A stretch of 64,000 nucleotides of DNA from Candidatus Roizmanbacteria bacterium (GTDB lineage: Bacteria; Patescibacteriota; Microgenomatia; UBA1406). A program made the position numbers and the translations under genes. The stretch covers positions 41,581 to 105,580 of the forward strand of contig JANLHL010000038.1 of the NCBI GenBank assembly GCA_024654535.1. The letters run 5' to 3'. The notes below the pieces were generated by a model that worked only from the letters and a program-made list of their open reading frames with translations, did not search any database and was not told the DNA's origin. The stretch's first letter is position 1. The number at the start of each line of letters is the position of its first letter. Shown here piece after piece: positions 1-64,000 of the stretch.

Positions 1-2
1 CA

Positions 3-1556
3 TGGCGCTCAGCTGAGCCAGGTTTAGTTTTTATGGAACGTTATAACAAATGGAATAATAACTGGTATTGGAATCGTATTAACTGTGTCAATCCTTGTGG
101 AGAAGAGGGTTTACCACCATGGGGTGTGTGTAATCTGGGTTCTATAAACGTTGCGGCATTTGTGCGTCAAGAAGATGGTTTCCGAAAGCCAGGAACGTTT
201 GATTTTGAAAAGTTGAAAGAAACGGTGCGTATTGGTGTCCGTTTTCAAGACGACGTGATAGATGCAGATAAATACATTTTTGATGGTATTCGCAAAATGC
301 AGCTCGGAGGGGAAAGGCGAATAGGATTGGGGACTATGGGATTAGGAGACGCGCTTATCAAGATGCATTTGCGTTACGGTTCTGAAGAATCGCTCGTATT
401 TATAGAAAAGGTATACAAGACGATTCGAGATGAGGCCTTTGATGAGTCTGCAAATATTGCAAAAGAAAAGGGTGCGTTTCCAAAATTTGACAAGAAATTG
501 TATGTGAAAGGCAAGTTCATAAAAGAACTTCCGAAACAGATACGAGATAAAATTGCAAAGTATGGCGTACGAAACTCAATCATACTTATGCAGGCGCCGA
601 CAGGTTCGACATCTCTTATGGTCGGTGTTACTTCTGGGATTGAGCCGGTGTATGAATTTGAATTTACAAGGCGCGACAGGCTCGGTGAGCATACTATCCG
701 CCATCCTCTCTATGAAGCGTGGTTGCAAGATCAAGGAATAGTAAACGGCGCAGCAAAAAATGCTATCAAACCAGACTTTTTTGTTACTGCAAACGATCTA
801 ACACCAGAAGATCATGTAAAAGTACAAGCGGCTATTCAGAAATATGTCGACGCGTCTATTTCAAAAACGATTAATGCTCCCAATCATCACACAGTAGAGG
901 AAGTACGCAAAGCCTATATGATGGCGTACGATTTGGGTTTGAAGGGAGTCACGTATATGCGCGACGGCTCACGACCTGGAGTGCTTGAGCGTATTAAAGA
1001 AGAGAAAAAAGAAGAAGTGAAAGCTCCTGTCTATAAAGTAAAACCACGACCCATGTTGGTGAACGGATCGACCTATAAGATAGATACCCCAGTGGGTACC
1101 GCATTTATTACCGTGAATGCGGATCAAACCGGTGACCCATTTGAGCTTTTTATCAACATCGGGAAGGCAGGGAGTGACGTGGGCGCTATGGCAGAAGGCT
1201 TAGGGAGGATGATAACCCTCGTGCTTCGCATGAACGCAACACTAACGGGTAAGGAAAAACTTGAAAGGGTTATTGAACAACTTGAAAGCATCGGTGGTGC
1301 AAAAACGCTTGGTTTTGGAGATTCAAAGATACGAAGCCTGCCAGACGCTGTTGCGAAAGTGTTAATTCGGCACTTTGCGACACAGGCTGTGCAAGAAGCG
1401 GTAGGTGAACCAGTACAAATTGCAGCGCCCGTAGTTGCTGAACCTTCGGAGCGCAAGTCGAATTTTGACATTTGCCCGAAATGTGGCGACGTGTCATTTG
1501 CATACGAGGAGGGGTGCAAAAAATGCTACTCTTGTGCGTATAGCGAATGCGGATAG
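3..1556 (+). CDS. nrdJ: Class II (adenosylcobalamin-dependent) ribonucleotide reductase, C-terminal part; the 5' end lies outside the window
   Basis: The frame is open from nt 3 (WRSAEPGLVF precedes the first Met). Active-site stretch NPCGEEGLPPWGVCNLGSIN. C-terminal Cys-rich tail CPKCG...CKKCYSC. Confidence 0.85.
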   Translation, partial: WRSAEPGLVFMERYNKWNNNWYWNRINCVNPCGEEGLPPWGVCNLGSINVAAFVRQEDGFRKPGTFDFEKLKETVRIGVRFQDDVIDADKYIFDGIRKMQLGGERRIGLGTMGLGDALIKMHLRYGSEESLVFIEKVYKTIRDEAFDESANIAKEKGAFPKFDKKLYVKGKFIKELPKQIRDKIAKYGVRNSIILMQAPTGSTSLMVGVTSGIEPVYEFEFTRRDRLGEHTIRHPLYEAWLQDQGIVNGAAKNAIKPDFFVTANDLTPEDHVKVQAAIQKYVDASISKTINAPNHHTVEEVRKAYMMAYDLGLKGVTYMRDGSRPGVLERIKEEKKEEVKAPVYKVKPRPMLVNGSTYKIDTPVGTAFITVNADQTGDPFELFINIGKAGSDVGAMAEGLGRMITLVLRMNATLTGKEKLERVIEQLESIGGAKTLGFGDSKIRSLPDAVAKVLIRHFATQAVQEAVGEPVQIAAPVVAEPSERKSNFDICPKCGDVSFAYEEGCKKCYSCAYSECG

Positions 1557-1695
1557 CTAGACAGTGCTAGATTTACAGGAATATAAAAAAAGGTACATAA
1601 GTCTAGTTGAAAAAAGCAATATCACTAGAATACTGTTGTAATAAGTGATTTTAGACTGTCTTGATAGCTCAGGCTAGTTGATGGTGGAGGATTTA

Positions 1696-2151
1696 TTATA
1701 ATTCTTTTTCTAAATCAACCACCCGATCTTCGGTTCCATTATAAATACCATCTACATACGATTTCTTTCCATCGTGATAATAGCCCAATTTTTCATAAAG
1801 CTTTTTTGCTTGAAAATTAAGTTTTGGATTCACTGCCAAGCCAATTTTAGAAAAACCACTCTCTTTCACTCTTTTTTCACATTCCTTGATAAGTAAAGTA
1901 CCAAATTTTTTGCCCCGGTGGTTTTCAGCAATATATAAATCTTCTATATCGGGGTATTCTAGATGAGTTTCTTTTCCCTGCCATCTTAGTAGGACAAAGC
2001 CTACTGGTTTGTTTGTATGGAGTAATATTATAAAATCAACCAAACCCTTTTCCTGTAAATTAAATCTATCATAGATAACAACATCGCTTAAAGATGTCTT
2101 AATTTTCTTAATCGAAACAATGTCTTCTCTTGTAATATTTCTGATCAGCAT
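1696..2151 (-). CDS. GNAT family N-acetyltransferase
   Basis: Acetyl-CoA binding core YIAENHRGKKFGTLLIKECEKRVKESGFSKIGLAV...AKKLYEKLGY. 151 aa. Confidence 0.85.
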   Translation of the reverse strand: MLIRNITREDIVSIKKIKTSLSDVVIYDRFNLQEKGLVDFIILLHTNKPVGFVLLRWQGKETHLEYPDIEDLYIAENHRGKKFGTLLIKECEKRVKESGFSKIGLAVNPKLNFQAKKLYEKLGYYHDGKKSYVDGIYNGTEDRVVDLEKEL

Positions 2152-2249
2152 GTATGTATAGTATACAAAGAAGTCCGAATCGTATTTTCAGTGAAAGTAG
2201 TATCTATATTTTGATCTTGCTAAAAAACTGGTCCAGGCTGAAATAAGAT

Positions 2250-2268
2250 GTTAGAACTTTTTATGCTC
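2250..2268 (+). repeat. Intergenic motif copy A: GTTAGAACTTTTTATGCTC
   Basis: 18/19 identical to copy C. Lies 13 nt beyond the NUDIX gene's stop. Confidence 0.7.
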
Positions 2269-2280
2269 CGTTTGGTATCA

Positions 2281-2748
2281 TTAATGGCTTTTCGCAGTTT
2301 TCTCTAATACTTCATTTATTAAAAAAACCTCATTAGTTCGAAGGAGGGGAAGCTTATCTTGAGAATAAAAGCCATATTCCGATACTTCATGGGTGGGGAT
2401 GAAATCGCCCCCGATTAATATGCCTGTATAGCAAAGATCAATACGAGCTGTTTCTCGGTCAGTACGTGCCCTGAGTGATTCATCTACACTAACTACCAAT
2501 CCAGATTCTTCTTTTATTTCTCTCTCAAGAGCCTCTCGGGGATGCTCACCAGATTTTAAATATCCACCTGGCAAGCTCCACGAATGTGTTCGGTAGATAT
2601 GCTTAAATAGAAGAACTTCTTTTTTTTCATTCAAAATAATACCGGTAACACCAACAAGGAATTGATCTTGAAAGATACGCATCGCAAATAGCTGAGTATT
2701 TTTAGGAAGGTGTAAGGCTTTCCACAATTTAGCTAATAGAGTTTTCAT
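2281..2748 (-). CDS. NUDIX hydrolase
   Basis: Nudix box GGYLKSGEHPREALEREIKEESGL. The start overlaps the upstream gene's stop by 4 nt. Confidence 0.85.
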   Translation of the reverse strand: MKTLLAKLWKALHLPKNTQLFAMRIFQDQFLVGVTGIILNEKKEVLLFKHIYRTHSWSLPGGYLKSGEHPREALEREIKEESGLVVSVDESLRARTDRETARIDLCYTGILIGGDFIPTHEVSEYGFYSQDKLPLLRTNEVFLINEVLEKTAKSH

Positions 2749-3089
2749 AATGCATTTCTGTCACTCGATACCAAGCCAGAGTCTTTTCCTAACTTTTCAT
2801 TTTTTATTTCAAGTTGATGAACTCTCTTTGTTAGTTCAAGTACTTCTGCTTTATTTTTTCTGATCTCACCATCCTTACCACGAAGCACAAACGAGTTTGA
2901 AATAGAATTAACAAGGTAAGCTAGATAGGATAGAACCAAACCGATAAGTAATGAACCGATTATGACATAAAAAAGTGGGATTGTATTGAGTACGTAAAAT
3001 CCCAGATTAACTGAAACTGGCTGAAAATTAAATCTAGAAATATAAACAAGCATCGATCCCACTACTAAAGAAAAAATAAGTACTAACAT
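2745..3089 (-). CDS. LapA-domain (DUF1049-like) membrane protein with a C-terminal coiled coil
   Basis: Two TM helices flank QPVSVNLGF, followed by a charged helical tail (KNKAEVLELTKRVHQLEIKNEKL). Confidence 0.55.
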   Translation of the reverse strand: MLVLIFSLVVGSMLVYISRFNFQPVSVNLGFYVLNTIPLFYVIIGSLLIGLVLSYLAYLVNSISNSFVLRGKDGEIRKNKAEVLELTKRVHQLEIKNEKLGKDSGLVSSDRNAL

Positions 3090-3122
3090 ATGGTTATTTA
3101 ATTTATTTAATCTAAGTCCTTT

Positions 3123-3266
3123 TTATCTCAATATTCCAAGTGCGATAACTCCTGTAAGAATAAGATATCCCGCAATTAAATAATTAAGAAATCTAGGAAA
3201 TATAAGAATCAATAAGCCAAATATAATTGAAGTAAATGGGGTTAAGTTTGAAAATGAAATACTCAT
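3123..3266 (-). CDS. DUF3096-like small membrane protein
   Basis: IIFGLLILIFPRFLNYLIAGYLILTGVIALGIL pattern. I chose the internal Met at 3266 because the longer ORF overlaps the upstream gene. Confidence 0.5.
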   Translation of the reverse strand: MSISFSNLTPFTSIIFGLLILIFPRFLNYLIAGYLILTGVIALGILR

Positions 3267-3270
3267 ATAT

Positions 3271-3522
3271 TTATTTATTTCGGGCCATTCGGCCAATGTA
3301 GATAACGACAACAGCTCCTATAACTGCAACGATGAAGCTATAAAGGTTGAAACCTGTTACTCCAGATTGTCCGAACAGATTCATAATAAACCCTCCAACC
3401 ACGGAACCTATTATCCCCATGATTATGTCAGAGACTGTCCCTTGTCCTGAATTAGTCTTCATAATTATCGATGCAATCCATCCTGCTAAAGCCCCAAAAA
3501 TGATCCAAAGTAGTATCCCCAT
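3271..3522 (-). CDS. GlsB/YeaQ/YmgE family (transglycosylase-associated) stress membrane protein
   Basis: MGILLWIIFGALAGWIASIIM...IIMGIIGSVVGGFIMNLFG, the typical family signature. Confidence 0.8.
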   Translation of the reverse strand: MGILLWIIFGALAGWIASIIMKTNSGQGTVSDIIMGIIGSVVGGFIMNLFGQSGVTGFNLYSFIVAVIGAVVVIYIGRMARNK

Positions 3523-3552
3523 ATTTAGATATATTTAATTATTAATATTTTC

Positions 3553-3765
3553 TTATTTTGTCTGTTGAACATTTACGTCTATCTTATTCGGTACAACTAC
3601 CTGAGGGGTAGGAACGTTTATTTGGAATACCCCCATTCGTTTTATTGCAGGAATACCAAAAAATATCAATATTCCGATAAAACCTAAAACTATGAATGCA
3701 CCTATCAAAAAATTTGTTCCTCCCGAATCAGTTGCTGGCGTTGTGCTGTTTACTATAGTGGTCAT
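3553..3765 (-). CDS. Small single-pass membrane protein, function unknown
   Basis: 70-aa ORF with one TM (FLIGAFIVLGFIGILIFFGIPAI). ATGA overlap with the upstream gene. Confidence 0.45.
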   Translation of the reverse strand: MTTIVNSTTPATDSGGTNFLIGAFIVLGFIGILIFFGIPAIKRMGVFQINVPTPQVVVPNKIDVNVQQTK

Positions 3766-4103
3766 AATGATTTAATTGCGTTATTAACTTCTTTGGTTGT
3801 TTTATCAAGTGAATTTTTTGCTGAAGCGACTACTTTTTTTACTTTCAACTTGTCAGCCGAAATTCTTTGCCCAAGTATTTTTTTCTCTACCTCCATTTTT
3901 TTTTGTGTTTTATCAACATACTTTTTTACATTACCTTTTACGGTAGATGCAATTTTTACAATTTTCTCTCTATTTATTTCATCAGAAAGTACTACTCCAG
4001 CAACAGCAATTCCAGCTCCTATAGCCGCTCCTGCGACGGCAACTGCCACTGGATTGGCTTTTCCTTTCACTTCACTTTGCTTACCCATCTTTTGATCACT
4101 CAT
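3762..4103 (-). CDS. YtxH-like general-stress-type protein
   Basis: Gly/Ala-rich TM segment (VAVAVAGAAIGAGIAVAGVVL) followed by a long Lys-rich helical region. Confidence 0.5.
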   Translation of the reverse strand: MSDQKMGKQSEVKGKANPVAVAVAGAAIGAGIAVAGVVLSDEINREKIVKIASTVKGNVKKYVDKTQKKMEVEKKILGQRISADKLKVKKVVASAKNSLDKTTKEVNNAIKSL

Positions 4104-4137
4104 ATTGTTTATTAATTAATTTGTAAATATATAACCC

Positions 4138-4575
4138 TTATTCTGTTTCTATATCTTTTGGCGTGATTGGGTAAATAATCTCAAGTAGATATACTAATCC
4201 CCACGCAACACAGAGATACACTATCACGGCAATTATTGTTGACCATTCAATCATCGAACTTCCTTGTATAGACAATCCTAAAATACCATTGAAAGGGGCC
4301 GCAAGCGGAGAAGTGATTGAATAAATCAAATTGGTAAACCCGACAGAAGGATTAGCCCCCAACATTTTTAATGCCAGTCTAAAGAGTAGCAATACTTCAA
4401 TAAACCCTAAGATATACCAAATAATTTGATTGAATCGCAAAATAGTTTTCTTCTTTTCGAAGACGACTTGAGGAGTTTCGCCTCTTACGCTTGGCTCAAC
4501 CTGTTTCGTTGTTTTTCTTACTACCTGAGTTGGATTTTGATTTTCAACTATCGTTACTTCTTCTTGTGTTGTCAT
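4138..4575 (-). CDS. YggT-family-like membrane protein
   Basis: FRLALKMLGANPSVGFTNLIYSITSPLAAPFNGILG resembles the YGGT repeat. A -10 box TATACT lies 6 nt before the ATG. Confidence 0.55.
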   Translation of the reverse strand: MTTQEEVTIVENQNPTQVVRKTTKQVEPSVRGETPQVVFEKKKTILRFNQIIWYILGFIEVLLLFRLALKMLGANPSVGFTNLIYSITSPLAAPFNGILGLSIQGSSMIEWSTIIAVIVYLCVAWGLVYLLEIIYPITPKDIETE

Positions 4576-4651
4576 AGCGTTAGTATATGTCGACTTAACA
4601 AGTTAATCTGTAACGTAAAAGACGACTAGCTATTAAGAGAGATTAAACTGC

Positions 4652-4673
4652 GAGTGTGAGCGAGATTACACTC
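4652..4673. promoter_or_regulatory. CRP/FNR-type palindrome TGTGA-N6-TTACA within GAGTGT-N10-ACACTC
   Basis: TGTGAGCGAGATTACA at 4655-4670, between the Crp-family gene's stop (4681) and the start of the YggT-like gene (4575). One mismatch to TGTGA-N6-TCACA. Confidence 0.45.
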
Positions 4674-4680
4674 TTGCGTC

Positions 4681-5322
4681 CTAAGCGATTAATTCGAGTT
4701 CAAGATCCTTGATATTTTTAAATATCATTGAACGATCAACATACTTAACAAGCCCTTTTTTTTCCAATCGACCCATTTCAATACTTGCCGTTTCCCGAGC
4801 GATACCAACTAACGTTGCAACATCTTGTTGGGTAAAACGATGGTTAACAATCGTACCTTGTCCATTTTCCATTCCAAAATGTTTAGCTATATATAAAAGT
4901 ACAGAAATGACTCTTCGGTATGCATCACTAAAAACAAGATGCTCGATCCTCGATAATATCTCAGCATAATCTCCTAAGAGTTTACTCATGAGTTCAAGAA
5001 TGATCGCTGGTTTATCTTCAATAAAAGAGACCACCTGTTCTTTTGGTGCACGTCCTACCTCAACTGATGTTAAGGCTTCATAAAAATATATGTTTGGGGC
5101 ACCATTAATTGCCCAGATAAGAGGAAAGTAGGTAATAGGCTTGAGAATTTGAAGGGTCAATTCAATCCCGGTTTTGGAAATGGTATATTGTCGCACATAT
5201 CCTTTTGTTAAACAAAAAATGCCTTGAGGATTGTCGTCGGCACGAATAAGATTTTCGCCCTTCTTGTATACACGGGTAGAGAACTGCTTATAAAAAACTT
5301 CGAATTCCTTCGTCTTATCCAT
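4681..5322 (-). CDS. Crp/Fnr family transcriptional regulator
   Basis: N-terminal cNMP-binding-like beta-roll and a C-terminal HTH (QQDVATLVGIARETASIEMGRLEKKGLV). Confidence 0.85.
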   Translation of the reverse strand: MDKTKEFEVFYKQFSTRVYKKGENLIRADDNPQGIFCLTKGYVRQYTISKTGIELTLQILKPITYFPLIWAINGAPNIYFYEALTSVEVGRAPKEQVVSFIEDKPAIILELMSKLLGDYAEILSRIEHLVFSDAYRRVISVLLYIAKHFGMENGQGTIVNHRFTQQDVATLVGIARETASIEMGRLEKKGLVKYVDRSMIFKNIKDLELELIA

Positions 5323-5452
5323 ATTTACTAATATATGATGCTAATAGCTATATTATACACCATAAACAGCTTCGAATCTTTAAGCAAAGCTGTGAAGAGT
5401 TAAAGGAGCGTTTTCGTGATTCACCTATCCCTAGTTTAGGCGAGTGGACGAT

Positions 5453-5463
5453 GTTAGAACCTT
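5453..5463 (+). repeat. Intergenic motif copy B: GTTAGAACCTT
   Basis: Perfect 11-mer shared with copies C and D. Preceded by GAT, as in copy A. Confidence 0.7.
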
Positions 5464-5496
5464 ATAATTTTATTATATATTTAACTTGAGCTTGCA

Positions 5497-5553
5497 CCTC
5501 AATGCTATTCGGTGCTAGCACTGAGCTTGTCGAAGTGTTCAGAGCAATTGAGG
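5497..5553. other. Imperfect 57-nt hairpin bracketed by motif copies B and C
   Basis: CCTCAATGC (5497-5505) pairs with GCAATTGAGG (5544-5553) with one bulged A. Internal short helices are possible. Confidence 0.4.
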
Positions 5554-5555
5554 GC

Positions 5556-5574
5556 GTTAGAACCTTTTATGCTC
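5556..5574 (+). repeat. Intergenic motif copy C: GTTAGAACCTTTTATGCTC
   Basis: Direct repeat of copy B, 103 nt downstream of it. Lies 54 nt beyond the CPBP gene's stop. Confidence 0.7.
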
Positions 5575-5627
5575 AAATTTAGTATGGTAAATGAGAATTA
5601 TTCATTCCAGTATATAAATACGGCAAC

Positions 5628-6389
5628 TTACCTAAGTAAAGAAGGGAGAATTGTAAGCAGAAAAATATCAGCAGTAAAATGAGCTATCATTGCCGATTCA
5701 AGTCCTTTTTTCCAAAACAGCCAGCCAAAAACTACCCCTCCAACTCCATTCAAAACAACTGCGCGGCTCACAACAAGGGGAGTTATTTTTGTTAAAGATG
5801 ATGTAATAGGGAGGTGTCCTAAACCAAAAATGATTGCAGCGAGAACAATAGAGATGAGAATAATCATTACTGATGGTTTTTTTTGTCTCAGCAGCTTCAT
5901 TCCGAGGAAGATAAAAAGTGTCATCATAAATAATCTCATTAGGACCTCTTCGGTAATCCCCCCATAAAAAGAAGCGAGTAGAGTTTGCCAAATAGGTGCA
6001 TAGTTTTGGTGAGTGGTAAGCCCCGCTCCAAGAATGGTAAAAAGAATATCTAAACCATAAATGGAAACGGCAACAGCTATTCCAAAAAAAATTGATTTTC
6101 CTGCGATATTTTTTAGAACGATCATATAATCTCCTTTTTTAACCATTAATTCAAGAAGTGGGAGTTGAAAATTGATTTTTTTTGTAAAAATCAATCCAAA
6201 AAATATTACTACGGAGAAAAGGATAATACTCTGAATAAATTGGGCAAGGAAAATAGTAGTAATCGGTACATCTATAGCATTCAATAATTCCGCTTGAACA
6301 GTAACAACGTATGGAAAGACACAAACTACACTCATAAGACTTAAGCTGAGTAAAACAAAAAAGATTTTCCAATTGATTATTTTTTTCAT
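5628..6389 (-). CDS. CPBP family intramembrane glutamic endopeptidase (CAAX protease-like)
   Basis: Motifs GGITEEVLMRLF (EExxxR), FGLGHL (FxxxH) and IAHFTADI (HxxxD) in a polytopic protein. Confidence 0.85.
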   Translation of the reverse strand: MKKIINWKIFFVLLSLSLMSVVCVFPYVVTVQAELLNAIDVPITTIFLAQFIQSIILFSVVIFFGLIFTKKINFQLPLLELMVKKGDYMIVLKNIAGKSIFFGIAVAVSIYGLDILFTILGAGLTTHQNYAPIWQTLLASFYGGITEEVLMRLFMMTLFIFLGMKLLRQKKPSVMIILISIVLAAIIFGLGHLPITSSLTKITPLVVSRAVVLNGVGGVVFGWLFWKKGLESAMIAHFTADIFLLTILPSLLR

Positions 6390-6415
6390 ATATTGCTATT
6401 TATTCATAAAAAACT

Positions 6416-7216
6416 CTAAGAACTCGTATCTTTAATATGAATGTTATTTAGGTGACCAATTCCAACAACAATCATAAGAAAAGAGAATAGAAAGGACATA
6501 ATCATAGAGCCCACATTTATAGTCTGCCCATAAAATGGCTTGGCAATTTCCCCCAGACCCAAAGGAAAGATAACAAAAAACCCAACTATAAAAACAGCGG
6601 GCAAAAATAGTATTCCAACAATATTCTTTCGCAAACTCAAGATGGATGTAATAAAAAAAGCCGGCATAACAAAACAAAGATCTAAGAGATAAATCGAGTA
6701 GAGATATTCAATTCTATTTCTATCCCTCATGAGGGGAATAAGTGCTGATATCCAAAGAAATGTAAAAAGTGAAGCGATTAATATTCCAATAACCGCTGAC
6801 AAAGTGACAAGTTTGTTTGAATATTTTAATTTACCCAAAAAATCACTTTTTACACGCATCAAGCTATATAATATACTCCAGAATGATGATGCAAAAATTG
6901 CGCAATATAATATGTATAAAAAGTTGTACACACGTTCAATAGTAAATATTCCATAAAGATAGAAAAACGACCCCATAATTCCGAAGATGAAGATTTGTGT
7001 TTTTAATGAATTTTCTTTTGTTTTTATAATGAGATAAAACAAAAATATGCATAGTATCATAGTTAGTACATCTTGAGGTAGAGCGCCAGGGATAAATTCT
7101 TTAGCAAATACTCCATCGTATATGTGAGGAGCAGCAATTCCAATACTAGCAGCAATAAATGTTAATCCTGTTGTGATACTCCAGAGAATTTTATTTGTGC
7201 TTAGATTGCTAAACAT
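6416..7216 (-). CDS. Polytopic membrane protein, function unknown
   Basis: 266-aa ORF with about 8 hydrophobic segments. Extended -10 TGaTATAAT lies 7 nt before the ATG. Confidence 0.6.
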   Translation of the reverse strand: MFSNLSTNKILWSITTGLTFIAASIGIAAPHIYDGVFAKEFIPGALPQDVLTMILCIFLFYLIIKTKENSLKTQIFIFGIMGSFFYLYGIFTIERVYNFLYILYCAIFASSFWSILYSLMRVKSDFLGKLKYSNKLVTLSAVIGILIASLFTFLWISALIPLMRDRNRIEYLYSIYLLDLCFVMPAFFITSILSLRKNIVGILFLPAVFIVGFFVIFPLGLGEIAKPFYGQTINVGSMIMSFLFSFLMIVVGIGHLNNIHIKDTSS

Positions 7217-7234
7217 AATTTCTATTATATCAAG

Positions 7235-7245
7235 AAGGTTCTAAC
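7235..7245 (-). repeat. Intergenic motif copy D (inverted): GTTAGAACCTT on the minus strand
   Basis: The plus strand reads AAGGTTCTAAC. Lies 12 nt downstream of the tRNA-Tyr 3' end and just upstream of the TGaTATAAT promoter of the 6416-7216 gene. Confidence 0.7.
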
Positions 7246-7257
7246 GTAGATTACGAG

Positions 7258-7341
7258 TCCAGGGGGGAGGATTCGAACCTCCGTAGGGAAATTCCCGACA
7301 GATTTACAGTCTGTTCCGATTGGCCGCTCCGGCACCCCTGG
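7258..7341 (-). tRNA. tRNA-Tyr (GTA), type II with a long variable arm; no encoded CCA
   Basis: Hand-folded. Acceptor CCAGGGG/CCCCTGG, anticodon loop CTGTAAA, T-arm GGAGGTTCGAATCCTCC, discriminator A. Confidence 0.9.
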
Positions 7342-7465
7342 ATTAGTGTTATTATAACAAACCGAACGAGGCTTTCACCACTCATACTTTCAAGCAGTTT
7401 TAACTTTTATAATATAAATTGCCGTATAATTGCAGCATGTGTAACTATGCGCTAAAGAATTATGA

Positions 7466-8137
7466 ATGCTTACATACAAAATGAAATTACTTTTAACGTC
7501 ATCGGGAATTACAAACAAATCGATAGAGAAGGCGCTCCGTGAGCTTTTGGATAAGTCTTTCAAAGAAGCTTGTGTTGTATTTGTTCCAACTGCAGCAAAT
7601 GGTGAAGCAGGAGATAAATCGTGGTTGGTGAACGATATGAATAATTTTAGAATATTGGGATTTAAATCGTTTGAAATTATAGATATTGCTGTTGTTCCTC
7701 AGAATATTTGGTTACCACGTTTTAAAAATGCAGATGTACTTGTTTTTGGTGGAGGCGACCAGAAGTATCTACTTACTCAAATGCGAGAATCAGGCTTAGA
7801 GAATGAGTTACAAACAATGCTTCAATCGAAAGTATACGTAGGTATAAGCGCAGGTAGTATGGTAACGGCGCAGAGCATTACGCTTTCTTATACAAATATA
7901 TTGTATTATGAAAAAGAAGGGAGATTTGAAGATATTGATGGTTTAGGGTATGTGGATTTTGAGATACGTCCTCACCTTAACTCAAAGTGGTTTCCAAAAG
8001 TAAACATTCCCTATTTGAGTGATCTTGCCAAAAAACATAACCGGCCATTCTATGCTATAGACGACGCATCAGCTGTGGTAGTCGACAGAGAGAAAGTACG
8101 TGTTGTTTCAGAGGGTACGTGGAAGAAATTCAATTAA
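7466..8137 (+). CDS. Peptidase S51 (dipeptidase E-like) / class I glutamine amidotransferase-like protein
   Basis: LLLTSSG...VFVPTAA...VLVFGGGD...VYVGISAGSMV nucleophile-elbow pattern. The true start may be the Met at 7481. Confidence 0.7.
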   Translation: MLTYKMKLLLTSSGITNKSIEKALRELLDKSFKEACVVFVPTAANGEAGDKSWLVNDMNNFRILGFKSFEIIDIAVVPQNIWLPRFKNADVLVFGGGDQKYLLTQMRESGLENELQTMLQSKVYVGISAGSMVTAQSITLSYTNILYYEKEGRFEDIDGLGYVDFEIRPHLNSKWFPKVNIPYLSDLAKKHNRPFYAIDDASAVVVDREKVRVVSEGTWKKFN

Positions 8138-8173
8138 GCTTTTTTTCAGAAATTATTCATATTATATATCCAT

Positions 8174-8950
8174 ATGAAAGAAACAAGGCTTCTGTGGGAT
8201 ATGCCAATCACTATTGAAATAGTAGACGAATCGGTAGATAAGAAGGCGTTCCAATCTGTGTTTGATTACTTTAAACATGTCGACACTTTGTTTAATACAT
8301 TCAATGCGTCAAGCGAAATTAGCAGAATTAATAGAGGTGAGATTCAAGAAGAAAAATGGAGCCAAGAGGTGAAAGAAGTCATAAAGCTTTGTGAACAAAC
8401 AAAACAGAATACTCGCGGATATTTCAATCATAGGAAGGGCACGTATATTGACCCTTTAGGTATTGTGAAGGGATGGGCCATGCAGCAAGCTGCTGATTCA
8501 TTAATAAAAAAGGGGTACAAGAATTTCTATATTGATGCGGGTGGCGATATCCAAACACAAGGGCGTACTGATTCTGGCGATTTGTGGTCAGTAGGTATAA
8601 GAAATCCATTCAACTGTGCTGAAAATGTGAAAATTCTTTCACTGACCGACTGTGGTATAGCCACGTCTGGTACGTATATTCGAGGAAACCACATATATAA
8701 CCCTTTGGACGACAGTACAATATTTGACATAGTAAGCCTCACTGTTATAGGTCCAAACGTGTATGAGGCAGATCGGTACGCAACCGCAGCATTTGCAATG
8801 GGGAAGAGGGGTATCTATTTTATTGAACAGTTAAGTGAATTTGAAGCATATGTAGTTGATAGTAAAAAGAATGCCACATATACAAGTGGATTTGAACAGT
8901 ACGTAAAAAAAACGAGCCACGCATCGTCTCGTATCAACCAAACAATATGA
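8174..8950 (+). CDS. apbE: FAD:protein FMN transferase (ApbE family), with no signal peptide
   Basis: MPITIEIVD, ISRINRGE, IDPLGIVKGWA, YIDAGGDI and GIATSGTYIRGNHIYNP motifs. The N-terminus is not hydrophobic. Confidence 0.85.
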   Translation: MKETRLLWDMPITIEIVDESVDKKAFQSVFDYFKHVDTLFNTFNASSEISRINRGEIQEEKWSQEVKEVIKLCEQTKQNTRGYFNHRKGTYIDPLGIVKGWAMQQAADSLIKKGYKNFYIDAGGDIQTQGRTDSGDLWSVGIRNPFNCAENVKILSLTDCGIATSGTYIRGNHIYNPLDDSTIFDIVSLTVIGPNVYEADRYATAAFAMGKRGIYFIEQLSEFEAYVVDSKKNATYTSGFEQYVKKTSHASSRINQTI

Positions 8951-9420
8951 AACAATTTATATTATCTACCTTTGTTATTTTATCGTTCTTTACTTTCTCT
9001 CTCTATTATCGGCTGAATGGGAATGCGCCCGTAGTAAGTACCGCTTCAAAACAGCAAGCATTTACTATACAGCCAAGTCCGATAGCTGGTAATAGGCGTG
9101 GAATGTCAGCAAAACCAATGATGATGCAAGGCTCAATATATGCAGACGGGTCCTATACTGGTGACGTTGCGGATGCATTTTACGGCAATATACAAGTTCA
9201 GGCAGTCATACAAAATGGAAAAATTGCCGATATTCAATTTTTGCAGTACCCATCTGACAGGTCACAGTCGAGGCAAATAAGTCAATATGCTATGCCACTG
9301 TTAAAATCAGAAGCGCTCCAGGCGCAAAGTGCACAAGTAAATATAGTTTCGGGTGCAACATATACAAGTCAAGCATTTGTGCAATCGTTAGCATCTGCGC
9401 TCACAAAGGCGAAAGGTTAA
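8947..9420 (+). CDS. Membrane-anchored FMN-binding domain protein, a predicted flavinylation substrate
   Basis: N-terminal TM anchor. FMN_bind-like core ending in NIVSGATYTSQAF (SGAT at nt 9349-9360). 4-nt overlap with apbE. Confidence 0.8.
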   Translation: MKQFILSTFVILSFFTFSLYYRLNGNAPVVSTASKQQAFTIQPSPIAGNRRGMSAKPMMMQGSIYADGSYTGDVADAFYGNIQVQAVIQNGKIADIQFLQYPSDRSQSRQISQYAMPLLKSEALQAQSAQVNIVSGATYTSQAFVQSLASALTKAKG

Positions 9421-9422
9421 CT

Positions 9423-10940
9423 ATGGATATAATAGATAATTTTTTAAACTCGATCACTATGTACCGTTTAGTGTTGTATTACTTGATTGGTCTCGTGATG
9501 ACAGCAGTTGTCTTAAGTTTTTTACACATCCTTTCGTTTAATCCATTTTTACTCATGGGATCAACTTTATTTTTAATTGCTGCTAGTTATGTAACAAATA
9601 CCATTTTTTCTCTCGTTTTTGAGGCTCCAGTCAATGTAGAGTCAGTGTACATATCTGCACTTATTCTTGCACTTATTGTGAATCCTGCATCTTCTTTACA
9701 AAGTTTGTGGTTTCTCTTTTGGGCGGCTACATTGACGATGGCAACAAAATATATTTTTGCACTTAAAAAAAAACATATTTTTAACCCTGTTGCGATAGCG
9801 CTCGTATTAACGGCAATAGGTTTTAATGGATCGGCAAGTTGGTGGGTGGGGACAGCATCTCTGACACCATTCGTACTCATTGGCGGTATGCTTATTGTAC
9901 GGAAGATTAAAAGAGAGGATCTAGTTATAACTTTTTTTACAATAGCATTTCTTACGATTGCGATATTTACTACTATTGCTGGTGGTAACGCGGTCAATAT
10001 TCTTTTTCGACTCATTTTAAATTCGTCCTTATTATTTTTAGGATTTGTGATGCTTACTGAACCGCTAACGACGCCACCGACATGGGAACTACAAGTATTG
10101 TACGGTGCTATAGTAGGTTTTTTGTTTGCTCCACAAATTCATATACTTGGCATTTATAGCACCCCTGAACTTGCACTGTGTGTTGGCAACATATTTGTGT
10201 ATCTAGTAAGTCCAAAATATAAATTATTTTTAAGACTGAAGGAAAAAATTCGTTACGGTACAGATGTACTTGATTTTATTTTCCCCTTAGAAAAAAAACT
10301 CAATTATATTCCAGGACAATATATGGAGTGGACACTCGATCATCACAATCCAGATAGTAGAGGGAATAGAAGATACTTAACTATTGCCTCTTCACCCACA
10401 GAAGATACCCTTCACCTAGGTGTGAAGTTTTATCCCAACGGTAGTAGTTTTAAGAAATCATTGGCAACACTTGATGTAAAAAATCCCATTGTGGGTGGTC
10501 AACTTGCAGGTGATTTTTGTTTGCCGAAGAATAAACGTGAAAAATGTGTCTTTATAGCAGGTGGTATAGGTATTACTCCGTTTCGCAGCATGATCAAATA
10601 CCTTGTAGATAGGAAGGAACCTCGTGACATTATACTTTTTTATGTCAATAAACATGCCGACGAAATCGCATATACCGATATTTTTGAACAGGCGAGAGCA
10701 GAATTAGGAATCAGAACGGTCTATACACTCACCGATCAGAGTGCAATACCTCAGGGTTGGACTGGTCGCATGGGTAGGTTGAGCGAGCGAATGATTCAGC
10801 AGGAAGTTGCAGATTATAGAGACAGGATTTATTATTTATCCGGACCGTTCGGTATGGTAACGGGAGATAAGAAAATTCTACGTGAAATGGGTGTACCCGA
10901 TAGTCATATAAAAACAGACTATTTCCCAGGATTTGCATAA
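9423..10940 (+). CDS. Fusion protein: RnfD/NqrB-like polytopic membrane domain plus FNR-type FAD/NAD(P)H oxidoreductase domain
   Basis: About 10 TM segments with HIFNP and MLTEPLTTP. C-terminal RRYLTIASSP (RxYS FAD motif) and GGIGITPFRSM (NAD(P)H-binding motif). Confidence 0.7.
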   Translation: MDIIDNFLNSITMYRLVLYYLIGLVMTAVVLSFLHILSFNPFLLMGSTLFLIAASYVTNTIFSLVFEAPVNVESVYISALILALIVNPASSLQSLWFLFWAATLTMATKYIFALKKKHIFNPVAIALVLTAIGFNGSASWWVGTASLTPFVLIGGMLIVRKIKREDLVITFFTIAFLTIAIFTTIAGGNAVNILFRLILNSSLLFLGFVMLTEPLTTPPTWELQVLYGAIVGFLFAPQIHILGIYSTPELALCVGNIFVYLVSPKYKLFLRLKEKIRYGTDVLDFIFPLEKKLNYIPGQYMEWTLDHHNPDSRGNRRYLTIASSPTEDTLHLGVKFYPNGSSFKKSLATLDVKNPIVGGQLAGDFCLPKNKREKCVFIAGGIGITPFRSMIKYLVDRKEPRDIILFYVNKHADEIAYTDIFEQARAELGIRTVYTLTDQSAIPQGWTGRMGRLSERMIQQEVADYRDRIYYLSGPFGMVTGDKKILREMGVPDSHIKTDYFPGFA

Positions 10941-10985
10941 AGGCTGGTCAGATTAAGTACTATTTGGTAAGAAAGCGTAGGAATA

Positions 10986-11447
10986 GTGATGTGTTATAAT
11001 TTTGAACAACTTATGGAAAAAACATACGTTCCCACTACACACAAATTTGTCGCAGTGCTCAACAAGAAGATTCCGGTGAATATACTTATGAATGCACTTG
11101 CGCATATGTCTGCAGGGCTCGTTGGATCATACCCCGAGATTACGAAAATGCGGTTTGATACGTATACCGATAAAGATGGCAACGCTCATAAAAGTATATC
11201 TGACAACCCATATATTATATTGCGTGCCGACAATTCAAATAAAATTAGAACACTGCGGTACGAGCTTGTAACGCAAAATATACATTTTGTGGATTTTATT
11301 AGCACTATGACGGTCGGTACGTACGCAGAACAACAGCATCGGACACAGGAAACATCAGAGGCAGAGCTTGAATATTATGGCATTTGTTTATTTGGAGAAA
11401 TAAATACATTGAACACTCTCACACGTAAGTTTTCTCTGTGGCAGTAA
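10986..11447 (+). CDS. DUF2000-like protein (tentative)
   Basis: KFVAVLNKKIPVNILMNALAHMSAGL resembles the DUF2000 N-terminus. The start may be the ATG at 10989. Confidence 0.45.
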   Translation: MMCYNFEQLMEKTYVPTTHKFVAVLNKKIPVNILMNALAHMSAGLVGSYPEITKMRFDTYTDKDGNAHKSISDNPYIILRADNSNKIRTLRYELVTQNIHFVDFISTMTVGTYAEQQHRTQETSEAELEYYGICLFGEINTLNTLTRKFSLWQ

Positions 11448-11502
11448 ATCATTCTTTTTCAACAGTCTTTATTATACCCATGGCCTATAGTATAATAGCA
11501 TT

Positions 11503-11916
11503 ATGAAAATGCCTGATGTGGTTCAACAAGCTTGGCAGGTGTTTGATGGTAACGAAAAATTTGCATTGGTAGTTATTGCTGCGTTAAACGTTGCCGGGCG
11601 TTATGCACAGGATGTTTTGGATAGAGCTGCTTCAACCCCTTTACCGTTACAGGGTCACTTGTCAGATACAGCTCTTGCAGGTCAAGTATATATGTTAACT
11701 GAAGTTGCTGGTATAAAGAGCCTCGCTATTCGTACTGCTGTAACATTGGGACTTGCATACGGTGCAGAGATAGGACAAGGACTTCACTTGGTGGATGGCG
11801 GTTATAACTCAGGTGATTTTGTGGCGTATACCATTGGAGTACTGGGTCTTATGGGTATTGAACAAGGAGTGAAAAAGATTCATCGATTACGGAACAAGTC
11901 GTCAATCTCCACATGA
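11503..11916 (+). CDS. Hypothetical protein
   Basis: 137-aa ORF with a TATAAT box 6 nt upstream of the ATG. No recognisable motif. Confidence 0.5.
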   Translation: MKMPDVVQQAWQVFDGNEKFALVVIAALNVAGRYAQDVLDRAASTPLPLQGHLSDTALAGQVYMLTEVAGIKSLAIRTAVTLGLAYGAEIGQGLHLVDGGYNSGDFVAYTIGVLGLMGIEQGVKKIHRLRNKSSIST

Positions 11917-11949
11917 CTCCCTGTTTAGATAGTTGCTATAATTAAAAGT

Positions 11950-12426
11950 ATGATCACAGCGTTACTCAGTGACTTTTCCAAAGTGCTTTTGTTTGTGAAA
12001 GACAAAACGTATGGTGGAAAATTGAATGCACTCAATAGGCAGCTTATTCAAGAAAAAGGCGATTATCCTTTCTTTAATTATTTTGAGCTAAATACAGAAC
12101 TTCTCGATTTTTATGCGTTACTCAAAAAAAAGTATTCCATTTCGCTCAACATATTTACCACAGGCACTGTTCAAGAAAGGCCGGAGTTACAGCCATACCT
12201 ATATCCGTTATTTGAAAATGTATTCTCAGCTAATAATCTGGAAATAGGTAAAGAAAATTCCCAATCGTACGTCGTATTAGCTAAAAGAGTAAATGCAAAA
12301 CCACAGACTACGATTTATATAGACGATAAACAGTCAAATCTGGATGCGGCTCAAAGAGCCGGCATGAATACGGTGTTATATGTAGATGCAGAAACAGCCC
12401 GAAAACAAATACTAAGATTTTTTTGA
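11950..12426 (+). CDS. HAD superfamily hydrolase
   Basis: C-terminal HAD motif IYIDDKQSNLDAAQRAGMNTVLY. TATAAT lies 7 nt upstream of the ATG. Confidence 0.7.
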   Translation: MITALLSDFSKVLLFVKDKTYGGKLNALNRQLIQEKGDYPFFNYFELNTELLDFYALLKKKYSISLNIFTTGTVQERPELQPYLYPLFENVFSANNLEIGKENSQSYVVLAKRVNAKPQTTIYIDDKQSNLDAAQRAGMNTVLYVDAETARKQILRFF

Positions 12427-12439
12427 TATAGTTACCTAG

Positions 12440-13975
12440 ATGTTGTTACGAAAATTAGCATACAGTGTTGTATTCACATTAATTGTTATCAACCTTATAT
12501 TAGGCGCCTGGTTTGTTTTACATGGAGATATCACGTATGGGTATGGCGGAGATATCGCGCGAGACATGTACTTATTACAACTAGGTGTTATAAAGAAATT
12601 TGTACTTATAGGAGCCTATTCAGGAGGCATTCCAGGAGTGTATCACGGACCCGCATGGATGTATTTAAATTTACCCGCTTTCGTGATTGCTGGTGGCAAT
12701 CCGGTAGGTGTTGGTTGGTACTGGGTTTTGCTATCAATTCTCATGCTTCTTATAATTTTTTTTATAAGTAAAAAATTATTTTCTTCTAAAGTTGGATTGC
12801 TTTCGGCTCTAATGTTTTCGGTTTTCATGATTGGACAAACTAAAGAGTTAACCAACCCATTTGGTGCTGTGCTTGTTTTTCCTATTTTTTTCTACGGTAT
12901 ATATCAATATTTAGACAAGTCATTAGCAAAGTATCTTGTTTTGAGTTTATTCTTGAATGGTCTAATGGTTCAATTTGAAGCAGCATTTGGTGTACCTATT
13001 CTTATTTTAACAACAGTTTTAGTACTTTGGCATATTGCAAAAAAGCGTACATGGAACCACTTGCTGTCTTTTCTTATCTTGGCGATACCATTCTCAACCT
13101 ATGCAGCCTTTGAGTTGAGACATGGCTTTTTGCAGTCAAAAGCATTATATAACTATATGACTGGAGTAGTTAATTTTGCGAAACAGCCATTTAAAGTAAT
13201 AATTATTTCCAGAATCCGTGGCCTTTTTGTGGATGGTTTCTATATATTTAAATATGTTCCGATCTATTTTAGTATTTTTGCCTCTTCTATTTTTGCCTAT
13301 GTTATATACCAAACAAGAAAGAGTATGTTTAATATAAAAGCATATCTACTTTTTTCATATTTTTATTGTGGCTATTGGGCACTGATGCTCGCTTTGTACA
13401 AAGGCATCGTATTCGATTACTATTACTGGCCGTTTTTTCCACTAGTTCTCATACTTTTATCATCTATTTTTTTTACGAGTAAACAGTATAGATATATACT
13501 GCTATTTTTATTTATTCCAATATACATTTTTACTGTTGACGTAGGATACAAAGCAACAGTAAAAATGGCACCGAACTATATAGGCAAAGACAGTGGCTCT
13601 TGGTTATTCAATAAAAGAGTAGCGGAGGATGTTTTCAAGATGAGTGGAGATGATTTTGGATATTACATATATACACCAGATTTATATGCAACTGGTACAA
13701 AATATGCATTTTATTATGTTCAAAAGAAGAATGTGAATAAGAAAGGCTATCTAAACAAAAAAAAGGAAATAACATATCTTATATTTACCCCACTTTTCAA
13801 AGACTTGCCATTTCATAACGGTATATGGTGGAAGGAGGCACAAGTTCGTATATCAAAAAAACCGAATTTTGTACATCGTTACCCAAATGGATTTAGATTC
13901 GAACGATATTCATTAACCGATCAAGAAATTGCGGTTCCGTCAGACGAGCTTGTTTTAAATACATTTTCGCTTTAG
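12440..13975 (+). CDS. GT-C fold (ArnT/PMT-like) polytopic membrane glycosyltransferase-like protein
   Basis: 511 aa, more than 10 TM segments, soluble C-terminal part. Overall architecture resembles 58188-59828. Confidence 0.5.
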   Translation: MLLRKLAYSVVFTLIVINLILGAWFVLHGDITYGYGGDIARDMYLLQLGVIKKFVLIGAYSGGIPGVYHGPAWMYLNLPAFVIAGGNPVGVGWYWVLLSILMLLIIFFISKKLFSSKVGLLSALMFSVFMIGQTKELTNPFGAVLVFPIFFYGIYQYLDKSLAKYLVLSLFLNGLMVQFEAAFGVPILILTTVLVLWHIAKKRTWNHLLSFLILAIPFSTYAAFELRHGFLQSKALYNYMTGVVNFAKQPFKVIIISRIRGLFVDGFYIFKYVPIYFSIFASSIFAYVIYQTRKSMFNIKAYLLFSYFYCGYWALMLALYKGIVFDYYYWPFFPLVLILLSSIFFTSKQYRYILLFLFIPIYIFTVDVGYKATVKMAPNYIGKDSGSWLFNKRVAEDVFKMSGDDFGYYIYTPDLYATGTKYAFYYVQKKNVNKKGYLNKKKEITYLIFTPLFKDLPFHNGIWWKEAQVRISKKPNFVHRYPNGFRFERYSLTDQEIAVPSDELVLNTFSL

Positions 13976-14883
13976 GCTGAAAGAGTACTAAGCCTTTTAT
14001 AGTTTTCAATCATTTTTTCTTGCTGCGGCTCTGGTATATAGAGGATGTTTTTATATGGAGCAAATACTTTCATGAGGATCTCAAATTGCGTTTTGTTGGG
14101 AAAAACATTTTCAGCAAAATCTTTATCTAAGATACCATGATGTGAGTCGGTACCATTGAGTGGTTCAATTGTCGTATTTACATGAAATAATTTTGTGTAC
14201 GGCGCGAGCATTTTTGCATCGGTCAAAACATGAGTAAAAAGATCATCTCTTTCCATATGTGGATACTGACCGGTAACGTGGCCTATGTCAAAACATAAAG
14301 AAAAACCTTTTTCTCCTAGTATAGCGAGTACTTTATTTGATATGCCCTTAGAGTGAACAGGGGTGAGTCGCCCAATTTCTTTTTCTTTTTCACGAAAGTT
14401 TGATGGTACGTAAGAGGGGACAGTTTCAAGGTATATTTCTACGTTTTTTGTTTGTGCGTATTGTTTCAATAAAGTACCGTATTTGAGCAACGATTCGTAA
14501 CTTTCTTTCTCATTTACTTCTTGATTTGGTACAAGTGAAATTTCGCACGCATCAAGGTTTAGGTTTACCAAGCGTTGAGATTCGGGGTGGAAATTTACAT
14601 AAAACGCGCCTGCTTTATAAGCTTCATCTACCGTTTCGTGTAAAAGTGTATACGTTTTTTCTGCGATATTGAGAGAAGGGAATGCAAGATTTGGAAAATA
14701 GGTATTATCTACCATTCCCCAGAAGTGGAATCCAAAACGAATTTCTTTTTTGCGCATATAGTTAAAAAGATCTTGATAGCGGTCTTTCCAATCTATTCGA
14801 AACCAGACTTCACAAAAACGAGCTTTTGATTTTTCAAGTATGGCAATACCGTCTGTGGGGCCTACTTTTATACCAACGTTCAT
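13972..14883 (-). CDS. Sugar phosphate isomerase/epimerase (xylose isomerase-like TIM barrel)
   Basis: MNVGIKVG...FCEVWF...FGFHFWG...YVNFHPE...YLETVP...FDIGH pattern. Start set at 14883 (TGcTATACT lies 7 nt upstream) because the longer ORF runs antisense through two tRNA genes. Confidence 0.7.
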   Translation of the reverse strand: MNVGIKVGPTDGIAILEKSKARFCEVWFRIDWKDRYQDLFNYMRKKEIRFGFHFWGMVDNTYFPNLAFPSLNIAEKTYTLLHETVDEAYKAGAFYVNFHPESQRLVNLNLDACEISLVPNQEVNEKESYESLLKYGTLLKQYAQTKNVEIYLETVPSYVPSNFREKEKEIGRLTPVHSKGISNKVLAILGEKGFSLCFDIGHVTGQYPHMERDDLFTHVLTDAKMLAPYTKLFHVNTTIEPLNGTDSHHGILDKDFAENVFPNKTQFEILMKVFAPYKNILYIPEPQQEKMIENYKRLSTLSA

Positions 14884-14945
14884 GAGGCTCAGTATAGCAT
14901 ACGTGTTGGTACTTAGGTCGTTTGTGCGGTACAATATGAACTGTC

Positions 14946-15017
14946 GGCGCAGTGGCGAAGTGGTAACGCGGCGGTCTGCAAAACCGCTATGCAGGGGTTC
15001 AATTCCCCTCTGCGCCT
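14946..15017 (+). tRNA. tRNA-Cys (GCA)
   Basis: Hand-folded. Acceptor GGCGCAG/CTGCGCC, anticodon stem GCGGT/ACCGC with loop CTGCAAA, T-arm AGGGGTTCAATTCCCCT, discriminator T. Confidence 0.9.
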
Positions 15018-15099
15018 CATGGTTAGCTATCGGCTTTTTGCTTTTAGCCGTTAGATGGTCTATCTGATAGCCAAAAGCTAACTGCTTACAGCTACTTTT

Positions 15100-15183
15100 G
15101 GAGGGTTGGCCGAGCGGTTTATGGCGCGAGTCTTGAAAACTCGTGGGAGCAATCCCGCACAGGTTCGAATCCTGTACCCTCCG
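15100..15183 (+). tRNA. tRNA-Ser (TGA), long variable arm
   Basis: Acceptor GGAGGGT/ACCCTCC, anticodon loop CTTGAAA, T-arm ACAGGTTCGAATCCTGT, discriminator G. Confidence 0.9.
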
Positions 15184-15233
15184 CACGATACTCTGCATTG
15201 ACTGCGCAGCGTAAATTGCATACACTTATGGCA

Positions 15234-15791
15234 ATGAAAGGCATTTTTTTTATGCTTGCTGCGTTATTTGTATTGGTAGCCACTTTTACTATTGTACGAA
15301 GCGTACAAGCTCAATCTATTGCATCGTGTGATCAGTGTGGTACGTGCCAGGGGGCTACCAAACTTCCAGGCAATTATACACAGTGTATGCAATGTCTATA
15401 TCCAAACGCGCCTCAAATAACATACCCTATGTATGATCCGGCGAATATGACCGCTCCGACTATACAAGCGAGGTTTCCTGCCAATTCAAGTCTTCGAGTA
15501 ACTCCTCTTGTGAGTAGACGTTATACCGCGGTAGGTTGTATAGAAACAACAGCGGGTGGATTTACCAATGCTTTTATGGGTTTGTTAAATGCACTCATTA
15601 CTGGTCTGGGGTTCTTAGGATTGGTCTATGGAGGTGTGCAAGTAATGCTTGCGCGAGGAGATAAAGACAAGCTGCAAGAGGGCAGAAATTATGTATATGC
15701 AGCTATCGCAACAGTACTCATAGTGAATTTAGCGGTCTACATTGTAAAGATAGTGGGTAAGAATATATTACAAATTCCGTACTTTGGGTGA
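15234..15791 (+). CDS. Secreted Cys-rich protein with a C-terminal TrbC/VirB2-like (T4SS-pilin-like) two-TM module
   Basis: Signal peptide MKGIFFMLAALFVLVATFTIVRSVQA. CDQCGTC...CMQC cluster. C-terminal GCIETT...two TM...ILQIPYFG. Promoter TTGACT-17-TACACT lies 7 nt before this ATG. Confidence 0.6.
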   Translation: MKGIFFMLAALFVLVATFTIVRSVQAQSIASCDQCGTCQGATKLPGNYTQCMQCLYPNAPQITYPMYDPANMTAPTIQARFPANSSLRVTPLVSRRYTAVGCIETTAGGFTNAFMGLLNALITGLGFLGLVYGGVQVMLARGDKDKLQEGRNYVYAAIATVLIVNLAVYIVKIVGKNILQIPYFG

Positions 15792-17497
15792 GACATTTAC
15801 CAATCTATAGAAAGCTGTTTATAAAGCTAGCAATAGCGGCTGTTATGATGTTCTCTTTGTTGCAGCCTATGAGCGTATTTGCGCTTGGAGTGCAGCCAAA
15901 TGATCTTACACAAAATGAAGTAGATTTTTGTAACAATGCCATTGAAGACGTTTCACTTACGTTTGGAAGAGGAGATATAAGAGAATTAAGCCTGAGCACT
16001 CAGCTCTATAGGGAAACTCTTTCAAGGGAAGTTTACTATCTAGATTCTACAGGTAATAGAGTAAATTTGCCGTTAGACCGACTCAGGTATGCATCAGGAA
16101 TTGGAGATTTTAATTCATTTAGAATTAAATTTAAACAGGGATATCTTCAAAATTTATTTGAGCCGGGAATAACGAACGCCAAATTGCTTGTAGATTTTCC
16201 AGGGCGAAATATTATTACCGGAATTGGTGGCCTTAGGTTTCCTGATAGTCAGGAATTTCTACAGGTTACAAGCGATTCAAGTAAACTGTTTGAATCTGGA
16301 AATTCTGTGTATGATTTTACCGATCTTAGGGCGCTTTTTAACAACAACCCAGTAAAGATGCTTGATGTTGGTGGAGAGATACAAGGCGGTTGGAGGAATG
16401 ATTTCTACCAAATATTTTTAAGCTATGATTACTCGCAAAGTCGTCATGAGTTGAGCTGTCCAATACGGTTTGCAGTCGCTGTACCACCACCAGAACAATA
16501 TTGTAGCGTTACTCTCACAAAGAACACCGGTGAGACAGTAGCATCATTACAGCAAGCTTCAGGAGCACAAGAATATGTATTTCCCGTAAATGATACAAAT
16601 GTTTATACACTTACTTTTTCTGATATAGACATTAACAGCCTAACATCTCAAGGAGGAAATACACTATTTCTCAATATAGGGTCTCAGAATTTAATGAGGA
16701 TGTCGTGCGGTATAACAAATCATATAAAACCAGAATGTAGAACATTCACCTTTTTGTTTGGTCCAGGCCACCATCAGTTTATTCCAACAAACGAAGGCAA
16801 GGAATATCTTTTGACGTTTACTGATACAGCAGGATTACCAAAATGTAGGGATGTACGTATAATTGCTGGGCATGATGATATTGAATCACAGCACCAATCT
16901 ACTCCAACAGGTGAGCCAAGTCGTGATTTGTCAGAGGACGATTTGAATCTGTATAATAACTTAGCAAAGAAGCAAACACAAGCTACGGTAGCAAATACTG
17001 TAGATCTGTGTGAAACGGTGTCACCCAACGCAGACTGTGGAGGTGGCAGAGGTTCCTGCGTACAGAAATGTCTTTCGTGCACGATAAGTATTACTACTGC
17101 AGAACAAAACGAACTCAATCAGCTCATAACCCAAGCTGACGAGAGTGGGAATTTGAGCGATACACAGTTGTCCCGTATGCAGGTGTTACAAGACAAATCA
17201 AATGGTCTATCGAGTACACATATTTGGACAGGTTTGGGGTGTATTCCGACCGATATTTCTGGTTTAATAAATAGTGTTTTTACAACGCTCGTTGGGGTTT
17301 TGGGCGGGTTTATACTACTCTGCATCATTTTCGAAGGTATGCGAATTATGACATCGGCAGGTAATCCCGAAGCGCTCAAAAAAGCACAAGAGGGTATTAC
17401 CTCATGTATTATCGGCTTTATAGTAGTGTTTTTCTCCGTGCTTATACTGCGTATCATTGGCGTTGATATATTACAGTTACCGTGGTTTGGTAAGTAA
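15788..17497 (+). CDS. Large secreted protein carrying the same C-terminal pilin-like two-TM module as the preceding gene
   Basis: GTGA start/stop overlap with the preceding gene. Signal peptide. About 440-aa N-terminal region with no motif I recognise. CGGGRGSCVQKCLSC cluster, then GCIPTD...AGNPEALKKAQEG...ILQLPWFGK. Confidence 0.6.
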   Translation: MRHLPIYRKLFIKLAIAAVMMFSLLQPMSVFALGVQPNDLTQNEVDFCNNAIEDVSLTFGRGDIRELSLSTQLYRETLSREVYYLDSTGNRVNLPLDRLRYASGIGDFNSFRIKFKQGYLQNLFEPGITNAKLLVDFPGRNIITGIGGLRFPDSQEFLQVTSDSSKLFESGNSVYDFTDLRALFNNNPVKMLDVGGEIQGGWRNDFYQIFLSYDYSQSRHELSCPIRFAVAVPPPEQYCSVTLTKNTGETVASLQQASGAQEYVFPVNDTNVYTLTFSDIDINSLTSQGGNTLFLNIGSQNLMRMSCGITNHIKPECRTFTFLFGPGHHQFIPTNEGKEYLLTFTDTAGLPKCRDVRIIAGHDDIESQHQSTPTGEPSRDLSEDDLNLYNNLAKKQTQATVANTVDLCETVSPNADCGGGRGSCVQKCLSCTISITTAEQNELNQLITQADESGNLSDTQLSRMQVLQDKSNGLSSTHIWTGLGCIPTDISGLINSVFTTLVGVLGGFILLCIIFEGMRIMTSAGNPEALKKAQEGITSCIIGFIVVFFSVLILRIIGVDILQLPWFGK

Positions 17498-17508
17498 TTA
17501 TACTTAGA

Positions 17509-19254
17509 ATGTTATTTTCAGAACTCGCTCACTATCTTCAAGAGATTGAATCTGCCAGTAGCAGACTCGTTATGACACGGCTTTTGGCCGATCTATTTAA
17601 AAAAACCAGCGCACAAGAGATTGGGAAAGTAGCATACCTGGTACAGGGTCAGACAGCGCCACTGTATGAACATAGAGAATTTGGTGTCGCAGAAAAACTT
17701 GTACTTAAAGCGCTTACGTCTGCCTTTTCATTAGACAGCGCACAAGCGAAAGCGCGAAACACCAGTATGGGCGACTTGGGTTTAGTAGCTGAAGCTTCCC
17801 GAGAAGAGACAAGAGAGCTTTTTGACAGCACACAAAGTGTGACTATAGAGGAGTTATTTGAAAAACTGTACACACTTACCACACTTTCGGGTACTGGTTC
17901 ACAAGACGAAAAACTTGCACTTATTGCAGACATGCTTCGTATATCTGACCCATTAAGTTGCCGGTATATAGTCCGCATACTGATAGACAAACTTCGTTTA
18001 GGTTTTTCTGCAATGACGATACTCGATGCATATTCATGGATGTTAACAGGGGATAAAACACTTCGTAAAAGTATAGAACGAGCATATAATGTGTACCCAA
18101 ATTTGGGGCACATCGGTGCTTTACTGAAAAAAGGTGGCATACACGCACTCTCTCAGATCGAACCGGCAGTAGGAGTTCCTATTCTTATGGCTAGGGCAGA
18201 ACGGGTTGAAAAGCCATCAGATATTATTGAAAAAATAGGTGAGTGTGCGGTTGAACCAAAATATGATGGCTTTCGACTACAGCTCCACTATGACAAGAAA
18301 AAAGGTACTCGACTTTTTACGAGAGGACTTGACGAGGTGTCGTATATGTATCCAGAGATAGTCCAGGCAGGAAATAACGAGCTTCAATGTGATTCTCTTA
18401 TTTTAGAAGGAGAGGCTGTTGGATATAATCCGGATACCGGTGAGTTTTTACCCTTTCAAGAGACTGTGCAGAGAAAGCGTAAGTACGGCATACAGGAAAA
18501 AGCGCTTTTAGTGCCGCTTAGACTTTTTGTATTTGATCTGTTATACCTCAACGGAAAGAATTATTTACACAAACCGTATACCATCAGAAAGAAAATGCTG
18601 AAGAGCATAATAAAATCAAAGAAGGTAAATACGATAGTCTATACGAAAGAAATACGTACGCGTGATCCTCACGCACTTGAAAGCCTATTTGATCAATATA
18701 CATCTGAAGGTCTTGAGGGAGTCATAGCCAAAAAACTAGACGGTACATACGAAGCCGGTGCGCGAGGTTTTAACTGGATAAAATTCAAGCGAAGTTATAG
18801 TAAAAAACTTAACGACACCATAGATTGTGTAGTCATGGGGTTTGATTATGGCAAAGGCAAACGTACCAGCTTTGGCATTGGCGCATTTCTTGCTGGAGTA
18901 TACAATAAGGCCTCGGATACATTTGAAACTGTAGCAAAAATAGGGACAGGGTTGACCGATGACGAGTGGCGTGCGATGAGTGCAGCATGTGAAAAAAACA
19001 AAGCCGCACAGAAGCCAGTGCAATATATAGTGGACGACATGACGACGCCAGACGAATGGTCGTACCCAAGTATTGTTGTTGAGATTCGAGCCGATGAAAT
19101 TACGAAATCTCCGGTTCATACCGCTGGAAAGACCAGCGGTATTGGTTATGCATTGCGATTCCCTCGATTAGAACGTTTTCGTGCCGATAAAAAGCCTACA
19201 GACATTACAACAACGGTAGAGCTGCAAGATTTGTATACCGTTCAAAAAAAATAG
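17509..19254 (+). CDS. lig: ATP-dependent DNA ligase (archaeal/eukaryotic Lig1-like, with N-terminal DNA-binding domain)
   Basis: Adenylation motif I EPKYDGFRLQLH, motif LILEGEAV, and OB-domain motifs GLEGVIAK / WIKFK. Confidence 0.9.
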   Translation: MLFSELAHYLQEIESASSRLVMTRLLADLFKKTSAQEIGKVAYLVQGQTAPLYEHREFGVAEKLVLKALTSAFSLDSAQAKARNTSMGDLGLVAEASREETRELFDSTQSVTIEELFEKLYTLTTLSGTGSQDEKLALIADMLRISDPLSCRYIVRILIDKLRLGFSAMTILDAYSWMLTGDKTLRKSIERAYNVYPNLGHIGALLKKGGIHALSQIEPAVGVPILMARAERVEKPSDIIEKIGECAVEPKYDGFRLQLHYDKKKGTRLFTRGLDEVSYMYPEIVQAGNNELQCDSLILEGEAVGYNPDTGEFLPFQETVQRKRKYGIQEKALLVPLRLFVFDLLYLNGKNYLHKPYTIRKKMLKSIIKSKKVNTIVYTKEIRTRDPHALESLFDQYTSEGLEGVIAKKLDGTYEAGARGFNWIKFKRSYSKKLNDTIDCVVMGFDYGKGKRTSFGIGAFLAGVYNKASDTFETVAKIGTGLTDDEWRAMSAACEKNKAAQKPVQYIVDDMTTPDEWSYPSIVVEIRADEITKSPVHTAGKTSGIGYALRFPRLERFRADKKPTDITTTVELQDLYTVQKK

Positions 19255-19278
19255 GTCAGAGTGGTATATACTACTGCT

Positions 19279-19995
19279 ATGGACTTTACTATTCTCACCT
19301 ACAATGTTCTATTTGGGAAAGCAGTTGCCTTTGTTCCTCATTTGCTTGAAAAATACGAGCCTGATGTCGTTTGTTTGCAGGAATTTGAAATAACGGTAGA
19401 TAATATACAGCGCATAGAGCGGACTGGTTACTATTTAGCAGATTACTCACATTCATTTGTGAAATTTTTGAAGGTGTACGGAGTGGCGACCTTTTATAAT
19501 CCTAAAACGCTTAAGGCTAAAGATGGAGAGGTTATACCGTTATCACGTAGTTTTTATGAAATCATTCTCCTCATATTGGCAGTGAATCAAAAAAGGACAG
19601 TATTGAAAACCCAGTTTACTCATAAAAAAATAAAGAAAACTATTGACGTGTATAATTTGCACCTTACTATGCATGGCACCAATGCTGCCCGCTTGAAGCA
19701 GCTTGAAAAGGTCATGCAAAATATTGAGGAGACGAATGGCACTAGCCTTATCGTTGCAGGAGATTTTAATTATGCGTATAAAAGAAAGGCGCTCGAAAAA
19801 GTTATGAGAGCACACAAACTGCAAGAAGCGACACGGAATTTATTATATACACTCATTTGGAATTTTTTATGGTTTATTCCTGTTCCATTAAAACCCGACT
19901 ATATCTTGTATAAGGGTCTTACACTCAAAGAGACAATTCGCGAAAAAGAAACAATCTCAGATCATTTTCCAGTCGTCTCGCGTTTTACACTGTAA
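19279..19995 (+). CDS. Endonuclease/exonuclease/phosphatase (EEP) family protein
   Basis: ILTYNV...PDVVCLQEF...GDFNY...SDHFPV motifs. Start set at the ATG at 19279, which has TATACT 6 nt upstream. Confidence 0.8.
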   Translation: MDFTILTYNVLFGKAVAFVPHLLEKYEPDVVCLQEFEITVDNIQRIERTGYYLADYSHSFVKFLKVYGVATFYNPKTLKAKDGEVIPLSRSFYEIILLILAVNQKRTVLKTQFTHKKIKKTIDVYNLHLTMHGTNAARLKQLEKVMQNIEETNGTSLIVAGDFNYAYKRKALEKVMRAHKLQEATRNLLYTLIWNFLWFIPVPLKPDYILYKGLTLKETIREKETISDHFPVVSRFTL

Positions 19996-20021
19996 CGTAT
20001 CCCTTTTTTACATAATCTAAT

Positions 20022-20041
20022 AGATCCACAATTTATCCACA
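20022..20041 (+). promoter_or_regulatory. Two head-to-tail DnaA-box-like 9-mers
   Basis: AGATCCACA (20022-20030, 7/9 match) and a perfect TTATCCACA (20033-20041), separated by 2 nt in a 720-bp intergenic region. Confidence 0.4.
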
Positions 20042-20138
20042 TTAATTCTTAATTTGTCTATTTACTGTCAGGACAGCATATAGTATCTATCTTAAACTAT
20101 AGGTTATAAATATTTTGGGTGTAGAAATACTATAAGAC

Positions 20139-20168
20139 TTGACAAATGCTTGCTATATGCGGTACAGT
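20139..20168 (+). promoter_or_regulatory. Sigma-70-type promoter TTGACA-18-TACAGT
   Basis: The hexamers read directly from the sequence. An ATG lies 6 nt downstream. Confidence 0.5.
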
Positions 20169-20174
20169 TATTGT

Positions 20175-20309
20175 ATGAAATTAAAAAGTGTTATTAAACT
20201 CTCTGTTGACAAGAAGGAAAGAGACATAAAAAAGAGAGATATCTTTAGAAAAGAGTTGAAGCAGTTGATGAAGTGGAAAGTTAAGGTTCCGTTGCAGTTC
20301 TACACATAA
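20175..20309 (+). CDS. Candidate leaderless small ORF encoding a 44-aa, highly basic peptide
   Basis: TTGACA (20139-20144), 18-nt spacer, TACAGT (20163-20168), 6 nt, ATG. Peptide MKLKSVIKLSVDKKERDIKKRDIFRKELKQLMKWKVKVPLQFYT. No homology recognised. Confidence 0.3.
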   Translation: MKLKSVIKLSVDKKERDIKKRDIFRKELKQLMKWKVKVPLQFYT

Positions 20310-20521
20310 AAAAAGAGCATCACTACCGCTCGCCCGGTGTTAAGATGAGCGACGAATAGTAATGCCCTTTAGTTAAGGCGATCCCTTTTTATGGGGATAC
20401 GATATCACTGTATCATATTGTATTTTTTTGTCAAATTTTTTGTTTTTACATTTCTTCAGTACAAGACTACTAGTGAATTGATATAATGTTTTTGTTTCGC
20501 TTAAAGCCGATAGCTACTCTT

Positions 20522-20609
20522 GGAGGAGTCGCATAGCCAGGTCCATTGCGAGGGGTTGCTAACCCCTTGAGCCGCAAGGCTCGCGTGGGTTCGAATCCCA
20601 CCTCCTCCG
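20522..20609 (+). tRNA. tRNA-Ser (GCT), long variable arm
   Basis: Acceptor GGAGGAG/CTCCTCC, anticodon stem AGGGG/CCCCT with loop TTGCTAA, T-arm GTGGGTTCGAATCCCAC, discriminator G. Confidence 0.9.
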
Positions 20610-20716
20610 CAACGTAAAAACGCTTATCACATTGTTCACAATAGCCAGAATAGAGCGAGTGGACAGGCTCACAAATTTGTTGAACCAGATAATTAAATAT
20701 GTTAGTGTAAAATTAC

Positions 20717-21538
20717 ATGGATCCTCAAATTCAAAACATCCCACCACAGTCTCAATTTCAACAACCTGTTTATCAAAATCCCTTATCAAAAATAATTCCT
20801 TTTATTATAGTTGGTTTTATTTTAATTATTAGTACCTTTAGCGCTTATTATTTGGGTACTAAACACATAAGTAAGCAACAAATTGTTATCACTCCTACTC
20901 AACCTAGTCCAACTGAGATAATTAAACCAACTCAAAATATTTCCATATCAAATAACACACTAACCTCAACCCCAACAGTAACTGTTAATAATGATATTTA
21001 TACCGAATGGACAACATACACTAATTCAAGATATAGCTATAGTTTAAAATACCCAAAAGAATTTGTGGTAGAAGAAAAAGAAATAAATATTTGTCCTACT
21101 CTTAATCCTCTTACACCTCCAATCAGCCCTGGCTGCATAACAATAGAAAAAAAAGGTGATCGCGTTATTATTTATAATAAAAATAGAGTGTCAAGAAATG
21201 GTAGTGACGCATATTCTGAAATTCTTCTTAAAATTAATAATAAACCTCAGGTAAAAGACGAAGCTTGTTATAGCTTGAATAAAGAGCCCCCATACAGAGA
21301 AATTATTATAAACGGTAAGAGTTTGTTTGAACGTATAGATAGTAATGGCAATTTTGCATATTTGATTGTAGATTACAATAAGAAGAAAGATCCAAACGAA
21401 GAAGGCTTTTATTTATATTGTGAAACCATAGGTATTCCTATCAATAATTATTCCTTACTAATAAATGCAAATATAGGTGGGGTAGCTAAAGAGGATCAAG
21501 AAATAATGAGAATAATTATAGAATCTATTTCTTTTTAA
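20717..21538 (+). CDS. Membrane-anchored hypothetical protein with an extracytoplasmic domain; very AT-rich gene
   Basis: Pro/Gln-rich N-terminus, one TM (IIPFIIVGFILIISTFSAYYLG), Thr/Pro linker, and a roughly 190-aa domain with no recognised motif. Confidence 0.55.
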   Translation: MDPQIQNIPPQSQFQQPVYQNPLSKIIPFIIVGFILIISTFSAYYLGTKHISKQQIVITPTQPSPTEIIKPTQNISISNNTLTSTPTVTVNNDIYTEWTTYTNSRYSYSLKYPKEFVVEEKEINICPTLNPLTPPISPGCITIEKKGDRVIIYNKNRVSRNGSDAYSEILLKINNKPQVKDEACYSLNKEPPYREIIINGKSLFERIDSNGNFAYLIVDYNKKKDPNEEGFYLYCETIGIPINNYSLLINANIGGVAKEDQEIMRIIIESISF

Positions 21539-21948
21539 AACTATTTAAGCTGTATTCGATGAACCCCACTAAATTTCTATATGTAATCGTTTGAAGATAT
21601 TATACATATAAGTTTCTATTAAGTTTCATTCTGGGAACCCTGTGCTCATAAATAGAATATCATTTTTAGGATATACGTCGTAATAGACTCTCTTGTTTTT
21701 TATACTGTCCCAAATGTCCCCGTTAGCCTTCAGTTATAAGGACAGATTTGTTCTAGACCCGGTTGTTCCGCCAAAGATCTATAGTATTGGATGATCTAAG
21801 TACTATCGCTGTCTCAGTTCTTCTAGGAAGTTAATGGGAAAAATATATCTTTTAAACAGTCCTGTAGAATGAAAAACCGCCCAAAAACCCCTCAAGGGAA
21901 ATGTCGTTGGTTTTAACCTTTTCGTGTTATCTAGGTTGTTCTATCCTT

Positions 21949-21990
21949 CCCTGTGGAGGTATGAATTTCGTTCGAATCCCTCTCTCTGGA
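21949..21990 (+). pseudogene. tRNA-like 3' fragment (variable-arm end, T-arm and acceptor 3' strand), not foldable as an intact tRNA
   Basis: CCCTGTGGAGG[tatgaatttcg]TTCGAATCCCTCTCTCTGGA compared with the tRNA-Tyr 3' part CCCTACGGAGGTTCGAATCCTCCCCCCTGGA. No 5' acceptor partner was found. Confidence 0.35.
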
Positions 21991-22116
21991 CACTTTGATA
22001 AACTCAACGTAGGCTTAGAATAGGAAAGAGACAAAAACCGTTGCCTTAACCCTTCTTGCCATTAAAAAAGATTAAAATCTCTAATACACTGAAATAATTC
22101 TCTCTTACCTAATTTG

Positions 22117-22132
22117 TGTGAGTTAGATTACT
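22117..22132. promoter_or_regulatory. Second CRP-like site, TGTGAGTTAGATTACT
   Basis: 13 of 16 positions are identical to the 4655-4670 site. It lies about 120 nt upstream of the lmo0937-like/CsbD-like gene pair. Confidence 0.35.
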
Positions 22133-22250
22133 TAATATATGAATGTAGAATGACTGTTTAACACACCTCTTATTCGTACAATGCCTTTAGGTAACGCAGA
22201 AATAACGAAGATTTATAAATTGAATTTTTATGAAAGGTAGGTGAATATAG

Positions 22251-22397
22251 ATGGGACTAATAGATTTTATTATAGTTATATTAATAATTTCATGGTTGGG
22301 AGGATTTGCTCTTCACATAGGTGGTGGACTTATACATTTAATCCTTGTTATTGCTTTAATTGTGCTTGTTGCTCGTGTATTAGGTTTTAGTGTGTGA
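22251..22397 (+). CDS. lmo0937-family-like small membrane protein (48 aa)
   Basis: Below the ORF-track length cutoff. SD AGGTAGGTG 7 nt upstream. MGLIDFIIVILIISWLGGFALHIGGGLIHLILVIALIVLVARVL matches the family pattern. Confidence 0.6.
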   Translation: MGLIDFIIVILIISWLGGFALHIGGGLIHLILVIALIVLVARVLGFSV

Positions 22398-22430
22398 TGC
22401 ATTAATTAAATTATTAAATTTTAAAAAAAT

Positions 22431-22610
22431 ATGAATATTAAAACAAAGTTAGATATTGCTAAACAAAAGGTTGTAGGAGTTGCTCAACAGGTTAAAGGTG
22501 AAGCTGAAGTAATGTCAGGAAAACAAGTAAAAGGAAATGTAGATAAAATTCGCGGAAAGGCTAACGAAATGGCAGCTGATTTCAGAAGTAAGGTAGAAAA
22601 CGCTAAATAA
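22431..22610 (+). CDS. CsbD-like general stress protein (59 aa)
   Basis: Below the ORF-track cutoff. Repeated KGxxxxxxGK pattern (VKGEAEVMSGKQVKGNVDKIRGKANE). Confidence 0.65.
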   Translation: MNIKTKLDIAKQKVVGVAQQVKGEAEVMSGKQVKGNVDKIRGKANEMAADFRSKVENAK

Positions 22611-22620
22611 TAAAATAAAT

Positions 22621-23841
22621 ATGATGAAAGAAGCAACTTTTCAATATCAAAACATTATGAAAATAATGTATTATTCAAAGTATCTTCTAATTTCGTTGCT
22701 CATTATTTTGATGCAGCTTATTTTTATACCTCCACACATAGCGTATGCAGCCACTTCACCAGACCTTGGACAAGCTGCCAGTTTCTCGGTTTTGGGTTTT
22801 TCAGACGTAACCAATACCGGTACAACTTCCCTTTCCGGAGACCTAGGTGTTTGGTCAGGTAGTTCAATTACTGGGGGAGGGACCATTAATGTCGGTGGAG
22901 CCACACATACCACCGATTCAGTAGCGCAACAAGCACAAGCTGATGCAGGCACTGCAGACGGCAGTTTAACAGGTCAGGCCAATACAGGTGGTAGTCTCGG
23001 GGCTCTCGATTCGTTGGTTCTTGTTCCTGGTGTTTACGATTTAGCAGCAGGATCATTAGGTGGAGGTGTACTTACTCTTGACGGTCCAGGCGTCTACATA
23101 TTCAGGACAACCAGTACTCTCGTATCCGCTGGCTCGGTAAGCTTGATCAATGGAGCTCGGGCTTGTGACGTATTTTGGCATGTCCAAACTGCAGCGACTA
23201 TCAATGGTAGTTCGTTTGTGGGAACAATTATCGCAAAGACAGGCATCCAATTTGGTACAGGAGTAAGCTTAAACGGTCGAGCCTTAGCAATCGGGTCTGC
23301 TGTAACACTGCAGGGCAACGCAATCTCCGGGCCTTCCTGTGCAGCAGCCTCATCTTCCAGCTCATCATCTAATTCGTCATCCAATTCATTCCCTTTCGCT
23401 CCAGTTTGTGTCGATTCTGCTCCATCAAACAGTCCAAATCTTTTTCAAATAGACCGAGCAGGAAGTAAGGCAACAGTATATTTCACCCCAGTAAATGACC
23501 ATTTATCTTACTACTATATCGCATATGGTTTGAGTCCTGGGGATGAGCGGTATGGTGTATCTTTTCCAGCTAGTCTTTCAAGTGGAGTTGTTAACTTTAC
23601 TATAAATGATTTAAATCCAGATACAACTTATTTCTTTAAGGTTCGTGGTGGGAGTGGTTGTGCGCCGGGAGAATGGTCCAACAATAAAGAATCTAATTCT
23701 AAGAACCCAATGCTTCCAAACACAGGAAACGGACCTCAAAAAAGTACAATCCCATGGCAAATTCCAGTGGGTGTTTTCATCGGAATATCAACTCTCCTTG
23801 TTTTAATTCAAAAAAAACAGAGATGTTCATCCAGTTCTTGA
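22621..23841 (+). CDS. Cell-wall-anchored surface protein: DUF3494 (ice-binding-like beta-solenoid) domain, Ser-rich linker, FN3-like domain and LPXTG sorting signal
   Basis: LGQAASFSVLGFSDVTNTGTTSLSGDLGV...VLVPGVYD...LTLDGPGVYIFR...ACDVFWHV...GRALA...VTLQGNAIS. LPNTG at nt 23713-23727 followed by a TM and KKQR. Start uncertain (Met at 22621, 22657 or 22666). Confidence 0.8.
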   Translation: MMKEATFQYQNIMKIMYYSKYLLISLLIILMQLIFIPPHIAYAATSPDLGQAASFSVLGFSDVTNTGTTSLSGDLGVWSGSSITGGGTINVGGATHTTDSVAQQAQADAGTADGSLTGQANTGGSLGALDSLVLVPGVYDLAAGSLGGGVLTLDGPGVYIFRTTSTLVSAGSVSLINGARACDVFWHVQTAATINGSSFVGTIIAKTGIQFGTGVSLNGRALAIGSAVTLQGNAISGPSCAAASSSSSSSNSSSNSFPFAPVCVDSAPSNSPNLFQIDRAGSKATVYFTPVNDHLSYYYIAYGLSPGDERYGVSFPASLSSGVVNFTINDLNPDTTYFFKVRGGSGCAPGEWSNNKESNSKNPMLPNTGNGPQKSTIPWQIPVGVFIGISTLLVLIQKKQRCSSSS

Positions 23842-24425
23842 AAACGCAGGTTCGACGGCCTTTGTTACTGTCCATATTTGTTGCATTCTCCCTGATACTT
23901 CTTCTCTATAATGCTTTAGGAACATATGAACAGATGAAATTTCAAAACTCATCTAAACAAAAGCAGGGAACCGTTAAGACTGCCCAAGGATTGCCAATAC
24001 GTTTAATAATCCCAAAAATCAATGTTGACGCGCGTATTGAATACATGGGCGTTACGGCAACAGGAGCTATGGAGGTTCCCGATACTGCCGTTAATGTGGG
24101 ATGGTTTAAACTGGGCCCTCGACCTGGTGAACACGGAAGCGCAGTCATCGCGGGTCATTTTGACGGAAAAAATGGAGAAGCAGGGGTATTTATAAATCTA
24201 TATACTCTAAAAAAGGGTGACAAAATATACGTCGAAGATAGCAAAGGAACATCTGTTGCCTTCGTCGTTCGGGAAAGCCGTATCTATATCCCCAGTTACG
24301 CAAATGATGTTTTTAGCTCGAGTAGTAGCGCTCATCTTAATCTTATCACCTGCGACGGTGTATGGAATGGAGTTAAAAAAAGTTATAGCAAGCGTTTGGT
24401 AATATTCACCGATTTGATACGATAG
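23823..24425 (+). CDS. Sortase (class E/F-like transpeptidase)
   Basis: N-terminal TM anchor. LIIPKINVDARI, catalytic His in AGHFDG, and LNLITCDG (TLxTC-type Cys). 19-nt overlap with the LPXTG gene. Confidence 0.85.
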   Translation: MFIQFLKTQVRRPLLLSIFVAFSLILLLYNALGTYEQMKFQNSSKQKQGTVKTAQGLPIRLIIPKINVDARIEYMGVTATGAMEVPDTAVNVGWFKLGPRPGEHGSAVIAGHFDGKNGEAGVFINLYTLKKGDKIYVEDSKGTSVAFVVRESRIYIPSYANDVFSSSSSAHLNLITCDGVWNGVKKSYSKRLVIFTDLIR

Positions 24426-24527
24426 AGATTATCCGTACTGTATAATGTGCCTATTAGCCCTCTCAAATAGTAGAATGAATATGGATAGGAAGGGGACTTA
24501 GAATTTATTGGAAAGGAGGTGAAACAT

Positions 24528-24734
24528 ATGGCAAGCATAATGGATATTAGTGAATCTTTGGCAAAAGAAGGAAGGCTCGCTCAAGATTATGTGAAGTTTC
24601 GTAATGAAGCTGTGAATATAGACTTTAAGAATGATTTAAAACGACTAGAAAAACTTACAGTTGAGAAAATGAGAATTTTACACAAAATAATAAAAGAAGG
24701 ACCATGGCTTAAACACGAAGGAGGTATCACATAA
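24528..24734 (+). CDS. Hypothetical small protein (68 aa)
   Basis: Strong SD AAGGAGGTG 6 nt before the ATG at 24528, which is unusual in this window. No recognisable motif. Confidence 0.45.
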   Translation: MASIMDISESLAKEGRLAQDYVKFRNEAVNIDFKNDLKRLEKLTVEKMRILHKIIKEGPWLKHEGGIT

Positions 24735-24845
24735 AATTTTCACAAACTGTCTTTTGGTATACAGCATATAAATATGCCCGATAGTTGTTTTTGTTTCTAC
24801 TTACTTTGACCCATTTAGTTCCTTGAATACGGTACAATAGCCACT

Positions 24846-25706
24846 ATGAACTGGTTTATTTACACCATGACCGTAGTGTTCCTTTTTACCACATATAATT
24901 TACTCCAGAGAAAACTAGCTGTACATGCAAAAAACCCTCGAGCTATGGCAGTTATATTTAATGGCATTGCGGCGACAATGGCCTTAGTGATTTTTATTAT
25001 TGGTGGTTCATATAAAAATTTCAGTTTGCCGACACAATCAGAGGCGTGGATAGCGCTTTTCGTAGCCATATTTTGTTATGGCATGTTTGAGCGGTATAAG
25101 TTTACTGCGGCCAAACTACTTGACGCTTCGGTTCTTTCTACCATTGGAAACCTAAGTGTGCTTGTTGCTGTAGTTGGGTCACTATTTATATATGCAGAAA
25201 ATTTTTCGACCAATAAGCTTATTGGTAGCATATTGATTATTCTGTCTCTCTTTCTTGTCTCGTTTAGCAAAAAATGGGTAAAGTTGTCTACAAAAGGAAT
25301 CTTAGCCGCTCTGTTTATCAACATAATGCTCGGCATAGGATGGATGCTCGACAAAAAAGGAGCGGAGTATTTTAATATAAATACATACAATATTTTTGTA
25401 TGGACAGTTCCTATACTATTTGTCTACTTCCCTCACATCCCGTTTAAGGTCTTGAAAGAGGAACTAAAAACTGCCTCGTGGAAGATTTATTTACTCGCCG
25501 CTATTAATGTAGCTGGCTATTTACTTCAATTAAAAGCACTGACACTTGCAGAGGCGACAAGGGTTATTCCCATAGTCCAAACATCGACGCTTTTTACGGT
25601 TATTATTGGCGTTATTGTATTGAAAGAGCGAGACAGCGTGGTAAAAAAAATTATTGCTAGTTGCATGGCGGTGGTTGGTGTCTATTTTTTGAGTGTTACT
25701 CATTGA
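24846..25706 (+). CDS. EamA/DMT superfamily transporter
   Basis: 10-TM protein made of two EamA-like halves. TACAAT lies 7 nt before the ATG. Confidence 0.8.
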   Translation: MNWFIYTMTVVFLFTTYNLLQRKLAVHAKNPRAMAVIFNGIAATMALVIFIIGGSYKNFSLPTQSEAWIALFVAIFCYGMFERYKFTAAKLLDASVLSTIGNLSVLVAVVGSLFIYAENFSTNKLIGSILIILSLFLVSFSKKWVKLSTKGILAALFINIMLGIGWMLDKKGAEYFNINTYNIFVWTVPILFVYFPHIPFKVLKEELKTASWKIYLLAAINVAGYLLQLKALTLAEATRVIPIVQTSTLFTVIIGVIVLKERDSVVKKIIASCMAVVGVYFLSVTH

Positions 25707-25712
25707 TTCGCT

Positions 25713-26462
25713 ATGAAAAAAATACTAAAGACACAGAGCTTTGAGCTTGCGATATATACGAAAGGTAATACGGAAGCCTCAAAGCTAGCTCTTGTTTTGC
25801 CCGGTAAGCTTGATACAAAAGACTATCCTCACATGCGAAGTCATGTGGAGTATTTAGCAAAAAGAGGTTATTATGCCCTCTCTTTTGATCCTCCAGGAAC
25901 GTGGGAAAGCAAAGGGGATATTAGTTTGTATACGGTATCTAATTATCAGAAAGCCGTCAACGAGATAATAGAATATTTTAGCAATAGGCCCACTTTTTTA
26001 GTTGGGCATAGTCGTGGAGGGAGTATTGCAATGCTCGCAGGTACTGCAAATCCGTATGTACACTGTTTTGCTTCGATAATGTCTTTCTATACTTTTCTGC
26101 CAACAATTCATGGCGAGTACCCCGATAACATATGGAAAAAGAAAGGGTATACATTGTCAAAAAGGGATATCCCAGGACAAAGCGTCTATAAGGTAAAACT
26201 ATATAAACTCCCGTATAGCTTTCTTGAAGATCAAATTATGTACGATATGAGCAGCGCTCTTAGTATTTCAATAAAGCCAAAATTATTTATTTTTGGCACA
26301 AAAGACACCCTTGTTACACCAGAAATTGTAAAAAAAGGCTATGATATTTCAGCCGAACCCAAACAAATAAAGGAGCTTAATTCAGACCACAATTATAGAT
26401 CGAGCTCAGAGTTAATTCAGCAAGTGAATAAAAAGCTCGGTGAATTTCTAGATAGTATATAA
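25713..26462 (+). CDS. Alpha/beta hydrolase
   Basis: Nucleophile elbow LVGHSRGGSIA. C-terminal D/H region (GTKDTLV...SDHNY). Confidence 0.75.
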   Translation: MKKILKTQSFELAIYTKGNTEASKLALVLPGKLDTKDYPHMRSHVEYLAKRGYYALSFDPPGTWESKGDISLYTVSNYQKAVNEIIEYFSNRPTFLVGHSRGGSIAMLAGTANPYVHCFASIMSFYTFLPTIHGEYPDNIWKKKGYTLSKRDIPGQSVYKVKLYKLPYSFLEDQIMYDMSSALSISIKPKLFIFGTKDTLVTPEIVKKGYDISAEPKQIKELNSDHNYRSSSELIQQVNKKLGEFLDSI

Positions 26463-26469
26463 TCCACGT

Positions 26470-27327
26470 ATGGCGAAAATAGCATATCAAGGCGTAGAGG
26501 GTGCATATAGCCATATCGCATCTGTCGAGCAGTTTGGTTCTCAAAATACATTTATAGGAGTCAGCGATTTTCCAGCGCTTTTTGAAGAGGTAACCACCCG
26601 CCGCGCAGATTTTGGCGTGGTACCAATTGAGAATAGTTTAGCTGGTTCTGTTATTGAAAATTTTGATCTTTTGTACAAAAACGAGGTATACATAATTGCT
26701 GAACGATATGTGCGCATAGAGCATCAACTACTCGGTATCTCTATAGAGGGAACAGAAAACGAATTGAGAATGTCACAACTTACGCAGGTTTTTTCTCACC
26801 CCAAAGCGCTTGAACAATGTTTGACGTTTTTTAAAGAACACCCGTCTGTGCAAAAGATGCCTTACGAAGACACAGCCGGTGCCGCCAAATATGTAAAACA
26901 AATGGGGAAAAAAGAATGTGGAGCAATGGCAAGCAAGCAAGCGGCAGATTTGTACGGATTGTCAATTCTTAAGAGAAACGTTGAAGATAACCCCAATAAT
27001 TGGACACGATTCGTCATAATTGTTCCAGACAAGCAGGATATAGTGGGCAAAGACGGAGAGGGAACATACAAATGTTCGGCTATCTTTACTCTTCAGAATA
27101 GGCCAGGAGCTTTGTATACCATACTTGGCTACTTTGCGAAAGAAAACTTGAATTTAACAAAGATAGAGTCGCGACCAATACAAGGCACACAGTTTGAACA
27201 TTTTTTCTATGTCGACTTTGAATTTACTGCGCTTCAACATGAACTGGTACATTCTGTACTCGATCAACTGAAGGAGCAGGTGAATTCACTCAAAGTGTTG
27301 GGTTACTACAAAAAGCACACCATTTAA
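26470..27327 (+). CDS. pheA: Prephenate dehydratase with a C-terminal ACT domain
   Basis: IAYQGVEGAYSH, VPIENSLAGSV, TRF and ESRP motifs. Confidence 0.9.
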   Translation: MAKIAYQGVEGAYSHIASVEQFGSQNTFIGVSDFPALFEEVTTRRADFGVVPIENSLAGSVIENFDLLYKNEVYIIAERYVRIEHQLLGISIEGTENELRMSQLTQVFSHPKALEQCLTFFKEHPSVQKMPYEDTAGAAKYVKQMGKKECGAMASKQAADLYGLSILKRNVEDNPNNWTRFVIIVPDKQDIVGKDGEGTYKCSAIFTLQNRPGALYTILGYFAKENLNLTKIESRPIQGTQFEHFFYVDFEFTALQHELVHSVLDQLKEQVNSLKVLGYYKKHTI

Positions 27328-27335
27328 AGACATGT

Positions 27336-28145
27336 TTGGCCGCTCCCTGCTATAATTTCATTGTGACTAAGTATATTCGCGTGCTACAAACAACAGTCAG
27401 TGAGATATTTTCGTATCCTTTGAGTGTTTTTATGTGGCGGTTTCGTTTACTTGTACAACTTCTTATAATCTACATGTTGTGGAATAGTGTATTTGCACAA
27501 ACAGATACAATTTTTGGATACTCGAAACAGTATATGATGAGTTACATTTTGGGCGTAACAGTGGTAAGTGCGATTACCACAACTATGCGTACTACCGATG
27601 TGGCAGGCGATGTACTAAAAGGAACGGTAGTAAATTATCTTATTAAACCAATTTCTTTTTTTAAGTACTTATTGGCGAGAGAAGCGGCGGATAAGCTCAT
27701 ACATGTACCACTGGCCGTGATTGAGATTGGGTTTCTGCTTATTTTTTTTCATCCTCCACTGTATATTCCAACCAGTATTACGTCATATTTCCTTTTTTTC
27801 CTGAGCATAGTCATGGGTTGGTGCATATCATTTTTTATTTCACTTGCGTTGTCGTTTATTGCATTTTGGACAACAGAAGTATGGGCTCCTCGTTTTATAT
27901 TTACTGTTGTCGTATCTTTTGTCGCTGGATCATTATTTCCACTCGATATTTTACCAAAACCATTGTATGCGGCCCTTCTCATTACTCCGTTTCCATATTT
28001 TTTTTATGCACCGACTGCCATAGCACTTGGGAAAGCCCCCTGGACACTATTAATGGGATCCGGTATATGGCTTATTATTTCTTTCATGCTTGCTCGATTT
28101 ATTTGGCAAAAAGGTATTAAGGAGTTTAGTTTTTACGGAATATGA
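27336..28145 (+). CDS. ABC-2-type transporter permease (COG4587-like)
   Basis: Six-TM permease upstream of a paralogous permease and an ABC ATPase. Start uncertain: TTG at 27336 or GTG at 27363 just after a TATAAT box. Confidence 0.65.
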   Translation: MAAPCYNFIVTKYIRVLQTTVSEIFSYPLSVFMWRFRLLVQLLIIYMLWNSVFAQTDTIFGYSKQYMMSYILGVTVVSAITTTMRTTDVAGDVLKGTVVNYLIKPISFFKYLLAREAADKLIHVPLAVIEIGFLLIFFHPPLYIPTSITSYFLFFLSIVMGWCISFFISLALSFIAFWTTEVWAPRFIFTVVVSFVAGSLFPLDILPKPLYAALLITPFPYFFYAPTAIALGKAPWTLLMGSGIWLIISFMLARFIWQKGIKEFSFYGI

Positions 28146-28924
28146 AACATACGCTCTCTTTACTTAAGCTCTTTTCTTTTTATAGTATAAAAAAAACGAT
28201 TGCTCAACCGCTCAGCGTTTTTTTATTTGTTTTAGCAAAAGTGATTCGATTTGCATTGTTTTTTTTCTTTATACACTACCTTCTTTCAAAAACGAAAATG
28301 CTTGTTGGTTATACCCTTACAGAAACGCTCCTGTTCTTTCTAACATTTTCACTCATCGATGGTATTGCCCAGCTTTTATTTAGAGAAGTCTACCGATTTC
28401 GACCACTCGTTACCGAAGGAACGCTCGACTTAGTACTGACAAAGCCATACCATCCATTCTTACAGATACTCATTGGTGGGATCGATATATTAGACGTTGT
28501 GATGGTTGTCATTTATGGTTTTTTTGCTGTGTATTTTTTGCGCCAAATAGATAGCGTATCTTCTCTATCTATAGTCGTCTATATGCTCTTTTTAGTGAAT
28601 GCGCTCATCATCGCAGCAGCAGCGCACATATGCATTCTTGCACTTGGCCTTATCAGTAGTGAAATTGACAATGCACTTTCTTTGTTTAGAGATGTTACTC
28701 GGCTTGGAAGTCTTCCGATAGATATTTATAGCGAACCCGTAAGAACTATATTGAATACTGTTGTCCCGGTTGGTGTTATGATGAGTTTTCCTGTGAAGGG
28801 TTATTTGGGTCTATTATCTATTCAAACTCTTGTGTATAGTTTTCTATTAGGCGCAGTGTTACTGTGGGTATCTTTGTCTATGTGGCGAGGTGCACTTATG
28901 CGTTATCAAAGTTGGGGAGGCTAA
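28142..28924 (+). CDS. ABC-2-type transporter permease (COG3694-like)
   Basis: Polytopic protein. ATGA overlap with the upstream permease. Confidence 0.65.
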   Translation: MKHTLSLLKLFSFYSIKKTIAQPLSVFLFVLAKVIRFALFFFFIHYLLSKTKMLVGYTLTETLLFFLTFSLIDGIAQLLFREVYRFRPLVTEGTLDLVLTKPYHPFLQILIGGIDILDVVMVVIYGFFAVYFLRQIDSVSSLSIVVYMLFLVNALIIAAAAHICILALGLISSEIDNALSLFRDVTRLGSLPIDIYSEPVRTILNTVVPVGVMMSFPVKGYLGLLSIQTLVYSFLLGAVLLWVSLSMWRGALMRYQSWGG

Positions 28925-28926
28925 AG

Positions 28927-29901
28927 ATGGATCACGATATAGTTGCAACACATCTCACCAAGACATACAAAGTAAGGGAGGTAAAAAAGTCGGGGGGTAT
29001 TATGCAATTTTTTCAGACGAGGTATAGTGACCATACCGCATTGTCCGATGTATCTTTTACAGTCGATAAAGGAGAGGTGATGGGAATGGTAGGGCCAAAT
29101 GGAGCAGGGAAAACAACAACTATGAAAATGCTCTCTGGGATTTTATATCCGACGAGTGGATCGATTCAAATTCGTGGCTTTGTACCATTTGAGAAAAAAC
29201 ATGCATTTTTACGGCAAATCTCCTTCGTGATGGGTCGGAAAAATCAGCTTATATGGGATCTTCCTGCCATAGATACATTTCAATTAAACAAAGAAATTTA
29301 TGAGCTAGACGACTTGAGTTATAAGCGCTCTTTGGGCACGCTTCTCGACTTTTTAGATGCGCACGAGCTTATACATCGTCCAGTCAAAACCCTTTCTCTA
29401 GGACAGCGTATGAGACTAGAATTGGTTGCCGCACTGTTACATAATCCATCCATCCTCTTTTTAGACGAGCCAACACTTGGCCTCGATATTGTTGTTCACT
29501 CGTCAATAGTTCGATTTTTACAAGAATATAGACAAGAATTTCACCCAACGATCCTACTCAGTTCACACGATATGCGCGATGTAGAGCAACTTACCAATAG
29601 ACTTATGCTTGTTAATAAGGGACGGGTAGTCTACCAAGGTACACTACATGCATTAGTACGTTCCTATGGGACTCACAAACGTATACGGGTTGTACGTGAA
29701 AAGTCATATGTACTTCCTGAAAGATTAAAGAAGTTGGTTATCATAGATACATTTCCACTCCTTGAGCTTCGCATAAAACGATCAGAATTAGAAGATACTG
29801 TTTCGCTCCTTTTATCGGGTGGCAAATGTACGGATTTGACTGTTGAGAATGAACAGATAGAAAAAGTGATAGAAGAAGTACTTTCAATCAACTCCTTGTA
29901 G
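28927..29901 (+). CDS. ABC transporter ATP-binding protein
   Basis: Walker A GPNGAGKTTT, signature LSLGQRMRL, Walker B ILFLDEPT. Start taken at the Met at 28927, immediately after the permease stop. Confidence 0.9.
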   Translation: MDHDIVATHLTKTYKVREVKKSGGIMQFFQTRYSDHTALSDVSFTVDKGEVMGMVGPNGAGKTTTMKMLSGILYPTSGSIQIRGFVPFEKKHAFLRQISFVMGRKNQLIWDLPAIDTFQLNKEIYELDDLSYKRSLGTLLDFLDAHELIHRPVKTLSLGQRMRLELVAALLHNPSILFLDEPTLGLDIVVHSSIVRFLQEYRQEFHPTILLSSHDMRDVEQLTNRLMLVNKGRVVYQGTLHALVRSYGTHKRIRVVREKSYVLPERLKKLVIIDTFPLLELRIKRSELEDTVSLLLSGGKCTDLTVENEQIEKVIEEVLSINSL

Positions 29902-29917
29902 CTGCTATAATAGATAA

Positions 29918-31138
29918 ATGGCAGCACTAGTAACTCCCAGAACGCTTAAAGGATTCCGAGATTTTTTTCCACAAGAGGTCATTAAGAGAAACTATTTGAA
30001 ACAAAAAATAGTTGAAGTGTTTACTCTATACGGATTTGAGCCTATCGAAACCCCCTTATTGGAGTATTTAGATACGTTTAAGGGGAATATTGGAGAAGAT
30101 GAGAAGTTATTTTTTCACTTTCTCGATCACGGTAATCGTGCAGTTGCACTTCGTTACGACCAGACAGTGCCAACCTGCCGATTCATAGCGGAGCACCGTG
30201 ATGAAATTCAATTTCCATTTAAGCGATATCAAATTCAACCAGTATATAGAGCAGAAAAACCACAAAAAGGAAGATATAGGGAATTTGTGCAGTGCGATGC
30301 AGACATTTTTGGAGTGAAAGGGCCTGAGGCAGATGCTGAGCTTATAGCACTTACCATTGATATTTATACCCACCTTGGTTTCAAAGATTTCGTAGTGAAA
30401 ATAAATGATCGTGCATTGTTTCGGAAAATTGCCTATCCAGTGATTGTTGCTATAGACAAGTTGGCCAAAATAGGGCGCAGTGGTGTCATTGAGGAGATAG
30501 TTGCAAAAGGGTATTCTCACAGTGAGGCGAAGAACATGCTCGATGAAGTTTTACGTATGCAACCAAACGATACGCTCAATACGATATTCTCCTATTTAAA
30601 AAATGCAGGTTTTTCACAAGATCATTACCAATTTGACCCATCACTAGCCCGTTCTTTTAGTTATTCAACGGGACCAATATGGGAAGTCACCATTGCCGGT
30701 TTTGATCAAGGATCTGTTCTTGGTGGTGAGCGCTTTGATAAGCTTGTTGGCCGTTTTCAAAAAGAAGATATTCCAGGTACGGGTTTTGGATTGGGATTCC
30801 CACGAACATTTGAGGCCATGGAACAATTTGGGTTATTTCCCGCGTCACTACATTCGGTACCGCGCGTTATGGTTAGTATTTTTTCGCCATTATACGTTTC
30901 TTCATCTGTACGGGTTGCGTCCCAACTGAGGGAATCTTCAATAGCTACAGAGGTTTATCCTGATACAACTCATGATTTGTCTCGGCAACTGAAATATGCA
31001 GTTAAGAAAGGCATCGAGTACGTTATCATTATCGGAGAAGAAGAAGAAAAGTCGCACGCTGTAACTGTTAAAGAGTTGGCAACTCGTACGCAACATTCAG
31101 TACAACACAATAAGTTAGTAGAATTTTTTTTGAAATAA
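29918..31138 (+). CDS. hisS: Histidine--tRNA ligase
   Basis: LKGFRDFFP, LRYDQTVP, motif 2 YRAEKPQKGRYREFVQCD, and a C-terminal anticodon-binding domain. Confidence 0.9.
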   Translation: MAALVTPRTLKGFRDFFPQEVIKRNYLKQKIVEVFTLYGFEPIETPLLEYLDTFKGNIGEDEKLFFHFLDHGNRAVALRYDQTVPTCRFIAEHRDEIQFPFKRYQIQPVYRAEKPQKGRYREFVQCDADIFGVKGPEADAELIALTIDIYTHLGFKDFVVKINDRALFRKIAYPVIVAIDKLAKIGRSGVIEEIVAKGYSHSEAKNMLDEVLRMQPNDTLNTIFSYLKNAGFSQDHYQFDPSLARSFSYSTGPIWEVTIAGFDQGSVLGGERFDKLVGRFQKEDIPGTGFGLGFPRTFEAMEQFGLFPASLHSVPRVMVSIFSPLYVSSSVRVASQLRESSIATEVYPDTTHDLSRQLKYAVKKGIEYVIIIGEEEEKSHAVTVKELATRTQHSVQHNKLVEFFLK

Positions 31139-31806
31139 TGCCTAACGGAACTTTATTATACGGTACCCTGTACAACGATTCTACCAAGCGCATAATGGAT
31201 GTTATTATCGCCATTTTTTTACTGGCACTTTTTTCACCAATTATGCTTTTCGTAGCCTGTGCTATAAAGTTGAATTCTTCGGGTCCTGTTTTTGCAGATA
31301 CGCCTGAGAGGGTTGGAACAAAAGGTAAAAAATTTCGTATGTATAAGTTCAGATCTATGATTCAAAATGCCCATCGTATTTTGCGTGAAGATCCCCGATT
31401 CAAGAAATTGTATGAAGAATATAAGAAAAGTAGCTATAAACTTCATGATGATCCTCGAATTACTAGTGTTGGTAGGTTTATTCGTAAACATTCCCTAGAT
31501 GAAATGCCACAGCTTATCAACGTATTGAAGGGGGAAATGAGTATAGTTGGACCTCGTGCATACTATCCGGATGAAATTGAAGAGCAGTTAAAAAAGCATC
31601 CAGAAGCTCACCAGTTTTTAGTAGAGGCTCTTTTAGTACGTCCGGGTATTACTGGCTATTGGCAAGTTTCTGGCAGAAGCGAAGTCCATTTTCGCAATCG
31701 TATCATTATGGATGCTTCGTATGTGAAAAAAATCTCACTATGGTATGATATACAAATTATGATTCTCACTCCCTGGACTATGATTTCAGGGAAAGGGGCT
31801 GTCTAA
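31138..31806 (+). CDS. Polyprenyl-phosphate sugar phosphotransferase (bacterial sugar transferase family)
   Basis: KRIMDVIIAIFLL...SSGPVF...RVG..GKKFRMYKFRSM...DEMPQLINVLKGEMSIVGPR. Confidence 0.85.
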   Translation: MPNGTLLYGTLYNDSTKRIMDVIIAIFLLALFSPIMLFVACAIKLNSSGPVFADTPERVGTKGKKFRMYKFRSMIQNAHRILREDPRFKKLYEEYKKSSYKLHDDPRITSVGRFIRKHSLDEMPQLINVLKGEMSIVGPRAYYPDEIEEQLKKHPEAHQFLVEALLVRPGITGYWQVSGRSEVHFRNRIIMDASYVKKISLWYDIQIMILTPWTMISGKGAV

Positions 31807-31812
31807 AATAAT

Positions 31813-33660
31813 ATGAGACGTAAAAAACCAACAAAAATAGCGATTATCAGTGCAGTTATTGTGCTTATATTGGGTGTGTTTATAACGCTGACGCTCGTAG
31901 TGCCGATGGTAAAAGCATCGAAAAGAAAAATAACACTCCAGAAAATTGCAAAAGAGACATTTGCTGCAGCAAAAACGCAAAACCTCGTTGCTCTTGAAAC
32001 TGGTCTAAAAACATTGCAAACAGAAATGCAAGGCTTAAACAAAGATTTAGCACCAACTTTTATATATAAGCACGTCCCCTTCGTTGGATACTTGTTTTCT
32101 GATGAAGAAAACGCACTCGCTGCAGCTGATTCGCTACTTATTGCCGCGAGCAAATCGGTAAAAGCAATTGAGCCCTATGCCGACCTCATCGGATTCAAAA
32201 AAGGAAGTGAATTTTCTAGTCAACCGACAGAAAAGCGCTTAGAGACGGCAATACTTACCATTGATAAACTTGTTCCACAGATAGATAAAATAGATAGTGA
32301 TCTTATGACGGCGCAGAAATATTTGGAGAAAATAGATCCTTCGCGATATCCGAAGAAAATAGGTAAATACGTTATTCAAGAGAGAATAAGTAATATTCAT
32401 AGTCAATTGCTTGGTATAGTGAGCCTAGCAACCGATGCAAAACCACTCTTTAAGAAACTACCCTATTTGTTGGGGAAAGATGAAGAGAGACGATATTTAG
32501 TTTTATTTGTGAACGATAAAGAGCTTCGCGCATCGGGAGGATTTATTACAGCGTATGCCATTTTCTCAATAGATAAAGGTCAGATACGAGTACAAGAGTC
32601 AAGCGATATCTATGATCTAGACAGCACTATAAACCACCCTGTTGCGCCACCGGAGATACTGCGGTATCACAAAGGAGTTAATGAATTCTATATTCGCGAT
32701 AGTAATCTGTCTCCTGATTATCAAAAGTCGATAGGTTATTTCGAACAGCTTTTGAGTAAAAGTAGTCGTTCATTTAAATATGACGGGATTATATCTATAG
32801 ATACCAACGTATTAGTGAATACATTGACTATATTAGGTCCAACAGAAGCGGGCGGTGTTACGTTCACAGCCGACAAAGATTCGCGTTGTGATTGTGCTCA
32901 AGTTATTTATGAGCTCGAAAACATAATAACGCGTCCAACAGGCTATATTCGTGAACAGCGAAAAAGTATGTTAAGCCTTTTATTGTATAACCTGATGCAA
33001 AAATCACTTGGAGTTTCTCCTTCACAATATTGGGGAAGACTATCCCAAAGCTTTCTGACTGAGCTTGATGAAAAGCATATTCTTGTACACTTGACCGACA
33101 CTTCATCTCAAAAGGCAATAGAATCACTAGGATATGGAGGTAGTATACGTGCATTTGATGGAGATTACCTGCATATTAATAACGTTAATTTTGCAGGGGC
33201 TAAGTCTAATCTATATATGACAACAACGGTTGTTTCAAGCGCAGTAAAAAAAGGAAATATGATTTCACGAGAAGTGGTCATTACCTATAAAAACGATCAT
33301 CCGGCCTCTGATTGTAACCTAGAACGCGGTGGATTGTGTTTGAACGCTCCGCTTCGCAACTGGTTGCGGATCTATGTGCCAAAAGGGGCAAATCTTGTAA
33401 AATTTGTTGGGTCTGAGATGCCAGTTCGACAGTATGATGAGCTCGGCAAGCATGTTTTTGAAGGTTTTTTAGTCGTAAATCCTATGGGTTTTGCTGAAGT
33501 GCGCGTGACATATGAAATTCCACTATCACTTCTTAAAGATAATAAATACACTCTCCTTATACAAAAACAACCTGGTATTACATTCCAAGAAACGACTGTT
33601 TCGTGGAATGGTCAAAAGCAAATCCTTCCAGTAAGAAGAGATACTGTAGTTACATTCTAA
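31813..33660 (+). CDS. DUF4012 domain-containing membrane-anchored protein
   Basis: N-terminal TM. RYLVLFVNDKELRASGGFITAYAIFSIDKGQI is the characteristic DUF4012 core. Confidence 0.75.
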   Translation: MRRKKPTKIAIISAVIVLILGVFITLTLVVPMVKASKRKITLQKIAKETFAAAKTQNLVALETGLKTLQTEMQGLNKDLAPTFIYKHVPFVGYLFSDEENALAAADSLLIAASKSVKAIEPYADLIGFKKGSEFSSQPTEKRLETAILTIDKLVPQIDKIDSDLMTAQKYLEKIDPSRYPKKIGKYVIQERISNIHSQLLGIVSLATDAKPLFKKLPYLLGKDEERRYLVLFVNDKELRASGGFITAYAIFSIDKGQIRVQESSDIYDLDSTINHPVAPPEILRYHKGVNEFYIRDSNLSPDYQKSIGYFEQLLSKSSRSFKYDGIISIDTNVLVNTLTILGPTEAGGVTFTADKDSRCDCAQVIYELENIITRPTGYIREQRKSMLSLLLYNLMQKSLGVSPSQYWGRLSQSFLTELDEKHILVHLTDTSSQKAIESLGYGGSIRAFDGDYLHINNVNFAGAKSNLYMTTTVVSSAVKKGNMISREVVITYKNDHPASDCNLERGGLCLNAPLRNWLRIYVPKGANLVKFVGSEMPVRQYDELGKHVFEGFLVVNPMGFAEVRVTYEIPLSLLKDNKYTLLIQKQPGITFQETTVSWNGQKQILPVRRDTVVTF

Positions 33661-33664
33661 CCTT

Positions 33665-34198
33665 ATGTACCGGAAATCAACCGGTTTTATACTGAAGCGT
33701 TTAAGTGCTCGAGAAATGGACATGACTCTGGTTGTCTTTACTCAAGATTTTGGCAAGATATTACTCATAGCCAAGGGTGCGCAAAAAATAACGAGTAAGC
33801 GATTACCCGCATTAGACAGGTTGAGTATAGTTCGGATTCAATTTATTGAAAAATCGTCGTTTTTATATCTGCGAACAATAGATTTAATGAGTAATCTTCA
33901 GTCTATAAAATACGACCTAACCACACGAATGCTTCTTTTATTAGTCGCTGATATTCTTGATGGGCTCCTTCCAATACATCAACCAGAGCAAGAACTATTT
34001 GTTCGATTTAAGCATTACATTCGCGCGCTTTCACGCGACGACGTGCATGAAGCGACCCTTTCATTTTTAAGAGAGACGCTATCTATACTTGGCTATGCTC
34101 AGCATGGCACACAAATATCATTCAATGAGATTTTCCATACACTTGAAGAGCTTACACAACGAGATTTTCATGATAGATGGAGACAGCTGGGGATCTAG
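33665..34198 (+). CDS. recO: DNA repair protein RecO, short form (177 aa)
   Basis: N-terminal OB-fold pattern GFILKRLSAREMDMTLVVFTQDFGKILLIAKGA. Conserved position upstream of glyQS. Confidence 0.65.
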   Translation: MYRKSTGFILKRLSAREMDMTLVVFTQDFGKILLIAKGAQKITSKRLPALDRLSIVRIQFIEKSSFLYLRTIDLMSNLQSIKYDLTTRMLLLLVADILDGLLPIHQPEQELFVRFKHYIRALSRDDVHEATLSFLRETLSILGYAQHGTQISFNEIFHTLEELTQRDFHDRWRQLGI

Positions 34199-34250
34199 AC
34201 AAACAACCAATTTTCAAGACAGTTTGTATGTGACATGATATACTCCATGT

Positions 34251-35612
34251 ATGGCTACATTAGAGACTCTCGTATCACTAGCAAAAAGGCGTGGATTTGT
34301 CTATCCAAGCTCAGAAATATATGGTGGGCTGGCGAACGTATACGATTACGGTCCACTCGGAGTGGAATTGCTACGAAATATAAGAGATCTTTGGTGGAAA
34401 GAATATGTTACTAAAAGGCACAATATCGTTGGACTCGAATCGGCAATATTTATGCATCCCAACGTTTGGAAGGCAAGCGGGCACGTTGCTGGATTTTCAG
34501 ACCCAATGATAGATGATGCTGAAAATCATAAACGATATAGAGCTGATCATGTAATAGCGGACTGGTGTAAAGAGAATAATAAAGAAGTGCCAGACACAGA
34601 TAATATGATCTTAGAGATGTTGGATGAGTTTATTACCAGTAACCATATTATATCAACCGATGGAAATGCATTTAACCATGCGCGGAACTTTAACCTCATG
34701 TTCAAGACCAAGTTAGGATCTGTAGAAAACGATGCAGAAGAGCTCTACTTACGGGCAGAGACGGCACAAGGTATGTATGTAGACTTCAAAAATATATTAG
34801 ATTCAACGAGACTCCAGGTTCCTTTTGGAGTAGCGCAACAGGGGAGAGTGTTTAGAAACGAAATTACGAAAGGTAAATTTATATTCAGGATGCTCGAATT
34901 TCAACAAATGGAAATTCAGTACTTTTTTAATGGAAAAGAGTGGGAAAAAATGTTTGAACAGTGGAGACAAGAGCAAGAAAATTGGTATCAAAATATACTT
35001 AAAATCAACAAATCAAAACTTAAATGGAAACCTCACGCGAAGCTTATTTTCTATGCAAAAGCCGCTGAAGACTTAACGTATCAGTTTCCGTGGGGAGCAG
35101 ATGAAGTGACTGGACTTCATTATCGGACAGATTATGATTTAAGTACTCACGCAAAGCATAGTGCAAAGAAATTAGAATACCGCGATCCCTTTACCGGCGA
35201 AGTATATGTCCCTCACGTCCTTGAAACAACATGGGGACTCGACAGAAATTTTTTTATGCTATTAGATAATGCATATTTCGAAGAAGAAGGTAGAGTAGTG
35301 CTTAAGCTCCCATTTAACCTCGCTCCATATAAAGTTGCTGTATTTCCACTTGTTTCTAATAAAGAAGAGTTAGTTAAAAAAGCGAACGGTGTATATGAGC
35401 AAATCGGTAAGAACTATATGACGTACTGGGACGACAGGGGAAACATAGGAAAGCGATACCGTTACCAAGACGAAGTAGGGACACCTCTGTGCGTTACTAT
35501 TGACTATCAGACGTTAACAGACGATACTGTTACTGTGCGCAGTAGAGATACCATGGCACAAGAGCGTGTTGCGATAACAAACCTTACTAGTTATATTATG
35601 GCTCATGAATAA
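34251..35612 (+). CDS. glyQS: Glycine--tRNA ligase (dimeric GlyQS type)
   Basis: LAKRRGFVYPSSEIYGGLANVYDYGPLGVELLRNI, FRNEITKGKFIFRMLEFQQMEIQYF, and a C-terminal anticodon-binding domain. Confidence 0.95.
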   Translation: MATLETLVSLAKRRGFVYPSSEIYGGLANVYDYGPLGVELLRNIRDLWWKEYVTKRHNIVGLESAIFMHPNVWKASGHVAGFSDPMIDDAENHKRYRADHVIADWCKENNKEVPDTDNMILEMLDEFITSNHIISTDGNAFNHARNFNLMFKTKLGSVENDAEELYLRAETAQGMYVDFKNILDSTRLQVPFGVAQQGRVFRNEITKGKFIFRMLEFQQMEIQYFFNGKEWEKMFEQWRQEQENWYQNILKINKSKLKWKPHAKLIFYAKAAEDLTYQFPWGADEVTGLHYRTDYDLSTHAKHSAKKLEYRDPFTGEVYVPHVLETTWGLDRNFFMLLDNAYFEEEGRVVLKLPFNLAPYKVAVFPLVSNKEELVKKANGVYEQIGKNYMTYWDDRGNIGKRYRYQDEVGTPLCVTIDYQTLTDDTVTVRSRDTMAQERVAITNLTSYIMAHE

Positions 35613-36063
35613 AAAAATTGCAGCAGGAGCAGTCGTTGTTTTTATCATTGTATTTGGATTTGTGTGGTGGGCAATCTTTGGTAAATCTAATAATGCAAAT
35701 ACACCAGAACAGACAGAAAAAGTACTAGTGGAAGGGGAAGTTATGAAACCTGTTGAAAAGTCGGTCAAGGTACAGCTTGTTCGTGATTCAAGTGGAAAAA
35801 AGGCTATTTTGACCATTGAAGGAATTCCGCAAAAATATACAGAAATTGAATATAAGCTTGCGTATGATACTGGTGCTGGAGTGCCTCGCGGCGTTCTTGG
35901 GACTATACAGGTCGATGGCGAGACGTATGAAAAAGACATTGTACTTGGGAGTTGTTCTACGAATATTTGTACGTACGATGAGGGTGTTAATGAAGTAGAT
36001 GCTACATTGAAATTCAATAGTTCAAGCGGATCAACCATATTCGAAAAGAAATTTAAACTGTAG
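35605..36063 (+). CDS. Membrane-anchored hypothetical protein
   Basis: 152 aa with an N-terminal TM (AAGAVVVFIIVFGFVWWAIF). 8-nt overlap with glyQS. Confidence 0.5.
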   Translation: MNKKIAAGAVVVFIIVFGFVWWAIFGKSNNANTPEQTEKVLVEGEVMKPVEKSVKVQLVRDSSGKKAILTIEGIPQKYTEIEYKLAYDTGAGVPRGVLGTIQVDGETYEKDIVLGSCSTNICTYDEGVNEVDATLKFNSSSGSTIFEKKFKL

Positions 36064-36095
36064 TTTTATCCTGCCTCTATCTTCGGAAATCTATT

Positions 36096-36111
36096 CCCGT
36101 TGCTAAACGGG
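36096..36111 (+). terminator. Short hairpin CCCGTT-gcta-AACGGG between the 35605-36063 gene and nusA
   Basis: Perfect 6-bp stem and 4-nt loop. No clear U-tract. Confidence 0.3.
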
Positions 36112-36149
36112 TGCTAAATTAGTAGAATAGACCAAGTTAAACAAGTAGT

Positions 36150-37121
36150 ATGACAATAATTAAAAGCGAGTTTGCGCTCGCACTCAATCAAATAGCTACA
36201 GAGCGAGGCATATCCTTAGAGGAGGTAATTAGCTCTATTGAGGAAGCGGTGAAAATAGCATACAAAAAAGAATACCACATTGAAGAAATGGAAGAAATCT
36301 TAGTAAAGATAGATCCGAAAACCGGTGGCGCTCGATTGTTTCAAGAAGATAAAGATATTACGCCTCCGGGATTTGGACGTATTGCCGCACAAACAGCAAA
36401 GCAAGTTATTATCCAAAAAATTCGAGAGGCAGAAAAAAAATCTGTCGTACAACACTTTAAGAAGCTTGAACATTCTTTAATAACGGGCCGTGTCATACGT
36501 TTTGACGGTAAAATTGCCTACGTTGACATTGGAAGAACCGAAGCTATATTACCACCTTCGGAACAAATTAGGAATGAGCGATACTACCCAAACACACGGT
36601 TGATTTTCTATCTTGTGGAAGTTATAGATGTTCCCGGTATGTATAAGATAATTCTTTCACGTAGAGATGAGCGCTTGATACAGGAGCTTTTTAAGAGAGA
36701 AGTCCCAGAACTGGCACAGGGAATGGTTGAAATTAGGAGAATTGTTCGAGAAGCTGGAGAACGCACTAAAATTGCTGTGTACTCAAAAGAACGTGGAGTA
36801 GATCCTGTCGGAAGTTGTGTTGGTCAAAAAGGTATTCGTATTCAATCTGTTATTCATTCTCTTGGGATTGACGAGAAAATAGATGTTGTGCAATGGAGTG
36901 ACGATCAGAAAACTTTTATCACGAATGCCATATCTCCATCAAAGCCAATTGAAATAGAAATACATGAAGAAGAAAAATTAGCCAATATATTTGTTGATTC
37001 AGAAGAACTTTCACTCATAATTGGACGTGAAGGACAGAATATTCGACTTGCTTCAAAATTAACAGGGTACACATTGAAAGCGCAACCAAAAGAAGAACAA
37101 GAGACCGCAGCGAAGAGCTGA
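36150..37121 (+). CDS. nusA: Transcription termination/antitermination factor NusA (no C-terminal AR repeats)
   Basis: N-terminal domain ALNQIATERGISLEEVISSIEEAVKIAYKK, an S1 domain, and two KH domains (GxxG: VGQKGIR, IGREGQN). Confidence 0.9.
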   Translation: MTIIKSEFALALNQIATERGISLEEVISSIEEAVKIAYKKEYHIEEMEEILVKIDPKTGGARLFQEDKDITPPGFGRIAAQTAKQVIIQKIREAEKKSVVQHFKKLEHSLITGRVIRFDGKIAYVDIGRTEAILPPSEQIRNERYYPNTRLIFYLVEVIDVPGMYKIILSRRDERLIQELFKREVPELAQGMVEIRRIVREAGERTKIAVYSKERGVDPVGSCVGQKGIRIQSVIHSLGIDEKIDVVQWSDDQKTFITNAISPSKPIEIEIHEEEKLANIFVDSEELSLIIGREGQNIRLASKLTGYTLKAQPKEEQETAAKS

Positions 37122-37141
37122 TTTGTAAGTTTATATAAAAA

Positions 37142-38554
37142 ATGAAAGAAAGATCTCCAGTGGTTGCTGTTGTTGGCCATGTCGACCACGGCAAAACTAC
37201 ATTATTAGATACCATCCGAAAAACTAATATCACTGCACGTGAGGAGGGAGGGATTACACAGAAAATTGGTGCATATGAGGTCTATACCGAAGAAGGAAAA
37301 TATATTACCTTCATTGATACCCCGGGACATGAAGTTTTCATCAATCTTCGTAAAAGAGGTGTACAGACAGCAGATATAGTGCTATTGGTTATTGCTGCAG
37401 ATAGTTCAGTGCAACCTCAAACACTTGAATCGATACGTGCTATACAAGAGGCGCATGCTCCTTGCATTGTTGTGATAACTAAGATTGACGTACCCAACGC
37501 ATTACCAGAAAAAGTGATTAAGGATCTTGCGAAGGCAAATATATTACTCGAGGGAAGGGGTGGCGAAGTTCCTTATGTTCTTCTCAATGCAAAAGACAAA
37601 AAAGATATGCCAAAATTACTCGAACTGATTACTCTTGTTTCTCAATTACAGAATTATACGTATGATCCGAAGCAACCAGTTGAAGGGTCGGTCATTGAGG
37701 TACGAAAAGATAGAAGAGGTATTATTCCAACTATTATTTTAAAAAACGGTTCTATAGACGTTGGAACAACTGTATATATTGGCGGTACGACGGTACGAGT
37801 ACGTGCCTTAGTTGATCAGTTAGGTAAGAATCACACGCACATAGAACCAGTTACACCATTTGAACTACTAGGAATGAAAGATGTTGTTAATGCGGGAGCG
37901 CTCGTATTGCAAAATGACACAGAAATAATACAAAAGAAAGAGAAAAACAAAGGGCCATCGTGGGAAGATACAAAAAAGAAATTTAACTTTCTTGTTCGAG
38001 CGGATTCTTTTGGGTCACTCGAAGTTATTCGAGAAAAGCTTAAGGCTTTTGAAGAGATTGACATTATCAGTAGTGACATAGGTGAACCGACAGAGCGTGA
38101 CATAGAAACAGCGTCTTCTACAAATGCGAATATGTTGGTTTTCCAAGTCCCTATTCGAGCTCCTATTCAGGCAAAGGCCGATGCTGCTGGCGTTGGTGTA
38201 TTCCATTACATGTTGATATACGAGCTTCTTGAAGAAATAGAAGACCTCATTGTATCTCTACGTGAACGCCGTCAAAAAGAGGCGCGTAAAGTTGGTGAAG
38301 CGCGGATTATGGCAATTTTTGTAAAAGAAAATAAGAAAATTGCAGGACTAAAAGTAATATCAGGTCAAATGGAAGAGGGTAGTTCTGCTGAAATAACAAG
38401 AGGTAGAAAGATCCTTGGAGAAACTACTATAAGCTCTATATTTATGAAAACTACCCCGGTACCTATGGTGCGCAAGGGAGACGAGTGTGGCGCTATATTC
38501 ACCGATTCTGTTGACTTTAGGCAGGGTGATATAGTAAAATTATATGTACAATGA
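37142..38554 (+). CDS. infB: Translation initiation factor IF-2, minimal form that begins at the G domain
   Basis: RSPVVAVVGHVDHGKTTLLD starts at residue 4. DTPGHE and TKID motifs. 470 aa in total. Confidence 0.9.
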   Translation: MKERSPVVAVVGHVDHGKTTLLDTIRKTNITAREEGGITQKIGAYEVYTEEGKYITFIDTPGHEVFINLRKRGVQTADIVLLVIAADSSVQPQTLESIRAIQEAHAPCIVVITKIDVPNALPEKVIKDLAKANILLEGRGGEVPYVLLNAKDKKDMPKLLELITLVSQLQNYTYDPKQPVEGSVIEVRKDRRGIIPTIILKNGSIDVGTTVYIGGTTVRVRALVDQLGKNHTHIEPVTPFELLGMKDVVNAGALVLQNDTEIIQKKEKNKGPSWEDTKKKFNFLVRADSFGSLEVIREKLKAFEEIDIISSDIGEPTERDIETASSTNANMLVFQVPIRAPIQAKADAAGVGVFHYMLIYELLEEIEDLIVSLRERRQKEARKVGEARIMAIFVKENKKIAGLKVISGQMEEGSSAEITRGRKILGETTISSIFMKTTPVPMVRKGDECGAIFTDSVDFRQGDIVKLYVQ

Positions 38555-39567
38555 ATGAAAACACAATTCGTCTATTAAAAAACGCCTCATCTGTTCTTAT
38601 TGCTATTGGTAAACAAGCGAAGCGTGATGGGTTTGCGGCCGCATTGGCTTTATATGTATCACTCACCCAAGAAGGTAAGTCGGTTCATTTATGTACTGAG
38701 GCTGATGTTGCACAAGCCGAAGGGCTGATAGGATCTGATAAAATAGAACGTACTCTTGCACTCGGGGGCAATGTTCTCAAAGTATCGTTCCCTTACTCCG
38801 ACGGCGCTATAGATAAAGTAACATACAATATTACAGATGATAGATTCAATTTGCTTGTAGAACCGCACCAAGGGCAAACTGCTCTTGATTCAAAAAATGT
38901 TCATTTCACCTACACCGGCGGTGCTGTAGATGTGATTGTCTGTATCGAAGCACAGACATTAGAATCGTTGGGGAATATTTATATGGAGAATCCTGATATT
39001 TTTGATCAGCAAAAAATAATAAATATAGATAGACGATTCGATAATAAAAATTTCGGGGCTGAAAATATAGTGGAAAAACAATATTCGTCAACGAGCGAGA
39101 TAGTCTACGATATCCTTACACTAATGCGGACGACTATTTCTGCAGATGCTGCTACTAACTTGTACGCAGGAACTGCTGTTGCGACGAATAATTTTAGTTC
39201 TTTTTCAACAAATGCACATACATTTGAAACAGTATCTTCTCTATTAAAACTAGGTGCACGAAAGCCAGCACCGGTACGAGACAGAGCACAGAGTTCATTT
39301 GGCGTGGGGCCTTCTGCATTTCAATTCAATCAGCGACCACCACAGCCGTTTGCACCAATGAGGCCTCAACAGCCAATACCGACAGCGCCAACGCAACAAA
39401 TGGGTCAACAACCTCAACCTGTACAACAGGTTCAGCCTTCTGGTGTGGTAGCGCAATCGCCTGTAATGGATTTACCAGAAAATCCTCCGCTACCAGTGAA
39501 TAAAAAACCTCCGATTGATTGGCTCAAGCCAAAGATATTCAAGAGCTCAGATACGAAAAGTATTTAA
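38551..39567 (+). CDS. DHH/NrnA-like protein with degenerate catalytic motifs and a Pro/Gln-rich C-terminal tail
   Basis: NrnA-like layout, but INIDRRFDN sits where IDHH is expected and GKQAKRDGF where HxxPDGD is expected. The tail is PPQPFAPMRPQQPIPTAPTQQMGQQPQPVQQVQP. Confidence 0.5.
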   Translation: MNENTIRLLKNASSVLIAIGKQAKRDGFAAALALYVSLTQEGKSVHLCTEADVAQAEGLIGSDKIERTLALGGNVLKVSFPYSDGAIDKVTYNITDDRFNLLVEPHQGQTALDSKNVHFTYTGGAVDVIVCIEAQTLESLGNIYMENPDIFDQQKIINIDRRFDNKNFGAENIVEKQYSSTSEIVYDILTLMRTTISADAATNLYAGTAVATNNFSSFSTNAHTFETVSSLLKLGARKPAPVRDRAQSSFGVGPSAFQFNQRPPQPFAPMRPQQPIPTAPTQQMGQQPQPVQQVQPSGVVAQSPVMDLPENPPLPVNKKPPIDWLKPKIFKSSDTKSI

Positions 39568-39609
39568 TGCTAAAGTATTGTCTGTGTGTGGATTTGGTAG
39601 AATAGCTAT

Positions 39610-41847
39610 ATGATTTCTTTCGGAAAGAATAAAAAAAAGAGCATGGTATTTATAGCCTTTTTTTTTGCAATTATCCTCGGACTTGCGATTCTTATAAGCG
39701 CATTTATGCTCATTCGCGACTTACCTTCTCCAAATAGGCTAAACGAGCCTGGTACAATTGCATATTCTACTCACATATACGATAGGCACGGCAAACTATT
39801 ATATGAAATATATAGAGATCAGAATCGCACGCCAGTAAAATTGGCGACTTTACCAAAGCATGTGAAGTGGGCCACAATATCTATTGAGGATAAGGATTTC
39901 TATAAGCACGGTGGTGTTTCAATAATTGGTGGTGTTGTTCGTGCTTTGAAAGCAAATTTAACGAATTCAACAAAACTACAAGGCGGTTCAACCATTACTC
40001 AACAACTCGTGAAGTCGGCTTTACTGACGCCAGAGAGAACAATTCAACGAAAAGTAAAAGAAATTATACTTGCCCTTCTGGTTGAGCGTCGCTATAACAA
40101 AGACGAAATAATAGAAATGTACTTGAATCAGGTGCCGTACGGTGGTACTGCGTGGGGAATACAAGAGGCGTCGAAGTTATATTTTGATAAAAATGCACAA
40201 AAGTTATCACTCGCACAAGCGGCACTTTTGGCTGGATTGCCACAGGCTCCCTCGCTCTATTCCCCTTATGTCAATCCTCAAGCAGCAATCGATAGACAAC
40301 ACGAAGTGTTAAAACTCATGTTGAAAGAAAATTATATATCACAAAAAGAGTACGATACGGCTATACACGAACATTTAACATTCAAACGACCAAAAAATAC
40401 AATTCTTGCTCCACATTTTGTATTCTATGTGAAACAATTATTAGAAAAAGAATATGGAGAAAGACGAGTCCAGGAAGGAGGCTTGCGAGTTTATACGACA
40501 CTTGACTATGACATACAAAAGAGCGCAGAAGACATTTTAGATGAGGAACTCAAGAATTTAAAAGGATACAATGTTGGTAATGGCGCACTGATGGTAACCC
40601 GGCCACCCACGGGGGAAATCCTCGCTATGATAGGCTCAAAAGATTTTTTTGGTACCGCGTCTGGTGCATATAATGTAACAACAGCACTTCGTCAACCGGG
40701 AAGTTCAATTAAGCCGCTCAATTACGCAGTAGGGATAGATACACACAGAGTAACTGCTTCTAGTATGTTTTTAGATATTCCCACTTGTTTTGCGGTTCCT
40801 GGTCAAAAGGGTTATTGTCCTAAGAATTATGACAATACATTTCATGGACCAGTCCAGTTACGATTTGCTTTAGCAAATTCATATAACATTCCTGCTGTAA
40901 AAATGTTGGCTCTCAATGGAGTTGATACGTTCGTTGCCTCTGCATCCGCTTTTGGAATAAGTACATTTAAAGATCCATCACGATATGGACTTTCGTTGAC
41001 TTTGGGTGGTGGTGAAGTTCGCATGACAGATATGGCTCGAGCATTTTCTATATTTCCGAACCAAGGGGTAGACAAAGACCTTGTTGCCGTTCTTCGTGTA
41101 GAAGATAGAAATAAGAAAGAATTATATAAATACGAAGATAGAAATGTAATAACTGATGTTGTGAAAAAAAAGCTCAACTATCCCAATACGTTGTTTATCC
41201 AAGGCCCTCGCCTAATAGGTCGTGATACCGCGTTTATTATATCCCATATATTATTAGATAATAATGCTCGTGCCCAGGCTTTTTCAACAGGCTCTTTGCT
41301 CCATCTACCCGGACATGAAGCAGTGTCGGTAAAAACGGGCACAACAGATGATTTTAAAGATAACTGGACAATAGGGTTTACGCCAAATTTCATGACGCTT
41401 GTGTGGGTGGGTAATAATGACGGAACGCCTATGAACTCTAATCTTACTTCAGGGGTGACAGGAGCAGCCCCGATTTGGAATAGAGTTATGCAAAAAGTGC
41501 TGAAAAATCAACCTGATTTATGGCCAATTCAGCCAGATACAGTTGTTGGTGCGGAAGTATGTACTATCTCAGGCATGAGGCCACGTATGAATGGAGACGC
41601 AAAATCGTGTAATACTCGTTATGAATATTTTGCAAAGGGTACTGTCCCGGCAGAAGAAAATAACGTGAGCACTCAGAAAGTATTTATGAAAAAAGATTCG
41701 GATAAAATTGCAAAAGAAGGTGATACTGATAATGTTGAAGAAAAGGATAAAATCATAGCTACCGATTGGTTTTCTCGCTACTGTTTAGACTGTAATCATG
41801 AAAATTCGGATTTTACGACAGTTTCTATTTCCTCTCATGGACAGTAA
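39610..41847 (+). CDS. Class A penicillin-binding protein (glycosyltransferase GT51 plus transpeptidase)
   Basis: GT51 motifs SIEDKDFYKHGG and GGSTITQQLVK. Transpeptidase motifs SSIK, SYN and KTGTT. Confidence 0.9.
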   Translation: MISFGKNKKKSMVFIAFFFAIILGLAILISAFMLIRDLPSPNRLNEPGTIAYSTHIYDRHGKLLYEIYRDQNRTPVKLATLPKHVKWATISIEDKDFYKHGGVSIIGGVVRALKANLTNSTKLQGGSTITQQLVKSALLTPERTIQRKVKEIILALLVERRYNKDEIIEMYLNQVPYGGTAWGIQEASKLYFDKNAQKLSLAQAALLAGLPQAPSLYSPYVNPQAAIDRQHEVLKLMLKENYISQKEYDTAIHEHLTFKRPKNTILAPHFVFYVKQLLEKEYGERRVQEGGLRVYTTLDYDIQKSAEDILDEELKNLKGYNVGNGALMVTRPPTGEILAMIGSKDFFGTASGAYNVTTALRQPGSSIKPLNYAVGIDTHRVTASSMFLDIPTCFAVPGQKGYCPKNYDNTFHGPVQLRFALANSYNIPAVKMLALNGVDTFVASASAFGISTFKDPSRYGLSLTLGGGEVRMTDMARAFSIFPNQGVDKDLVAVLRVEDRNKKELYKYEDRNVITDVVKKKLNYPNTLFIQGPRLIGRDTAFIISHILLDNNARAQAFSTGSLLHLPGHEAVSVKTGTTDDFKDNWTIGFTPNFMTLVWVGNNDGTPMNSNLTSGVTGAAPIWNRVMQKVLKNQPDLWPIQPDTVVGAEVCTISGMRPRMNGDAKSCNTRYEYFAKGTVPAEENNVSTQKVFMKKDSDKIAKEGDTDNVEEKDKIIATDWFSRYCLDCNHENSDFTTVSISSHGQ

Positions 41848-43063
41848 AAGTGTTCGCAGCGATTTTCCCATATATACGCATACGCCCAATTTAGTGTATC
41901 TAGACTCAACGGCAACCACACTCAAACCACAGGTGGTAATAGATGAAATAGATCGTTACTATAGCACTTATAGTGCAAACGTATTTCGAGGCATTTATGA
42001 AATATCCGAGGAAGCGACTGCTGAATACGAGAAGGCGCGGGAAGTTGTTGCCTCATTTATAGGTGCTGTTGATACCTCTGAAGTAATCTTTACACGAAAT
42101 ACCACAGAATCGCTCAATGTCATTGCGTATGGCCTTGGGCGACAGATATGCGACGTGAAAAGTGAAATAGTGGTATCAATGGCAGAGCATCATTCTAATT
42201 TTGTACCATGGCAACAACTTGCAAGTGAGAGTGGTGGGACCTTTAAGGTGGTAGAAGTAAATAGTGATGGCATTGTTCCATTGCACGAAAAAAAAACCGC
42301 GGAACAAATTATTACGAAAAACACAAAAATAGTTGCTCTTTTTTATGCTTCAAACGTGTTAGGTTCTGTAAATCCCATTAAAGAGATTGTAAAAACAATA
42401 AAGAGTATTAATCCAGATACAATAGTAGTAGTTGACGCTGCACAAGCCGTGTCGAGTGTTCCTATACAAGTGAATGATTTAGGGTGTGATTTTTTAGCGT
42501 TTTCTGGACATAAGGCTTTAGGGCCGACAGGTATCGGAGTACTATGGGGTAAACGGGCACTACTTGAACAAATGTACCCTTTTCAATACGGTGGCGAAAT
42601 GATAAGTGAAGTAACGGTACAGGGCACAAAATTTGCTCCTCTTCCACACAAATTCGAAGCAGGGACACCTCATATTGCGGGAGCAATTGGTTTATCTGCT
42701 GCGCTTAAATATATACAAAAACTGGGGTTGGGTACTATCAAGAAACATACACAAAAGATAACAGAATACACGCTAGAGCTTTTACGTGAAAACCCAAGAA
42801 TCACCGTACTCGGTCCAGAAGATTCGGCAAAACGCATAGGTATAGTGAGCTTCGTACACAAAAAGATACATCCACATGACTTGAGCCAAATATTGGCAAA
42901 GCACAATGTGTGTATACGTGCTGGCCATCATTGTGCAATGCCCTTGCATAGGAGTATGGGGGTTATCGCTAGTGCCCGCGCGAGTTTTTATATATACACA
43001 ACTAAAAAGGATATTGATACGTTTATCGACGCAATTAACGATGCAGAAAAAATACTTTTGTAA
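41837..43063 (+). CDS. sufS: Cysteine desulfurase (SufS/CsdA class II)
   Basis: PLP lysine in FSGHKALGPTGIGVLWG. Catalytic Cys in RAGHHCAMPL. Start taken at the Met at 41837, which overlaps the PBP stop by 11 nt. Confidence 0.9.
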   Translation: MDSKSVRSDFPIYTHTPNLVYLDSTATTLKPQVVIDEIDRYYSTYSANVFRGIYEISEEATAEYEKAREVVASFIGAVDTSEVIFTRNTTESLNVIAYGLGRQICDVKSEIVVSMAEHHSNFVPWQQLASESGGTFKVVEVNSDGIVPLHEKKTAEQIITKNTKIVALFYASNVLGSVNPIKEIVKTIKSINPDTIVVVDAAQAVSSVPIQVNDLGCDFLAFSGHKALGPTGIGVLWGKRALLEQMYPFQYGGEMISEVTVQGTKFAPLPHKFEAGTPHIAGAIGLSAALKYIQKLGLGTIKKHTQKITEYTLELLRENPRITVLGPEDSAKRIGIVSFVHKKIHPHDLSQILAKHNVCIRAGHHCAMPLHRSMGVIASARASFYIYTTKKDIDTFIDAINDAEKILL

Positions 43064-43096
43064 TACGCAGATTCATTTTTTACAATAGGTATACTT

Positions 43097-43357
43097 ATGA
43101 GCGATAAACAAGCAAGCACATCTTCACAAAAAAACGCTTGGAAGGTTTGGGTGGATAGGGATTTATGTATTGGCGCTGCAAGTTGTATAGCGGTAGCGCC
43201 AAAGGCATTTTCTTTAGACGATGATGCAAAAGCGGTAATACTTGATACAATAGATCAAGAACAGAAAGAGACAGTATTGGATGCAGCACGTGCGTGTCCG
43301 GTGGCTGCTATATTTATAGAAGAGACGAAGACAGGGAAGCGTATTTTTCCAAAATAA
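43097..43357 (+). CDS. Small ferredoxin
   Basis: DRDLCIGAASCIAVAP...ARACPVAAI cluster-binding pattern. Confidence 0.8.
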   Translation: MSDKQASTSSQKNAWKVWVDRDLCIGAASCIAVAPKAFSLDDDAKAVILDTIDQEQKETVLDAARACPVAAIFIEETKTGKRIFPK

Positions 43358-43399
43358 ATTACTCTTGCATTTTAGCAATCACTTTGCTAAACTGCTAAA

Positions 43400-45802
43400 A
43401 TGTCAATGATTTTATCATCTAAAAATCAAAAACAATTGCCAGTCGTGGCTATCCGCGATGGGCTTGTGTATCCTAAGACAGAGGCTCCTTTAATTTTTGG
43501 TAGGCAAAAAACGGTAAAAGCGTTTGAAGATGCAGTGAAAGCGAAGAAAGAACTCATCGTGCTTTTGCAGAAGGATCCACGCGTAGACGATCCAACAGAC
43601 CGCGATTTATATACTACTGGCGTATTGGTGAGTATTGAACGATTTGTCTCACTCGAACAAGGAGAATTACAGGTACTTTTGAAGGGTGTCAAAAAAATAA
43701 ATGTTTTAGATTTCACAGCAAACGACCCTTATTTGCAGGCTACTTATGAAGAAACTCCAGATGTAGAAGTAGATACAGAAGAAGTACGCGCTATAATGCG
43801 CCATCTATTTGCTCAGCTTAAAAAAGCGATTAATCTTGGCAAAAATATTGACTTTGTTGCACTCATGGGCTTATTTTCCGACCTTTCTCCGAATGATTTC
43901 TCATATCAGGTAGCAGCAGTATTAGACTTAAAACCGGTTGAAAAACAGGATTTGCTTGAAGAGTCGGATGTGAAAAGAAGACTTGAAGCTGAAGTAGAAT
44001 TTTTGACAAAAGAAACTGCAGTATTGGAGCTCGAACGTAAGATAAATCAAAAAACTCAGCAAAAGTTTGAGAAGGGCATGCGAGAAAACGTGTTACGTGA
44101 AAAAATGAAAGCGATAGAAACAGAGTTGGGTGAAGATAAAGAAGATAAAGAAATTGGAGAATATCGTAGCAAAATAAAGAGTGCAAAAATGCCAAAAACC
44201 ATAGAAGAGAAAATATTGAAAGAACTTGAACGTATGCAAAAAATGTCTCAGTATAATCCTGAGTCTTCGTATGTTCGAACCTATCTAGATTGGATAGTGT
44301 CTCTACCTTGGAGTAAAGTGAGCGATAGTGATATTTCTATAAAGGACGCTGAGAAAATTTTGAATGAAGATCATTTTGGGTTAAAAAAGATAAAAGAGCG
44401 TATTTTGGAATATCTTGCTGTTATGAAGCTGAGAAAGCAAGAAAGTGATTCTGCGAAAGATAAGAAACAACTAAAACCACCGACAATTCTTTGTTTTGTT
44501 GGGCCCCCAGGAGTTGGTAAGACGTCATTAGGTCGTTCTATTGCGCGATCTCTCAATAGGAAATTTGCAAAAATATCTTTAGGAGGTATACGAGACGAGG
44601 CAGAGATTCGAGGTCATAGACGTACCTATGTCGGAGCAATGCCAGGAAGAATTATTCAAGCAATTAAGCAAGTTCAGACGAAAAATCCTGTTTTTATGTT
44701 AGACGAAATTGACAAAATTGGGCATGATTTTCGAGGAGATCCATCATCAGCTTTACTTGAAGCGCTTGACCCAGAACAGAATCATGCATTCTCAGATCAT
44801 TATTTAGAGGTAGAATTTGATTTATCTGATGTAATGTTTATTACGACAGCAAACGTACTCGACACTATCCCACCAGCCCTGCTCGATAGACTTGAGGTAA
44901 TTCATTTTCCTGGGTATACGGAGGATGAAAAATTTGCCATAGAGAAAAACTATCTCATTCCAAAACAAATGGAAGCGCATGGGCTGAAAAAATATGGTTT
45001 TAAAATTACTGACGAAGCTTCCCGCCTTATTATTCATCGGTACACTCGCGAAGCTGGTGTTCGTGAGCTGGAGAGACAAATAGCGACGGTCTGTAGAAAA
45101 GTTGCACGTATCATAACTGAAAGAGCAACAAAAAAACCTCAAATTTTGCAAACAAAAATAATTGATGACAAAGCCACAGAATCGTATTTAGGACCATATA
45201 AGTACAGTTCTCAAGTAGCAGAGAAGGCAGATGAGATAGGTATGAGCACAGGCTTGGCATGGACACAGGTAGGTGGAGAGATATTGTTTATAGAAGTGAG
45301 TATAGTTCCAGGAAAAGGGAGCCTTACGCTTACCGGAAAGCTTGGTGACGTTATGAAAGAGTCATGTCAAGCAGCCCTCACGTATGTACGTAGTCGATGG
45401 AAGGAATTTGGTCTTAAGGAAAAGTTTTACCAAACAATCGATATTCATGTGCACGTACCCGAGGGGGCAGTGCCAAAAGATGGTCCTTCAGCAGGGATTG
45501 CAATTACAACTGCGCTCATATCTGCACTTACAAAGATTCCGGTAAAACGAGATGTTGCTATGACTGGTGAAATAACTCTTCGTGGGAGAGTACTTGAGAT
45601 AGGTGGTATAAAAGAGAAGATAATAGCTGCACACAGAGCAGGAATTCATACGATCATCATGCCAAAAGAAAACAAAAAAGATTTGATAGAGTTACCAGAC
45701 AAGACGATAAATGATTTAAAGTTTGTGTATGTTGATCATATGGATCAGGTAGTAGAAGTGGCGATCATGAAAAAGCGCGGTAAGTTTCCAAATGTAAAGT
45801 AA
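43400..45802 (+). CDS. lon: ATP-dependent Lon protease
   Basis: LON N-terminal domain, Walker [10 protein letters not shown], and protease active site KDGPSAGIA. Confidence 0.95.
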
Positions 45803-45803
45803 T

Positions 45804-46391
45804 CTAAGCGGTACTCTTTTTACTCAAAAATTTATTCGCGAGAAATATTCCCCCAATAAGCAGTACAGTAAATGCAATAACTGCAATATCGAAGTATTGA
45901 GAGAGAAACGCTTTTGCGGCAGGACCTAAAAAGTAAATAACGGTTGCAACGGCAAAAAAGCGTCCTCCACGACCAACAAGTGACGCGAGCATGAAACGTT
46001 TCACGTTCAGGTCCATAAGACCAGCAGCAATAGTAAATACTTTGTAGGGAAGCGGGGTGAACGCTCCAATGAGAACTGCCCATACGTCGTACTTTTGATA
46101 GAGCTCGCGTACTCGCTCTATTTTTGCATCAGAAATAAATTTTCGTACAACAGGTTTACCTCCTTTGTTGCCAATAAAGTAACCGAACAGACCTCCAAGC
46201 ACAGAAAAAATTGTTGCGACTGCGGCGTAAAAGAAAGCTTTGTTTGGTGATAGGAGAGCAAGAGGTATCATGATAGTATCGGGTGGAAGTGGGAAAAATG
46301 AGCTCTCAGCAAAGGCAATAAGTGCGAGTCCGGGGACAGCCCACGCTGAGTAGGTTATAGCAAGTGCAAAGTTTTTAATTCCCGTAAGCAT
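45804..46391 (-). CDS. DedA/YqaA (SNARE-associated) family membrane protein
   Basis: FAESSFFPLPPDTIMIPLAL...GRGGRFF pattern. Start set at the ATG at 46391, which has TGcTATACT 7 nt upstream. Confidence 0.75.
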   Translation of the reverse strand: MLTGIKNFALAITYSAWAVPGLALIAFAESSFFPLPPDTIMIPLALLSPNKAFFYAAVATIFSVLGGLFGYFIGNKGGKPVVRKFISDAKIERVRELYQKYDVWAVLIGAFTPLPYKVFTIAAGLMDLNVKRFMLASLVGRGGRFFAVATVIYFLGPAAKAFLSQYFDIAVIAFTVLLIGGIFLANKFLSKKSTA

Positions 46392-46602
46392 AAGGATAAG
46401 TATAGCATGAACAAAATTCAAATATCCAATTTCAAATAGCAAATATCAAACAAAGTTCCAAATCCCTACTTGCGCAGGCAAGCCAATGACAAATACAGAC
46501 ATATTGTACCCCGTTTATATATGAATGAAGGTTGTAGTGGTGTAAGTAGGAGAGAGTTTATTTAGCAGGAAATCGTGTGTTATAATAACATGTGTAGAAA
46601 TC

Positions 46603-46677
46603 GGGTCTGTAGCTCAATGGTAGAGCAGTGGCCTTTTAAGCCATTGGTTGAGGGTTCGAGCCCCTCCGGACCCACCA
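46603..46677 (+). tRNA. tRNA-Lys (TTT), with an encoded 3' CCA
   Basis: Acceptor GGGTCTG/CGGACCC, anticodon loop CTTTTAA, T-arm GAGGGTTCGAGCCCCTC, discriminator A followed by CCA. TATAAT lies upstream at 46581-46586. Confidence 0.95.
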
Positions 46678-46700
46678 CCACTATTACGATGCAATAGTGG
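46678..46700 (+). terminator. Hairpin immediately after tRNA-Lys (8-bp stem, 7-nt loop, no U-tract)
   Basis: CCACTATT-acgatgc-AATAGTGG. It could be a terminator or a processing signal. Confidence 0.35.
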
Positions 46701-46873
46701 AACACCCAATAACCAAGTTCAAATATCTAATGTGTTTGTCGGAGGGATGAGTTATTTTACTTCTTTTTATTTTTTTTTGGTTTCTTTACCTCTTTTTTTC
46801 GAGCGTTATTTCCTTTTGCCATATAAGTAGAAAAATTTGTAATTATCTACAGAATAGCATATTCAGCAAATTT

Positions 46874-47614
46874 TTACCCTTGCATGACGCTGGTGATGAC
46901 GTACATGAGTATAATACCCAGTATGAATGGGACCGTTTGTTCCCATCGCTTGTCTATTTTAAAGGTGTGATGGAGGTCGGGTATAAGATCTGAGCAAGCT
47001 ATATAGATGAATACACCCGCTGTGAAGGCGAGTGCTATAGGTATAACTGATTCAAAGCTATGGAGGAAGTAGACGCCTAATACTGCACCAATAACCGCAG
47101 TGAGGGCTGAGAGAAAATTAAAAAAGAGTGCCTTTGTTTTACTCATACCTCCGTTAATAAGTACGCTCAGGTCTGCAATTTCTTGTGGGATTTCATGAGC
47201 TGCAATGGCGATGGTCGTCGCTATTCCTAAAGATGGGCTTGTTAAAAATGTTGCTGCAATAGCAATTCCGTCGAAAAAATTATGTATGCCGTCACCAAAA
47301 AGAATTAATAATGCGGTAGGTTTTAAATTGTGCGTGCTGTCGTGGTGGTGGAACCATACTATGAATTTTTCAAAAAAGAAAAAAGTCACAACCCCTATAA
47401 GGGCTGGCAAGAATATATCTTTACTATTGTTACTTTCTGCAAGTGCCTCGGGGAATATATCGAGAAATGCAGTTGCCAACATGACTCCGGCAGCAAAACT
47501 AACAAAGTAATCTGATACTTCACTACTAAAAGATTTTTTGCCAAATAAAAAAAACGCACCTGCAAACGAAATACAACTTACTATGAAGCTGGCAATAAGT
47601 ACGTTTTCAAGCAT
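46874..47614 (-). CDS. ZIP family divalent-metal (zinc) transporter
   Basis: HNFFDGIAIAA and AAHEIPQEIADL motifs. The start ATG at 47614 overlaps the Fur-family gene's stop by 8 nt. Confidence 0.85.
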   Translation of the reverse strand: MLENVLIASFIVSCISFAGAFFLFGKKSFSSEVSDYFVSFAAGVMLATAFLDIFPEALAESNNSKDIFLPALIGVVTFFFFEKFIVWFHHHDSTHNLKPTALLILFGDGIHNFFDGIAIAATFLTSPSLGIATTIAIAAHEIPQEIADLSVLINGGMSKTKALFFNFLSALTAVIGAVLGVYFLHSFESVIPIALAFTAGVFIYIACSDLIPDLHHTFKIDKRWEQTVPFILGIILMYVITSVMQG

Positions 47615-48023
47615 TGCAGCAGTTGTGGCAAATACCAAAAAATTCTAATGAATGGCCTGTAATACGATAATTAGTCTTTTTTGAAGCTTCTCGTTCTAAT
47701 TTTTTACCATCTTGAAGTTCCACGTCGGTAATCTTGCCGCACCGAGTACATAGTGCATGATGATGATGTTTATGTGTATTTAAAATTTCGTAACGATCTT
47801 TACCATCTCCAAAGTTTACAGCTTGTACAAGCTTCAATTTTACAAAGAGAGTGAGTGCTCTATAGACGGAAGCAAGATCTGTTTTGATGGTGCCTTGTGA
47901 GACAGTTTCATAGATTTCTTCAACCGATTGTGGATTCGTTGAAATGGCACAAAGCACCTGTGTACGTTGTGGGGTGATACGATATCCACCTTCTTTTAGT
48001 ATCTTTTTGTTATTTTCATCCAT
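47607..48023 (-). CDS. Fur family metalloregulator, probably Zur given the context
   Basis: RITPQRTQVL winged helix, HHHHALCTRCGKI and CHNC metal sites. Start set at the ATG at 48023 behind a well-formed promoter. Confidence 0.85.
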   Translation of the reverse strand: MDENNKKILKEGGYRITPQRTQVLCAISTNPQSVEEIYETVSQGTIKTDLASVYRALTLFVKLKLVQAVNFGDGKDRYEILNTHKHHHHALCTRCGKITDVELQDGKKLEREASKKTNYRITGHSLEFFGICHNCCNA

Positions 48024-48028
48024 ATCTC

Positions 48029-48057
48029 TATTATTGCAAATAATTCGCAATTGTCAA
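48029..48057 (-). promoter_or_regulatory. Promoter of the Fur-family/ZIP operon, with a 19-nt palindromic operator filling the spacer
   Basis: Minus strand reads TTGACA (48052-48057), 17-nt spacer, ATAATA (48029-34), 5 nt, ATG. The spacer contains ATTGC-N9-GCAAT (48033-48051). Confidence 0.6.
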
Positions 48058-48097
48058 TAGCGGTGCGTATCGAGGTGCAAGTTGCTATACTTTATTT

Positions 48098-49210
48098 ATG
48101 AAATTGCATCCATTTAAACTCGAGCGGTATTTTGCAAAATATGAATTTTCAGCGAAATATTTACTATGTTCTTCGGATTGCGATGGGCTTCTGATGAGTG
48201 ATCTTATCGGAATGGAAGATGCAGAGACACGAAAAATGTGGAATATGCTCGCGTTGGGGTATACGGAGTCGTTAGGGTATCCGGCACTTCGCGAAGAAAT
48301 TGCACATTTATATAGTGGAATATCAGTTGAAAATATACTTGAAGTAGTACCAGAAGAGGGAATATTTTTGGCATTACACGCGATTCTTGAAAAAGACGAT
48401 CATGTAATCTGTATGTTTCCAGGTTATCAGTCACTTTACGAAGTTGCACATGGCTTGGGTGCGACGGTAACAAAGTGGTATCCAGATGAATCAAAAGAAT
48501 GGCAGTTTGACATGGAGTTTCTTAAGAAAAACTGCACGAATAAGACAAAGCTTTTGATTATTAATTTTCCTCATAATCCTACAGGCTATCTCGCCTCAAA
48601 AAATGAGTTTGAAGAAATTATTACATTTGCGAAAGAGCACAATCTGTATATTTTGTCAGATGAAATGTATAGGTTTTTAGAATATGACGCACACAACAGG
48701 TTACCTTCTGCTTGTGAAGTATATGAAAAAGCTGTGAGTTTATTTGGTATGTCTAAGACATTTGGTATGGCAGGTGTTCGTACTGGATGGGTAATTACTA
48801 AAGATACCGAGTTGTATAAAACAATGGCAACGTTTAAAGATTACACAACTATTTGTTCAAGCGCACCGAGTGAAATTTTATCTCTAATAGCACTTCGCAA
48901 TAGAAAAACGATAATATCTCGACATCTAAAACGCATACAAAGAAATCTTTTATTACTCGATATTTTTTTTGAAAAATACAAAGACCTTTTTTCATGGGTA
49001 CGACCAAAAGCAGGCACGATAGCTTTCCCCGTATTGAAAAATGGAAAAAGTGCGGCAGAATTTTGTGATGAGGTTGTAAGAAATACAAGCATATTGTTGT
49101 TACCTAGCAATATATACGACTACGACGACAAACATTTTAGGATAGGTTTTGGTCGTGAAAACATGCCTGAAGTGCTTGAAAAATTAGATATGTATTTACA
49201 AAAAATATGA
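48098..49210 (+). CDS. Class I/II PLP-dependent aminotransferase
   Basis: NFPHNPTG, the PLP lysine in FGMSKTFGMAGVRTGW, and 370 aa in length. Confidence 0.85.
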   Translation: MKLHPFKLERYFAKYEFSAKYLLCSSDCDGLLMSDLIGMEDAETRKMWNMLALGYTESLGYPALREEIAHLYSGISVENILEVVPEEGIFLALHAILEKDDHVICMFPGYQSLYEVAHGLGATVTKWYPDESKEWQFDMEFLKKNCTNKTKLLIINFPHNPTGYLASKNEFEEIITFAKEHNLYILSDEMYRFLEYDAHNRLPSACEVYEKAVSLFGMSKTFGMAGVRTGWVITKDTELYKTMATFKDYTTICSSAPSEILSLIALRNRKTIISRHLKRIQRNLLLLDIFFEKYKDLFSWVRPKAGTIAFPVLKNGKSAAEFCDEVVRNTSILLLPSNIYDYDDKHFRIGFGRENMPEVLEKLDMYLQKI

Positions 49211-50190
49211 AAAAACTATACCCAGCAAAGCTACAAAAAGGTGACATGGTACGAGTAATTGCACCCTCTCGCACAGTAGCAATAATTACTCCTAATAGTC
49301 GCGCTATAGCTAACAAGCGATTTGAAGACATGGGTTTGCATCTCACATTTGGGAAGCATATTGAAGAAAAAGACGATTTTTTTTCCTCTTCTATTGCTTC
49401 TCGTATTGATGATTTGCACAGTGCATTTGCCGACCCGCAGGTAAAGGCAATCTTTACCGTTATCGGTGGATTTAACAGCAATCAACTATTTCGCTCCATA
49501 GATTGGGAACTTTTACAAAAGAACCCAAAAATTTTATGCGGATTTTCAGATATTACCGCACTTAACAATGCTGTTTTTGCAAAGACAGGATTAGTAACGT
49601 ATTCAGGCCCACACTATTCAACTTTTGGTCAGAAGCTGCACATGGATTACACAATCGATTATTTTATAAAGTGCTTCTTTAGTACTGAACCAATTCAGGT
49701 AGAGCCAAGCACGCAGTGGAGCGATGATGATTGGTGGATGAATCAAGATAGGCGGAAACTCATTAAAAACAATGGATACGAATGTATTCATGAAGGAGCG
49801 GCAGAGGGTACGATTTTGGGTGCTAATCTTTGTACATTTAATTTATTGCAAGGTACCGAATATATGCCGAGTTTAAAGAACAGTATTTTATTTATAGAAG
49901 ACGATTATGAAAGTGTACCCCATACGTTTGATCGTGATTTGCAGTCGCTTATACATGTTCCCGGTTTTTCAGGTGTGCGTGGTATTGTCATAGGTCGTTT
50001 TCAGAAAGCAAGCAACATGACCAATAATTTGCTACAACAGATAATTAATTCTAAAAAGGAGCTTAGAGATATCCCTGTCATTGCACAAGCAGATTTTGGT
50101 CACACTGATCCAAAATTCACTTTTCCAGTAGGTGGCTACGCAAAAATACTAGCTGGGGAACACTTAAGGATTGAAATAACGGAACATTAG
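49207..50190 (+). CDS. LD-carboxypeptidase (peptidase S66, LdcA/MccF-like)
   Basis: Ser nucleophile in CGFSDITAL. C-terminal ADFGHT. Confidence 0.8.
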   Translation: MKKLYPAKLQKGDMVRVIAPSRTVAIITPNSRAIANKRFEDMGLHLTFGKHIEEKDDFFSSSIASRIDDLHSAFADPQVKAIFTVIGGFNSNQLFRSIDWELLQKNPKILCGFSDITALNNAVFAKTGLVTYSGPHYSTFGQKLHMDYTIDYFIKCFFSTEPIQVEPSTQWSDDDWWMNQDRRKLIKNNGYECIHEGAAEGTILGANLCTFNLLQGTEYMPSLKNSILFIEDDYESVPHTFDRDLQSLIHVPGFSGVRGIVIGRFQKASNMTNNLLQQIINSKKELRDIPVIAQADFGHTDPKFTFPVGGYAKILAGEHLRIEITEH

Positions 50191-50465
50191 CGACGAGGAT
50201 TTTTTCTATTCATTTCAGCAATTTTTTGTCTGAGTAGATACACTGCCTGTTCTTCTTGAGTTTGTATAGATTGTTGGTGATTTCTCGTTTGAATAAGACC
50301 ATGTTGAACTTGGGCCGAAAGAATTTCCTGGAGAGTTTGAGGATCAGGGTGGTCGCCACAATTAGTTTCTGTAACAGTAGGTGCTTGAGGTGTCACACCT
50401 TGTTTCCATGCTTGATAAGCAAATCTGCTATTTTCGGTTGTTATATGTCTATTGTAATCCTCCAT
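50187..50465 (-). CDS. Hypothetical protein (92 aa)
   Basis: An ORF only. There is a plausible -10 (TAGTAT) 12 nt upstream, and the sequence is Gln-rich. Confidence 0.35.
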   Translation of the reverse strand: MEDYNRHITTENSRFAYQAWKQGVTPQAPTVTETNCGDHPDPQTLQEILSAQVQHGLIQTRNHQQSIQTQEEQAVYLLRQKIAEMNRKNPRR

Positions 50466-50525
50466 TCATGCATTGCAATACTATTTTGTTGGACATACAA
50501 AAAAATACGGTATAGTACTTATTCT

Positions 50526-50963
50526 ATGAATAAAAGTATTTTGATTTCTGGTATTGCGGTGCTTGTGTTGGTAGGTATGTACATTTTTTTGAGACCGTCT
50601 AAAAAGGCAGAGGTGGAAAAAGGAGGTATATCACCGACAAAAACTATGAGTGCAACAACTACCCCATCGGCGAGTGAAAGTGGTACTATGATGGAAACAA
50701 ACGTGAAAAAAACGTTTACTATTGCAGAGGTTAAAAAACACAGTACTACAGAAGACTGTTATCTTGCAATAGAGGGGAAAATATACGATGTGACCAAATT
50801 TATAGAATCAAATAAACACCCAGGAGGTGAAGCGATAGTACAGGGATGTGGTACAGACGCAACAAAACTCTTTAACACTCGGCCTATGGGCTCAGGTACG
50901 CCACATTCAGACAAAGCACGAGATTTTTTGCCAAGCTTCTACATCGGGGATTTAGCGAAATAA
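50526..50963 (+). CDS. Membrane-anchored cytochrome b5-like heme-binding domain protein
   Basis: N-terminal TM (ILISGIAVLVLVGMYIF), then FTIAEVKKHSTTEDCYLAIEGKIYDVTKFIESNKHPGGEAIV...GTDAT (HPGG heme-ligand motif). Confidence 0.75.
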   Translation: MNKSILISGIAVLVLVGMYIFLRPSKKAEVEKGGISPTKTMSATTTPSASESGTMMETNVKKTFTIAEVKKHSTTEDCYLAIEGKIYDVTKFIESNKHPGGEAIVQGCGTDATKLFNTRPMGSGTPHSDKARDFLPSFYIGDLAK

Positions 50964-50968
50964 AGAAT

Positions 50969-51520
50969 CTATAAAAATCGAGGAGTTTGTTTTTTGTATG
51001 TTTCGTATTCTTTTCCAAAATGTTTTTCCAATAATATTTCCTCGCGTTTTACCGCGTTGTTAAAGTACCAGTACACAGCATAGACGGTGAAAAAGAGCAT
51101 GCTCCGCAAAGAGAATGCAAAACCAACACTCATCATAATCAAACCAACATAAATAGGATTTCTAGTAAAGCGAAATGGACCATTTGTAATAAGTTTATTT
51201 TGTCTTTTAATATCAAGCTGAGCAGGTACTCCCCATACGCGCTTCATGGTAAATTTTGCCCACACGGCAAGTGTAAGTCCTGCAATAAAACCAATGAGCC
51301 CAATAGCAACAACAAGATCATTAAAAATTCCAGCATATACAGGTAAATATATATGACCAATCACTTGAAGTAAGCTGTGACTTATTTGAATAAGAAATGT
51401 TTTTTGACCACCGAAACCTGAATAATGACGCAATCTTTCGTGTACGGGTCGAGGATCTGTCCTGAACCATATTGTTCCCAAAGTGATAAAGCCAAGTGCA
51501 AGTATAGTATATACAACCAT
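50969..51520 (-). CDS. Isoprenylcysteine carboxyl methyltransferase (ICMT)/PEMT-family membrane methyltransferase
   Basis: LITNGPFRFTRNPIYVGLIMMSVGFAF and C-terminal REEILLEKHFGKEYETYKK. Confidence 0.75.
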   Translation of the reverse strand: MVVYTILALGFITLGTIWFRTDPRPVHERLRHYSGFGGQKTFLIQISHSLLQVIGHIYLPVYAGIFNDLVVAIGLIGFIAGLTLAVWAKFTMKRVWGVPAQLDIKRQNKLITNGPFRFTRNPIYVGLIMMSVGFAFSLRSMLFFTVYAVYWYFNNAVKREEILLEKHFGKEYETYKKQTPRFL

Positions 51521-51585
51521 GAACCTAAGTATAACAAGACTATTTCATTTTTTTTCAAAAATCATAAGTATGATAGTATCTAAGT

Positions 51586-52071
51586 ATGAAAAAACGGAAT
51601 ATTTTAGTAACGCTTGAATGTTTTGTACATAAGAACGGTAAATACCTGATGCTGCATAGAAACACAGATAAACGCATCATGCCCGGTGTATGGATGGCGC
51701 CAGGTGGCAAGCGCGAGTTTAATGAAGGTTTATTTGAAGCAACACGAAGAGAGATATTTGAAGAAACGGGACTTACTATAAAAAATTTGCGAGTAAAAGT
51801 TGCAGCAAATGCATATATGAAAGATATCGATCAAGAGGTATTTTTCCATTTTGTATTTGCGGACTATGCTGGTGGAACCGTAAAAAAAAGCCCTGAAGAT
51901 GGAGAACTAAAATGGCTAACTCCTCAAGAAATAGGCAAGCTAGATAATCTTATAGCTGAAATAAGAAACATTCTTCCTCAACTATTTACGAGCACAGGGA
52001 TACTATCGTATACAGCGGTGTATGAAAAAGGAAATATACTTACTTCGTTTCACTTAGAAGACTCAAAATAA
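51586..52071 (+). CDS. NUDIX hydrolase
   Basis: Nudix box GGKREFNEGLFEATRREIFEETGL. Confidence 0.85.
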   Translation: MKKRNILVTLECFVHKNGKYLMLHRNTDKRIMPGVWMAPGGKREFNEGLFEATRREIFEETGLTIKNLRVKVAANAYMKDIDQEVFFHFVFADYAGGTVKKSPEDGELKWLTPQEIGKLDNLIAEIRNILPQLFTSTGILSYTAVYEKGNILTSFHLEDSK

Positions 52072-52094
52072 TTAGTCACAGATTTTAAAAATAG

Positions 52095-52538
52095 CTATTC
52101 GAATATTATTTTATCTAGATCACCATTCAGAAATATAGGTAAAATACCCATAATTTCCTCAAAATTTGGTGCAGATTCAGGTACTGAGTTTAAAATATAA
52201 ATAGGTTTTTTTAAGTGAAACGCAAGCCCCATTTCCATAAGGGTATTACCACCAATATAGCCTTTAATATCGTGTTTTATATTATTGACGACCAGTATTG
52301 CATCTCCTTCAACAATTTTGTCGAAATGGTGCTGAATAAGAAGCGCCTTTTTTGGAAAATCTTGTTTTGAGGTTTGCCACGTTTTATAGTGAGAAACATC
52401 AAAGTCATTCGCGGCGTGCATTTTTTGTGCTGTTTCAGGCAAAAGAATAGTGAAACCTTTTTTTTCAAGTTGTACAGAGATAGCTATACATTCTCTAAAA
52501 AAAGCTGCACTTGAACAAATAGTTATGATTTTTTCCAT
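52095..52538 (-). CDS. Nucleoside 2-deoxyribosyltransferase-like protein (tentative)
   Basis: ITICSSAAF...GDAILVVNN...GYIGGNTLMEMGLAFHLKKPIYIL resembles that fold family. Start taken at the ATG at 52538. Confidence 0.4.
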   Translation of the reverse strand: MEKIITICSSAAFFRECIAISVQLEKKGFTILLPETAQKMHAANDFDVSHYKTWQTSKQDFPKKALLIQHHFDKIVEGDAILVVNNIKHDIKGYIGGNTLMEMGLAFHLKKPIYILNSVPESAPNFEEIMGILPIFLNGDLDKIIFE

Positions 52539-52612
52539 TAGTTTATGCAATACTACTACAAAAAAAGCACGCAGACAAGATTTTTTCTCGCCAATCGTAT
52601 AGAATAGGGCAG

Positions 52613-53638
52613 ATGGTAGACGTATCTTTAATTGTAATTGTGCTGTTGGTTTTAGTGATCGTAATTGGTGTGATTCTTTACTTTAGGCGTTCTGGTCAGT
52701 CAAATTCTCCTGAAATGCTTGAGTATCTCAAGCAAACCATGCAGACAGTGCACGAAACGAATAGACGATACGATGAACTTACCCATATGGTATCGAAGCA
52801 GCTTGCAGATCAGAGCACGGGCTTTTTTTCGACGCTTCAAAAAAATTCTGCCGACATGAACCAGCGGTTAGATAAAGCAGCAGAAGTTATAGGAGCAGTA
52901 CAAAAAAATATTGGAGAACTTTCAGAAGTTGGCAGAAGTATAAAAGATCTCCAAGACTATTTGCGCAGCCCAAAACTACGTGGCAACATAGGAGAGCATA
53001 TTTTAGTTGAAGCGCTGCGCCAGCTTTTGCCTCGTGAGTTGTACGAAATACAGTATGCGTTTCCTTCGGGCGAGACGGTCGACGCAATTATCAAAATTGG
53101 AGATATGTATATTCCCATCGATTCGAAGTTCCCAATGGAAAATTTTACCAAAATGAATAAAACGCACGCTGAAGAGAAAAAACAAGCACAAAAACAGTTC
53201 TTTATAGATGTGCGTAAACACATAGCAGACATTGCCAGAAAATACATATCTGCAAATGCAAAAACGGTAAATTATGCACTCATGTATGTTCCTTCGGAAT
53301 CAATATATTATGAAATCATTCAACATGACGATATATTTAACCTGAGCCGCGACAAATCGGTACTTTTGGTGTCGCCTATGAGTTTCAATGCTTTTTTACG
53401 AGCAGTACTTATGTCTTTACAGGGTATCCGTGTTCAAAAGAAAGCTCGTGAAATCTTATCTATTCTTGAGTCGACGAGAAAAGAGTATGAGAAAATAGAT
53501 GAGGCACTTGGCGTACTTGAAAAACATTTCGGAAATGCGTACAACCAGCTGCAAAATGTTAACAAGTTTTTTATGCGTTTGGGAACCAAATTAGAACAAA
53601 CGAAACATGTGGAATTACCAGTGCCAGAGGAAGAGTAA
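52613..53638 (+). CDS. rmuC: DNA recombination protein RmuC
   Basis: N-terminal TM and coiled coil, then RGNIGEHILVEAL...DAIIKIG...IPIDSKFP...MYVPSE. Confidence 0.85.
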   Translation: MVDVSLIVIVLLVLVIVIGVILYFRRSGQSNSPEMLEYLKQTMQTVHETNRRYDELTHMVSKQLADQSTGFFSTLQKNSADMNQRLDKAAEVIGAVQKNIGELSEVGRSIKDLQDYLRSPKLRGNIGEHILVEALRQLLPRELYEIQYAFPSGETVDAIIKIGDMYIPIDSKFPMENFTKMNKTHAEEKKQAQKQFFIDVRKHIADIARKYISANAKTVNYALMYVPSESIYYEIIQHDDIFNLSRDKSVLLVSPMSFNAFLRAVLMSLQGIRVQKKAREILSILESTRKEYEKIDEALGVLEKHFGNAYNQLQNVNKFFMRLGTKLEQTKHVELPVPEEE

Positions 53639-53646
53639 GAAAATTT

Positions 53647-56583
53647 ATGAAACTCAACAAAAACCAAAAGCAGGCAGTGGATTATATACAAGGTCCCTGT
53701 TTGATTATAGCAGGTGCAGGTACTGGGAAAACGAGTGTACTTACCGAGAAGATTAAGAATATAATCCTGAATGGTCACGCACGTGCTCAAGAAGTCTTAG
53801 CACTCACTTTTACCGAAAAGGCGGCAAGCGAAATGGAAGAGCGCGTCGATAAGGCGTTGCCCTATGGTTATTACCAAACTTCCATTGGTACGTTTCACAG
53901 TTTTTCCGACACACTCCTTCGACAGTGGGGAGTAGATATAGGGATACCACCATCATTTCGCATACTGACTGAGGTAGATGCTGTTTCTTTTTTCAGACGT
54001 ACTATGCATAAGTTCAAACTTAACTATTTTCATAGTACCGGGAACCCACATGGATTTATTGCTTCAGTACTGACCCATTTTTCACGCCTCAGAGATGAGA
54101 ATATTTCAACAAAAGAGTATGCGCTCTATGCAAAAGAGTTAAAAAAAAAGGCTACAACAGACGAGTTAAAACAAGAAGCGCAGAAAATAAACGAGCTAGC
54201 ACTTATATATCAAACTTATGAAAAACTTAAACTATCTGAAAACGTGCTCGATTTTTCTGATCTTGTTTATTTTGCACTTAAGCTTATTAAGAAGAGGAAA
54301 AATATCCGTTCTCTGTTACAGAAGCAGTATCGCTACTGTTTAGTAGACGAGTTTCAAGATACTAATATTGTTCAATACGATCTTATTAGCATGTTATTTC
54401 CTCCTGCAAAAAAAACGAATCTTACTGTTATCGGTGACGACAATCAATCTATATACAAATTTCGTGGCGCGAGTGTTTCTAACATCCTCAACTTTAAACA
54501 TGATTATACATATGCCAAACTTTTTGTTTTAAATGATAATTACCGTTCAACACAAGAAATCTTAGATGCATCATATGCGCTCGTACAACACAATAATCCA
54601 GATACACTAGAGGCGCGGCTTGGTATCAGTAAAAAACTTATTGCAGATAAAGGAGTAGGTAAAAAAAAACCAACACTGATCCATGGTCTTACGAGCGAAG
54701 ATGAGGCTGAAGCTGTTGCGATGAAAATTATGTCTTGTGTGAAGAATGGGTATGCATATCAAGATATCGCCATATTGGTTCGTGCGAATGACCACGCAAA
54801 GGCTGTTATTCAAGCATTAGAAAGACAAAATATCCCGTTTCAATTTTTGGGCCCGAGCTTACTCTATTACAAAAATAAAGTACGAGATTGCATAGCTTAT
54901 TTACGGTTTGTTGCAAATCCACTTGATTCTTCTGCTTTATTTCGTGTGTTATCCATGCAGGTTTTAGCACTTTCACGGATCGACATGAATTACCTATTAC
55001 AATTTTCAAGGAGGATTGGAAGATCGTTGTTTGAATCGTTGGACGCGATTGTACAACTTTCATTTGGTGTACGTGCAGAAGAAGTTGAGAAACTACGAGA
55101 ATATAGCCCATTTCTTACTCAAAAAACAAAAGAGAAACTGAGGGATTATTTCTCTGTCCTTTCGCAGGGAGTTACTGAAGCAGGCGACAGAAGTGCTATT
55201 CGAGTACTTTATAATTTCTTTGAACGAAGTGGCTATTTACAATATCTTGCTCAGATACAATCGCAGAAGCAACAAAAAGAACTTGAAAACATAACGCAAT
55301 TTTTTAATAGGCTGAAGGCAATGGAGGGTAAGAATGGAGAGCCAACGGTGTCAGAAGTAATGTATGCGATCGATTTAGCACTTGAACTAGGGGATTCACC
55401 TCGAGTACAAGAAATGGATACTAAACGTGAAAATGCGGTAAATATTCTTACCGTGCATTCTGCAAAGGGTCTTGAGTTTCCAGTTGTTTTTTTAATGAGT
55501 CTTGTAAGCGATCGTTTTCCAACCAGACTACGTAGTGAAAAACTGCCCATACCCGAAGCGCTTATTAAAGAGTCGCTGCCGCAGGGAGATTTTCATATAC
55601 AGGAAGAACGACGATTGTTTTATGTAGGGATGACACGAGCGAAAGATGAGTTATATTTAAGTTTTGCAGATTACTATGCATCAGGCAAAAGAAAAAAGAA
55701 ATTATCACCATTCGTTGTAGAAGCGCTCGGGGAAAAAGAAGTTGCACTAGCATTATTAGCGAAGCCACATCAAAAAGATCAACTGACAATCTTTAGTATG
55801 TATGAGGACGTTGTTACCAAAGATATGCCTGTAGAGTATGGCATAGAACGGTACTCGTATTCACAAATTGGTGTTTTTGATACGTGTCCGCTGCAATATA
55901 AATATCGTTACTTACTAAAAGTTCCGGAACCGGATTCACCCGCTTTGTCCTTTGGATCAAGTATGCATAAAGCGCTGGAAAGTTTTTATCGTGATGTAAA
56001 AAAAGGTAATGCCCCAAAGTTAAAACAGCTGCAAACCTATTTTAAACAACATTTTATTCCTGTTGGTTATGTTTCCGAAGATGAAAGAAAAAAGGCGCTA
56101 CTGCATGGGTTGGATTTATTAAAGAATTACTATAAAACCTACCACCATACACATGGGGAGATCCAAGACATTGAACGGAAATTCACATTGAAATTATTTG
56201 AAGACGAAAAGGAATTTGTAGTCCAAGGGAAAATAGACAGAATTGATAAGCACGGAGAGATATATGAAATAATCGACTACAAAACAGGTTCGATGCCGAA
56301 GGAATACTTTTTGAAAAAATCTTTACAAATGGGTCTGTACGCACTCGCTGCTATGGATGGACATGTTCTTGCGATCAAGCAGGATAAATTATTACTGTCA
56401 TACGTATATTTGGATAGTAATGAAAAATTTACAATGAAGGCGTCTGAAAGAAATATGTCAGAAACAAAGTCGGCAATAGTAAGTGCACTAAAAACGATCG
56501 AACAAGGTTCATTTCCACCAAAGGTTGGTAGACATTGTGAATGGTGTGCGTTTAAAATTATTTGTCCTGCCTGGGGGAATTAG
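53647..56583 (+). CDS. UvrD/PcrA-type SF1 helicase fused to a C-terminal PD-(D/E)XK (AddB/Cas4-like, Cys-cluster) nuclease domain
   Basis: Motif I AGAGTGKT, LVDEFQDTN, TVHSAKGLEF, YVGMTRAK. C-terminus has CPLQYKYRY...GKIDRID...EIIDYKTG...CEWCAFKIIC. Confidence 0.85.
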   Translation: MKLNKNQKQAVDYIQGPCLIIAGAGTGKTSVLTEKIKNIILNGHARAQEVLALTFTEKAASEMEERVDKALPYGYYQTSIGTFHSFSDTLLRQWGVDIGIPPSFRILTEVDAVSFFRRTMHKFKLNYFHSTGNPHGFIASVLTHFSRLRDENISTKEYALYAKELKKKATTDELKQEAQKINELALIYQTYEKLKLSENVLDFSDLVYFALKLIKKRKNIRSLLQKQYRYCLVDEFQDTNIVQYDLISMLFPPAKKTNLTVIGDDNQSIYKFRGASVSNILNFKHDYTYAKLFVLNDNYRSTQEILDASYALVQHNNPDTLEARLGISKKLIADKGVGKKKPTLIHGLTSEDEAEAVAMKIMSCVKNGYAYQDIAILVRANDHAKAVIQALERQNIPFQFLGPSLLYYKNKVRDCIAYLRFVANPLDSSALFRVLSMQVLALSRIDMNYLLQFSRRIGRSLFESLDAIVQLSFGVRAEEVEKLREYSPFLTQKTKEKLRDYFSVLSQGVTEAGDRSAIRVLYNFFERSGYLQYLAQIQSQKQQKELENITQFFNRLKAMEGKNGEPTVSEVMYAIDLALELGDSPRVQEMDTKRENAVNILTVHSAKGLEFPVVFLMSLVSDRFPTRLRSEKLPIPEALIKESLPQGDFHIQEERRLFYVGMTRAKDELYLSFADYYASGKRKKKLSPFVVEALGEKEVALALLAKPHQKDQLTIFSMYEDVVTKDMPVEYGIERYSYSQIGVFDTCPLQYKYRYLLKVPEPDSPALSFGSSMHKALESFYRDVKKGNAPKLKQLQTYFKQHFIPVGYVSEDERKKALLHGLDLLKNYYKTYHHTHGEIQDIERKFTLKLFEDEKEFVVQGKIDRIDKHGEIYEIIDYKTGSMPKEYFLKKSLQMGLYALAAMDGHVLAIKQDKLLLSYVYLDSNEKFTMKASERNMSETKSAIVSALKTIEQGSFPPKVGRHCEWCAFKIICPAWGN

Positions 56584-56618
56584 TAGCAAAAAGTCTAAAA
56601 AAGAAAAATATAAGTACA

Positions 56619-57554
56619 ATGGATAAAAATCGAACAAAAAATACGCTCCTCATCGACGGTTCTGCAATAGTTCACAGAGCGTACCATGCATTACCACCTT
56701 TCACAAGTTCTGATGGCACACCGACGAATGCTTTGTACGGTTTTATAACAATGTTCTTGGGTATGGTCGATATGTTTCGCCCGTCATATCTGGCTGTTTG
56801 TTTAGATACTCCAAAACCAACATTTAGGAAAAAAATACTTTCCACATACCAGGCACAGCGCCCAAAAGCTCCAGAGAATTTAAGTCTTCAGTTTCCACTC
56901 GTTATTGAATTTTTGAAAGTATCACACATCCCTGGGATAGCAAAGGCAGGTTTTGAAGCGGATGATGTTATGGCTACACTCTCAGAACTTGTTCAGAAAA
57001 ATGTTCCTGATTCCCATATTTATATTGTGACTGGCGATAAAGATATACTTCAACTGGTCAATGATGGAGTAACGGTAGTCATGCCTAAATCTGGTATTCG
57101 CAATGTCGATCTCATGGATAGCACAGCAGTTTACAAAAAATTAGGGATACAGCCATCGCAAGTAGTCGATTATAAAACTCTAGCGGGGGACCCATCGGAC
57201 AACTATAGTGGAGTTACCGGTATTGGTCCAAAGAAGGCATCTACGTTACTATCGCGCTATGGGACAGTAGAAAATATATATAAACACCTCAATGAAATAG
57301 AAGTCAATATAGCGCAAGCGTTAAAAACGTATGAAAATAACGCATTAATCGCAAAGGAGCTTGCTCAGTTAAAAATGAATGTTGCAATAGATACGTCTAT
57401 ACAAGATTTAATATACACAGGGTTACACACAGAACAAATGCTTCCTTTTTTGCACAAGTATACGCTTAAATCGATAGAGAAGAGAATTATGGCAGAGAAG
57501 AGTGAGGTGAATACCAGTGGTAAAAAACAGAAAAATCAATTATCATTTTTCTAA
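56619..57554 (+). CDS. Stand-alone 5'-3' exonuclease / flap endonuclease (Pol I N-terminal domain homolog)
   Basis: LLIDGSAIVHRAYHALP...TNALYGF...FEADDVMATL...VTGDKDILQL...GVTGIGPKKA. Confidence 0.85.
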   Translation: MDKNRTKNTLLIDGSAIVHRAYHALPPFTSSDGTPTNALYGFITMFLGMVDMFRPSYLAVCLDTPKPTFRKKILSTYQAQRPKAPENLSLQFPLVIEFLKVSHIPGIAKAGFEADDVMATLSELVQKNVPDSHIYIVTGDKDILQLVNDGVTVVMPKSGIRNVDLMDSTAVYKKLGIQPSQVVDYKTLAGDPSDNYSGVTGIGPKKASTLLSRYGTVENIYKHLNEIEVNIAQALKTYENNALIAKELAQLKMNVAIDTSIQDLIYTGLHTEQMLPFLHKYTLKSIEKRIMAEKSEVNTSGKKQKNQLSFF

Positions 57555-58216
57555 TGAAGAAATCACATCCCGAAATGCAGATTGAGCGTCTTTTGACGGT
57601 GTGGGGGATTATAGTTATTTCTTGGAGTTTTTTCCGCGCGTATACTCAGATTCCACTCTGGGTAAGTGAATTTATTGCAAAACCTTTAATTTTTATAGGA
57701 CCTGTCTATTTTTATATAAAGAGATTTGAATCAAAAGGATCATTTGTTCGATCAATAGGTTTTCATGGGAAAAATATTTTTAAGGAATTTCTCCTTGCTC
57801 TAACGCTCATTTTTATACTTATTGTTGTTGGTTTTTTCAGTCTGTCCAAAAGCCCTTTGCTATCTTTAGCGAACGTACAAGTTCAGTGGGGTAAATTCTT
57901 ATTGGTAGCTGCTCTTGCAGTGGCAACGGCTTTATCCGAAGAGATCGTTGGAAGGGGTTTTTTATTCCAGTACTTATTTAAATATTCGAAAAGTTTTTTT
58001 ATATCATTTTTCCTCTCAATGCTTCTGTTCTTTATATTATATCTGCCGGGTGTACTTACATCAGGAGCAGGTGGTGGCATATTGCTTTTGAGTTTTGCGC
58101 TCAACATAATTATGACGACAATTTCCGTGGTTTTGTATAAGTTAAGGGGTAATCTATTACTGCCAATAGCTGTACATATGGCGATTCTTATTTGGTTTGA
58201 TTTGTTCTTGTTGTAA
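57554..58216 (+). CDS. CPBP family intramembrane glutamic endopeptidase
   Basis: ALSEEIVGRGFLF (EExxxR) and a distal His (AVHMAILIW) in a polytopic protein. TAATG junction with the preceding gene. Confidence 0.8.
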   Translation: MKKSHPEMQIERLLTVWGIIVISWSFFRAYTQIPLWVSEFIAKPLIFIGPVYFYIKRFESKGSFVRSIGFHGKNIFKEFLLALTLIFILIVVGFFSLSKSPLLSLANVQVQWGKFLLVAALAVATALSEEIVGRGFLFQYLFKYSKSFFISFFLSMLLFFILYLPGVLTSGAGGGILLLSFALNIIMTTISVVLYKLRGNLLLPIAVHMAILIWFDLFLL

Positions 58217-59828
58217 TAGGTTCATATAGTTCAAACATGTGTTCGGTGTCACACATAATGGATTGTAGATGCTTCAGTCCATCAGTTTTATCTCCGTTCT
58301 GAGACTCAGCTTGAGAAAGAACGTATAATGTGTGTGGAGTAATATGCCCTTTTATGTCTGTTGAAAATATGAATTTATCAAAATTGGTAATTTGTGTATA
58401 TCCATACACGTCAGGTTTTTCCATAGTATGCATACTTGATGTATATCGTTGAGGTGAGTAGTTAAGGTAGAACAGCATAAAAATATATGGCTGACCATTT
58501 TCTTTGGTAATATGAAACGAATCGTAGCTATTATATTTTTTCGCGATAACTTGCGTTAATTCTTTATAGCCACATTCCCAAGAGCGAATCACTATGTTTC
58601 TATGAGAATAGTGAAAAAAATAAAAATTCCAAACATAGGCTGTAAGTATAGTGTAGCCAAATAGAGAACAAATAATAAGTGGCTTAACGTATGGGATTTT
58701 TTGCTTATTTTCCCAAATGTACGATACGGCAAGAGAGACTAAAATTAGTACCGGAACTACGAAAAAATACGACCTGTTGAGTGCGTTCTCTTGCCACGTG
58801 AGTGCGGCTGAGAGTGGTGCAACGAGCATAAGAATAAGTATGAGAATATATGACCGTTTTTTTATGTTCATATATGCAATTACTATGCCAAGTATGAATA
58901 ACATATATTCCACAATACTTAATGGAGCCATCGATGGAAATCCGAATCTATTTCCATTCGTATCTCCAGTATAGGTGAGGAAGTTTAGTGAAAAATAATT
59001 TGTATACCGTCTCAGGAATTCATATCCTCCGACAAATAAAGAGTTGCTGAATGGTGAATGTGCCTGTTCGACCATGAATTGTTGTGAGATGAGCCTTACT
59101 CCATCACTCGTGAAGAGGAATAAGTTCTTTATGCGATTCGCTGGCATTGCGATTTCTGCACTCAAAAAAGGAATGAGGAGTAGAAGCATAGCGATAAACA
59201 TATATGTGGTATTTTTTTTCGATATATTCTTTGTTTTTATAAAGTATATCCACGTTCCTAAGTATACAACTGCAATTATTCGAGCTATATGATAGGTGTA
59301 AAGCGATATGAATAGAAATAGTATGAAGAACAAGCCGTCTAATAGCCGTCTTTTTTGTGAAAGCCGGATAAGGAATATAAGGGAAAGTACAAGGAACAGA
59401 GTCATTGGGACTGCCTCATGTGCATGCCGTGCTAATATATGAATCCAAGGAGAGAATGTAGTTAAGAATGCAGTTACGAGAGCGATTTTTTTATCAAATA
59501 AAATTTTTGCAAGAAAATACATTGCTGGAATGAGAAGAATAGCAGCTATGAGCGAAGGTAAACGTGTTGTCGTTTCATTCAAACCAAAAAGGGCAATAAA
59601 TGGAATTGTTAGATACGAATATCCCGGTAGTTTATAATCGCCAAATGATACTAGACGAAGCGGGAGTTTGTTACCATACTCGTCTGCTCCCGTCTTTAAA
59701 ATACTGTACGCGTTGTACCCATACGCTGCTTCATCTGCATTGAACCCTGGAGGAACTGAATGAAGTTTATATGTGTGCAAGAACAATGCACAGAACATAA
59801 GCATCAATAAAAAAAGAACACGTTTCAT
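58188..59828 (-). CDS. GT-C fold glycosyltransferase (family 39 / ArnT-PMT-like)
   Basis: SVPPGFNADEAAYGYNAYSILKTGADEYGNKLPL is the typical first-loop motif. Start at the ATG at 59828 (ATGA overlap with the upstream GT2). Confidence 0.75.
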   Translation of the reverse strand: MKRVLFLLMLMFCALFLHTYKLHSVPPGFNADEAAYGYNAYSILKTGADEYGNKLPLRLVSFGDYKLPGYSYLTIPFIALFGLNETTTRLPSLIAAILLIPAMYFLAKILFDKKIALVTAFLTTFSPWIHILARHAHEAVPMTLFLVLSLIFLIRLSQKRRLLDGLFFILFLFISLYTYHIARIIAVVYLGTWIYFIKTKNISKKNTTYMFIAMLLLLIPFLSAEIAMPANRIKNLFLFTSDGVRLISQQFMVEQAHSPFSNSLFVGGYEFLRRYTNYFSLNFLTYTGDTNGNRFGFPSMAPLSIVEYMLFILGIVIAYMNIKKRSYILILILMLVAPLSAALTWQENALNRSYFFVVPVLILVSLAVSYIWENKQKIPYVKPLIICSLFGYTILTAYVWNFYFFHYSHRNIVIRSWECGYKELTQVIAKKYNSYDSFHITKENGQPYIFMLFYLNYSPQRYTSSMHTMEKPDVYGYTQITNFDKFIFSTDIKGHITPHTLYVLSQAESQNGDKTDGLKHLQSIMCDTEHMFELYEPITTRTNQTK

Positions 59829-60718
59829 TGTACGAGTTGCGTAATTATATCGTCCGTAATATAGTCTCTTTTTTTTGATCGGAAAGACAACAAGTGAGGT
59901 AGCTTCCCGAGTGCTGCAATAAGTGATACGAAAAATAATACATTGTGAAAAAGCGCACGTATTGCGTAGAGAGGCAGAAGAAGCAAATGTTGTACTGTAA
60001 AGCGCGTTCCCATATTCTTCCATACAAATAATAGTTGATTTCTTTGAGCAACAAAACGAATATACCAGTCGGGGAAGTAACGTCGAATCGTTGTTTCATG
60101 ATGGTGTTTAACGAGTATTGAAGGCATAAATAAGATTGTGTAATTATTTTTCCACGCTCGATAACCGAGGTCTACATCTTCCCAATAAAACGGCGAATAC
60201 ATACGGTCATACCCACCAAGTATTGTAAAAATGTCTTTTTTAAGAAGGCAACTCCCACCCTCTGGCCATAACGTCGCACATTCTTTTGTGCATATTTTCC
60301 CTGAATGCACAAATAAACCTTCCGTAAATTTGCCGGTATTGGCCCCGACGATACTGCCATTTTTTTCTACTTGGGCAAAACCAACCGCAAATAAACGTTT
60401 CGACTTCTCAAGTTTATTTTTCGCCAGTATGTACGAAGTGTCAGAGAGTATGACGTCAGAATTGAGAAGCATAATATAGTTATGCTTAGCTAAGGTAATT
60501 GCACGATTAACCGACAAACCAAATCCCATATTCCGGTCATTTTTTATATATAGACAAGTAGGGCAGATCTTTTTCACGGCGATTTTTAGCTCAAAATCCT
60601 GTGGATCGTCATTTACTATGATAATTTCACACGATTTTAAATATTTTGCATTTGTACGTAGATTTTTCAAAAAATCTTCTTTATTTTTGTAGACAGGGAT
60701 AACAACTGAAATGTTCAT
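59825..60718 (-). CDS. Glycosyltransferase family 2
   Basis: ISVVIPVYKNKEDFL...IIVNDDPQD...LNSDV (DxD-type) and FYWEDVDL. Confidence 0.85.
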   Translation of the reverse strand: MNISVVIPVYKNKEDFLKNLRTNAKYLKSCEIIIVNDDPQDFELKIAVKKICPTCLYIKNDRNMGFGLSVNRAITLAKHNYIMLLNSDVILSDTSYILAKNKLEKSKRLFAVGFAQVEKNGSIVGANTGKFTEGLFVHSGKICTKECATLWPEGGSCLLKKDIFTILGGYDRMYSPFYWEDVDLGYRAWKNNYTILFMPSILVKHHHETTIRRYFPDWYIRFVAQRNQLLFVWKNMGTRFTVQHLLLLPLYAIRALFHNVLFFVSLIAALGKLPHLLSFRSKKRDYITDDIITQLVQ

Positions 60719-61782
60719 AAGAGCTGGGATATAGATTTTGTAAGCGCTAGTTGTGAAAACTTATCATTCGCACGATCAACAGCTTTTTGTGATAATTTTT
60801 CTCTTAGTAGAGAGTTGTCCATGCATCTGTGTGTATATTCTATCAGTTGTTTTCGAGATGAGTATAAGTATCCGGTTTTACCGTGTAAAATTGTTTCTTT
60901 TGGCCCTCCTCCTTTGTAAGCAAAAACAACAGCACCTGAAGCCATTGCCTCAACAATGGAAATACCAAAGTGTTCCATCTTTTGGGGATTTTTGATTTCT
61001 GATTCTCCGTATCCGGTAGCATGCCAGTAGAACTGAGCTTCAGAGTAGAGTTTTTGTAATTGTTGATAGGTGTAGTTTGTTTCAATACGTATGTTAGGAT
61101 GAGGTGAAGATATTTTTCTCAGATATCTCACATAATGTTCGTCTTGTGGTTGTGAAGTTCCGACGAGAAAAAGTACATATTGATTGAATTGAGGATATTT
61201 TTCACATGCAAAAATATATGCTTTAATGAGTGTTTCTTGTTTCTTTGCGTGGAGATGTTGAAAAAAACGTCCAACAGAGATAATATACTTTTTTTTTGTT
61301 GGTGAAGAGAAAAAGGTATCTGATATCGCCGGATATACAACAGGGCCGTTCATTGTGTGATCATTTTTTATAAAAAATCTTTTGACGAAGTGAGAGTTAA
61401 ATATAGGATTCCATCGTTTTTTTTTCAATCGCTGTAAAGTTGACTTTGGTTGCACAAGATTAAGATTGGGGACTTGAAGAAGTGCAAAATTTTTCTTTGC
61501 AAACGAGAGCGGATAACTCCCATCTGGCTGGTAAAAAACAACATCAAACGTACGAGAATTTAACAATCGCTTAAGAGGAGAATAAGCATTCCACTCTTTA
61601 TACACATTGATATAGCTGTATTTATTACCAAACCTACTCATTATTTTTTCCTTTAATGTAGTATCATTCCACGCAACATATGTATCATATTCGAGAGTGT
61701 GAAGGGCAAAGGAAATATCCAACATATATTTTTCACCTCCACCAAGTGTGTCTAAATAAGGATTTAAAAAGAGTGCTTTCAT
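60715..61782 (-). CDS. Glycosyltransferase family 4 (GT-B)
   Basis: C-terminal EHFGISIVEAMASGAVVFAYKGGGPKETILHGKTGYL. Confidence 0.85.
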   Translation of the reverse strand: MKALFLNPYLDTLGGGEKYMLDISFALHTLEYDTYVAWNDTTLKEKIMSRFGNKYSYINVYKEWNAYSPLKRLLNSRTFDVVFYQPDGSYPLSFAKKNFALLQVPNLNLVQPKSTLQRLKKKRWNPIFNSHFVKRFFIKNDHTMNGPVVYPAISDTFFSSPTKKKYIISVGRFFQHLHAKKQETLIKAYIFACEKYPQFNQYVLFLVGTSQPQDEHYVRYLRKISSPHPNIRIETNYTYQQLQKLYSEAQFYWHATGYGESEIKNPQKMEHFGISIVEAMASGAVVFAYKGGGPKETILHGKTGYLYSSRKQLIEYTHRCMDNSLLREKLSQKAVDRANDKFSQLALTKSISQLL

Positions 61783-61794
61783 GGGAATAGTATA

Positions 61795-62544
61795 CTATTG
61801 TCTTCTTTTCTCAAATAGAAATAACCATGTTATTGTCTTGCTATACCCTTGATAGAGCGATTCGATTATGCCGAGTGTTCCATCGAGAAAGCCCAATTTG
61901 CGAATAAGTCGTCGAAACAGTTCTCCTAGAAATTTTCTAAAAAAAGTTCTAATAGTAACGGTGCGTTTGGCAACATATAAGAGTTGCGATTCTATATCCT
62001 CATAAATAATAGTTTTTTTGACCATTGCATGGAGTGATGGATGGAATAAATGCGTGAGAGCGTTTTTACTTACACCAAGGTTGCCAGTAATTATGGGCAT
62101 TGAGTGTATGTGCGAGGGCCATGATTGAAATGCTATCTTTTTTATAAACCGCACTTGGTAATCAGGCCACCAACCTCCATGTTTAAGCCATTTTTTACCA
62201 ACAAAAAAATTCTTGCGTGGAATTTTGTAATGCGTATAAGTATCGTTTGTTGCCGTTTTTAATTCATGTGCAAGCTCTTTCGTCATACGTTCATCCGCGT
62301 CCAGTATGCATACCCAGTTACCATGTGCCATGCTGATACCAAATGCGCGTGCTGGCTCAACGTAGAGTGTCTGTGGTGTCGTATATACTGTAGCGCCACA
62401 TTTCCGTGCTTTGAGCACTGTTGTGTCGGTACTTTGCATGTCTATTAGGATAACATCGTTGGTCAAAAGCTTTGCCGACCTAATACACTCACATATATTA
62501 TCCTCTTCGTTATACGTGTGAATTATTGCGGTAATACTGTCCAT
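61795..62544 (-). CDS. Glycosyltransferase family 2
   Basis: ITAIIHTYNEEDNI...VILIDMQSTD...ILDADE. Confidence 0.8.
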   Translation of the reverse strand: MDSITAIIHTYNEEDNICECIRSAKLLTNDVILIDMQSTDTTVLKARKCGATVYTTPQTLYVEPARAFGISMAHGNWVCILDADERMTKELAHELKTATNDTYTHYKIPRKNFFVGKKWLKHGGWWPDYQVRFIKKIAFQSWPSHIHSMPIITGNLGVSKNALTHLFHPSLHAMVKKTIIYEDIESQLLYVAKRTVTIRTFFRKFLGELFRRLIRKLGFLDGTLGIIESLYQGYSKTITWLFLFEKRRQ

Positions 62545-62549
62545 AGTGA

Positions 62550-63986
62550 TTATAATATGATATCATGTCCGATCACAGGTTCCCTAAAGAGAATTTTTTG
62601 CACTCTTCCATCCTTATGTTTCAATTCTATATAACCTCCATCGATTGGATAGAGTACTGTCTTTTTTGCCTGTAATACTTTCAGTGCTTGTTTGTATATT
62701 TGTGGATCAACGCGTTTCGGATAGAATATACGCTGTTCTTGTGTTTGTACTGTAATCCCTGGATCAAGTTTTTCTACCATCACCCTGAGAGATTTTTTAT
62801 CTAATACAGAACCAATTTTTACCGTTTTTTCAGGAAGATTATTTGCTTTATAGAGATATTCTACGTCATGCTTTTTTAATCCAGTTAATGTTAAAAGTTG
62901 AGATTGTAGTAGTGGCTCGTTGCGTATTTTGTTTGGGGTTACATAAAGAATAGGAGTATTGTCTATTCTTGAACTTTCTGAAATGAGAGTATTCTGAATG
63001 AAAATGCGTGAGAAGGTGCTTAATAGTGGGACGTGACGAATACTTTTATACGATTTAAATTGTGGGAATAAGAAATTTTCATTCCACTGTATTTTCCACA
63101 CATTGTGTTCTCTTAAAAGAGTGAGGGGAATATTGTATGTTATTGAGCCCGTGGGGGTTATGTAGTGCACAGAAACACCAGTAGATACTTTATTTTCCCA
63201 CGGTAATACAAACGGTAGAGAGCCGATCGTAATATCTTTTGAAACAAGTTGTATGTTATATTCTAGAGTTTTTCCAACTCGCCAAAATTGTATTCTGCTT
63301 ACTGAAAGTCGTGTTTTTTCGTCGATTGAAGCATACATATCTTGGTAGGCGCTGCTTTTCCAAAGTTTCTGCACGTCAGCCACCATCATGCTTGGTTGAG
63401 GAAAAAGGAATAGAAAATATTGTGTCACAATAATTGCGCCTAGGAACACCTTAAGTGGTATAGAAAATCTAATGATCTTTTGGGAAACGAATATAAGAAG
63501 TAATGGCAATACTAGTAATAAATATCGAGGGAAAAATGGAACTGCCAAAAACGATAGTAACAGCAATGCCGTTATGTATAGTGCGTAGAGATATTCATGT
63601 GTAACTGTAGATTTATATATAAATATTTTCCATACCTTCTGTATAAATACTATCCCCATTATTGGCCACAGTATTGTCCAGTACTCAATAAATCGCCACG
63701 TATCGTTTGCATTCCATCCTTTAGTGACACCTAAAAATAGAGTAAAAAATACGAGTCCAGGAAATGCGTGCGCACCTGATGACATGTAGAATGCAAGTAC
63801 CCATTTTTCTGCGCGTAACCATTGCATAATACCCTCATTCATTAAATACGGTATAAATATGGCAGAGTAGGTGAGTATTGAGACTAGAACAATTGGAATC
63901 ATATGAAATATAACCCTTTTTTTATATAGATATATACTATCAGCAAGTAGTATGGCACCACCAAAGAAACCGATTTTTATACCCAT
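62550..63986 (-). CDS. Polytopic membrane domain fused to an NTF2-like (MecA_N-type) / PBP-dimerisation-like extracytoplasmic region; no transpeptidase domain
   Basis: About 6 TM segments, then LWKSSAYQDMYASI...VHYITPTGSITYNIPLTLLREHNVWKIQWNENFLFPQF. The frame remains open to nt 64000, so the true start may lie outside the window. Confidence 0.45.
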   Translation of the reverse strand: MGIKIGFFGGAILLADSIYLYKKRVIFHMIPIVLVSILTYSAIFIPYLMNEGIMQWLRAEKWVLAFYMSSGAHAFPGLVFFTLFLGVTKGWNANDTWRFIEYWTILWPIMGIVFIQKVWKIFIYKSTVTHEYLYALYITALLLLSFLAVPFFPRYLLLVLPLLLIFVSQKIIRFSIPLKVFLGAIIVTQYFLFLFPQPSMMVADVQKLWKSSAYQDMYASIDEKTRLSVSRIQFWRVGKTLEYNIQLVSKDITIGSLPFVLPWENKVSTGVSVHYITPTGSITYNIPLTLLREHNVWKIQWNENFLFPQFKSYKSIRHVPLLSTFSRIFIQNTLISESSRIDNTPILYVTPNKIRNEPLLQSQLLTLTGLKKHDVEYLYKANNLPEKTVKIGSVLDKKSLRVMVEKLDPGITVQTQEQRIFYPKRVDPQIYKQALKVLQAKKTVLYPIDGGYIELKHKDGRVQKILFREPVIGHDIIL

Positions 63987-64000
63987 GAACGCACCAAAAA

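Follow-up and report, generated by a model that had tools for sequence, protein, structure and literature searches.

A conserved DUF3494-sortase gene pair in a Candidatus Roizmanbacteria genome: a putatively wall-anchored solenoid protein with an apparently exchangeable head

The locus described here lies in a window of 64 kb, the whole stretch of DNA that was analysed, from a Candidatus Roizmanbacteria MAG (Patescibacteria, Microgenomates), a tiny bacterium of groundwater type. Its core consists of two overlapping genes on the forward strand, a surface protein gene and a sortase gene, both of which belong to familiar types and carry NCBI annotations, preceded by two genes for small proteins and by a conserved non-coding leader. 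The features are as follows.

22104..22250, + strand: conserved non-coding leader, upstream of both small-protein genes and of the cassette
22251..22397, + strand: 48-aa DUF5670/lmo0937-family small membrane protein (PF18919, NF033488)
22431..22610, + strand: 59-aa CsbD-like small protein, with its stop 10 nt ahead of ATG 22621
22621..23841, + strand: surface protein gene, 406 aa as an ORF (NCBI MCR4329680.1, 'ice-binding family protein')
22621..22749, + strand: putative signal peptide (aa 1-43), with basic n-region, hydrophobic core and AYA/A cleavage site
22750..23340, + strand: DUF3494/Ice_binding beta-solenoid head (aa 44-240), from Pfam, AF2 and Foldseek
23341..23433, + strand: Ser-rich disordered linker (aa 241-271), pLDDT <50 for aa 246-262
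23434..23685, + strand: fn3-like beta-sandwich stalk (aa 272-355), with Cys263 and Cys347 on either side
23713..23727, + strand: LPNTG sortase recognition motif (aa 365-369)
23761..23823, + strand: hydrophobic segment for retention in the membrane (aa 381-396), then the basic tail KKQR (aa 398-401)
23823..24425, + strand: sortase gene, 200 aa from ATG 23823 (a 'class F sortase' with a shorter frame in NCBI, MCR4329681.1)
23853-23921, + strand: N-terminal transmembrane anchor of the sortase
24156-24158, 24351-24353 and 24393-24395, + strand: sortase catalytic residues His112, Cys177 and Arg191, invariant in alignments
22671-22952 and 23094-23384, - strand: antisense ORFs inside the GC-richer head, from the ORF listing

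The two reading frames and their 19-nt overlap, as placed by an initial annotation of the sequence, are borne out by the ORF listing. The full open frame of the sortase runs from 23754 to 24425 (+), the overlap being obtained when ATG 23823 is taken as the start, and it is kept at orthologous loci (9230 versus 9248 in L082, 1922 versus 1940 in L083, and 1393 versus 1411 in the ERZ1426827 contig). The later start chosen by NCBI yields a protein of 163 residues in which the membrane anchor would be lost, whereas nearly all homologues are 190-200 residues long. For the surface protein, the alignment of orthologues makes ATG 22657 (Met13) the likely start. The antisense ORFs within the head-coding part are taken to be by-products of its composition. 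Within the 64-kb window the surface protein carries the sole LPXTG-type signal and the sole DUF3494 domain, and the sortase is the sole sortase. Genes of peptidoglycan synthesis are also present, with one for a PBP of class A (39610-41847) and another for an LD-carboxypeptidase, so that a cell-wall acceptor for the sortase reaction would be available. A scan for promoters and terminators gave signal no better than that of shuffled sequences, and Rfam at the gathering threshold returned five tRNAs and nothing else across the whole window.

The N-terminal portion of the surface protein has the features of a signal peptide, as judged by inspection and from their conservation in the orthologue alignment A1, and the AF2 model places a helix at residues 2-34 followed by a disordered hinge. 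The head matches the Pfam Ice_binding profile (PF11999) over aa 57-235 and profile positions 1-207 of 208 (E=5.8e-34, 118 bits, cutoff 28.7). Its closest solved structure is 6eio (E=5.5e-24, 36% identity), on which the predicted head is superposed by Foldseek with a TMt of 0.84 and an rmsd of 1.4 A over 211 columns. In the AF2 model, which has a mean pLDDT of 81 overall and mostly >90 in the head, a helix (residues 100-118) is predicted amid the solenoid strands; on this model the fold is a beta-solenoid braced by a single long alpha-helix, canonical for PF11999. Among the cysteines of the head, Cys240 is invariant and Cys182 near-invariant in the orthologue alignment, and the Cys182/Cys240 pair is missing in 6EIO.

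One reading of such a head is that the protein truly binds ice, as an antifreeze or as an adhesin, with the wall-anchored solenoid inhibiting recrystallisation at the cell surface or holding the cell on ice. The canonical fold is consistent with this reading, as is the fact that the top solved relatives are all active ice-binding proteins (6eio; 7bwx/7bwy, 37-40% identity), and some of the related contigs may derive from cold habitats. However, the NCBIfam IBP_CFB equivalog scores 46 bits, far below its cutoff of 400, and members of the same DUF3494 clade abound in Bellilinea/Anaerolineales, among soil Actinomycetota (Micromonospora, Microbacterium, Streptosporangium) and on contigs that bear a Hainich groundwater label, habitats that, to our knowledge, do not freeze. 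By taking both sides into account, a role in ice binding appears quite unlikely.

Downstream of the head, the Ser-rich linker leads to the stalk, which matches Pfam fn3 over aa 272-354 (E=7.9e-6, 26.4 bits, cutoff 25), is modelled by AF2 with pLDDT 80-89 and is aligned by Foldseek with FN3 domains at TMt 0.7-0.8. The LPNTG motif is followed by IPVGVFIGISTLLVLI, and then by KKQR, and the AF2 model ends in a helix at residues 380-405. With the motif near the end of the protein, the hydrophobic segment and the basic tail, the predicted cell-wall sorting signal of LPXTG type is complete. In alignment A1 Leu365, Pro366 and Gly369 are invariant, and an LPXTG-type signal ([LIVMFA]Px[TSA]G) is kept in 110 of 120 homologues, 76 of which have a strict LPxTG and 56 LPNTG itself. 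Besides a signal peptide, the initial annotation had proposed the DUF3494 domain, the Ser linker with a probable FN3-like domain and the LPNTG motif at 23713-23727 with its transmembrane segment and KKQR tail, and the latter assignments agree with the data above, including the conservation of the motif in orthologues.

The sortase, which had been recognized from a His in AGHFDG and a Cys in LITCDG, matches PF04203 with E=1.4e-21 and 77 bits (cutoff 26.6), and the two residues, His112 and Cys177, are invariant together with Arg191 in alignments of 17 and 20 sequences spanning CPR and Chloroflexota homologues. Among the NCBIfam classes, F scores best (118.3 bits), followed by E (35.9), C (32.4) and GN (31.7); since the class F model NF033748 has a cutoff of 166 bits that is not reached, the protein appears to be best described as class-F-like, though the NCBI record says class F. 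An AF2 model of the sortase obtained from the 20-sequence alignment had a pLDDT of 47 and was unusable. The solved structures most similar to the sortase are those of class C (pilus) sortases, with a weak match (E about 1e-6), and pili-like appendages are known on CPR cells, which would accommodate the idea of a pilus or fibre in which the DUF3494-fn3 protein is polymerized by the sortase instead of, or before, being anchored to the wall. Such polymerization seems extremely unlikely by considering that the class F score of 118 bits stands against 32.4 for class C (cutoff 160), that there is one substrate gene, with neither a second pilin nor a second sortase found within the window, and that a pilin-type repeat architecture is not seen, the stalk being fn3-like. 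Anchoring of the DUF3494 protein to the wall by the sortase is the most likely outcome.

That the sortase and the surface protein form a dedicated enzyme-substrate pair, as also suggested initially, is in keeping with gene order elsewhere. In metagenome contigs, 42 related sortase genes have enough upstream sequence, and for 35 of them the gene immediately ahead, in the same orientation, encodes DUF3494. Conversely, 19 of 80 DUF3494 loci in genomes have a sortase gene downstream, always on the same strand, and these include every CPR locus with enough flank. As a contig search with the exact sequence of the window protein gave no match, flanks were compared at orthologous loci. The flanking genes vary between these while the two genes stay together; from this conservation of adjacency across genomes with differing flanks, the pair apparently moves as a unit. 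A sortase family is reported to be near-ubiquitous in Microgenomates (PMC6744442). In the literature searched, a substrate of this family is not described, DUF3494 and sortase are nowhere treated together, and 'ice-binding' and 'candidate phyla radiation' were not found together, while ice-binding and Patescibacteria share four papers in which either is named just once or twice. The pair is also present in Chloroflexota (Bellilinea, Anaerolineales) and Actinomycetota, which are free-living, so that its occurrence is not confined to host-dependent organisms, and the initial proposal of a host-attachment factor is, on the evidence of these carriers, weakened in its specificity.

The GC-richer patch noticed at the outset is real: the head-coding part has a GC content of 0.495, the window one of 0.381. 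Among segments of 600 bp stepped by 100 bp over the 64 kb, that from 22801 tops all others with a GC of 0.50. The flanks had been called very AT-rich, a description that holds for 20600-22700 (GC 0.29-0.34) but not for the remaining flanks. The excess resides in codon positions 1 and 2, because Gly, Ser, Ala and Thr make up 53% of the head: the GC2 of the surface protein gene (0.515) is the top value among 59 ORFs, while its GC3 (0.315) is close to the window mean of 0.320 (sd 0.043), and, relative to the GC3 expected from the residues encoded, the observed one lies at z=-0.36 for the gene and z=+1.12 for the head, with an sd of 1.29 for the reference genes. Thus, the GC content provides no evidence for transfer, an outcome that the initial annotation had itself named as one that would speak against its proposal, and GC as a transfer signal was ruled out by partitioning of GC1, GC2 and GC3 together with the comparison of observed and expected GC3. 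The case is a cautionary one, in that a GC-rich patch can be purely an effect of amino-acid composition.

These values bear on the possibility that the patch marks a recently acquired foreign island, for which the raw GC of the head, the maximum of the window, would speak, along with a tRNA-Ser gene 2 kb upstream and the integrase-type (rve) genes upstream of the orthologous cassette in L081 and L082. However, GC3 and synonymous usage match those of the window, and the compositional outlier beside the tRNA is another gene, at 20717-21538 (GC3 0.19, z=-3.8), which makes a recent island very improbable. Horizontal acquisition, as initially deduced from the patch, accordingly fails by the GC argument and survives in part by a different route, as the head is a recombinant cassette whose affinities cross phyla.

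The latter conclusion is derived from comparing the parts of the protein separately. Relatives with a closely similar stalk (75-87%), tail (up to 96%) and sortase (75-82%) have heads only 34-46% identical to that of the window protein. Identity of the head reaches 72-94% with proteins that have another stalk and 68-78% with Chloroflexota-type proteins, Chloroflexota proteins being about 77% identical, and the sortase of Bellilinea is only 28% identical to that of the window. At the nucleotide level, identity steps at about 22800 and 23353, with blastn identity to L081-083 beginning at 23353 and sliding identity to L170 rising from about 0.5 to 0.84 near 23360. The breakpoints of the head cassette are the signal peptide on the 5' side and the Ser linker on the 3' side. 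From these comparisons, and with the tree built as an NJ tree, the head has its own history as an exchangeable cassette, swapped between lineages and across phyla. The Bellilinea homologue has a GC3 of 0.59 that fits its own genome; with the GC3 match found here, it follows that any transfer would be old.

Upstream of the cassette, the leader is 82% identical in nucleotide sequence to that of L081-083 and L090 and 79% to that of L088, its conservation beginning abruptly at CCTTACCTAATTTGTGTGAG, and it may be regarded as a candidate promoter or 5'UTR. Folding of 22104-22255 gave a non-significant z=-0.58, so that a structured RNA is unsupported, and a permissive Rfam scan of 21500-22660 returned one chance-level snoRNA match and none for the leader. 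The DUF5670 protein is assigned by PF18919 (E=1.3e-10, 41.6 bits, cutoff 23.5) and by NCBIfam NF033488 (39.9 bits, cutoff 30), and its homologues are neighbours of the DUF3494 and sortase genes at 18 of the loci fetched, which come from two phyla and include Chloroflexota L004 and L006. The CsbD-like gene follows after 33 nt and is itself separated from the cassette by 10 nt; its match to Pfam CsbD is weak and under the cutoff (E=0.0097, 16 bits), but a close homologue is next to DUF5670 in L088, and bona fide CsbD genes are close to the pair in Chloroflexota L004, L006 and L086. Genes for HSP20/GroEL or Usp/ferritin neighbour the cassette at some loci; a general link of HSP20, Usp and ferritin to the cassette was discarded after a jackhmmer search over all fetched loci, in which matches were confined to single lineages. 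In Listeria, lmo0937 is sigma-B dependent (PMC7690807).

The neighbouring DUF5670 and CsbD genes are a hint of a stress context rather than of an adhesion context. In such a context the cassette would form a general-stress unit with the DUF5670 and CsbD-like genes, and the solenoid would serve as a protective, stress-induced surface coat, altering the hydration of the wall or its surface under osmotic, desiccation or cold stress instead of binding a partner. The position of both small genes directly upstream and behind a conserved leader, their recurrence near the pair in two phyla (DUF5670) and in three Chloroflexota loci (CsbD), the sigma-B dependence of lmo0937 and the occasional chaperone, Usp or ferritin neighbours are all compatible with it. 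On the other hand, the ties to HSP20, Usp and ferritin stay within single lineages, the small genes of L088 lie 3.5 kb from the pair with two opposite-strand genes between, most paired loci are without DUF5670 within the fetched flank, and swapping of the head is not expected of a coat protein. A stress coat is, on balance, unlikely.

The reading that we prefer, and consider probable though well short of assured, is that of a conserved cassette that displays a DUF3494 solenoid on the cell surface, with the exchangeable head most likely adhering to or recognizing some surface or ligand other than ice, an antifreeze role being the less likely one. The two genes, taken as an operon, would probably be co-transcribed. 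The precursor would be exported via its N-terminal signal peptide and held in the membrane by the C-terminal hydrophobic segment and the KKQR tail. The translationally coupled, membrane-anchored sortase would then cut LPNTG between Thr368 and Gly369 and move the protein onto a peptidoglycan precursor, leading to a solenoid head of approximately 200 residues exposed outside the wall atop the Ser-rich linker and the fn3-like stalk. Recombination between the conserved sequences of the signal peptide and of the linker and stalk has replaced the head, also across phylum boundaries, as expected of an exposed domain that recognizes an external surface or partner. Ice_binding is, moreover, a listed head domain of fibrillar-adhesin-like proteins (PMC8286594). 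Of this model, the data show the domains and their predicted fold, the conserved sorting signal and catalytic triad, the coupling of the two genes, the mosaic nature of the head and the genes for peptidoglycan synthesis; wall anchoring itself, the operon and, above all, the ligand of the head are inferred.

A bolder form of this proposal, which we put forward as speculative and regard as fairly unlikely, is that the DUF3494-LPXTG protein is the principal and near-universal wall-anchored protein on the surface of Patescibacteria of the Microgenomates type, served by its own sortase, and that its swappable head recognizes the surface of a host or partner. Work on the attachment of Patescibacteria to partner cells has so far focused on type IV pili. 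If the proposal were correct, head exchange, including that with Chloroflexota, would re-target these episymbionts, and the 'ice-binding-like' domains of non-frozen habitats would represent a general cell-surface recognition module. As to the pair itself, a sortase of microgenomate type is genomically tied to a single family of substrates, stalked DUF3494 solenoids with an exposed head that is exchanged as a cassette, and the solenoid protein is thereby a concrete candidate for surface recognition that can be put to the test. The locus is also a further indication that, away from icy habitats, 'ice-binding family' is in most cases probably a label for something else.

The cassette may finally be compared with known systems. 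The solved DUF3494 ice-binding proteins (EfcIBP, 6EIO; AnpIBP, 7BWX/7BWY; ColAFP, 3WP9; FfIBP, 4NU2) belong to the same Pfam family and share the fold at 36-40% identity, but they are secreted in free form by polar organisms and their antifreeze activity has been measured, whereas the window protein has a stalk and a putative covalent wall anchor, the conserved Cys182/Cys240 pair and a clade spread through non-polar lineages. [quoted passage not shown] Its host is a diderm, its anchor a lipid and its spacer a tandem of Big domains; the window protein differs by its single fn3-like stalk, its LPNTG motif and its dedicated sortase. Vance et al. 2018, as cited in PMC11645318, put SfIBP_1 forward as an adhesin for ice.

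The same layout, with an N-terminal head, a stalk and a C-terminal sortase motif, is found in the fibrillar-adhesin-like proteins surveyed by Monzon et al. 2021 (PMC8286594), and the PF19403 stalk domains defined in that work occur in more distant CPR homologues. However, the stalks of fibrillar-adhesin-like proteins are repeated, whereas the window protein, at about 325 aa when mature, has one stalk domain and no tandem stalk repeats, which sets it apart from the long fibrillar adhesins of typical form; CPR, Chloroflexota and an adjacent sortase are unmentioned in that survey (PMC8286594).

With regard to the enzyme, a CPR sortase family, fam000526, is that of Meheust et al. 2019 (PMC6744442). 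Class F sortases, such as the housekeeping enzyme of Cutibacterium acnes, resemble the window sortase in their His-Cys-Arg triad, in being anchored to the membrane at the N-terminus and in having substrates of LPXTG type, but a class F housekeeping sortase serves many scattered substrates, whereas the subfamily of the window usually adjoins one substrate family (35/42 loci). Pairs in which a sortase gene stands beside that of one cognate substrate, and is inherited or moved jointly with it, are exemplified by SrtB-IsdC and by the class GN 'marine' sortase TIGR03784 with its target. The cassette described here shows the same pairing and differs from these dedicated pairs in sortase class (the GN score being 31.7 bits here), in substrate family and in the lineages that carry it.

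The gene pair comprises a surface-protein gene and a sortase gene, with the following features from the ORF listing and Pfam.

22621-23841, plus strand: surface-protein ORF, 406 aa
aa 57-235 of this protein: Ice_binding/DUF3494 domain (PF11999; E=5.8e-34, 118 bits, cutoff 28.7), the head
aa 272-354 of this protein: fn3 domain (26.4 bits, cutoff 25), the stalk
23754-24425, plus strand: second ORF, overlapping the first, with a Sortase domain (E=1.4e-21)

The DUF3494 and sortase assignments of the initial annotation are borne out by these matches, and the LPNTG motif was found at the position it had given (23713-23727), within a C-terminus reading ...NPM-LPNTG-NGPQKSTIPWQ-IPVGVFIGISTLLVLI-Q-KKQR-CSSSS. 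Class F is the top NCBIfam class for the sortase, with 118.3 bits and thus under the curated cutoff of 166, the other sortase classes giving 36 bits or less. The 19-nt overlap of the sortase and substrate genes, also described initially, is obtained with a sortase start at ATG 23823, which keeps the N-terminal membrane helix (RRPLLLSIFVAFSLILLLY). This start is preferred over the shorter one of NCBI because the overlap recurs in orthologous contigs and nearly all sortase homologues measure 190-200 aa. For the surface protein, the alignment of orthologues indicates Met13 (ATG 22657) as the probable real start. The observation of the gene pair is confirmed, and annotation of both genes pre-exists at NCBI: MCR4329680.1, 100% identical to the surface protein, is entered as 'MAG: ice-binding family protein [Candidatus Roizmanbacteria bacterium]' (source lineage, Patescibacteria > Microgenomates), and the next accession, MCR4329681.1, as 'class F sortase'.

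In an AF2 model of the surface protein (input, 19 homologues; mean pLDDT 81), the head (aa ~50-235, pLDDT mainly >90) has a helix at 100-118 packed against the solenoid strands, the Ser-rich linker (246-262) is disordered, the stalk (272-355, pLDDT 80-89) is a beta-sandwich, and the disordered surroundings of LPNTG are followed by a terminal helix. Foldseek comparison with the PDB returned DUF3494 ice-binding proteins as the sole matches of the head (the top one being 6EIO: E=1.4e-14, TM 0.84, rmsd 1.4 A, 36% identity) and FN3 domains for the stalk (TM 0.7-0.8), and a PDB sequence search gave the same outcome. In alignments with the CPR, Chloroflexota and Actinomycetota relatives Cys182 is near-invariant and Cys240 invariant, whereas 6EIO lacks counterparts of both; a putative Cys182-Cys240 disulfide shutting the solenoid end is a reasonable inference. 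A PMT_2-family protein O-mannosyltransferase-like gene lies at 58188-60023 on the minus strand, and another is found near the cassette in L089, the locus closest to that of the window; to regard the poly-Ser linker (23341-23433) as an O-glycosylation target would be pure speculation.

The sorting signal first noted in the window is conserved, being of LPXTG type in 110 of the 120 best homologues (strict LPxTG in 76, LPNTG in 56). A genome scan from the DUF3494 side yielded at least 596 relatives, and at the best 80 loci, which were examined, a sortase is present in 19 cases, always downstream and on the same strand; among these are all CPR loci whose flank is long enough, two loci of Chloroflexota, and several of Actinomycetota in which the signal is non-canonical (VDTGGG or APDTGG, for example). 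Near most of the Actinomycetota copies among these 80 loci (e.g. that of Micromonospora, with LPVTG), no sortase is encoded. From the sortase side, 42 metagenome loci extend 1300 nt or more upstream of the sortase gene; in 35 of these the gene immediately preceding it, in the same orientation, encodes a DUF3494 protein, and 14 additional truncated loci terminate in an LPXTG tail. Within the 64-kb window, the pair provides the sole LPXTG substrate, the sole DUF3494 domain and the sole sortase.

Beyond LPXTG, the CPR signal reads LPNTG-[FN]-[AG]-P-(5-7 aa)-PW ahead of the hydrophobic segment and the Chloroflexota-type signal LP[SN]TGG[AG]PI[RQ]...PW; a P/S-W/L dipeptide occurs 4-14 residues past the motif in 72 of the 120 homologues. 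At seven Actinomycetota loci (L011, L012, L020, L023, L024, L038, L042), each DUF3494 gene, with signals VDTGGG, APDTGG, PPTGLGG or PPRTGGG, is immediately followed by its own divergent sortase, which suggests that these sortases are dedicated ones whose motif specificity has changed. Loci L001-L003 and protein P0030 are titled 'uncultured Gammaproteobacteria' and 'Oligoflexia', respectively, with CPR-type cassettes (L002: GC 0.39, LPNTG-IAP...PW tail; P0030: stalk 82% identical to that of the window protein; L001-L003 sortases: 196-331 bits against a profile from the closest homologues of the window sortase), and the taxonomic assignment of these MAGs does not seem reliable.

The genes flanking the pair vary by locus (EamA/hydrolase in the window, HSP20/GroEL in L081, MgtC/CNNM in L088, nusA-infB in L089), and the pair is therefore mobile as a unit; integrase-type (rve) genes lie upstream of it in L081 and L082. 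In L089, whose sortase region is 86.6% identical to the window at the nucleotide level, the sortase is directly followed by nusA, infB, a 295-aa gene and rmuC (298-5581), whereas in the window the nusA region (36150-38554) and rmuC (52613-53638) lie 11.7 kb and 28 kb past the sortase (23823-24425), so that large insertions or rearrangements separate the two genomes.

When head, stalk and tail were compared separately with the 120 best homologues, their affinities diverged. One group (P0004-P0010, P0012, P0013, P0016 and others) has stalks 75-87%, tails up to 96% and sortases 75-82% identical to those of the window, with heads merely 34-46% identical. Conversely, heads 72-94% identical are found on an unrelated stalk (P0011, P0014-P0026), and heads 68-78% identical in stalkless proteins with Chloroflexota-type signals (P0042-P0071), including P0046 of Bellilinea (76.7%); between the window and Bellilinea the heads are 77% and the sortases 28% identical. 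At the DNA level, L081-083 match the window from 23353 onwards only (80%), and the match is confined to 22715-23306 in L084 (73.5%) and in the Bellilinea locus L086 (71.6%). A sliding comparison with L170 gave ~0.71 in the signal-peptide region, falling to 0.36-0.53 over the head and rising to 0.74-0.94 at 23360 and beyond, into the sortase.

Identity to the window by segment, for the cassettes of L088 and L170
Signal peptide: L088 0.59; L170 0.75
Head: L088 0.80; L170 0.54
Tail: L088 0.865; L170 0.95
Sortase 5' end: L088 0.76; L170 0.88

An NJ tree places the head of the window protein with other CPR-tailed proteins; their sister group is a large clade whose signals are of the Chloroflexota type, xPxTGG[AG], and the 'type B' heads, which share the window stalk, lie far away. 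From this discordance and the tree, the head is a cassette swapped by recombination in the conserved sequences on either side of it, the signal peptide and the Ser-linker/stalk, and the head lineage has passed between phyla. Both copies carry the GC3 of their own genome (window 0.36, Bellilinea 0.59); thus, the transfer is not recent.

The GC-richer patch that had been read as horizontal acquisition is real (head-coding part 0.495, window 0.381), and the 600-bp stretch at 22801 is the GC maximum among 100-bp-stepped 600-bp windows over the 64 kb, but its composition does not mark it as foreign. The excess is restricted to codon positions 1 and 2 (surface-protein gene: GC1 0.483, GC2 0.515, GC3 0.315; means of 59 ORFs: 0.474, 0.348 and 0.320, GC3 sd 0.043), and Gly, Ser, Ala and Thr make up 53% of the head. 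Relative to the GC3 expected from its own amino acids and the synonymous usage of the window, the gene has a z of −0.36 and its head-coding part one of +1.12 (reference genes, sd 1.29), values indistinguishable from the window, and composition therefore lends no support to a foreign origin. The true compositional outlier (z=−3.8 against expectation; GC 0.298 and the lowest GC3 of the window, 0.19) is the ORF at 20717-21538 on the plus strand, just after tRNA-Ser(gct) (20522-20610), encoding a 273-aa membrane-anchored hypothetical protein with weak PsbP_2 and HtdO matches alone. Between this ORF and the cassette, a stretch of ~560 nt (21540-22100) has an ORF of at least 50 aa on neither strand and matched no RNA family; it could be the remnant of a decayed gene or a scar left by integration.

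Two small genes (22251-22610) stand immediately ahead of the surface-protein gene, 33 nt apart from each other and the second ending 10 nt before it.

Upstream of the pair: DUF5670/lmo0937-family membrane protein, 48 aa (PF18919, E=1.3e-10; NF033488, above cutoff)
Directly upstream of the pair: CsbD-like protein, 59 aa (weak match alone)

They are preceded by a non-coding leader of ~150 nt (22104-22250), 79-82% conserved in related contigs, where conservation begins sharply and includes blocks such as TATTCGTACAATGC and TTTATAAATTGAA; an Rfam search of the leader gave no family and folding no significant structure. Such small genes (DUF5670, at times CsbD) also adjoin the pair in L004, L006, L016, L081-083, L086, L088, L100, L110 and L134, DUF5670 standing immediately before the sortase in L016 and L134, and in L016 between substrate gene and sortase. 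That the pair belongs to a stress coat is motivated, not established, by DUF5670 genes near it in 18 fetched loci of CPR and Chloroflexota, by CsbD genes in three Chloroflexota loci and by the sigma-B dependence of lmo0937 in Listeria (PMC7690807); the association is recurrent but partial.

Ordinary sortase biology is the best-supported reading of the pair: the precursor would be exported and held in the membrane via its C-terminal segment, then cleaved after Thr368 and covalently attached to the wall, with the solenoid head shown on a short stalk. A peptidoglycan acceptor exists, since a class A PBP and an LD-carboxypeptidase are encoded in the window. A 569-aa protein with a C-terminal T4SS_pilin domain (15788-17497, plus strand; PF18895, E=1.5e-10) is a candidate further surface or conjugation-type component. 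As to what the head binds, ice is unlikely because the clade spreads over Anaerolineae, soil actinomycetes and groundwater contigs. Host attachment by the CPR cell, the role initially proposed, is plausible but lacks specific support, since the cassette also occurs in free-living phyla; the initial interpretation as a whole is partly supported. A role of the protein as the chief means of surface recognition in Microgenomates, with a head that can be re-targeted, seems to us rather doubtful. In the literature searched, neither a systematic coupling of DUF3494 with this sortase subfamily nor head-cassette exchange was found to be described. The pair itself fits the known concept of a dedicated sortase and substrate, and its sortase fits the family reported to be enriched in Microgenomates (PMC6744442).
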